Under the pieces are notes generated by a model. That model saw only the letters and a list, made by a program, of their open reading frames with translations, made no database searches and was not told the origin of the DNA. A stretch of DNA of 63,075 nucleotides, filler included, from Diploschistes diacapsis (taxonomy: Eukaryota): the NCBI GenBank assembly GCA_023645945.1. It is 35 parts of 35 records of this genome, joined end to end, with 100 filler letters (N's around TTAATTAATTAA, not from the genome) between each part and the next. Parts side by side here need not be neighbours in the genome. Positions count along the whole stretch, not along the records: positions 58,066 to 59,243 come from JALAIB010003710.1; 34 more parts are not named here. One strand, given 5' to 3'. Below are positions 1 through 63,075 of this stretch, one piece after another. Position numbers and translations under genes: made by a program. Positions within the stretch are counted from its first letter, which is position 1; each line of letters starts with the position of its first letter.

Positions 1-12081: not shown

Positions 12082-12900
12082 GATATTATATTTCCATGAA
12101 TCCACGGACACGGATACCGCAATTAAAAAATCTAAAACATGGATAACAATACGGATATTATATTTCCGTGGATCCACGGACACGGATACCGCAGCAAAAA
12201 AATCTAAAACATTAACACTGACGGCCAGCCTAATTCAAACATACGGATTATTCGATTCGAATAACGTCGAATCGGATTAATTAATTTTAAAACGGCTCGC
12301 AAAGTTTAATTAAATTCTTTATTAATCTTTCGTAGTTCAGTCGTATTTAATAAAAAATTATATAATAAAAATAAATCCAAATCGAATTGATTCAAAATTA
12401 AAAAAGAGTTATAAAATAAAAATAAAAAAGTCCGATAAATCGAAAAAAGCTTATTAAATACGGTTATAAAATTAATAAATTATAATCCAATATTTATAAA
12501 ATCCCGTATTTTTTATACGTAAAATATTTGTTTTTTTAACAATTCTCGCATTATTTAATATAATTTATAATTTATTCCTTTATTCCTTCGAAATAATAGT
12601 TTCGTTAAATAACTTTAATAATATTCGTAATACCTTTATGTCTATATTCCGATAAATCATAATATTGTCGTATATAATTCTATATCCTCTTTATAAAAAT
12701 ATATAACTTCCGTTATATCATTAAATACTGTTCTAATTGNNNNNNNNNNNNNNNNNNNNNNNNNNNNNNNNNNNNNNNNNNNNTTAATTAATTAANNNNN
12801 NNNNNNNNNNNNNNNNNNNNNNNNNNNNNNNNNNNNNNNGGGTTTGAGGTAGATTAAAGACTGCGATGAAAGGGGGAGGGGGAAGGGAAGAGCGACGTAC

Positions 12901-13636
12901 TGGTAAGCAGCGGCATCTCCCACGCCGCGATCCGCATGTACTCCCTGATCTCCCTGTGCTGCTCCAGGTGGCCGTGTCCCAGGCTCGTCATGTCGTCCCC
13001 CTCAAACGTCTCGTCCTCGTCCCCCGCGTCCAGCTCGTCGTCCTCGCCCATGCCCATGAACCCGGGCTTCTCCTTCCGCCGCCGCTCCCTCGGCGGCATC
13101 ACCAGCTCCTTGCGCGTCTCGCGCACCGCTTCCGCCAGCGCCGCGTTGCCCGCCGCCCGGTACGACGCCACGGCCTGCCGCGCGTTCGGCGGCGGCTGCT
13201 CCAGGAACGACTGCCACTCTTCGTCGGAGATCTCGTCGGCCGTCGCGAGCGAGATGTCGTCGGCGGCGTCCTCGTCGAGCGAGAAGAGGGACGGAGGGGC
13301 CGCTTCCGACTCGGGGAAGCTGTCGGGCTCCGTGCGCGCCAGCGGCTCCAGGTCGCTGTCCGCGGAGGTCGCGGACGATTTGTCGATCTGGTGGTGCAGC
13401 TCTTCCAGGTCTCTGGCTGCGGAGTCGGCGGCGTCGGGGTCGGCTTCCGAGTTTGGGAGTGCGGACGGGGGTTCTTGGGCGCCCTTGGGCGGTGACGAGG
13501 AGGAGTCGGCGCGGTGGATCTGCGAGGCGTGGAAGGGGCGGATGCATTGTGCGCGGGGACGAACGGCAGCTCGGGGCCGGATGCGATACGAGGTTCGGGT
13601 TGCTGTTAGGCAGATTCTGTTGAGTGCTGACGCCAT
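12901..13636 (-). CDS. RSM24: Mitochondrial small ribosomal subunit protein mS35/Rsm24, first exon (rest lies off the contig)
   Basis: Arg-rich presequence MASALNRICL..PFHAS; DDMTSLGHGHLEQHREIREYMRIAAWEMPLL motif; GTACGT donor at 12900. Confidence 0.8.
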
Positions 13637-13934
13637 GGCTGTTATGGCTCGCGCTGAGTTATCGAACTTTCTACCGAGAAGCGTGGTTCGATAGGTATGA
13701 TGGAAGCTAGAAATTTTGATGGTCCGTGCGCATAGCTTAACTGCTCGGCAGCCGCAATGGGTCGCACTATCACCGAATTCAGGGTGCATGTTGAACTTTA
13801 TCAAAAACTGCTCAGCAACGAGTTATGACCAATTGAATAATATCGCCTCTTCAAAGCACAAACTCCATATTCCATTCTTCTATTTTCATCCGTGATACTT
13901 CCCATAGGAAAGGCTCTCTGAAAACTGATCCAAC

Positions 13935-15628
13935 ATGGCTTCAGAGCAGGCAACGGTGTCGGCTGGGGATGTCTCTAACAAACTTTGGGGTGGTCGATTT
14001 ACCGGTCAGGAAAGCTTTGCAGATTTTCATAAATTGGCTTATGTAACGTTTAGGTGCTATTGATGATCTTATGATGAAATTCAATGAATCCCTCTCCTTC
14101 GATAAAGTCCTTTATAAGGCCGATATCGAGGGATCCATAACTTATGCCAAGGGCCTCCATCAACTTGGAATCCTAACGCGAGATGACTTGCACCAAATGA
14201 TATCGGGTCTGAAAGAGGTAGAAAGAGAGTGGGCGGAAGGCAAATTCGTCGTCATACCTAGCTCTGATGAAGATATACATACGGCGAATGAGCGCCGGTA
14301 AGCTAAAACATCACAGCACTACGAGACCTTGTCGCTAAGCACTGATGTATCCTAGGCTTTCGGAGTTGATCGGGTCTTCAATAGCAGGTAAACTCCATAC
14401 TGGCCGCTCCCGTAATGATCAGATTGCCACGGACATGCGACTTTGGGCTCGAGAACAACTTTCCGAGCTTGAACAACTGTTGAAAAGTACTCTTCAGGTG
14501 TGCGCAGCAAAGGCAAAATCCAATCTTTCAGCTTTAATGCCTGGTTATACACATCTCCAACGCGCGCAGCCCATCCGCTTCTCCCATTGGCTCCTATCTC
14601 ATGCAAATTTCCTTGTCAACGATCTCCACCGGCTCAAGGGCGTGCGAGAGAGAGTGGATTCCTGTCCGGTACGGCGCCATTCCAGGCCTCCTTCAATCGA
14701 CTTCTTATTAACCAAGAGTAGTTGGGAGCTAGCGCTCTTGCTGGAAATCCGTATGGCATTGATCGACAATTCCTTGCCAACGATCTGGTGTGTGCGCCTC
14801 CTCTTGCCTTGTTTTGTGAAACATGAAACCGTCTGATCAAGTCAACGTAGGGTTTTGCCTCGGTTCATCCCAATTCCTTAGCAGCAGTCGCAGATCGAGA
14901 CTTTGTTGTTGAGATTCTTCAATGGTCCAGCCTCTTGATGGTTCACCTTAGCCGCCTGAGCGAAGATATCATCCTCTACTCCACGGCCGAATTTAGCTTC
15001 CTTCGGGTTGCTGATGCTTATAGTACCGGTAGCAGCCTGATGCCACAGAAAAGAAATCCGGATAGTTTGGAGCTAATCCGAGGCAAGGCTGGACGGGTCA
15101 TGGGACAGGTAAAACTATTTCCATCTTTGAGAAGCGAACGATCATTCTGATGAAGGATAGGCAACTGGATTTCTGTCTACGTTCAAAAGCCTGCCGACCT
15201 CCTATAATAAGGATCTTCAGGAATCGGTTGAGCCACTTCTGGATTGCGTCAAGACTGTTTCTCTCTGTCTCAATATCATGCAGGGTGTACTTGGCACTCT
15301 CGAAATTAATGCTGAGAAGATGCATTCAGCTCTTACAGCTGATATGTTAGCGACTGATGTTGCCGATTATCTTGTCGCCAAGGGCGTCTCGTTCAGAGAA
15401 ACACATCATAATGCTGGTTCTGTTGTCCGCAAAGCTGAAGAGCTCGACGTCTCCATCGCAGAGCTATCGCTCAAAGATCTCCAAGAGATATCGTCTCTTT
15501 TTGATACTGATATTGCCGATGTTTTCGACTTTGAGAAGAGCGTGGAGAGGAGGTCAGCGATAGGTGGTACCAGCCGCCAGTCGGTTCTGGTACAGATTTC
15601 ATCTATTGAGGACCTTACCAAATTTTGA
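13935..15628 (+). CDS. ARG4: Argininosuccinate lyase; exons 13935-14004, 14054-14297, 14356-14668, 14722-14787, 14851-15108, 15161-15628
   Basis: [54 protein letters not shown]; five GT-AG introns keep the frame. Confidence 0.96.
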
Positions 15629-15918
15629 TTTTTCTTGCACCTAGAACTCCAGCAATTTCCAGAACAGTGACGAGGGAACTGAGCCCCATCTGTGTTTAGA
15701 ATACCTTTGATTGGATATAGAATGCTTTCACCTTCGGATAGAGGAATCCATCAATGGCGAGATCTTGTGCCATAAGTTTGGGGATATTGAGAGCCTGGTC
15801 ATAGGCGGCTGTGTGAGCAATGATCTCGCACTTTGATCTTGAGGGTGAGAAGGTATAAGCTGTCAGGAGTTCTTCTGAACACAACTTAAGAGCTTATTCG
15901 AGATCTAGCCATCCTTTC

Positions 15919-17125
15919 TCATGGGTATTCTAGCCAACTATCCCACTCTTGGCCGAGATAGTCCACAATAATGCCCAATATGCACGGCCCTGCGTTCCCA
16001 ACCTGCCACATATTCCTCCCATAATGCAGCAACAAGGCACAATACCCCAGCAAGACCAGGGCTTCGGGCCGTTTGGCCGCCAACAAGCCTGTAAACTCTG
16101 GAGGCGCTGGCATCGGCCATGGGAAGATCACCTGGTAGCGGTTGCAATGCTTCTCCTTCTCCGCCAACACTGCATCGAACCCGACCTGCATGTACTTGAT
16201 CGCTACTCGACACGCTTCCTTGCCATCTCTCCCCGGCCCGTCCGCGCCGTCTACCGGCTCTCCTTGGTCCGCTGGCAGTGATTGCCTCTCGGCGGCCGCG
16301 AGGTGAACCCCGAGCTCCACGACAGGATCGGCTCGAGCTCTGACTCCATCAGCAACGGTCACACGGTGCAGGCTACGGTATGGATGCCTCTGTGCAACTC
16401 CAGGCACTGCATGTAATGGGTCATGAATGCTTCTAGCCCGCCCAGATCCGGCATTGCGAGCATGTGGGCAAGCAAATGATGCCCTAGGATCGACGAGAAG
16501 AGGAGTACAGCGACGCAGTTGGGCTGGTCAATCTCGCTCCAGGCGGCTCTGAAGAGCGAGACTGTGCGGGTTTGCAAGGCGACGGCCTGGTGGAGGTAGG
16601 AGGCCGAAGATTCAGGATGCAGGAATGCTAGATGGCGGGCGGACAAGGCGAGCAGCTGATGCAAAAGATACGGCGATTCGAGACCCGTCTTCAGGCCAAA
16701 GACAAGGTCGGCGGAGTAGGTGCCGGCGAGCTTGACGTCGGGGAACGTCCCTTTATCACGGGTCAAGTGGATGAGAAGTTCCATATGGTTGAGGTTGATG
16801 GCATCCTCAATGGTTGGGTCGTGATGGTTATTGAAGATTGCACGGCCCGGCGAGCCGAGATGAGACTGGGAGGTGGCAGTTGGTGGGGTGACATCGGATA
16901 GGGTGACAGCCTCTTGGCTGTGGTTGTCGCCTGGGTTTGTGGACCGCTCAGGAGGAGAGGTGCTCGATGTAAAGAAATTTTCCGGCGGGCTCGGGGATGC
17001 ATAACTGCAAATCCGCTCGCACATGGTGCAAAGGAGACATACAGGGCGACCTCCATCACACCGATGGTTTGGAAAGACTGAAGATCAGCATCAGAGCATA
17101 TTACCTTGACATCCTGTCGCTTTGC
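15919..17125 (-). pseudogene. Upc2-like Zn(II)2Cys6 transcription factor pseudogene
   Basis: Half cluster CDGGRPVCLLCTMCERICSY; PYLLHQLLALSARHL and PEALVLLGY motifs; TGA at 16359-16361 where W is expected; frameshift near 16260; acceptor reads CGG. Confidence 0.8.
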
Positions 17126-17463
17126 TATTTAATCAAGATTAGCAGTTGCCCAAGAGGAATAAGGGGTAAGCGCAGAGAGTTAGGCGCGTTCCCCGTGACT
17201 TGCTTAACTAATACGCGTTAATTCTGTCAAGACAACGTCCTTTGTACAATTGTATTACTAAGCCTAGAACCGAACGACCAAAGGTCTAAGTTATCAGCAG
17301 TCGTCTTCACCTTCGACAGCCATTTCTACTGCATTTTAAAGAAAGCCCAGGAAAGGTTATTAATCATCATTCCATTGCATTCTGCTTCCAGTACTTTCCT
17401 ATCTCTGTAAAGTGCTTTTCACTTGTTTGTTCTTACAGAGAGCTACGCAAATCCTCGTAAGTT

Positions 17464-18190
17464 ATGGCAGCCGAAGAAAGACAGCCCAAGCTCTGCTTTG
17501 TAACTATTGGAGCTACTGCGAGCTTTGACTCGCTCATCGAAGCTGTGCTGGATATTAGATTTATTCAAACTCTACGAGATGCCAGATACTCTGAGCTACG
17601 AGTCCAACATGGCAAGCAAGGCAAGTTAATGTTCGACGAATTCGTCAAGACGCACAGGAGGGGCCGGCATTCAACCGGCGATGAACTTATCGAAGGCGTG
17701 GTAGTCGGAGGCTTCGATTACAAGCGTCGGGGTCTTGCAGAGGATATGCGCCAGGCTAAAGGTGGTATCGACGGGCATGTGGAAGGCGTCGTTATTAGCC
17801 ACGCCGGTGAGCTACCATCGACTCACCTAGGCTGCGGGTTAAACTGAGAGTGAACGGTAGGAACTGGCTCGATTCTGGATGCTTTCCGTGCCAACGTGCC
17901 GCTCATCGTCGTGCCCAACACTGGTCTCTTGGATAACCATCAGCAAGAGCTCGCGGATGAGCTTGCACGCCAAAGATATGTAGTGGTCGGCAGGACAGGG
18001 TAAGAACGATGCGTCTTTTGCCTGCAGGAGCTGACCACGCTCGGTCAGTGGTCTCTCGGCCAGTGTCCTCGAGATTGAGGAACAGCGTCGACATCGGAAG
18101 CCGTGGCTCCCTTTGAACCACAGGGACGGTTTGACTCCTAGCAAGCGACTAATGGCAGTTCTTGACGAGGAAATGGGATTTGTGGACTAA
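17464..18190 (+). CDS. ALG13: UDP-GlcNAc transferase subunit (GT28 C-terminal); exons 17464-17806, 17861-17999, 18049-18190
   Basis: [44 protein letters not shown]-terminal LDEEMGFVD. Confidence 0.93.
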
Positions 18191-19562
18191 GCTGAGATCA
18201 GTTACATGATAGCATGCTTTTGAAAGTCTTGTTATATCGAAGTAATTCCCTGCCGATCTGTTATACATCCCTGCGCTGCAGCCAAGCACAATTGTCATGC
18301 CCTTGGCAGAGGACCCAATATCGTTTGAAAGCATAGATTCCATAGGATAAGGCACCCGGCAACAACACCTCGTCTCGATGTGTCGATCTCTAGCATGCGT
18401 AACGGCAAACCAGGCGTTTTATCTACAGCTCCCTAGTCGGTTCAAAGGTTCGGAGGTAGGTTGCGACAAGCTTTGCACCATGCGGTTGCAGGACGCTTGG
18501 GTCTTGGGAATGGCGATATGTCCTAAAGATAGCTCAACAGGTACCTGGGGTGCACGGGTCCAACAATAGATCAGCATTACAGCGTTGTCTCTGGTCTCTG
18601 TTTAGACATCATCGCGTCAGGAATGAAGTCCGGAGAGGGTGCGCTGAATGATCGGCTTCTATAACGTCAGTGCATTATACACAAGTAACGTCTGGATATT
18701 TTGATTTCAGGACTTCCTGTGTTCAAATTTCGCATGAAGATGTGCTCCCTCCGCATCTGGAACTGTTACAACGTGCATCTCGTCTGCCACCGGTAAGTTG
18801 GGATTTGTGACTTCATCCAACTTGTGGCATCTTACTATGAATCGTAGCATCTCTGAGATGTCATGATCACACGAAGATCTATTTCCCCTGCAAAAGACCA
18901 TCAACAGCTATTCCTAAGTCTTTCAAGTCTCGGTGAAAGAAAACTCGAATCGCACAACAGCCGGAATCAGGACTTTACACCGCGGCGGAACCTCTTCCCT
19001 GGATGGTTGTCCTCAATCGGGCGAACAAAATAGATGCCCATGTCAACACTGTCGTCAACCATGGCAGCGTTTGACAATTGAATCCTACGGGCGTATGCGG
19101 ACAGCCGCATATCAGGCTCGAAAAACTAGGCGAGGTGAGATGAAAAATTGAAATTATCTCCCTAGGAGGATTCTATGGCCACTCATTACTTTGTTGTCGA
19201 TAAGTATGATGGTTGAAATCTTCTCGTCAGTGAATGTGGTTTATCTTTGGTAGCCTGAGCTTTCATCATCACATGAGAAGTTTACGAATGGAGGGCAAGT
19301 CCTTCTTTACCAGTCCAAAAGCTACTGTCACTATCCAATTTTACTCTCAGACAGGCAAAGATGTCAACTTTACAATTTCCAGCAGTGGGTATCATTTCCC
19401 AGATGCCCGTGGGTTCCCTTATGTTTCCTGTATATATGTATCAGACTCCCGCTAAACTTTAGTTTCCTTTTATCCCCTCCAAAGCGTTCGGCTAAAGGCT
19501 ATAGATACTAGGTTTTGTTAGCTTTCTGTCCGTGTCTTGTCACACCTGTTTCGTCTAACATT

Positions 19563-21080
19563 ACGAGGGAACAAAGAACTTCTCTCTCATATCTGGCTAG
19601 TCTGCTAGTCTACTCCAAGTTATAGCACAGTCTTCTGGATCCAACCAGAGCGGTGACTTGCCACCATACTCATCCGGCTCGTTAGGAGGCACCGAGGCTC
19701 TGCTTGGAGCTGATGGCAATCCTTTCAATCCTCTCAATCCAGTCGATACAGCAGCTGCGAGCGATCCTCAATATGTGCCAGAACAAAAAGAGTCTTCCAC
19801 GCCAGGCCTATACCTAGACTTCGAACAAGCAGACCAACCTCAGCCTGTACGGGTACCTCAGGAGGCTCTGATCCTGGACATCGTAAGCCAAGTGAGATTC
19901 CTGACATTACTAGCGGCTGACGCAATTACTGGCAACTCCTTCTATGATCAACAGAACAGTGACCTCTCCGCCCCGCCAGACAGTGATGCTGACGATACAT
20001 CCAACTCTAAATGGCCCATGGGCCTTAGCCACAACCGGCTAGGACTCAACAGCGCAGGTTGGGCGCGGCAACAGAACACCGACGTCTTCCCCGCCGCCAC
20101 CGCCATAGCTAGCGTCGACATGCGCCTCGAGCCCCACGACTACGCGAACTCCACTGGCACAGAGCCGCCGAGTGGTCTCTCATCCTCAGCGGTAGCGTCC
20201 GCATCGCGGCTATGAACGAGAACGGCCAGTCCTTCGTCGACGACCTACAGGAAGGCGATGTCTAGTTCTTCTCGTCTGGCGTCCCGCACTACATCCAAGC
20301 CGGCCACCAAAGGGTCGAATTCTTGCTCATCTTCGACCAAGACTCCTTTTCAGAAGGCGCCACCTCTCTCGTCTCCGAGATGCTTCTTGGCAATCCCAAG
20401 TCCGTCATAGCCAAGGACTTCCGCACCGACGTTCTCCGCCTTCGCTAACCTCACCATCGACCAGCGCTACATCTTCCTGGACACCGCCTTACCGCACAAC
20501 ATCTCCGAGCAGAAGGTCACCCGGCCCCGCCGGCGCGCTGCCCAAATCCGACTCGTACTCTTATCACTGGTCACAGCAGCAGCAGCTCGAAGTGGACGAC
20601 GGATCCGTCAAGATCCTGGACCCGCAGACCTTCCCCATCGCCAGCTCCTTTTCCTTAGCCCTCGTCACGCTCAAGCCCGGCGCTATGCGTGAGCTGCACT
20701 GGCACCTCACATCGGACGAGTGGGACTTCTACCTGCAGGGCAGAGCGCGCCTGACCACCTTTTCCCCACCGCAAAGCTCGCGTACCTTTGACTTCCAGAC
20801 CGGCGACGTCGGCTACGTCGAGAACACGGGGGCCGAGGACGTCGTGTTTTTGGAGGGTCGTGCAGGCGCCGCGGTATGCGGATATCTCGGTCGCGCAGTG
20901 GCTCGGGCTTACGCCCAGACAATGGTTAAGGATACGCCGGGTTTGGGGGAAGATTTTATTGATAAGAAGCCGCAGTACGAGCAGCTTATTATGTAAAGCG
21001 AACGGTACGGTAACGAACTTTGGTAGCTATGCGCCGCCGGGTGGCGAGGAAGTTGGGCAGGAGGCGAGGAAGAAGATCAA
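19563..21080 (+). pseudogene. oxdC: Oxalate decarboxylase (bicupin) pseudogene; ends approximate
   Basis: KWPMGLSHNRL, GWARQQN, two RELHWH motifs; frameshifts near 19852, 20143, 20855; TAG at 20263; second-domain His segment deleted. Confidence 0.88.
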
Positions 21081-21393
21081 AAGGGAGTTTTTACGGCCAA
21101 GTGCTTCGCAATTCTGCACATGTATGTCACGGTTCCTTTTGTTGTGTATATTTAATGTCGAGCCTTCATATGTTACTCGATGTGTCATCTGCGGGATCCA
21201 AATCAGAACACTTTGTATCTGAACAACCACATCGTCATATCATCTACTTGTACAAAACCATTGTGCCTATTGCCGTGCTTCCGCCAATCATGATGAGCAC
21301 ATACCTATTCCATAGTAATAACACATTCCATAGTCATATCTGGTACATGTAGGCGTTAGTTGGCCCCACGTCTGCCTCCGACATCCAAGCACA

Positions 21394-23219
21394 TCACAGC
21401 TTTGCCCTCCGATCCAGGTACTGTTTTATTCCCACAGCGACTGTAACAACGAATTCGGAAGTATGTCAGCCCATGATCCCCACGAACGGAGTCGAGTAGA
21501 TGAACAACGATGCAAGGGAAACAATGAAATTGCTTCTCCCACCTTCAGGGGGAAGAAAAGGGGCAAGAACGAATGAAGCAGACAACAAGCAAACGAACAA
21601 AACACAGCACAACTCGTGATCACCACAAGACAAAACCAAAAGCAACCACTCACCCAGCAAGACTACCCCCAAACTCCACCCCTTCCTCTCAAACAACCAC
21701 TCCCAAATCCTCACCCTCACCCCCCCCTCCCGATCGAAATTGGGCGTCGTGCTGCTCATCCCCCTAATCTGCTTCATCTTATGATTTGTATACGGGGGGT
21801 ACCTGACGGCCAACAGTCTCTCCGCCCAGCCCGGCGTCGTCGTCACCGTCCTCTGATGCGTAAAACAGTCAAAACTCGCCTTCCCCCTGTACGCGCCCTG
21901 GCCCGACTGGCCGACGCCCCCAAACGGCAGCATATGATTTCCCGCGTGGAAAATGGTGTCGTTGACCGTGGCGCCCCCCGAGCGCAGGCGGCCGAGCACC
22001 TTCTCGACCTCGGCCTTGTTGCCGAATGGATACGCGGCCAGGGGCGTGGGGTCGACCTCGTTGGCGACGCGGATCGCGTGGTCGAGGTCGTCGACCGCCA
22101 GCAGCGGGAGCAGCGGGCCGAAGTGCTCGTCCGCCACCAGCGGGTCCGTGGCGTCGGCCACCTGCACGACCGTCAGCTCCATGAAGCGCGTGCCCTCGTC
22201 CATTTTGCCGCCCAGCAGGATCTTGCCGCGCGTGCTGTCGAGGAGGGACTTGAGGCGCTGCCAGCCTCGTGCCGTGGCGATCCGGCCGAGATCTTTGGAG
22301 GCGGCCATGCCGTCGGGGTAGAACTCGGCCAGGCAGGCGCCCAGCTCGGAGACGAGGGCCGGCAGCACGGCGCGGTCGACGAGCGTGTAGTTGTGCGCGA
22401 TGCACGTCTGCCCTGCGTTCAGCGCTTTGCCCCAGAGCAGGCGGCGCGCGGCGAGCTTGACGTCCGTGTTCCGCGTGACGATGGCCGGGTTGCGCCCGCC
22501 CAGCTCGAGGGTGACGGGGGTCAGGGTCTCGGCGGCCTTGCGGGCCACGATGCGGCCGACGGGGACGCTGCCGGTGTAGAAGATCTTGTCCCAGCGCTGG
22601 TCGAGGAGGGCCGTGCTTTCGGGGATGCCGCCCTGGACGCACGCGTAGCACGACGGCTCGAGCACGGACATGATGCGGCCGACGACGGCGGCGACGTGCG
22701 GCGCTTGCTCGCTGGGCTTGACGACGGCGGTGTTGCCGGCGGCGATGGCGCCGACTAGCGGGCCCAGCGCGAGCGAGACCGGGTAGTTGTATGCGCCGAG
22801 GATGAGCACGGTGCCGAGGGGCTCCCGCTTGATGCGCGGCGACATGGGCCACAGCGTGATGGGGAGGTCGGACACGCTGCCGTCTTTCATCCATTTTGGT
22901 AGGTGTTTGCAGGCGAATAGTATGTCGCTCTTTACGAAGTCCGTCTCGCTCAAATATACCTCGAACATCGGCTTTCCTAGGTCTTTGGCCAGGGCTTCCA
23001 GAAGGGCGGCCTCATTGTCGTGCAGTCTGCAGAGCGTTAGCGCTTGCTTGCGCTCAAGTCGCTTACTTAATCGTACCCCCAAAACAGCTTGCGAAGCTGC
23101 TGAAGTCGGAAGCCAATGGGCTTCGTGACCTGGGTGTTGAAGGCTCCGCGCAGGCCATTGACAAGAGGCTCGATTTGCTCAGTGGGCGTGTGCTCGAACG
23201 GGGGCAGTGACTCCGCCAT
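21394..23219 (-). CDS. HFD1: ALDH3-family fatty/apocarotenoid aldehyde dehydrogenase (HFD1/CarD-like); exons 23219-23077, 23026-21654, 21440-21394
   Basis: AYNYP, FYTGS, TLELGG, NAGQTCIA, EHFGP, PFGGVG; hydrophobic C-terminal segment; spliced end KQYLDRRAKL. HFD1 versus CarD/YLO-1 orthology unresolved. Confidence 0.88.
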
Positions 23220-24725
23220 GGCGACAAGGTGCGACTAGAAGAAACCTCTTCGTTGTGCAACTAGATATATTAATATTATTAACAGAAAACTTCAGCAGAT
23301 GGTAGTCGGCACAACAGCTTGTTCTGGCCTCTCTCGGCTTCGGGGTTGTTGCATATGTAGGTTAGGGTGGTAGGACCGAGGTTAGATAGAGCTATCCTAC
23401 TCGGTTGAGTTCTTAGTGTCATTCCATACGGGCAAAGCCCAATATGGTCCAGTGGAAAGCATATAGAAGTGGTTTGCGCTAACCACTGAGCCGAATTGGT
23501 AGCCGTACAAGAGATCGCCGTTCATCACATATCTTTCATAATCCCAAATTTGCATTGGCTCAGGTTGGAGCCGTCTACATCTACAGTAGGTACACAAAGA
23601 TATCACATTCAGCCCTTGAATGAGTGTCAAACTGGAAGCCTGAAGTACAGCAAGTGTTCGAGTAAGCTACAGAACTATGTCGCTCGCATAGCCGCCAATC
23701 GATTATCTATTGGGTATTTTGTTGCTCCTGCCTGAGTGCAAAGAAGCTCCAGCCTGCTGTGGATGGTTTTTGCTTTGACCTTGTGCTTCAGATTGTTGCT
23801 GTTATCGTGCTTGAACAGGTTTCTATCAGCGCGAGTTATAGTAGCAACACGACGCTCTCAACGTCTCAGATCGAAAAGCAGGTAAGGAAAAGTTTTCGTT
23901 ACATAGCATCTTACTTATCTACCTCCATCTGCGCGCTTTTATTTGACTCGCTCAAGATATTGTTTATTATTGATTTACTATTCGCTATTGCCGCTGTGGT
24001 TGACCCGCCTCCCTAAGAGGGCAACTACTCGATATAGGCCAGTGATAGCACCGCCGTCTTGGAGAATTGGCTTACATGCATCTCCAATTGCATCTGCACG
24101 TTATACCAGTGCCAGATGTACTTCGATAATGCCATCCATTGTGTAACGCCTTGGCCCGCGCAGATTTGTATTGAGGATGAGCCTTGATTCAAGGCAAACG
24201 TGGCGCGCCCTTCATAAGAGCCGGTGCGCGTTATCGAGAGTAGGACTCCTGGTATCAGAGATTCAACGCACATTATCGGCTGGCATTGACACAGTCCATC
24301 GCGTTGATGAATGGAAACGACGAGATCAGGGAGTTTATTCTTGCAGCAGCTACGGGACACTCTTTAGCAGTGGGCTGCTAAGGGGATACGAGAATCTGTT
24401 CTGGGAGACTCGCGAGAAAGACAACCCTACCGGGGTGCAACTTGACGTTCTATTGCTCAGAGTATGCTGGGTGGAATGGAAGGGGCATATTTAGACACGC
24501 TCCCCGCGTAGTCCTGGCAGTCCACTTTGATTAGATAAAATTGCAAAAAGGGCAACACAAGGTTCGGACAATGAAATCAGCATCAAAGGCCTGTTACTGT
24601 TCTAATCCAGCGTAGATTCATCGTCAAATCAGAACATCGTGACTGCTCAGCAAGCGTGATAGAAATGACTCAGCATTAACGGCACTGTGATTGGACAGAC
24701 GTCAACTCACGGTCAATGCGCCTAC

Positions 24726-24758
24726 TCGCGTCGAGGCCGCGTCCGCGTCCGCACGCGA
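24726..24758. promoter_or_regulatory. Cluster of four ACGCG (MCB-like) cores upstream of POL2
   Basis: TCGCGT, CCGCGT x2 and ACGCGA in 33 bp, ~200 bp before the ATG; fits MBF G1/S control. Confidence 0.55.
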
Positions 24759-24958
24759 TTAATATATCGTTTGAAGCTCCGCTATCCTATACTGAGCACA
24801 TATGTTCACTATTCACTGCATGTGCTCTGCGGCTGTCATTGTTGTGTATTCTTGTCCGACCGTTGCCTTTCCATTCTTGTTCTCTCTTATTTCAGCTATG
24901 CATCTTAGTTAATAAGCAAATCTCCTCTTTTCCGAAGTCTGAGAACCAGGTCGTCAAC

Positions 24959-27900
24959 ATGCCTATGCGGAAACCGGACCGCCGGTACGGGAGGGGACAG
25001 TCAAGTTATCGTTCAGCTGCCTCTTCATCAGCACCGCGGCGGACGAAAACAATCGAGGCTTCCGCATTGAGATCATCAGAGGCCACTTCTCAAGATGAGA
25101 GGATCCAGGCGACACGGCTTGCGCACTCAATCGATGAGCGCATGAATTTCGCTCGGTACGAGTCTGGGCGCAAGAGAGTTGGATGGCTTTGCAACATGCA
25201 CAGTACAAGTGTTGAGGACTCGAAGGTTCCTGGCGGACGCGCCGCTGTCGACTACTACTTCCTGGAAGATGATGGAGGCAGCTTCAAAGCAACTGTTGAA
25301 TATGATCCTTACTTTCTGGTCGCAGTGAGAAGAGGGAAGGAAGCCGAAGTCGAAGAGTGGGTAAAGAGGAAGCTCGAGGGCGGCATAAAAGGCGTGAGGC
25401 GGATAGAGAAAGAGGATTTGAGCATGCCGAACCATTTGCTGGGCTACAGGCGTACTCTTCTCGAGCTGTCGTTTGCGAACGTCAGCGACCTTCTGGGCGC
25501 AAGGCGGGACATCTTGCCTATAGCGGAGAGGAACAAGCTCAACATGAACGCAATGGATACCTACGCAGAAGTGGCGAGCGCGAACGCGGGATTTGACTTT
25601 TACGAAAATGAACGAGATAACGAAACACGACCTAACGGCATTACGGACGCAAGCGATTACATCGTTGATATTCGAGAATATGACGTGCCATATCATGTCA
25701 GAGTGGCAATCGATAAAGGTAGGGATCCGTCGATAGGCTAGGAATATTCTAATGTTAACAGACATTCGCATTGGGAAATGGTATACGGTGGAAGCAAAGC
25801 ATGGTGTTATCAGTCTTACGTGCCTCGAGGAGAGGCTGCAACGAGCAGATCCTATTGTTCTAGCTTACGATATAGAGACAACGAAGCTACCACTCAAGTT
25901 TCCGGATTCGAGCATCGACCAAATCATGATGATATCTTATATGATTGATGGCGCAGGATTTCTTATCACGAACCGCGAGATCGTGTCGGAAGATATTTCG
26001 GATTTCGAGTACACGCCAAAGCCTGAATATGAAGGGCCATTCATTATCTTCAATGAGCCGGACGAGAAAGCTGTCTTGGAACGATTCTTTTTGCACATTA
26101 AGGAGGCCAAGCCTACGGTTATAGCCACCTACAACGGTGACTTCTTCGACTGGCCGTTCGTGGAGGCTAGGGCCAGCGTCCACGGAATCGACATGTACCA
26201 AGAAATTGGCTTCCGCAAGAACAGCGAGGACATATACCAAAGCGACTATTGTGTTCACATGGACTGCTTTGCCTGGGTAAACCGAGACAGCTATCTTCCA
26301 CAGGGTAGTCGAGGTTTGAAGGCAGTCACAACGGCCAAGCTCGGATATGATCCTGACGAGCTAGATCCTGAACTCATGTTACCGTATGCAAGCGAAAAGC
26401 CTCAAGTCCTGGCAGAGTACTCGGTCTCAGATGCGGTCGCCACATACTATCTCTACATGAAATACGTCCACCCATTCATTTTCTCGCTCTGCACGATCAT
26501 TCCTCTTAACCCAGACGACACACTACGAAAAGGAACAGGTACGCTTTGCGAGATGTTGCTCATGGTGCAAGCCTACCAAAAGAACATTGTTCTACCAAAC
26601 AAGCACAAAGAGCCCAAGGAGACCTTCTGGGATGGACACTTGTTGGAGTCCGAAACTTACGTGGGTGGACACGTTGAGAGTATTGAGGCAGGCGTTTTCC
26701 GAAGCGACATTCCTTATAATTTCTCCATCGACCCTAGCGCCATTAACGAACTGCTCCACGACCTGGATACTGCTCTCCGATTCAGCATCACGGTAGAAGA
26801 AAAGAAATCAATGGAAGATATTACCAACTATGAGGAGGTCAAGAACCAGATTGTCCAAAAGCTAGAGGATCTCAAGAAGACACCGAATAGGCACGAGAGG
26901 CCCTCAATCTATCATTTAGATGTTGCATCCATGTATCCCAACATCATGACTACCAACCGTCTACAACCGGACTCCATGATCAAGGAATCCGACTGCGCAG
27001 CGTGTGATTTCAATCGGCCTGGTAAGACTTGTGATCGAAGAATGCCTTGGTCATGGAGAGGTGAGTATCTTCCAGCTCACAAGAACGAGTACAACATGAT
27101 CCGACGAGCTCTGGAAAGTGAAAGATTCCCTGGCAAGTATCCAAACAGTCCTGCTAGAAGCTTTGACGAGCTCGCTATCGACGAACAGGCAAAGATGGTG
27201 AAGAAACGATTGCAAGATTACAGCAAGAAGATCTATCATAAGATCCATGAGGCGAAGACAGTAGAGAGAGAAGCCATCATCTGCCAGCGTGAGAACCCGT
27301 TCTATGTTGACACGGTGAAGAACTTCAGAGATCGTCGGTACGATTTCAAAGGAAAACAAAAGGTCTGGAAGAACAAGACGGACAGTTTAAGGTCCTCCGG
27401 AGCACCAGCTGCTGAGGTTGACGAAGCCAAGAAGATGATTGTTCTCTTTGAATCCCTGCAGCTCGCCCACAAAGTCATTTTGAATTCCTTCTACGGCTAT
27501 GTCATGCGAAAGGGCTCGAGATGGTATTCTATGGAGATGGCCGGAGTCACATGCCTCACAGGCGCCCGCATCATTCAGATGGCCAGGGAGCTTGTCGAAC
27601 GGATTGGTCGACCTCTCGAATTGGATACTGATGGCATCTGGTGTATGCTTCCAGCGACCTTCCCAGAGAACGTTGCCTTCACGTTAAAGAATGGGAAAAA
27701 GCTGCCCGTCTCATACCCTTGTACGATGCTTAACCATCTCGTCCACGGCAAGTTCACTAATCACCAATACCAGACGCTTGTGGACCCGAATACTTTCAAA
27801 TATGATACCCATAGTGATAACACCATCTTCTTTGAGGTGGATGGGCCATATCGTGCAATGATTCTACCGACTTCGAAAGAGGAAGACAAGAACCTTAAGA

Positions 27901-30900
27901 AGCGATATGCGGTCTTCAACGATGATGGCTCCCTCGCGGAGTTGAAGGGATTCGAGTTGAAGCGAAGGGGAGAGCTAAAATTGATCAAATTCTTCCAGAA
28001 GCAAATCTTCAAGTTTTTCTTGGAAGGTACAACTCTGGCTGAGACATATGCAGCGGTAGCGAAGGTAGCAAATAGATGGCTGGACGTACTCGATTCAAAA
28101 GGATCCAATCTAGCAGACGAAGAGCTGGTCGACCTCATTTGCGAAAACAAAAGCATGTCAAAGACAATAGCAGAGTATGGCGCACAGAAATCGACCGCTA
28201 TCACAACCGCCAAGCGCCTCGCGGAGTTTCTAGGTCAGCAGATGATCAAGGATAAAGGCCTCAACTGCCAATACATCATCGCATCGAAGCCAAGGAACAC
28301 GCCAGTCACTGAACGAGCTATTCCCGTCGCAATCTTCTCGTCCGAAACTTCAATCAAGCGACACTTTCTCCGTAAATGGATGCGAGAAGACCCCGCGGAC
28401 ATGGACCTTCGAACCATCCTCGACTGGGACTACTATCGCGAGCGTCTAGGGTCAGTCATCCAGAAGCTAATCACTATTCCCGCAGCATTGCAACGCATTC
28501 GAAATCCTGTTCCTCGGATTGTACATCCTGAATGGTTACAGCGCCGAATTAACATCAAAGATGACAGATTTAAGCAGAAAAAGATGACGGATCTGTTCGA
28601 GAAGAAGCCTCTGTCGGAGATTCCCTTGAACGTGGTTGATCACCGTCTGCCGACCGATCTAGAGGACTTCGGAGGCACTACCATGCCAAAGAGCAAAGCT
28701 CAAGCACTGAGAATGTCCCAGAAACGAAAGTCGCCTGAGCCCGCAGCTCCGGAAGTTATAGACCCTTACGCCAGCCTTCCAAAAGTCATGCCTGATCCTT
28801 CGGTGGACTACAAAGGCTTTTTGAAGTATCAAAAGCAGAAGTGGGCAATCCAAAGACAGGCTCGCAAGCGCCGGCGTCAACTATTTGGTGAGCGAAGTAC
28901 TACTGCTTCAGACCTTGGTGGATATTTCCGCAATCAGTCTGCTCTGCTATTCACAAACACATGGCAGCTTCTGCAGCTTCGAGAGTCTGACAGCCCAGGT
29001 ATAGTTCAAGCATTCGTTCTAATTGGTCAAAAAGTTCAAACCCTGAAGATCAAAGTTCCACGGCAGGTATATCTTAATTTGAAAGGGAAAGAGCTACCCG
29101 ACGTTACCATTGATCAGTGCACCGTTGAAAAGGTTACTCATTCACTACCAAATGGCCACCTTTCTGCCCACCTGTTCAAGCTCACTATGCCGGAAGAGGT
29201 CTTTGTTGATGACGCAGAAAAGATCTCCTTGATGTTCAACCACACAAGCGTTGAAGGTGTATACGAGACTCAAGTCCCGTTAACGGTGCGGGCCATGCTC
29301 CAGCTTGGTAGCTCATGCACGTTTGACGAAACGCAACAAGGAGTGCTTGGACGTGGTCTTGAACACGGCTTCGAACTCTCAACCCTGAGAAAGGCCGTAA
29401 CCAAGGATCCCTATCTTTCCCGAGCCAGCCTAGGGTACTATTTCCTTTATCACGTCGCCTCCGGCGAGAAGGAGATTTTTGCTCTTTTCTCGACCAACAA
29501 GTCTGAGGCTAGCATTGTCATCATGAATCGGAAGAAAGACAACCAGGGACTTCCAAATGCTGATAAGATTTATGCCGACCTGCGAGCGCGAAAGATGCAG
29601 GAACACGGGAATGAAGTGGCACAAATGAACTTCGAATATCAAGATAGCATCCATTTCAAGATCTCGCAGGTGTCTACGAGACGCAAAGCATACATTGAGC
29701 TTAGCAGTGCGCTGAAAAAGATGCAAAAAGATGAGACCAGGCCGATGACCATGGTGATGCAGACACTCCACTACAGAACACTCACGCAGGAGATCCCAAT
29801 GCTTAAAGACCTTCCTATAGTCTCGCTCAAGCTCGATGCAACTGATAGCCAGCTACCCTCGCTTGGATGGCAGAGTGTAATAATCAGGCGCTTGGTGACG
29901 AACTATCTGTCCTTTGGCTCTTGGATGACACACCTTATAGAGCTTGCCCGATATGGAGGTATACCCTTGTGTAATCTTCAAGGAGATGATAACCGCTTCC
30001 TGATCGATATCGCTTATGCCCGCCGGTTGCAGAAGAACAACGTTGTGTTATGGTGGTCTTCGGGATCCAGGCCGGATCATGCGGGCTACGAAAAGGACGA
30101 CATTGTGGGACCCTTGGAGAAGATCGAAATGCCGGCCATCAACAACCCAGGGACATACTCGTCTGTTTGCATCGAGCTGGAAGTCAGGAATCTTGCGGTC
30201 AACACCATTCTCACTTCTTCGTTGATCAACGAAATGGAGGGAAGCGAGTCCATTATGTTGAATCCTTCCGGCAGTGAAGAGGGCGACGGCACCGGTGTTT
30301 TGTATTCAGCCTCAGCGTTTGCCTCTGCCGGTATCGTCACGCTCCGAGAAATGGTAAAGGCTTGGTGGATGGAGGCATGCAAAGGCAGCCCCATGGCAGA
30401 CAATATGGTGCAGCACCTGATTCGCTGGGTCGAATCGCCTACCTCGCATCTCTATGATCGATCCCTTTACCATTATGTGCAGATGATGTCTCGGAAAGCC
30501 TTTCAGCAGCTGATGACCGACTTTAGAAGAGTTGGCTCCCACATCGTCTTTGCTAGTCCGACGCGCCTTCTCCTGCAAACCACCAAGGCAGAGGTCGGCA
30601 ACGCCTACGCCTACAGCCAGTACATCCTCAAGTCGATCGCAGCCAAACCCCTGTTTAACTTCCTAGATCTGAGCATCAAAGAATACTGGGACTACCTCGT
30701 CTGGTACGACGACTACAACTACGGCGGCAAGGCCACCCAAGAAGTCATCGAAGCCGACGCCCAACCCCTCGACACCGTCATGCACTGGCAGCTCGCCACC
30801 TTCCTGCCGCCCCTCTACAAGCCCATTTTCGACGAATGGGTCGTGACCTTCATCGAACTCATGCACTCCCTCAAACGCCCCTTGCCCACCCTCAACTCCC

Positions 30901-31754
30901 CCAGCACCCCTCGCCTAACCCAGCTCCCCATACGCGAACTCACCTCCACCACAACAAGCTACGACACCGTCCCCCAACCCACCCTCGACGCCCTAGCCAC
31001 GCACATAAGCAAACCCCTCCGCAAAAAACTCGTATCCCTAATCTCCCAGTACCGCGCCGAATCAACGAACCCGCTGCTCGCCCCAGACCACGCATACCCG
31101 GCGCTCCCCGGCTCGCACCTCGACCTGACCTCCACGCACCCAGTCCTCCACCTGACCAAGTCCCTCATGCACGTTTTCGGCCTGGATAGGTCGCTCAACC
31201 TGGCCGTGCGCTCTCTGCGCAAGGATCTCCTGGCCCTCTTCGACGTGCGAGAGTTCAGCGCCGCGGGCCGCTTCGAGGACCCAAGCCGCAGGCTGAGCCT
31301 GGAGTGGTCGTGTGCCGAGTGCACGCTCGTGCGCGAGCTCGAGCTGTGTCGGGACGAGGACCTGCTGCCTCTTTCCGCGGAAGCAGCGGGAGGCGCTGAG
31401 ACCACCCTTGCTACTGCTGCAGGTGGAGCCATCGGGGGAGGAATGCCGAGAGAGTGGCGGTGCCAGTACTGCGCGCATCCCCTGCCGCGTAACGCGATCG
31501 AGGAGCATCTCATCTCCGAGGTGCAGGCAATGGTGGTGGCGTGGGCGACGCAGGATTTTAAGTGCGGAAAGTGCGGCGGCGTCAGGGTGGAGGCGTGCGA
31601 TTTCATGGAGCATTGTCCGTGCTCCGGGATCTGGGTGCCGACGGTGAAGATGGCGGGGGTTAAGGAGCGGTTGGGGGTGCTGGATGCCGTGAGTCAAGTG
31701 CATGGGATGAGGATGTTGGCGGGGGTGGTGGCAAATGTTTTGGAGGGGATCTAG
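24959..31754 (+). CDS. POL2: DNA polymerase epsilon catalytic subunit; exons 24959-25718, 25762-31754
   Basis: ExoI DIETTK, DVASMYPN, ILNSFYGY, ELDTDG, C-terminal CysA/CysB motifs; 43-nt GT-AG intron. Confidence 0.98.
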
Positions 31755-32619
31755 GGGGTTAGGGATTTAGGGAGGAGGATTTGGGCGGGTTGGTGGGTGG
31801 CGATGATGGTGTTTTTTTTGGGAGTGTGTTATGGATGGTTATGCTTCGATGAATGGAGCAGTATTGATGTCTTTTTACAATGGGCGTGGTGGTATATTCC
31901 GTGCCTTTTTGGAATGGGGGATTTGCTTGGATTTGTGGCCCATTGCGTCGGCGTTTTGAATGGCATAGCATTGCGCGTTGTTTTGAGGAAAGCTTTGATA
32001 TCACAACCAAGCACTTACACACTAGAAACAGCTGCTCTTCAGTGATACAGTCCGTCTAAGCTAACAGTGATGGAGCATTCCGCAGCAGCACCCGAGGAAC
32101 CATAGCAAAGTGGGCCATAACGCTCTCTCGACACAGCGCGAGAAACGAGAATCGGGCTCAAAAGACGAAACCATCGCTCCACCCTCTCACAGATAATAAC
32201 CCGAACAGCACGCATAGGCCCTCACAACCCAAGAACGCGGCCAAAACAGATATATAACTTCCTGCCACCCCCTCCCTTGCACCCTCCTCCTATCCCTCCA
32301 TCCTAGTCACTCACTACCAGGCCCTACTCCCGCCCCACCCCCCCCCACCACCCCCCACCCCCCCCCNNNNNNNNNNNNNNNNNNNNNNNNNNNNNNNNNN
32401 NNNNNNNNNNTTAATTAATTAANNNNNNNNNNNNNNNNNNNNNNNNNNNNNNNNNNNNNNNNNNNNGATTATAGCTAAATAAGAACGAAAATCTATTTAT
32501 GTATATACAATATCAAGCGGCATCGTTATAAATGTCGTTTATAAGAGCGAGATCGGTACTACCTGTTACCAACAATACCCCAAGCGATCTACCATCAAGC
32601 CTAACGATTACTACATTAA

Positions 32620-33465
32620 ACCTAATTTAAAATGAATTAGACCCTTATTAAATCCTATTAAATAAAAAAATGGACCCTTTTTTCTATAAATGGCCCCTTG
32701 TTTTATATATGGATCCTTTTTAAATAGTATTAAATAAAAAAAGGACCCTTTTTATATTATATGGACCCTTTTTTTATAAATGGATCCTTTTTAGATCGTA
32801 TCAAATAAAAAAAGGACCCTTTTTATAATATATAGACCCTTATTAAATCTAATTTAAAATAAACTAGACCCTTTTCTCTATCAATGGACCCTTTTTATAT
32901 TAAATGAACCCTTTTTGAACCTAATTTAAAATAAACGAGACCCTTTTTTTATATAAACCCTTTTTAGATCGTATTAAATAAAAAAATGGACCCTTTTTAA
33001 CCCTGATTTAAAATAAACTGAACCCTTTTTTATATAAATGAACCTTTTTTAAATTATATTAAATAAAAAATGCACCCTTTTTATATTATTTGGACCCTTT
33101 TTAAACCCAATTTAAAATGTATTAGATCCTTTTTTATATAAATGAATACTTTTTAGACCGTATTAAATAAAAAATGGATCCTTTTTGAACTTAATTTAAA
33201 ATAAATTAGACCCTTTTTAAATCATATTTATAAAAGATTAAACCCTTTAATATTAATTAAACCCTTTTTCGTTATATATTAGAACGAAATTTAGACCCTT
33301 TTTTATATAAATGAACCCTTTTTAAACCTAATATAAAATAAATTAGACCCTTTTTTTCATAAATAGACCCTTTTTAAATCATATTTAATAAAAGATTAGA
33401 CCCTTTTAATATTAATTAAACCTTTATTCGTTACATAATAGAACGAAATCTGGACCCTTTTTTAA
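32620..33465. repeat. Degenerate tandem array built on a GACCCTTTTT core
   Basis: Core recurs roughly every 20-35 bp over ~850 bp with alternating spacers. Confidence 0.9.
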
Positions 33466-34386
33466 AGTTTATTTTTATTGCGGTACTATTCGTAATCTTT
33501 ATTAATATAAATATCTACTTCTTTCCTATTACTTTTTGTTTTTTTATTACATTAAACAAAACTTTATCTTCAATAACGTTTCTAAATCATCTTTATAATA
33601 TAAATAAATATTTTATAAATTTATTATCATGGCCGACCAATTCGTTCTNNNNNNNNNNNNNNNNNNNNNNNNNNNNNNNNNNNNNNNNNNNNTTAATTAA
33701 TTAANNNNNNNNNNNNNNNNNNNNNNNNNNNNNNNNNNNNNNNNNNNNATCATACTTTTTCTTACTTTTTTTACTGCAAAGCCCCTGGCTTTAATAATGC
33801 ACCAAATTTTCTTTTTTTACTTTTCATATCCGCCTCATTCTTTTGTTGCTTTTTTCTTTTTTTTTCTTTTTTTTATTTTCTGGTTTTCTCGTTCCGATAA
33901 CATTGGTTCTTTTATTCATTTATTTTTTATTATTTTTCCTTAAAACTCGTATTCGATCCTTATTTCTTACCGTTCGTATTCGTATTATCCTATTTAATCT
34001 ACTTATTCGTATTCGATCTCCTTTCCCTCGTATTTATATTCGCGTAATTCTAATTAATTTATTCAATTTTCGTCCGGTACCGAGTAACTCGAATTAATAA
34101 TATCTATTGTTTCTAATATCGATAATCTTTAACTTCTAATTCTTTCTTAACATCCTATTTATTCGCAGCCTAACCTTCTAAATATATCTTAATCAAATTC
34201 TATTCTTTTATTTTTTCAATATTAGTAAGCCATTTAAGGACAATTAGATATCCCTGTCCTTTCTCTTTTTATATTTTTATAAACAATATCTTTCTATTAT
34301 ATTTAGAACTTTTAGATCGTAACATTCTTTTTACCTTTCGCAAGATGTGGAAAGGTCCTTAGACAAGTCCTCAGGTTAGCCTTCAT

Positions 34387-34622
34387 TATAAATACAAGGC
34401 GCGCTATCTAGGGAGACTTCCCTTGTTGTAATAGGTAGATAGTCGTAAGTGGTATAATAGGTGAATGTAATGTGATTTCGTAGTCAACAGCATACCCAGG
34501 TAGGACATTTGTGAGGTGTAGGATGCATTGGATTCTCTAGAGTTACTTAGCAGGCCTCCTTAAATGGAGCTGCCCTGTGGAGACCACCCCTACCAAGTCT
34601 GCGGCCTACTTTTATGTTTACA
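34387..34622 (-). mobile_element. LTR family E (~236 bp), 5' LTR
   Basis: TGTAAACA start, RIPed TGTTTACA end; 7 copies in the window. Confidence 0.9.
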
Positions 34623-35329
34623 CTATATGCGTATCTTTTTAAACAATAAGATAATTTAAGAATGTTCGCTAATTACGAAAACTTTATAAAACAAATCCGA
34701 TTAACTTTTAATACTATTAACGATAAAAAATACGTTATACGAATTATTAAAATCGTACGCCAAAAAGGATTAATTTTAGAATATATAACAAAATTTTAAG
34801 AATATTTTAAAAAAATTAAATAAAATAATAACGTTTTAATAAAAATATATCGAAAAGTTTTTAAAAAGTTTATTAAAAATGAATTTATGCGTAATTAAGA
34901 TCGAATTAAAAGTTTAAACGCTTTATAAATNNNNNNNNNNNNNNNNNNNNNNNNNNNNNNNNNNNNNNNNNNNNTTAATTAATTAANNNNNNNNNNNNNN
35001 NNNNNNNNNNNNNNNNNNNNNNNNNNNNNNATGTCATACTTTATTATTAGAAATGAAAATATATTAAGATTAATCTTAAATAAGATTGAATTAAATAAGA
35101 TAACGTTATAAGCTAACTTAAACTATTATTTCTAAATATATGATATTAAACGCGTATGCGGTAATATACGCTCGTAATAATAATTTAACGTAAATATATT
35201 ATTTAATTTTGTTATCTTACTTTCTAAAAGGCTTATCCTTAAGTTCATTTAATATTTATATAAGCTACGTATCGTTTCTAGTTAGGATGTACTAAGTTTC
35301 GGTCTCGAAGGCTATGTTAAAATCGATAA

Positions 35330-35561
35330 TGTCAGTATAGCGTCAAATTTGTAAGTGGTGAAGAAGATGGATTGCATATAGCTAGTGAGGGCGGCAAGCC
35401 TTTATAGCTACACCGCGTGGATGTCTAATGGCATCGTGGCCCTAGCGTCATAGCGACAGCAACGAGGGTAGGAGCAAGCGCGTCTAGTAAGTATAGGCGA
35501 ACTCCTTAGTAACAGTAATAATAGTTAATAACTATTATAACTATTATAATATCCACCGACA
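35330..35561 (-). mobile_element. Probable Copia-type LTR (family I), single copy
   Basis: TGTCAG...CCGACA inverted ends around a GC-richer island; TATAAA on minus strand; no TSD. Confidence 0.5.
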
Positions 35562-36311
35562 CAAAATGCTTATGTCTATATAAGCTGTGATTTAAACAGG
35601 TCCCGAATGAACGAGATAAAACCCTCGATATTCGTCCTAAAACATCTTAACAATATATCTTATATTGCTTCCTTTTCTCTTATCTTAAGGCAATTCTGTT
35701 CTTTTATTAAGCTTGTTTCCATCTCGTAGATATAGTTCTAATTTTATATCCTTAATAAGCCTATATCTACGACGTCGTTATATCTTTGTTCGAACTCGGC
35801 GATCCGATTTGTTGAATGTCGCTACAATTCTCGCTCGATGATTTATATATTATTAGTAATATTATATCTTATTTATCGGATTAAGTATTGCGTATTCTAT
35901 CCGCGTTTTTTGCGTATACGACGTTTAATAAATAACCGTTTTACCTCGTATTCTTTTTCGATTTTTATTATTATAAATAACGGCGGCAAAGATCGTCGAC
36001 GGTAAAGATCGTTAATTAGATCTAATACCGGCTTAAGATGTACGATATTAATAATATCGTAAATATAATAATAATTAGGCTGGCCGTCACGGACACTGAC
36101 ACGGCCGTGGTAGTGTCCGTGTTTTGAAATTTTCAGCCGTAGTATCCGTGTCCGTGCTTTTATTGTAATATAATGTTCGTAAAAATATTCGTGTTTTAAA
36201 ATTTTTAATCGNNNNNNNNNNNNNNNNNNNNNNNNNNNNNNNNNNNNNNNNNNNNTTAATTAATTAANNNNNNNNNNNNNNNNNNNNNNNNNNNNNNNNN
36301 NNNNNNNNNNN

Positions 36312-36433
36312 CTACGTACCTATATATAATATAATAAGGAAACAGTGCGTTCGGGGTTACTGAAAAGCATTATAATTAATCTTTTGGCTCAGTGGGATAG
36401 CGCTACCTATTAGGCACTACCCCCGCTGTTATA
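36312..36433 (+). mobile_element. LTR family C, 3' part
   Basis: Matches the TRIM LTR (GGGATAGCGCTACCTATTAGGCACTAC). Confidence 0.85.
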
Positions 36434-36662
36434 AGCGAAATGATTTTCCGATTAATTAAATAAAGAAATGGCGGCGGCTAAGGATCCGAATATCAGTATC
36501 GTACCGACCGGTCTCATTTCTAATATTCTAGAACTGTCATTAATGTCGCCGTCGCAAATAAATTATAAATTAAGAGATGATACGCTGTTAACGACGTAGG
36601 ATGAAACCACTGCTTCGGTTGAGACATGAAAACTTATTTAAGTATGTTTTCTTTCATAATTA

Positions 36663-36733
36663 GATCTAATAGCTTAGTCGGTAGAAGATGTGTTTCTATT
36701 ATAAGGTCGCTGGTTCAAGTCCAGCATAAATCA
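36663..36733 (+). other. Degenerate tRNA-derived sequence with Pol III A and B boxes
   Basis: TAGCTTAGTCGGTAGA D-arm/A box; perfect T-arm GCTGG-TTCAAGT-CCAGC; imperfect acceptor stem; no clean anticodon arm. Confidence 0.65.
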
Positions 36734-37663
36734 ATAAACGCAAATATAGAAAAACGATTTCTTACATTTATATCCTGGCTTCTTTTTGTTTCCTATAAGC
36801 CCGGATCTTTTACTTATAGTTCTTTAGATTTTCCTTAGATTCCGATAAGTTTTAATCCGCTAAATATCCTTTCTATTTAATACAGAATCCTCTAGAACCG
36901 TGGTCCAAAATCTTCTCGATTTTATACTCATTCTCATTATCCGATTCGAAATAAAAGGATTTTTATAATAGGATATTTAAATATACTAATTCGAGATATC
37001 TAGCGTATAATACTGTATAGATCGTCACGTTCTTAAATAACTTAAGACGGTAACTAACTCGTTTGGTTTCGTCTAATATATTAAGTTATTTATCGATAAA
37101 AAAGAATTCGGTCTTAACGTGATCGAGGTTCTCAAAGAATTTACGTGTTCTAAAATTATTTATGTATAAAAATACAATATTTTTCTCTTTCAACTAAGGA
37201 TTCTTCTTTAAGATCTTAATTTTATTAATATCTTTTAATGCCTTATCGTTAAGTGGCGAAATCTTTTAAATCTTTTAATTTCTTTATCTTTGTTATTAAG
37301 GTAGTGTTCGATATATAATAATTATTTAATTTAATTCTTTATATTTTAATTAATTTATTACCGTAAATACTATTTTAAGGTTTAATTTATTCTTTCTGTT
37401 TGACAGTTTATCTATAGATAATAAATATTTAAGTTTTTTAATTTCGTGCTGAATGCTTTTATTATAATTTTTTAATATCTTGACGTAAAGAGNNNNNNNN
37501 NNNNNNNNNNNNNNNNNNNNNNNNNNNNNNNNNNNNTTAATTAATTAANNNNNNNNNNNNNNNNNNNNNNNNNNNNNNNNNNNNNNNNNNNNGATTTACC
37601 CGACATATAACGCGTACGATCTAGTAAAAACGGATGGATTATTAATAAAATTAATTTACATTA

Positions 37664-38492
37664 ACGTATATGCATAACGAGCGGACACTCATAACGAACC
37701 GACATCCTTCTCGATTCGTACGAGTTATAATTACATTTACGCAATCAATTCTTACGATAATTCATTATATTAACTATTAATATCTTCATTAAAAGCTATA
37801 GATTTTATTTCGTAAGTTCGCATATTATATTTAAATTAATTATATTTATTATAACGTCGTACGCGCAATCCGATTTCCTTCGTACGACTTTTATTTTTAG
37901 ATATATCAGCTTCTTTATACGAATTTCGACTTTTAAAGATTATAATACGATTATTTTTAATACGTTAAACAATCCTTCAACTCATACGCGCGTTTTTTTA
38001 ACCTTTTTTCGTTTATTAACTACCTTATTCGTCGTATGAAATGTCTTGATCTCGATTTTAAGAATTATTATTTAGCGCATAATCGTCCACGTAAATAATC
38101 TAAATAATAAAAACCTATTCTCGATTACCGGGTTGTTTCGTACGAGATCTATTTTTGCGATCTAAAGTAGTTACGACCTTTATATAACGTGTTTCACAGT
38201 CAGCTCGACCACCCCCAAAGCTCGGCCACCTCACATGACGATATTCATCATTCTTCCGGTTTTTCTCGATAATGGCCGCTTCGCATTAAAATAACTCGAT
38301 ATTATTAAAATCGGATATTAACGATTATTTATAGGTTCTAAATTTTTAATAATATACCAGCATTCGAACGACCGTTCGCGTGTTTAAAATTTCTCGATCG
38401 ACCGTTATGGATCGACTTAATAAAAAATAATCCAATTTTAATAATCACGAATCGACTTAAATCCTTTTAAATCTAAAAAAAGATATTAATAC
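37664..38492 (+). mobile_element. Nested pogo/Fot1 left ends with RIPed transposase N-termini
   Basis: TA-ACGT termini at 37664 and 38187; F.RTT HTH-like remnant. Confidence 0.7.
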
Positions 38493-38773
38493 TAGGCTTG
38501 CCGTTTCGTGCCACGGTCACTGACACGGACACTACAGCAAAAATGTTCAAAACACGGACACTGACACGGACACGACAGCTAAAATTTTAAAACACGGACA
38601 TTAACACGAATACTACACTACAGTAAAAACACGGACACGGACATTATAATTAAAATTTTTAAAATATTAACACTAACACGGACACTGCATGTCCGTAAAT
38701 CCACCGAAACATTACGATAAATCCACCGAAACACCGCAGTGAAATTTTTTTAAAAAAATAAGAACGTGACAAA
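38493..38773. mobile_element. hAT-like TAGGCTGGCC family, terminal fragment
   Basis: TIR variant plus 72-bp repeats; uninterrupted flank visible near 42850. Confidence 0.8.
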
Positions 38774-38873
38774 NNNNNNNNNNNNNNNNNNNNNNNNNNN
38801 NNNNNNNNNNNNNNNNNTTAATTAATTAANNNNNNNNNNNNNNNNNNNNNNNNNNNNNNNNNNNNNNNNNNNN

Positions 38874-39318
38874 TATAATAAAAGCACGGACACGGATATT
38901 ACGGTTAAAAATTTTAAAACACGGACCTTTTTACGGACATTATATTATAATAAATTTATCGAAATATTATCGTGAATTTATCGAAACACCGCGATAAAAA
39001 AATAAAAGCGTAAAAAATAAACGTGATAATTCTAAAACTATTAAAAAATAAATATTGTTTAAAAATATTTCGGTGAATGCACGGACATGACAATAAATTC
39101 ATTAACACGGATATTACGATTAAAAATTTTAAAACACGGATACTTCCACGGACACTATATTATAATAAAAACACGGACACGGACACTACGACTAAAAATT
39201 TTAAAATACGGACACTTCCACGGATATTACATTATAGTGAAAGCACGGACACGGACATTACGGCTAAAAATTTTAAAACCCGGACACTGCCACGGCCGTG
39301 TCCGTGACGGCCAGCCTA
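38874..39318. mobile_element. hAT-like TAGGCTGGCC family, terminal fragment
   Basis: Ends ACGGCCAGCCTA; 72-bp repeats; internal copy at 41010-41335. Confidence 0.8.
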
Positions 39319-40349
39319 GGTTAGACGTCCCGCTGGCTTTCGGATGGGTATTACGTTATCGCTCTCTTTATAACTTTTAGATAGTCTTAATTTTTAAAGA
39401 ATGAATGTCTTATTTTTTTTAAACTTGACTGAACTGGTTTTAATGATTTTTTAAATATCGGGTATTTAAATCTTATATTATTTATCGATATTGATATATC
39501 CGATTATTATATTTAGTTTTATTTTATTTATCAATTTATTTTATCGTTTAAATAACGATTTAAGATTTACGTAATTATAGTATATTGATTTTTAGATACG
39601 GATATTATTTATTAACGGCTTTTCGTTTAATTAATGTTCGGTAAACGTCGCGATTAAATCGTTTAATTTAGATTTTATTATTATCTTATTTCGGATATAA
39701 TATTAGGTTAATACTATTTCGTTCTAAAAAAACGTATCTTTGTTTCGCTTTTTTAAATATGGTATGGATGTTCATTTCGGTAATTAATATGGATTTTTCG
39801 GTAATATTATTTTAGTTTAACGTGTATGGTACTATCGGTTTTATTTAAATTCCTAAACTTCTTTCTTAATCTTCGATTATAAAGATTAGTTTAGGTACAT
39901 TATCGAAACGTACCGTTTTTAGTTATTTACTGTTTTGGAATTCTATATTCATTTTTTAAAGTTGTAAAATACGAATAATATCCTTTCGAGTTTTATAATG
40001 AATAAATCAGGTTCTTCGCGAATAATTGTTAATAATTTCTATAAGGTATTGATTNNNNNNNNNNNNNNNNNNNNNNNNNNNNNNNNNNNNNNNNNNNNTT
40101 AATTAATTAANNNNNNNNNNNNNNNNNNNNNNNNNNNNNNNNNNNNNNNNNNNNATATAAGGAAATAAGTCTAAGAATACGGCTACGTCGAAAAAGGAGT
40201 ATTAAAGATAATAAGTTTTTAAGTATTTTAATTACCGGAAAAATATAGGATTATATTAGGATATCAAGATAACGGGATAGAGATTTTTTATTAATAAGAT
40301 TTATATAGAGTTCGTTATAGGACAGCGAACTATTGAAAAAAGGATCGTA

Positions 40350-40584
40350 TATAAATATAAAAGTAAGCCGCAGACTTGATAAGGGTGGTCCTTACAGGGC
40401 AGCTTTATTTAAGGAGGCCTGCTAGGTAGCTCTAGACAATCAATGAATCCTACACCTCACAAATGTCCTACCTAGGTATGCTGTTGACTACGAAATCATA
40501 CTACATTCCCCTACTACACCATCTACGACTATCTACCTATTATAGCAAGGAAAGTCTCCCTAGACAGCGCGCCTTGTGTTTATA
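40350..40584 (+). mobile_element. LTR family E, 3' LTR
   Basis: Purine tract upstream; upstream flank shared with 55660 and 57670 copies. Confidence 0.9.
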
Positions 40585-41010
40585 ATAGAAGCGTCGTTAA
40601 TACATTAAATTTACATAACGTTATTTGAAGGATATAACGTTCTCAAAAATATTATCTTAAAAATCAATAAGAGTTTATACGGACTAAAGTAGGCAGTAAA
40701 GGACTAACACAAGGAATACAATAATACAATCCTGGACCTAGGATTTAAAAGAGACGATACCGATTTTTATATTTTTATTTTATAAAGTCGAAAGCTATTA
40801 ATTGGCTTATACGTCGACGATATTATCGTAATAATATTAAAACTATAAGACGTGAACTGGTTTAAGAGAATTCTCGTTGAACGTTATAAGATTAAAGATC
40901 TAAAAAAGATTAAAAAGATCCTAGAAATAAGAATTTAGAGACAACGCTAAAAAAAAGTTCAGCTAAACCTTAATTAAAAAGCTTACGTTAAAAAGATGCT
41001 CGATCGGTTA
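40585..41010 (+). mobile_element. RIPed Copia reverse transcriptase remnant
   Basis: KSLYGLK*A and LYVDDI motifs. Confidence 0.88.
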
Positions 41011-41435
41011 AAAGCACGGACACGGATATTACGACTAAAAATTTTAAAACACGGACACTTCCACGGACACTACCGCCAAAAAATTTAAAACACGATACTA
41101 CCACGGATACTATATTATAATAAATTTATCGAAATATTACCGTGAATCCACCGAAACACCGCGATAAAAAAATAAAAACGTAAAAAATAAACGTAATAAT
41201 TCTAAAACTTTTAAAAAATAAATATTATTTAAAAGTATTTCGATAAATATACGGACACGATAATAAATCTATTAACACGAATATTACGATTAAAAATTTT
41301 AAAACACGGACACTTCCACGGACACTACATTATAANNNNNNNNNNNNNNNNNNNNNNNNNNNNNNNNNNNNNNNNNNNNTTAATTAATTAANNNNNNNNN
41401 NNNNNNNNNNNNNNNNNNNNNNNNNNNNNNNNNNN

Positions 41436-42020
41436 ATGCCGTAAAGTAGGCCATATAGTACGCATAGTTTTTAAAAGATATTGAATATTTAAAGCTTATA
41501 AAACTATCTTTATTTATTATTAAATTATTAAGAAACAATATGGGTTCTTTAAATCTAATAAAGCACGCGAGAATCAACGATCAATTAAAATATATCGATA
41601 TTACTTATTATTATATACGGGATTTAGTTAAACGAGACCGTATTAATGTTGTTTATATACTTATAGAAAAGATAGTTGCCGACGGATTAACGAAATTACT
41701 AAATTACGCCAAATACGATATATTCGTTAAAGAACTTAGACTAATATAGAAAACAATTAGCTAAATTAAATAAACATATCGATGGTTCCGCTCGTAAGAG
41801 AATATTAAGCAGGTAAGCAGAATATATGGCTGAGAATTCAACTGAACCTCAGATTCAAGTTTAATTTAGCTAAACCTATTAAGATTCCTATTAATCCTAA
41901 TCGGGAGTAATGCAAGTCTATAGGGCTTAATGGATCCCATTGGTATAAAAGCTTGCATGTAGACTATTCCTTCTAGTTAGATCTCAAGATATCTAGACTT
42001 CAATACATTGCGTTGCCCAA
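41436..42020 (+). mobile_element. Copia RNase H remnant plus 3' LTR (family H variant, from 41803)
   Basis: KYIDITYYYIRDLV..IVADGLTK. Confidence 0.85.
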
Positions 42021-42288
42021 AAATTACGATAAATAAAAAAAGAGTATTATACGATACTCCCCGAATCGGAATTAAGGAAAATCTTAATTAATAAATTTAA
42101 TTACGAGAAATAAAGACTCGTATTAATGAGAATATTAATAAGAAAAAAGATGATTACCTTTTAGAAATCCTTAAAAAGTATTATTAGTAACTATACCTCT
42201 TTTAGGAAGAGATAGGCTTACGAATACTCCCTAATTACAAATTATAGGATCATGTTATCGAACTTATAGACGGAAAAATCCTAAAGTT

Positions 42289-42579
42289 CATCACGAAAAG
42301 TTTTTGTCGGCGAAACACCGCGAAAATCCGCGAGGTTGGCGAAACTGACGAAACCGGCGAGGTGGGCGACAGATAATGCGTTCAAGCAACTCGCCAACTT
42401 TCGCCAAAAGGTTTGGCGAAACACGGCGAAACTGGCGAAACCGGCGAAACCGGCGAAACTAACGAAACTAACGAAACTGGCGAAAGCTGGCGAAGATGGC
42501 GAGGCCAATCATTTTTTTATTAATATATTACGTAAGCGAAAAAAATCAATAATTATATAATCATAATTACGTAATTATT

Positions 42580-42614
<35 letters not shown>

Positions 42615-42616
42615 AT
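42289..42616 (+). mobile_element. Element terminus CATCACGAAAAGTTTTTG with 9-bp (GGCGAAACT) subterminal repeats
   Basis: Second copy at ~43613-43800 starts at the same base in a different flank. Confidence 0.65.
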
Positions 42617-42973
42617 NNNNNNNNNNNNNNNNNNNNNNNNNNNNNNNNNNNNNNNNNNNNTTAATTAATTAANNNNNNNNNNNNNNNNNNNNNNNNNNNN
42701 NNNNNNNNNNNNNNNNTAATATATCAATATTCGACCGAACGTTCGCGTATTTAAAATTTTTTAATCAACCGTTATAAATCGATTTAATAAAAAATAAATA
42801 AATTTAAATAATTACGAATCGGTTTAAATCCTTTCAAATTAAAAAAAAAGATATTAATATCTCATAAATTATATATCTTATATAAACCGGCGTTCCTGCA
42901 TCATTTACGTTAATAATAAATATAATTAAAAAAATTCGACGCGAACGAATTTAATTCGGATCGAATTTAAAAA

Positions 42974-43591
42974 TAGGCTGGCCGGTACTGACACTGACAG
43001 TGTCAGTGTTAGTGTTTTAGATTTTTTAGCTACGGTGTCCGTGTCCGTGGATTCACGGAAGTGCAGTGTCCGTATTAATATTAATATTTTAAAATTTTTA
43101 GTTGCGGTGTTCGTGTCCGTGTTTTTATTATAATATAATATCAATATTAGTGTTCGTGTTTTAAAATTTTTTGCTGCGGTATTCGTGTCAGTGGATTTAC
43201 GGAAATATAATGTCCGTGTCCGTGTATTCACCGAAACAATTTTTTTTAATAATTTTGGAATTATCACGCCTATTTCTCACGTTTTTTTAAAAATTTTTTT
43301 TATTATGGTGTTCCGATGAATTCACTGCAGTATTAGTGTTAATGTTAATGGATTCACGGAAATGTAATATTAATATTAATCTTAAGTTTTTAAATTTTTT
43401 AGCTGCGGTGTCCGTGTTCGTGCTCTTATAGCAGTGTAGTGTTAATGCTAATGTTAATGTTTTAGATTTTTTAGTTGCGGTGTCCGTGTCCGTGCTTTTA
43501 TTGCAGTGCATTGTCAGTGTCAGGGTCAGTGTCGAGAAAATTTTTGTTGCGGTGTCAGTGTCAGTGTCCGTGGCACGGAACGGCCAGCCTA
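42974..43591. mobile_element. Complete 618-bp non-autonomous hAT-like element with 8-bp TSD TTTAAAAA
   Basis: TIR TAGGCTGGCCG at both ends; TTTAAAAA at 42966-42973 and 43592-43599. Confidence 0.85.
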
Positions 43592-43996
43592 TTTAAAAAT
43601 CACGATTATAACATCACGAAAAGTTTTTGGCGGCGAAACACCGCGAAAATCCGCGAAGTTGGCGAAACTGGCGAAAGCTGGTGAAACTAGCGAAACTGGC
43701 GAAACCGGCGAAGATGGCGAGGCCAATCATTTTTTTACTAATATATTACGTAAGCAAAAAAATTAATGATTATAATATAATACTAATAATATTATCATAT
43801 TATATAGTTACTGTATTTTCGCTGAGTTAATAAATTATTAATAATATTCTAGTTAATTAGTATTAGTGGTATCGGATTTAACGGGATCTACAAGGTNNNN
43901 NNNNNNNNNNNNNNNNNNNNNNNNNNNNNNNNNNNNNNNNTTAATTAATTAANNNNNNNNNNNNNNNNNNNNNNNNNNNNNNNNNNNNNNNNNNNN

Positions 43997-44523
43997 GTTT
44001 TAAATAGTTCTAAAAATATTTTAATCAATATTAATATTTTTTAATAATCGATTTTACGTTGAAATCCCATTTTAAATATTTTTTGTCTTTGTATGACATT
44101 TTATACTTATCTTGATCCGACCGGCCGCGCATTTCGAGCTAAGCGTATTAAATTGATCATATCGCGTATATCGTTATATCGCGACGGAAAACTATATTCG
44201 ATTAAATTAATCGCACGTTTAAAAATCGTTTTTTCTTTTAACACGATTAAATTTATTAAATTAATCAAGATATCGTGTCTTAAAGTACGACCATCGCGTT
44301 AAACAATAGACGTCGTACGAGGAATCTTATATATTTAAAATACGCGTTTTATGTTAAAATTTAGGTTTTATTTGATAGCCTGAAGTACTATTATGATTCT
44401 ATTTTTAATTAAAGATGATTCCATAATCGTATGTGTAGAAATATGATATAAAAGTTGAAAGTTCGTAAAATCGGGTGGGAGGTGTCCGCTCGCTATGAGT
44501 GTCCGCTCGCTATGCATACACGT
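43997..44523 (-). mobile_element. pogo/Fot1 left TIR plus RIPed transposase N-terminus
   Basis: ACGTGTATGCATAGCGAGCGGACAC terminus with internal repeat; MESS..NRII.VLQAI..IYKIPRTT; copy at 52621. Confidence 0.8.
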
Positions 44524-45434
44524 TATTCTATTAAGAACGATTTGTTTCTTGTTTTTAAATAGGCTTTTTATATAATTATTGGTCCAAAAAACGTACGAAT
44601 AGGTTTTAAAGCTATTAAATTTGTTCCGTACGATATAAAAAAGATAATTAATAATCTAGGTTTTAAATTTTATACGTTTACATTTTCGAATGCTCGTTTA
44701 ACGAGTTCTATATTTATTAATTTAAATACGCCCCGTACGGCGAAAGATGCTTTACGAGATTTTATAAATCTAAAATCTAGAATTATTAAATATTAAAATA
44801 ATTATTTTATATATTTATACGAGTTAATTGATATATAGTTCAAAAACATTTTTAAATTAACGTATAAAATAATAGTTTCTAAAATCGAGATTAAGATATT
44901 TCGTACGATAAATAAAGCATTTAATAAACGAAGAAAAATTAAAAAAACGCGCGTACGAGTTAAAGAATGTTACGATCCAAGTACCAGACTTGGCACGTCC
45001 CAGCTTTCTTATATATAGGCCAGCCGCGGTGACACGGGTCACGTGACTAATAGATGTCTAATAATAAATGTCTGTCGGGATAAATCTGCTCGGACAACTT
45101 TTTATTAATAATAACGCTATCGCGACAGCTTCGCTGTCGACGACTAATTATTATCTTGAATTATATATAAAAACGTNNNNNNNNNNNNNNNNNNNNNNNN
45201 NNNNNNNNNNNNNNNNNNNNTTAATTAATTAANNNNNNNNNNNNNNNNNNNNNNNNNNNNNNNNNNNNNNNNNNNNGTTATTTAGAGATAATCAGATATC
45301 TTTTTCCTTTTTCTTTTTATATTTTTATAAATAATGTCTTTTTGTCATGTTTAAAGTTTTTAGATCGTAACCTTCTCCTTATCTTTCGTAAGATGTAGAA
45401 GGGTCCTTAAACAAGTCTTTAGGTTGGCCCCTAT

Positions 45435-45669
45435 TATAAACATAAGACGCGCTGTTTAGGGAGACTTCCCTTGCTGTAGTAGGTAGGTAGTCGTAGGTAA
45501 TGTAGTAAATGAATGTAATGTGATCTCGTAGTTAATAGCATACCCAGGTAGGATATTTATGAGGTGTAGGATGCATTCCTTGTCTAGAGCTACCTAGCAG
45601 GCCTCCTTAAATGGAGCTGCCCTGTGGGGACTCCCTCCACCAAGTCTACCGCCTACTTTTATGTTTACA
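45435..45669 (-). mobile_element. LTR family E, 5' LTR
   Basis: Family match; PBS-side flank shared with 34387 and 62064 copies. Confidence 0.9.
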
Positions 45670-46796
45670 ATAGGTTTATTTTAATTTCTAAAAAGATTAT
45701 TATTTAATAATAAAAATAAACGAATATAAATTAATCTCGAATAATCATTAAAAATATTTATAAAAATAAACACACCCTGATTTATAAGAATTATAACGCG
45801 TTCTTATATAACCAACTACTCTTTAACGGAATAAATTAATAAATAAATAAAACTACCGTTCTCCCGTTCTACCTACAGAAAGTAAAATAACTTCTAAGGC
45901 TTTCTATTCATCACGTGATTAGTGTCACCATGATTAAACTATATACAAGGAATGGTTGGGTTAGGCCCGATCAGCTGTGAAGTGCCAAGTGGACTACCAC
46001 CTAGCTACTTGGATCGTAACATTTGGTAGGCGACGGCTATTTTTCGTTTAGTCTAAAATGATAGAAAAATTATGAAAAACGTTACACAACCGCTGTATAA
46101 CGTCGAAAAAACGTTTTTTTTATATTTTTATTGAAGTCTACGCATGAAACCGCTTATAATGATATATTCAAAAACATATTTTTTGCTGCGTTATGACCAA
46201 ATTTAAAAGATAAAATAGTACGTGTTTTCGAGTCGTTATTTTCAATTCGTTTTAAAAAAAATAACTACTGATATAATCAATATGCACTTTTCGCGTATGA
46301 TATGCGATTGAGTTAATAATAATAGTTCAAAAAAAATCAAAAATAACGATTAAATTCGAAGAGTTATTAAAGATTTAAAATATTTCTTGGCAAAAGTGGC
46401 CGAGCTGACCGTGAAACACGTTATGGCAGCTGTAGCTGCTTTACCCTAGCTTATTTNNNNNNNNNNNNNNNNNNNNNNNNNNNNNNNNNNNNNNNNNNNN
46501 TTAATTAATTAANNNNNNNNNNNNNNNNNNNNNNNNNNNNNNNNNNNNNNNNNNNNTGCTGTGCGAAGCGCTTAATTTGAAAAACCGTAATAGAAATAAA
46601 GTAACCTTAATAAAAAGACTGACCTTAATATGCGAAAATAAAAAGAAGTTAGGCGAACTTAAAACCGGCAAAGACACTTATTTACTATTTAAAAAAAATA
46701 GTCGACCAATCAGATCCTCGAATAAACTCGATAGTTATAAATTCTTTAACCGAATACTACAAGTACAAGCTCCTAATTATAACGAAATATTAAGAT

Positions 46797-46967
46797 TGTA
46801 ACGCCCAAAGGTGTGCCCTGGGGTTCAGGTCCCCTTGCTGCCACAGCCACGCACCTACATATAGTGTAATAGGGAAACAGTGCTTCGGGGGTTCCTGATA
46901 GCATTGTGTTAGTCTTTTGGCTCAGTGGGATAGCGCTACCCTATTAGGCACTACCCCCGCTGTTACA
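46797..46967 (+). mobile_element. LTR family C variant with a different 5' U3
   Basis: TGTAAC...TGTTACA; 3' ~130 bp match family C; no TSD. Confidence 0.85.
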
Positions 46968-47560
46968 CAATATTTACGGTATTACGTTAATTAGAATATG
47001 GATAATTAAATTAAACTGTTATCAAACGTCGAATACTATTTTAACAATAAATACAGAAAGATTAAAAAGATTTAAAATACATAATCACTTAATAACGAAG
47101 TATTAAACGATATTAGAAGACTAAAAATCTTAAAAAAGAATCTTTAGCTGAAAGAAAGAAATAAGGTCTATTTATACACGGATAATCTTAAGACACGCAG
47201 ACTTTTTAAGAAGCTCGATTATATTAAAGTCGGATCTTTCTTTATCGATAAATAACCCGTTATACCGGACGAAACTAAACGAGTTAATTATCGATTTAAG
47301 TTATTAAAGGACGCGAAAGTTTATTTAATATTCTATTTCCGATACCTCGAATTAATATATTTAAATATATCGTTATAAAAAACCTTCTATTTCGAACCTA
47401 ATAATAAAAATAAATACGAAGTCGAAAAGATTCTAAATAATAATTCTAAAGGATTCCTTATTAAGTAGAAAGAATACCCTTTAAAACAGAACACGTAAAA
47501 GTTCCTAGAAAACTTAAACAACTGTAAGAACAAGATAAAAGAATACCGTAGACTTATTAG
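46968..47560 (+). mobile_element. RIPed chromovirus integrase C-terminus and chromodomain
   Basis: KVYLYTDNLKTRR..KKLD..KVG.F (GPY/F module); KYEVEKIL..FLIK*KEYP...NT*. Confidence 0.85.
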
Positions 47561-47836
47561 CCAAGGAAACCAGTTGGCTAGATAGCGGTACCTTTATTTA
47601 ATAAAGGCAACTCCCCGGAATCATCAGCGAAAAAAGATAAATTTCCGTTAAGAATCTCCGCCTTAAATATCGATATATTAATCATAATATGATTTAAATC
47701 TTTATTTTCCGCAATTAATGATTCCGTTAAATATTCNNNNNNNNNNNNNNNNNNNNNNNNNNNNNNNNNNNNNNNNNNNNTTAATTAATTAANNNNNNNN
47801 NNNNNNNNNNNNNNNNNNNNNNNNNNNNNNNNNNNN

Positions 47837-48351
47837 TAATATCATTTTTTATTACATTTATCGTTATATTTTCGATTATTTTTTTATAAACACGGATATT
47901 ATATCGTGATATATTCACGAACACGGATATTAACACGGATATTATATTATAATATATTTACGAATACGGATATAATAATTAAATATTTTTCGGCACGGAT
48001 ATTAACACGGACATTATACTATAATAAAAGCACGGACACGGATATCGTAATAAAAACTTTCTCGCCACAGATATTAATACGGATACTATATTATAATAAA
48101 AATACGGACACGGACACCGTAGTAAAAAATTTCTCGACACGAATATTAACACGGATATTATATTGTAATAAAAGCACGGATATGGATATCGTAATAAAAA
48201 ATTTCTCGGCACGGATATTGAGACGGACATTACATTATAGTAAAAGCACGGACACGGACACCGTAGTTAAAAAATCTAAAATACTAACACTGACACTGCG
48301 GTGTCCGTGACACGGACACCGGTAGTGTCAGTGTCAGTGACGGCCAGCCTA
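47837..48351. mobile_element. hAT-like TAGGCTGGCC family fragment with ~5 tandem 72-bp units
   Basis: Ends CGGCCAGCCTA; 24-codon period in the spurious ORF 47906-48310. Confidence 0.85.
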
Positions 48352-49903
48352 ACTTAAACATCCTTAAAATAAATATCTTAAATAATATAACCGGGAAATC
48401 GCCGTTAATAACTAGATCCGTATTATAAGTACCGCGACGAGTAATAACGCCATTAAAAGAAACCGATGTTTATATAATAGATAATACGATAGTTAAAGGA
48501 AACGATTTCGGAAGTAACGATAAGCCTGACAGAAACATTTTTAAATAATTTATCATAAAAGTAACAAAACTTATAACGTTTTATGATCATCGCAAGAAAT
48601 TAAAATATTAGATATTGTAATTTTCCATGTACTTTTATTAAAACGAGCTAATTATTAACGAATAAAAAAAAGATGTATTTTCGCCGTCGGCTTTTTGCGT
48701 GACCGCGTATTAATATAGATAAGATTTTACCTCGGCGCGTACTTAAAAGACCAAAAAAATAGTTACGGAATGTTTAAGAACTTCGTAGGATTTAAAAAAT
48801 AAGTTCGATTAGTCTTCGATATTATTAACGATAGAAAATACGCGATTTGTTTGGCAACGTAATGGATATATCGAAGTCTAGAGGTCTTATTTAGGAGGTT
48901 ATTCTACTTTGCAGACTTTTATCCTCGTAGAATACGTTAAGCCCTATTACCTACATTATTCCTTATTCGGTTTAATTAGAATTCCAAGAAATTCAACTGA
49001 ACTAAACCTTAGAATNNNNNNNNNNNNNNNNNNNNNNNNNNNNNNNNNNNNNNNNNNNNTTAATTAATTAANNNNNNNNNNNNNNNNNNNNNNNNNNNNN
49101 NNNNNNNNNNNNNNNCATCATGATTTCTTAATAAATATTCGCACATCACTATATACGGATACAATTTTCTTGTAAATAAAAGACGAATCTTGACCTCGTT
49201 ATATATATACTCGCGATCTATTACTGTACAATCATTAATTAAAAGTAATAATTATAATGACCTCCTGATTATCCGCTTAATGGACAGATCTAAATTCGCT
49301 AGGAAGATTAAGTTGCCCGTACGCGAAGAAGCCGCGCGCCTGAGCTCCGCAAATACGCGGTTACTTCGTACACCATAAGAACTACACACTAGTCCGCCAA
49401 TCAGGGGCTAAGTAAGTAATACGAATGGACGAATACCCCCGCTAAGAAGAGCTGCAAGTGCGGCGATGGAAGAAGAAGGTAAGTCAAACTCTTTTGAAAG
49501 TATGCTCTCGCATGCAAGCAATGGAGTTGCTGATCTCCGGTACCCGTATACTAAAACATACACAGGATAAACTTCTGGCCTCTTATTCTTAAGCGAAGCG
49601 TAGGACTATATTTCTTAAACGAAGCGCAGAATTATATTGGTATATTAATGTATTTATGGGCGCAGAAAAAAACGTAGATAAGAAATTAACTCCGAAAGTC
49701 GTGTCAAGGGTTGGATTGGCTGAACTGAACTGAACTATTATGTGGTATCTTTTTTGCATTTACTTGCTTTAAACCTACTGCTTCCGTATCTACTAGTTTT
49801 AAAACCTATTGCTTTCGAACCTATTACTTTCGAATTTACAGTCACGTGCCAAAAGTAATGGTCCCTACCTAAATTGCAATAGACATCACCAACTTTGAAG
49901 ATA

Positions 49904-50294
49904 CGATGCGCACCCAAATAATGTCCCATAAATGCGCTTTTTAGATCATTTTGAAGCTCTTTATTCGTAGTATCTATTAATACTTTGTTTACCATCCCTA
50001 CGCGTCGTATACAGCTTGAATTCGCGTAAATATCGAATAGATTAATCGAACAAATAAATCCCACTTCTTATCTATTATAATTTAAACGAATACCTCGATA
50101 ATAATAGCTTTTAAAGCCTGTTTCTTATTGTTCTTGCTTTTACGCATTGTTTTAAGCTCTAGATGAAGCCGAAATACTTTTTCTTTTAATCTGGGCCAAA
50201 GATACTCTATAGCGTTCAAATCTAAATTATAAGATAGATAATCGATAATCTAGACGCCGAAAATTTTCAAAAGCGTTTTAATAACGTTTATAAT
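49904..50294 (-). mobile_element. Tc1-like transposase C-terminal remnant and probable right end
   Basis: SYNLDLNAIEYLW..LK (RIPed SPDLNPIE.LW), RIQAV..A.GW.TKY stop; TA at 49902. Confidence 0.8.
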
Positions 50295-50867
50295 NNNNNN
50301 NNNNNNNNNNNNNNNNNNNNNNNNNNNNNNNNNNNNNNTTAATTAATTAANNNNNNNNNNNNNNNNNNNNNNNNNNNNNNNNNNNNNNNNNNNNATGTAA
50401 TCCTTTCTATTAAACTCAACATAGCGAGCGTACTTAACGGAAATAAAAAACATCCTAATACAGTCGTGAAAAAACAAACAAGAATTACAAAATAATATAT
50501 CTAAATAACCTCGAAAACGAATAATAGAACCTAAACGTTTCTTTTATTTCGAAAATAAAAAAGACATCGCTGTCCCACGATATAGGATTCTCTTTTATTT
50601 AATACTTATATTTACCCTTTAATACTTATCGGGCCGACAAGACTAAAGAAAAAAGATAATATTACGATCCAAATAACTAAATAATAGTCACTTAACACTT
50701 CACAGCTGATCGGGCCTAACTTAATCATTTCTTATATATAATCCAATCATAGTATCATTAATCACGTAATGAGTAGAAAGTCTTAGAGGCTATTTTACCT
50801 TCTATAAGTAGAACGGAAGAACGATAATTCTATTTATCTACTAATTTATTCCGTTAAAGAACAGTTG

Positions 50868-51573
50868 TGTAACAGATACCTGTGACAGTCCTCCGGGCGA
50901 GCGGAAGACGTCAGTTCTAGCACCGCGCCAAGGCCGCGGGCTTATATAAGAGGAGTTTTTAGTAAGAAGTCTCCTACTTTCTTTTCTAGAAATTAGTTTA
51001 TGAATATTATAATTATTATTATTATATTACTGTATTTTATCCTTTATAGTTCTAATTTTTCTTCCTTTAATGGAACAGTGGTCCGGTAGAATGGCGAAAG
51101 GAAAGCGAAAAGCCGCGACTACATCTTGAAATATTGAAAAATCGGTAGCAACCGTAGATCTAACGGAAACCGTTATTTTATCCCGACGGGAATTATTAAT
51201 ACATAACGAGACATTAACGGAATTCTTACGGTTAGCAACCGCAGAGGTCTCGCGAAAAAAAGAAATCGTCGAAAGAAAACGCGTTACCGTCGAAATTCTT
51301 AAATTAAACGAAAAAGATTAATCTCAAAACTCTATTATCGAAAAAAAATTTATCGAACGTAAACTCTTCGCGGTTTAATGGGGAACATATTTCTTGTCTT
51401 AAAAGAAAACGTTAAAAATTATTAAAAAAAAGAATTTAAGATTTAATTATAAAAATGATGAATCTAGAAATTTAAATTATGTTTCCGATAATCGAAACGG
51501 AATATAAAACGTAAATTATTCATAAACGAACCGTATTTAACGAACACGTTATTAATATTACGAAATATGTTCG
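50868..51573 (+). mobile_element. Element end, family B, inserted in an LTR F; ORF start MAKGKRKAAT at ~51092
   Basis: Copy of 2569-3410; TATATAA at ~50943. Confidence 0.75.
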
Positions 51574-52373
51574 NNNNNNNNNNNNNNNNNNNNNNNNNNN
51601 NNNNNNNNNNNNNNNNNTTAATTAATTAANNNNNNNNNNNNNNNNNNNNNNNNNNNNNNNNNNNNNNNNNNNNAAATAAGAATAATTAAATATTAAATAA
51701 GAATTATAAACTATCTCGAGAAAATATCGAAAAAACTTTATCTCGTTTACAAAACGAAAACGTCCCCTTTTTCTTATTACGATATATAACCTTACGTTAA
51801 CGACGAGTAAAAAAATTCATTATAAAAAAATAAAATGAAATACGATTTGCTTTACATAATTAAATATTTCGGTAAATTATCGGGCCGATAATACTAAAGA
51901 AAAAAGATAATATTACGATCTAGATATTTGACTTATCACGTCTCATCTATTTATTTAAGAACCTCGCGTAAACGTCGGTTATATAAATTATTAAAACGAG
52001 CGGCGCCGCTTTATATGTTTTATGAGAATAATAAGCAGCGCTTTTTCTATTCTATAGGAGTCGTCGTTACCGCTTCCTTCGCTTTTTAGGAGCTAGAGGA
52101 ATAGATACTAATATTCCGTCGAGAATTGTTATATATAAACTTTCGTATTAGGACTGCCTATATTCTATATATTTATTTTTATAGATATCTTTAGTCATTG
52201 CTCAAGATCAATCCATATTCGTTATTTTTTATCATTTAGAGCTTTCTTCCAGAAATAGTTTAAAATCTATAACTGATCTAACTTTCTTTTCCTAACAGTT
52301 ATTCCTCTCCAACAGAGACCAAATCTACTTTGATCAATACCTCGTGTCTACCTTGTAGAGATAGAGATCATAA

Positions 52374-52611
52374 TAGCAGAAGGCATGGCTGGGAGTTCGA
52401 CCGAGTTCTAGAGGGAGGTTCAGTTCAGCTGAACTCCGAGGTTCAATTCAGCTGAACTTTCTGGAATTCTAACAAAACCGATTTAGGAATAGTACAAATA
52501 ATAAAGCTTAGCGTATCCTATAAAAATAAAAGTCTATAAAGTAAAATAACCTCCTAGAAAGATCTCTAGATTTTAATATATCCATTACGGTATTAAATAG
52601 GTTATAAGCCC
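52374..52611 (+). mobile_element. Copia 5' LTR family H (cut by LTR F) plus RIPed PBS GGTTATAAGCCC
   Basis: Matches 11867-12081; PBS differs from 9945 by one G>A. Confidence 0.8.
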
Positions 52612-53551
52612 GGGTTAATAACGTATATGTATAGCGAGCGGACATTCATAGCGAACGAATATCTTCCATCCGATTTTACGAACTTTCAACTTTTATATTA
52701 ATTTTCTACGCGTACGATTATAGAATCATCTTTAATTAAAAATAGAATCATAATAACATTTTAAGCTATTAAATAAAACTTAAATCTTAATATAAAACGT
52801 TTATTTTAAATATATAAAGTTTTTCGTATAACACTTATGACTCGACGCGATGNNNNNNNNNNNNNNNNNNNNNNNNNNNNNNNNNNNNNNNNNNNNTTAA
52901 TTAATTAANNNNNNNNNNNNNNNNNNNNNNNNNNNNNNNNNNNNNNNNNNNNGTTATATATTTAGCGCTATTTAAATCAAATAAACGGAGGTTTAGTTCG
53001 TTTATTTAAACCGTTTAAATAGAAGTTTAGTTCGTTTAGATATCACGTAACCCGTGTTACCGTAATTGGTTTATATATAAAAAAAAGCTGGGACGTGTTA
53101 AATAAATTATTAAATAATTATTTAAATCGTAATATTATCTTTTTTCTTTAGTATTATCGGCCCGATGATTCGCCGAAAGATCTGATATAAATATTAAATA
53201 AAAAAGAATCTTAAGTTATAAAATAACGATATTTTTTTTTATTTTTCGATCTTGATAACCTTAAGTTGTCCGTGATTTCTCGTAATCGTCGCCGTGTCAT
53301 TAAACGCATTAAACGTCGAAAAGAGTTTTATATTATACTTTATAATTATTGCGCTTTTACTGGTATAACTTGTCTAAAGATATCGTTTAATCGTAAAAAG
53401 TTAATCTATGCCGAATGTCGAAGGAAGGGCGTTCTTTATGTCTCTATATCGTGAAACTTAATGGAGCGTACGATAAATAATAATGAAAAGAATCTATCTA
53501 AGGTCCAGACCGAGATAAAAGATTTTTAAGACAAGCTCGTGGCCGCGCTGG

Positions 53552-54005
53552 TGTTACGATCCAAGGTACTGTTCGGCAGTACTTGGCACGCAACAGCTAG
53601 TCGGGCACTTCCCAGCTATTCCTTGTATATAGTCCAATCAGGGTAACACGGGTCACGTGATAAGTAAAAAATCTTAAAGATCATTCTATTTAGTCGTGAA
53701 TAGAAAGGAAGAACGGTAATTTTATTTATTTATTTATTTATTTTATTAAGAGAGTTGTTAATTATATAAGAACGTCACCATAGATTTTATAAATTTAGAA
53801 CGTATTTATTTTTATAGATATTTTAAGTTATTGTTCGGGATCAATCTATATTCGTTATTTTTATTATTTTAGAGCTTTTTTATTAAAGATAGTTCAAGAT
53901 TTATAACTGCTTTATCTTTTTCTTCTATCATACTTTTTTTTTAATAAAGATCAAACCCATCTTAATTTTACTCGTGTATATCTTGTATAAATAGAGATTA
54001 TAACA
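53552..54005 (+). mobile_element. LTR family F, 5' LTR
   Basis: TGTTACGATCC...TATAACA; downstream flank shared with the 56817 copy. Confidence 0.88.
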
Positions 54006-54664
54006 TTTGAATATCTTTAAGAATAAGTGTTTTAAATAATATAACCGGACGATCGTTATCGATAGTTAGATCCGCATCATTTCGAATATTTAAAATAACA
54101 ACGTCATTAAGTGAGATCGACGTCTTAATAGNNNNNNNNNNNNNNNNNNNNNNNNNNNNNNNNNNNNNNNNNNNNTTAATTAATTAANNNNNNNNNNNNN
54201 NNNNNNNNNNNNNNNNNNNNNNNNNNNNNNNTTCTTCATCTTTAACCGTTGTATACATAAGGTTAAAATAGTATTTATAATGGTATTTGAATTGATCAGT
54301 GCTCGCACGGCATGTCGTCCTGATCTAATCTCGAGAATAACCTAGATTTATCGTTTTTTTAGAACCGTTGTGCTAGTGTTTATATTTATAATACATAACC
54401 CTTCAGTCTAGTTTATAATTAAAAAGTTCTGACTTTTCCCATAACTTCTTTCTATATGGGGTATGTTTCGTTATAATGGTATCTATATTTCTTATTTTTA
54501 CAGTAAAGGTTATTCTATTTTTCGTATTTAAGATGCATAGGGTCTAACTCGTTAATTCTTATGTTTTTTATAACTTTTAATCGAAGTTTATAATCGTGAT
54601 ATGCTAGGATCATGTAATTCTTATTACGGCAGTTTTTTGGTTTATAGAACTCCGCGTGATCTAG

Positions 54665-54900
54665 TATAAACATAAGGCGCGCTGTCTAGGGAGACTTCCC
54701 TTGCTGTAGTAGGTAGGTAGTCATAGGTGGTGTAGTAGGTGAATATAGTATGATCTCGTAGTCAACAGCATACCTAAGTAAGACATTTATGAAATATAGG
54801 ATGCATTAATTGTCTAGAGCTACCTAACAGATTTCCTTATATAAAACTGCTCTAAAGGACTCGCCCTTTACCAAGTCTATAACCTATTTTTATATTTATA
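54665..54900 (-). mobile_element. LTR family E, 3' LTR
   Basis: Family match; purine tract on minus strand at ~54901-54915. Confidence 0.88.
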
Positions 54901-55659
54901 TACGACCTTCCTTTTAATAATTCGCTGCCCTATAACGAATTCCATACAAGTTTTATTAATAAGAAACCTAAATCCCGTTATCTTCCTATCCCAACGTAGT
55001 TCTATACCTTCTAAATAACGATAATATCCAGAGGCCTATCTTCTTTAATATTTCTTCTTCGATATGATAATGTTCCTGGACGTAACAGCGCTGCTGAACC
55101 TAATCTCTTATATTCCATTCTTTCGAATCACGAGGATAGAAAGGCGATAATTATTTAAAAACATCCCTAACTTCTATCATATTTATATCATATTCCGTTC
55201 TATCAGCTAAATAATAGAGCGGTGATTATTTAAAGCCATTCCTAACTTCCGTTATATCTATCTCATCCATAGATGTTCTTTTAAATAATGATATCAGACA
55301 GCACGTCCGCCGCCCTCCTTTCTCTCCCACCTATTCTCCGACCACACCTTTCAGACAAGCGGTAGCAAGCAAGCAAGCAAGAGGCAGGCAGAAAGGTCAA
55401 TATATAAACNNNNNNNNNNNNNNNNNNNNNNNNNNNNNNNNNNNNNNNNNNNNTTAATTAATTAANNNNNNNNNNNNNNNNNNNNNNNNNNNNNNNNNNN
55501 NNNNNNNNNCGTTAAGGATAATAAACCTTTAAATATTTTAATTATTAAAAAAATATAAGACTATATTAAAGTATAAAAATAACGGGATGGAAATTTCCTA
55601 TTAAAAAGATTTATATAAAGTTCGCTATAAGATAGCGAACTATCGAAAAGAAGATCGTA

Positions 55660-55894
55660 TATAAACATAAAGGTAAGCGGCAGACTTGGTAAGGGTGGTC
55701 CCCACAGGACAGCTCCATTTAAGGAGGCCTGTTAGATAGCTCTAAACAATCAATACATCCTATACCTCACAAATGTCCTACCTAGGTATGCTGTTGACTA
55801 CGAAATCACACTACATTCCCCTACTACACCACCTACGACTATCTACCTACTACAGCAAGGGACGTCTCCCTAGACAGCGCGCCTTGTGTTTATA
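55660..55894 (+). mobile_element. LTR family E, 3' LTR
   Basis: Family match. Confidence 0.9.
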
Positions 55895-56149
55895 GTAGCA
55901 AAAAAGAGATTAAGACTTTAGTTAAAATAATTAGCGAGAAACCGATTATATCTATCAAGAAATAAGTCAATAACGAAACCTATTATAATAATTATAAGAA
56001 GGAATATTTCGTTAATAACTGTTTTATGCGAGAATCTAAATCGGGAAAAAAATAGCCTCCATATAAGCTCTAAATGAAGGATCTAACAAAAAAATAAGCG
56101 ATAACGACGATGAATCGTTTCAGCAGTATAATCAAGCGATTGTAGGAAT

Positions 56150-56687
56150 TTTAGAAAAAGAATTCTTAACGGCGCCTACCTTTACGTTAAATATAATATT
56201 AAATAAAAGATATAGGAGCTTCCGTACCCCAATATTAATCGATACGAAAGTTAACGGAATATACTTTATCGATAAAGAATTTATCGAATAATTCGTAGAA
56301 CGATTTAACCACGTTTTAATTAAATTATTTAAAAAGATAAACAACATTTATGTCGATAACAAACCTTAAAGGCCTATTATCCACGTCTTTTATTTATCGT
56401 TATAATTAAAGAACCACTCGAATAATTAATTTTCTTTTATATCTTATTTAAGATCGGGAAGCACCGCGTGATTATTAAAAAAAAATGGCTGCATCTATAT
56501 AACGCGATGGTAGACTTTACTACCTCCGAGATAACCTTTAAACCGAATCATTATAACTATCTAAAATTATCTCTTATTAAAAAACGAAAAATAGTCGAAA
56601 TAACCTTAATTGTTCCTCGATTAGATCCCGAAGTAATTAGAATCGGTAAGCCTCTAATCATTAAGATCTTACCGCGTGGTATAATAG
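56150..56687 (+). mobile_element. RIPed Gypsy aspartic protease remnant
   Basis: LIDTKVNGILFIDKEF (DTGA-like) and VII..KWL...N..VDF. Confidence 0.65.
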
Positions 56688-56816
56688 NNNNNNNNNNNNN
56701 NNNNNNNNNNNNNNNNNNNNNNNNNNNNNNNTTAATTAATTAANNNNNNNNNNNNNNNNNNNNNNNNNNNNNNNNNNNNNNNNNNNNCAATAATACTTAT
56801 TCTTAAAAATGTTTAA

Positions 56817-57271
56817 GTGTTATAATCTCTATCTATATAAAGTATACACGAAGAAAATTAAGATGGGTTTAATCTCTATTAGAAGAGGAATATATCAGAA
56901 AAAAAAGATAGAATAATTATAAATCTTAGATTGTCTCTAATAAGAAGGCTTTAAGATAATAAAAATAACGACTATAAATTGATCCCGAGCAATAACTTAA
57001 GATATCTATAAAAGTGAACACGCCCTAAATTCATAAAGATCATAACGACGTTTTTATATAACCAACAGCTCCCTTAGCAGAGTAAATAAATAGATGAATA
57101 GAATTACCGTTCTTTTTTTCTACTCCCGACTAGGTAGAATGGTTTTCAAGACCTTCTACTCATCACGTGACCCGTGTCACCCTAATTAGACTATATATAA
57201 GGAATGGCTGGGAAGTGCCCGACTAGCTGTTGCGTGCCAAGTACTACCGAACAGTACCTTGGATCGTAACA
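56817..57271 (-). mobile_element. LTR family F, 5' LTR
   Basis: Reverse complement of 53552-54005. Confidence 0.88.
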
Positions 57272-57669
57272 CTTTCTACTTACTTATCTACAATTAACTT
57301 CTTACTAATCGTGACGAGAGGAAAGAAGGTAAAAGAAGAAAAAAAAGGCTATAAAACGTGCTATTAATTATATCTATCGAACGGAGTATTTACGGATAAT
57401 ATAAATACGATTAGAGATAAGGATATCTTTAAATAAGCACCGCCCTTCTGTCTAGATATATTTAGAAGAATAAAATATAAAAAGATAGATCCAGAAACAC
57501 GCTTACGTCGAAAAAAAAGTATTAAAAATAATAAACTTCTAAATATTTCAATTATCGGAAAGATATAAAACTACATTAAGATACAAAGATAAAAAGATAG
57601 AAATTTCTTATTAATAAGACTTGTATGAAGTTCGTTATAGGACAGCGAACTATTAAAAAGGGGGTCGTA

Positions 57670-57904
57670 TATAAACATAAAAGTAGGTCGCAGACTTGAT
57701 AAGGGTGGTCCTTATAGGGCAGCTCCATTTAAGAAGACCTACTAAGGAGCTCTAGACAATCAATGCATCCTACACCTCACAAATGTCCCACCTAAGTATG
57801 CTGTTGACTACGAGATCACACTACATTCCCCTACTACACCACCTACGACCACCTACCTACTACAGCAAGGGAAGTCTCCCTAGACAGCGCGCCTTGTGTT
57901 AATA
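57670..57904 (+). mobile_element. LTR family E, 3' LTR
   Basis: PPT AAAAAGGGGG upstream. Confidence 0.9.
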
Positions 57905-58373
57905 ATAGAATCCTATATCTTCTATACGTAGAATATTTGTTCTTTTAATAGCTTTCGTATTATTTNNNNNNNNNNNNNNNNNNNNNNNNNNNNNNNNNNN
58001 NNNNNNNNNTTAATTAATTAANNNNNNNNNNNNNNNNNNNNNNNNNNNNNNNNNNNNNNNNNNNNAAATAATACTTACGTAAATTACGTATATCATTTAA
58101 AAACGATTTCTTTTTTATTTTTAACGGGCTTTTTATAATACAATTATAAATTTGAAAAACGTACGAATAAACTTTAATAACATTAACTTATTTCGTACGA
58201 TATAAAAGTGATAATTAATAATTTAGATTTTAAATCTCGTATATCTACGTTTTCGAGTTCTCGTGCGACGAATTTCGTATTTATTAATTTAAATACGTCC
58301 CGTACGGCGAAAGATACTTTACGAGGTTTTATAAATGTAAACTTTAAAATTATTAAATATTAAAGTAGTTCTT

Positions 58374-58942
58374 TGTAAAAGCGGGGGTAGTGCCTGATAG
58401 GTAGCGCTATCCCACTGAGCCAAAAGACTAACCACAATGCTTTCAAAAACCCCGAAGCACTGTTTCCTATTACACTATATGTAGGTGCGTGGCTGCGGCA
58501 GTAGGCGGCAGATGTGTAACCCCGCAGGCCTTACAACTATCTTCCTTCCCCACAGTGCTGGCCCCCAGCACCTACCACGTCTCATATAACGCCCCGGGTA
58601 TATTGGATATCCTAAACTGTTTATCGCAATTATCTACAATGACTTAAAGGCCCCTGGGCATGTTCATTGCGCTCCCAAATAGATCCACATCTGTAGGCAA
58701 CAATAATGCGCAATTAATTCGATTTATATAGATGATAAGGCTGTGCTCGAACCAACGACCTAAAAACTGAAAGCATAACTGTAACAACGGGAGTAGTGCC
58801 TAATAGGTAGCGCTATCCCACTAAGCTAAAAGATTAATCATAATGCTTTCAGGAACCCCGAAGCACTGTTTCCCTATTACACTATATGTAGGTGCGTGGC
58901 TGTGGCAGTAGGCGGCAGATGTGTAACCCCGCAGGCCTTACA
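58374..58942 (-). mobile_element. Complete TRIM: LTRs 58374-58535 and 58780-58942, 244-bp non-coding interior, TSD TTCTT
   Basis: Two ~162-bp TG..CA direct repeats, TTCTT on both sides, PPT GGGGAAGGAAGA on minus strand; inserted in a RIPed pogo-like remnant whose uninterrupted homologue is near 44790-44830. Confidence 0.93.
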
Positions 58943-59618
58943 TTCTTCTATTTATTTATAGGAGTTAATTAATATATAAATTAAAGATATTTTTAAATTA
59001 ACGTATAAAATAATAGTTTTTAAAACCGAAATGAAAATATTTCGTACGGCAAAATAAAGCATTTAATAAAAGAAGAAAGATTAAAAAAACGCGCGTAGGA
59101 GTTAAAGAATTATTTAACGTTTTAGAAATAATCGGATTGTAATTTTTAAAGATCGAAATTCGTATAAAAGAAGCTGATATGTCTAAAAATAAGAATCGTA
59201 CGAAAGAGGTTAAATTGCGCGTACGACGCTGTAATAAGTATAANNNNNNNNNNNNNNNNNNNNNNNNNNNNNNNNNNNNNNNNNNNNTTAATTAATTAAN
59301 NNNNNNNNNNNNNNNNNNNNNNNNNNNNNNNNNNNNNNNNNNNAATAAATTTAAATCGATATATATTAAATTAATATTACTTTATAAAAAAAATTAACAA
59401 TAAAAAACGCTTCTTAATAATTATAAAAAACGTAAATTAAATAAACGAATTAAATTAAAAAATCGGTTTATATTTAATATAAACGAAGTTCTTAAAATAA
59501 TAATTCGGGTTAAATCGATTCGCATAATTTTAAAACGATTTATAACGCGTAAAAAACGTCGTCGCGTTTTTTAAATCAAGAAAGATAAAGAAGAGAAAGA
59601 TAGATTCAATTTAGATCG

Positions 59619-59916
59619 TGAGACAGCTCAGCCCAGGTGCCTGCCAAGCCATGCCAGGGTCACATGACAGGTGCCAGCCGTGCCAAGGATGTTAGGGGGT
59701 GGCTGTGTAGGCAGGTAGTGCCCGAACCCCGTAGGGCTGGCACCCACACACTATTTATTCCTGCCATCCTCCCACCTAGATAGTTTCTTCTTTAGCTTTT
59801 CGAATCGAGACCTTTTACCTACAGATGCCCAGCTACACGTAATCCTTCCGGATCAGGCCCAGCCCCCGATAATATAGTATCCCATTCCTGCGCTGATGTT
59901 TCATATTCGAAAAGCT
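59619..59916 (+). mobile_element. 5' LTR family D (59619-59903) plus self-complementary PBS
   Basis: TGAGAC...GTTTCA; ATTCGAAAAGCT at 59905-59916 is the reverse complement of 59794-59805. Confidence 0.88.
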
Positions 59917-60969
59917 CACTTTACCTTCGCACTCGTGACGAGAGTTTAAAACATTAATCGAATCAAGTATTCGAGTATCCATGGCAAAGAAACTTAGTGA
60001 GAGAAGTGAGTGTCAATTCGTAGCTAATCTGGAGCAAAATCTACTTATATACAGTAGATGCCAAGCATCATCGTCATAGATGATGCCTCGGCAGCGAGGT
60101 CGGCACCACCTGCCAGCAGCAGCAATCCACAAGCATCCACCAGCCAGCCCAGCAGCTATCATAATATCTCCCTATAAACAAAAGTTCATGCCCTTATAAA
60201 CATATAGCTAGCATATTTTTATCTTAAAAACCATCCTTAAAGCATCTTTTCTTATATTTATTTACCTTAGAAAAAAACCATCGATAAAAGCTTATTAAAA
60301 ATTTTTAAATAATATTATAACTTTAATTTTTTTAAAAGATTAAAAACCTTAATAATCCTTATTATTCTTATTTATAATTTATTTTTAATTTTATTTAATT
60401 TTTATAAGATCTTTATATAATCGCTTATACTCGACGATAAAATCCTCGATATATCGTAATAATTCTTTTAACGATATTTATATATTTTCGTTAACATCGT
60501 AATTCGTTTAACGTATTAAATNNNNNNNNNNNNNNNNNNNNNNNNNNNNNNNNNNNNNNNNNNNNTTAATTAATTAANNNNNNNNNNNNNNNNNNNNNNN
60601 NNNNNNNNNNNNNNNNNNNNNTTATTATTCAACGGTTATGTTCTTGAATAGTTTTTTTATAAAAGAATAATAGTTTATTTGGTTTAATATCGCGATAGCG
60701 GTCTATAGTATCTAAATGATCCTAATTTATTTATCGCTTATGCATCATTTCGGCTATTAATGCTGCTTTAATAATAATTCTTTTTATTTTCTCGACGAGG
60801 GTATCTTTTTTCGCTTTTATTATCTGGCTTTTTTTAAGCTTTATATCTGATTTTATTTTTAGTAATATGTTTTTTATTATTTCTGATATATTTCTTAATA
60901 TAGATTTGAAATTATTTTTTTATTTTAGCGACTCGTTTGTTAGTATTTTATTTTTAGATTGCGAGTCTC

Positions 60970-61338
60970 GTTCTTATTACTCGATATAATTTAAATCTTT
61001 TTTATTAAGTGAGGTAGTTTTAGATCGTTCATTTCTTTTCTTTCTTTTACTTTTTTTTATTTTAATTTGGTTGCGTGGGTTTATTTTACGTTTACGTTAT
61101 GAAGAACGTGCCATCTTGTCGGATCGTCGTCCTTAAGAAAGGTAAAGTAATTAGAATTGTAAAGGGTGGAATACGATAATATGGCAAGATGGTTATACGT
61201 AGGGCATATTCATGCTAGGACTAATTATTAAAGAAAAGGAGAGAGTAAGAAGGGCAAAATCCCCCTTCAAGTACCCGCAAGCCAAGGCCCTGAGTGCCGC
61301 TTGTCCGACTATTGGCATGCTCCTTGCTTGGCCTTACA
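60970..61338 (-). mobile_element. Element end, family A, second copy
   Basis: Reverse complement of 828-1184. Confidence 0.75.
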
Positions 61339-61489
61339 CGAACCTATACGGATAATAATTCTAATAAAATCTTCGCGATCAACGCGATAGTTTTCAATAT
61401 CGCTAACCGATAGACCGAAATAGAAATCTTTGTTATCTCGATAAAAGAAATCGATCAATAATTAAAAAAAAACGATAAGAAATAATAAT

Positions 61490-61798
61490 AAAAAACTTTC
61501 GCGATTTAATGCCTAAGGATTATCACGATTATTTAGACGTGTTTAATTACAAAAAAGTTAATAAATTATTTCCGTATCGATCTTAATAGGACTATAAGAT
61601 CGAATTAAAGAAAGAAACCGTGCTACTTAAATCGAAATTATTAAAAAGAATGTTATTAAACGAATTACAGATATTAAAGATTTATTTAAAAGAATATCTA
61701 ACGAATAAGTTTATTACGCTTAATTTAGCCGAATACGCGTCCCCGATCTTATTCGTAAAAAAACATAACGGGAGCGGATTAAGGGTATACGTCGATTA
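61490..61798 (+). mobile_element. RIPed Gypsy RT N-terminal remnant
   Basis: YHDYLDVF..DYKIEL..YASPILFVKKHNGSGLRVYVD. Confidence 0.88.
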
Positions 61799-62063
61799 NN
61801 NNNNNNNNNNNNNNNNNNNNNNNNNNNNNNNNNNNNNNNNNNTTAATTAATTAANNNNNNNNNNNNNNNNNNNNNNNNNNNNNNNNNNNNNNNNNNNNCT
61901 GGTAGGCCATTTAGGGACAATTAGATACCTCTTTTTTATCTTTTTCCATATTTTTATAAATAATGTCTTTCTGTCATACCTGAAACTTTTATATCGTAAC
62001 CTTCTCCTTACCTCTCGCAAGATGTGAAAGGGTCCTTAGACACGTCCTCAGGTTGGCCCTCAT

Positions 62064-62298
62064 TATAAACACAAGGCGCGCTATCTAGGGAGACTTCCCT
62101 TGCTGTAGTAGGTAGATAGTCGTAGGTGATGTAGTAGGGGAATGTAGTATGATTTCGTAGTCAATAATATACTTAGGTAGGATATTTATGAGGTATAGAA
62201 TGCATGAATTGTCTAGAGCTACCTAGCAGGCTTCCTTAAATGGAGCTGCCCTGTGGGAACCACCCCCACCAAGTCTACGGCCTACTTTTATGTTTACA
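62064..62298 (-). mobile_element. LTR family E, 5' LTR
   Basis: Family match; followed on minus strand by ATGAGGGCCAACCTGAGG. Confidence 0.9.
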
Positions 62299-62909
62299 GT
62301 ACTAATTATATAAAAAATATACAAAATATAAAACACATAAATAACGACGTTATAAATCTCGATACCTTAATTAATAAACCCCGTCCTAATTAAAAGAAAA
62401 GGGTTAAGAGATTTAACGAAGGATCTTCAGTTAAAGGAAAGAAATACTTCGAATATAACAAGATAGGATACTTCATCTGAAATTACCGATCTAAAAACAA
62501 AATCGTAAAGAAAGATACTTTAACCGCGACGAATTAGCACCATCTTAACGTAACTATAAGTTACCTTACAAAAAATCTAATAATCGACGGATGCTTTTAG
62601 AAGGAAATTATAGAAGAATCGGACAACATAACCTAACAAAACGATACCGACGAATCTACTAATAAAGATACCGAAATCAAACCTTTATTAATTAAACATC
62701 GATAGACGAATTAGGTTTAAAAAACACCTATATTTCGAATAACGATATAACGAAATATCGAAAATCGATAAAATAATTTATCTTGCTATATTCGAAGCAT
62801 TTCTTTCCTTTAATTGATGGTCCTTCGTTAGATCTTTTAATTCTTTTCTTTTAATTAGGCCGGGGTTTATTAATTAAGATATCGAGATTTATAACGTCGT
62901 TATTTATAT

Positions 62910-63075
62910 TAGGCTGGCCGTTTCGTGCCACGGTCACTGACACGGACACTACAGCAAAAATTTTTAAAACACGGACACTAACACGGACACGACAGTTAAA
63001 ATTTTAAAACACGGACACTAACACGGACATTATATTACAATAAAAACACGGACACGGACACTACAATTAAAATTT
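62910..63075. mobile_element. hAT-like TAGGCTGGCC family, terminal fragment
   Basis: TIR plus repeats; same end as 11216; opposite-end fragments at 12232 and 36076. Confidence 0.8.

Follow-up and report, generated by a model that had tools for sequence, protein, structure and literature searches.

A new TRIM family with a putative self-priming signal in a Diploschistes diacapsis assembly

How does an LTR element that encodes nothing, and that lacks the usual docking site for the 3′ end of a tRNA, begin its own reverse transcription? The question is raised by a 569-bp element on the minus strand at 58374-58942 of the window, a 63,075-nucleotide stretch taken from Diploschistes diacapsis assembly GCA_023645945.1. 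The window is made up of 35 pieces, with a linker of 44 N, TTAATTAATTAA and 44 N between each piece and the next (for example around 58010-58021); 34 of the pieces run in falling order from 1184 down to 1177 nt, and the remaining one measures 19,527 nt (12840-32366). Because these are separate pieces joined end to end, the other copies described below lie on other contigs and are not neighbours of the element. The long piece has a G+C content of 52.5% and holds an uninterrupted 2000-aa frame for the DNA polymerase epsilon catalytic subunit (25752-31754, plus strand) and an aldehyde dehydrogenase frame (21469-23082, minus strand), from which we take the DNA to be nuclear and eukaryotic.

Structure and classification of the element

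The element is contained entirely in piece 58066-59243 and has the following parts.

58780-58942, minus strand: 5′ LTR, 163 nt, with TGTAA..TTACA ends
58374-58535, minus strand: 3′ LTR, 162 nt
58943-58947, strand not applicable: target-site duplication flanking the element on its 5′ side, TTCTT
58369-58373, strand not applicable: target-site duplication flanking the element on its 3′ side, TTCTT
58536-58779, minus strand: interior, non-coding, 244 nt
58551-58537, minus strand: polypurine tract GGGGAAGGAAGATAG, 15 nt, 1 base ahead of the 3′ LTR

The two LTRs are direct repeats with TG..CA ends on both and are 92.0% identical by BLAST over a 163-column alignment; of the 163 aligned positions 13 differ, and most of these differences are C>T or G>A. 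Stop-to-stop frames within the element reach at most 71 aa, and the longest has only a Pfam match below the curated cut-off. We considered a plus-strand orientation and dropped it, since no polypurine tract precedes 58780 and a clean one is present on the minus strand; the element is therefore read on the minus strand. Short direct LTRs and a short interior give a total below about 1 kb, the size expected of a TRIM. The insertion is precise and flanked by a target-site duplication, the 569 nt have no coding capacity, and the element carries both a polypurine tract and a primer site, the latter of a self type and not of a tRNA type. The LTR pair, its ends, the TTCTT repeats, the polypurine tract and the lack of a long frame together supply all defining features of a TRIM, and the locus is almost certainly a TRIM belonging to a high-copy family. 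The family is new. A sequence-only reading of this locus had described a complete 569-bp non-coding TRIM, and we recovered its LTRs, duplication and polypurine tract in place and likewise found no ORF.

Classical plant and animal TRIMs, including Cassandra, resemble the element in their two short LTRs, short non-coding interior, polypurine tract and target duplication, and also in high copy number and many solo LTRs; Cassandra differs in carrying a 5S promoter in its LTR. The contrast lies in priming, since TRIM primer sites are described as tRNA-type or unclear in two earlier papers (PMC10886601; PMC6934838), whereas the site in the present element is complementary to the element itself.

Mobility, copy number and RIP-like mutation

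Four further features of the window bear on the history of the family.

44802-44806 (about), plus strand: paralogous empty site, with the flank repeat uninterrupted across the insertion point
10864-11028, minus strand: solo LTR on a different contig, belonging to this family, with a 5-bp duplication GAAAC on both sides
36312-36433, plus strand: partial LTR cut by the contig end, no TRIM interior adjoining
46797-46967, plus strand: second-subfamily LTR whose U3 starts differently, without a duplication and with no TRIM interior adjoining

The empty paralogue lies on piece 43997-45176 and aligns without gaps, with a single TTATT where the filled site reads TTCTT, element and TTCTT. Public runs with the element comprise two lichen metagenomes, one rock metagenome and one run of ‘organism A’. 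Taken with the RIP-like signature described below, these sources suggest a lichen-associated fungus, probably an ascomycete. We compared the contigs of three public runs (X1, X2 and X3) with the element. Joints that pass from 58368 directly to 58943, skipping 574 bases with 5 shared letters, occur in all three (two contigs in X1, five in X2 and one in X3). The claim of the sequence-only reading that the element has moved more than once is borne out by the empty paralogue, the 574-base skips and a solo LTR with a different duplication, GAAAC. The LTRs that it had listed at 10864, 36312 and 46797 are indeed present, but as copies on other contigs of one assembly and not as neighbours.

Within the window the interior is single-copy, and many diverged contigs cover it in X1-X3; a T>C change at 58618, for example, is found in 22 contigs of X1, 40 of X2 and 6 of X3. 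Several contigs of the other runs bridge the interior, the site at which the primer binds (PBS) and the 5′ LTR. A single-copy deletion relic, which the sequence-only reading had named among the findings that would refute it, is ruled out by these diverged interior contigs in three runs. When the flanks of the three other LTRs were aligned to the TRIM interior with transitions tolerated, scores were no better than those of shuffled sequence. The second-subfamily LTR differs over the first ~45 nt of its U3 (TGTAACGCCCAAAGG..., 46797-46840, plus strand), and this variant U3 start also appears as loose ends at 58527 and 58912 in contigs of the other runs (10 in X1 and 20 in X2).

The surroundings of the element are far poorer in G+C than the genic piece, at 23-24% in the flanks. 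A RIP index calculated as (CpA+TpG)/(ApC+GpT) gave 1.17 for the element, 0.21 and 0.35 for its flanks and 1.27 for the genic piece. The AT-rich flanks (58066-58368 and 58948-59243) belong to a high-copy, strongly RIP-like repeat that is present in many contigs of X1-X3 and has paralogues in two other pieces of the window (44531-44968 and 37840-38073); no Pfam-recognisable frame was found in this flank repeat. Base changes within the family point in the direction of RIP as well. All seven differences between the 5′ LTR and a five-copy majority are C>T or G>A, as are 12 of the 14 that separate the LTR at 36312-36433 from the majority, and copy variation in X1 comprises 255 transition places and 30 transversion places. 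The earlier statement that the element shows little RIP is accordingly correct relative to its flanks (1.17 against 0.21 and 0.35) and needs qualifying for the 5′ LTR, where seven of seven differences are of the RIP type. Judged by these base changes, the copy is lightly hit by RIP-like mutation, which makes the divergence between its LTRs unusable for dating. The copy at 58374-58942 has either aged or suffered RIP-like mutation, and it is probably no longer active. The lichen and rock metagenome runs contain the family in very high abundance, and it carries far fewer marks of RIP than the surrounding repeat; for both reasons it may be useful as a marker. It may also be a case of small elements slipping under the threshold of fungal genome defence.

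Complementarity between the LTR and the primer-binding site

The features that bear on priming lie at the start of the interior and within the 5′ LTR.

58776-58767, minus strand: putative primer-binding site ATGCTTTCAG, 3 nt (GTT) past the 5′ LTR
58852-58843, minus strand: putative self-primer CTGAAAGCAT, LTR positions 91-100, the presumed start of R
58882-58888, minus strand: TATA-like CATATAG, LTR positions 55-61, a candidate promoter element

ATGCTTTCAG and CTGAAAGCAT are exact reverse complements of each other, and their complementarity breaks off abruptly after 10 nt. CATATAG is the sole TATA-like stretch and lies in the invariant, most conserved part of U3; the LTR word begins 30 nt past it, a position only suggestive of a transcript start. 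These observations reproduce three points of the sequence-only reading, namely a primer site that does not begin with TGG, two exactly complementary 10-mers at 58776-58767 and 58852-58843, and a CATATAG (LTR 55-61) that precedes the LTR word (91-100) by 30 nt.

We asked how often such a match arises by chance by taking words that start 0-8 nt past the LTR and matching them against dinucleotide-shuffled LTRs. A match of at least 10 nt arose in 10 of 20,000 shuffled LTRs (P = 0.0005). When the 223-nt 5′ RNA was folded, the primer:PBS duplex was predicted with pair probabilities of 0.75-0.98. Among the variants listed for contigs of the other runs, no well-supported one falls in the 5′ LTR word or in the PBS. 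The corresponding word in the 3′ LTR of the window reads TTGAAAGCAT, with its first C lost, and that C is present in most copies of the other runs (58446 A>G). It is highly improbable, in our estimate, that the 10-nt complementarity is chance or a functionless leftover and that the element is a dead deletion derivative whose mode of priming can no longer be read. Such an account would be in keeping with the 13 of 163 LTR positions that differ, mostly by C>T or G>A, with the reading of a single full copy and with flanking duplexes of the Tf1 ‘pretzel’ type that are not significant (see below); it conflicts with a probability of 0.0005 for such a match at that place, with a high-copy family whose 10-mers are conserved among the variants listed, and with the lack of any alternative PBS.

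Self-priming from a word in the LTR has precedents against which the element can be compared. Neumann et al. predict self-priming where complementarity of at least 10 bp starts 0-5 bp past the 5′ LTR (PMC6317226), and the TRIM shows 10 nt at an offset of 3 without a tRNA-3′-end TGG site. Two studies state that in Tf1-type priming the RNA must begin with the complementary word (PMC7175516; bioRxiv 10.1101/2022.12.06.519325), and the second describes a ‘pretzel’ in which the primer:PBS duplex is accompanied by two duplexes that pair PBS-adjacent sequence with the LTR downstream of the primer (bioRxiv 10.1101/2022.12.06.519325). In the TRIM, 0.06-0.61 of shuffles gave an equally good upstream-adjacent duplex; the lowest fraction, 0.06, belongs to the less mutated LTR and its 7-bp helix CAGTGGG/CCCGCTG. 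The downstream-adjacent duplex was not above shuffles, of which 0.33-0.41 were as good. For the less mutated LTR copies, an additional short helix is predicted to adjoin the primer:PBS duplex. The sequence-only reading had proposed self-priming in the manner of Tf1; its LTR/PBS complementarity conforms to the rule of PMC6317226, but the two extra duplexes of the pretzel do not rise above shuffles. From the sequence evidence as a whole, we conclude that the TRIM probably primes its own reverse transcription.

The likeness to Tf1/sushi-group Ty3/gypsy elements (Tf1/Tf2/Tj1, Maggy, Skippy, Cft-1, Boty, Grasshopper and Afut1) extends to the lack of a tRNA-3′-end PBS, to a 5′ LTR word of ~10-11 nt that is complementary to the sequence just past the LTR, and to a polypurine tract. 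Tf1 makes a 5-bp target duplication. The TRIM differs in that its 569 bp encode no RT, RNase H, integrase or chromodomain, and in that its duplex spans 10 nt, not 11, with the three-duplex pretzel not clearly formed. By the same rule, self-priming has been predicted for two sets of plant lineages, Copia of the TAR type (Houba, Osr-1) and chromoviruses of the Tcn1 type (PMC6317226); these are autonomous plant elements, in contrast to the non-autonomous fungal element described here. Since Copia lineages are also predicted to self-prime (PMC6317226), and since no autonomous partner was found in the frames and collections scanned, the description as a parasite of a chromovirus in the sequence-only reading is an assumption.

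An element that encodes nothing has to depend on an autonomous LTR element for its Gag, protease, RT/RNase H and integrase, and a replication cycle can be proposed on this footing. Transcription would start in the 5′ LTR, either at CTGAAAGCAT or slightly upstream of it, ~30 nt past the TATA-like box. The RNA would then fold back so that CTGAAAGCAT pairs with ATGCTTTCAG 3 nt past the LTR, a pairing that can be read directly from the two words, and an adjacent U5 helix is predicted to support this duplex in the less mutated LTR copies. The RNase H of the partner would cleave behind the duplexed 5′ word, and the resulting 3′-OH could prime the minus strand, as in Tf1. Plus-strand synthesis would be primed by the polypurine tract. 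Integrase would finally insert the copy with a 5-bp duplication, of which the duplication itself and the precise empty site are visible in the DNA.

We searched the literature for self-priming TRIMs and found no description of one; the only paper listed with both terms, on bivalve TRIMs, proposes none. Self-priming is already common in fungal LTR elements, and a self-primed non-autonomous derivative is therefore expected and not surprising. For the same reason, the wide spread of self-priming among these elements, the TRIM leaves the basic understanding of retrotransposition unchanged. If the family is self-primed, it would mean that self-priming passes to minimal non-autonomous parasites, and the shared primer and PBS would help to locate autonomous partners.

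tRNA-like motifs, host-primed alternatives and the autonomous partner

The first bases of the interior also allow another origin for the primer. GTTATG forms the first bases of the interior, immediately behind the LTR, and CAG stands at positions 11-13; these 6 contiguous bases and CAG match the 14-nt Helenus/Copia iMet-type site GGTTATGAGCCCAG (PMC10886601). Copia-type elements primed by half-tRNAs have a PBS that pairs with the anticodon stem-loop of a tRNA (iMet, Tyr, Ile or Asp). The GTTATG start keeps tRNA-half ancestry or use as a rival account, in which a host RNA primes, most likely a tRNA 5′ half produced by a cut within or close to the anticodon loop, in the manner of copia, Ty5 and fungal Helenus, and the LTR word is incidental or has another role such as PBS masking or long-range folding. 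We consider this account unlikely. The iMet-type match and a 5-bp duplication, which fits Copia, speak for it, but the match covers only 6 contiguous bases (and CAG) where the self word gives 10, and on this account a coincidence of 1 in 2,000 would be needed to explain the self match. The complement CTGAAAGCATAAC also appears to misfit a normal anticodon loop. With a CAT anticodon in CTGAAAGCATAAC, position 33 would be G, and with GAA the loop would differ from that of eukaryotic tRNA-Phe. Priming by the element’s own 5′ word is the reading that we favour.

Two tRNA-like motifs, which the sequence-only reading had missed, lie on either side of the LTR/interior boundary.

58818-58828, minus strand: A-box-like motif TAGCTTAGTGG in U5 of the 5′ LTR, from a motif scan
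58747-58761, minus strand: tRNA-like variable-loop/T-arm motif AGGTCGTTGGTTCGA, B-box-like, 5 nt past the PBS

The motif scan used an A-box consensus and returned 7 matches in the window where 0.39 were expected, five of the seven in LTR copies. All five LTR copies carry the motif, four as TGGCTCAGTGG and the mutated 5′ LTR as TAGCTTAGTGG. The scanned motif agrees with the consensus TRGCY..YGG given in the Helenus paper (PMC10886601). AGGTCGTTGGTTCGA is an exact match that lies on the same strand as the A box, 75 nt past the point where that box starts; even when one mismatch is tolerated, the expectation for the entire window is only 0.11 matches. ARAGORN found no tRNA in the window or in piece 36312-37492, Rfam found none in the whole window at the gathering score or in 58300-59000 at E up to 10, and no acceptor or anticodon stem could be drawn by eye around the motifs. 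The T5 run past the PBS reads TTCTT in many other copies through 58764 A>G, which is carried by 27 contigs in X1 (most of the depth) and by 17 in X2 (just under half); in those copies no RNA polymerase III terminator is therefore present at this place.

Kojima (2024) described Helenus as TRIMs with tRNA-derived LTR sequence, or ‘TRIMp3’, and that paper (PMC10886601) reports fungal members only from rusts and a few Agaricomycetes, most of them with a PBS complementary to the tRNA anticodon loop. The earlier remark that fungal TRIMs are poorly described is therefore only partly true, since the 2024 description of Helenus includes fungal TRIMs whose LTRs are tRNA-like (PMC10886601). Helenus elements span 311-1263 bp and the fungal ones make 5-bp duplications, and the present TRIM is alike in size and in its TTCTT and GAAAC duplications (PMC10886601); it also shares an A-box motif in the LTR, a GTTATG interior start (the half-tRNA-iMet PBS) and many solo LTRs. 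It departs from Helenus in having its B-box-like motif in the interior and not in the LTR, and in showing no tRNA to tRNA finders. Its PBS matches its own LTR, whereas Kojima saw no complementarity between tRNA-like LTR and PBS, and its host is probably an ascomycete, a group absent from the Helenus list given there (PMC10886601). A motif search of the supplement of that paper for a 14-mer of the TRIM and for both 10-mers gave 0 matches. As box A and box B do not both lie in the LTR, as they do in the Helenus consensus sequences compared, we did not file the TRIM under Helenus, and the tRNA-like motifs across the LTR boundary offer a loose link to that group.

These motifs suggest a Helenus-like, RNA polymerase III-driven TRIM (‘TRIMp3’) in which the U5 A box and the leader B box form a tRNA-type promoter that is complete only at the 5′ LTR, an arrangement that could coexist with self-priming and to which we assign a rather low likelihood. 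It would account for an A-box motif in five of five LTR copies, for an exact AGGTCNNNGGTTCGA 75 nt downstream of the A box on the same strand, and for the replacement of the T5 run by TTCTT in many copies, which leaves no terminator there; fungal Helenus TRIMs with tRNA-like LTRs and 5-bp duplications also exist (PMC10886601). Several observations argue against it. Neither ARAGORN nor Rfam (E up to 10) detects a tRNA in the element, attempts to draw the structure by eye gave neither an acceptor nor an anticodon stem, and a T4 run precedes the A box. The A box would start 25 nt past the putative transcription start, and 25 nt downstream counts as far for an A box. The B-like motif lies outside the LTR, whereas the Helenus consensus sequences compared carry both boxes and a T-run inside it, and Helenus is reported among fungi only from Basidiomycota (PMC10886601). 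A stronger form of the idea would make the family the first ascomycete ‘TRIMp3’, with a Pol III promoter split across the LTR/interior boundary, only the 5′ LTR complete and a short RNA that supplies its own RT primer. We hold this form to be very unlikely. Were it true, the element would need neither a host tRNA primer nor RNA polymerase II and would be small enough to largely escape RIP.

Self-priming by whichever transcript still calls for an autonomous partner, and the sequence-only reading had suggested a search for further copies and for such an element. Diverged interior copies were found in X1-X3, but neither the window nor the collections yielded a partner. In the small pieces of the window, 41 of 66 stop-to-stop frames of at least 70 aa were scanned with Pfam and contained no retroelement domain; most of the other 25 overlap scanned frames of the same pieces. 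An LTR 21-mer gave 0 matches in public metagenome, genome and viral contig collections, and a U3 26-mer gave 0 in public metagenome and genome contig collections. Four contigs of X1 and 14 of X2 match only the 87 nt on the polypurine-tract side of the interior (58536-58622) and then diverge, and two X1 contigs join 58622 to 58840. Both kinds of contig could come from longer relatives of the family or from variants of it that carry deletions, and those that share only 58536-58622 offer a lead to the partner, since this is the pattern expected of a longer relative.

One minor feature lies beside another copy of the LTR. About 230 bp downstream of the LTR at 36312-36433, a tRNA-gene-like stretch at 36660-36735 (plus strand), which ARAGORN did not call and which is degraded, apparently by C>T/G>A changes, retains a clear A box, TAGCTTAGTCGG, and a T arm, GCTGG TTCAAGT CCAGC.
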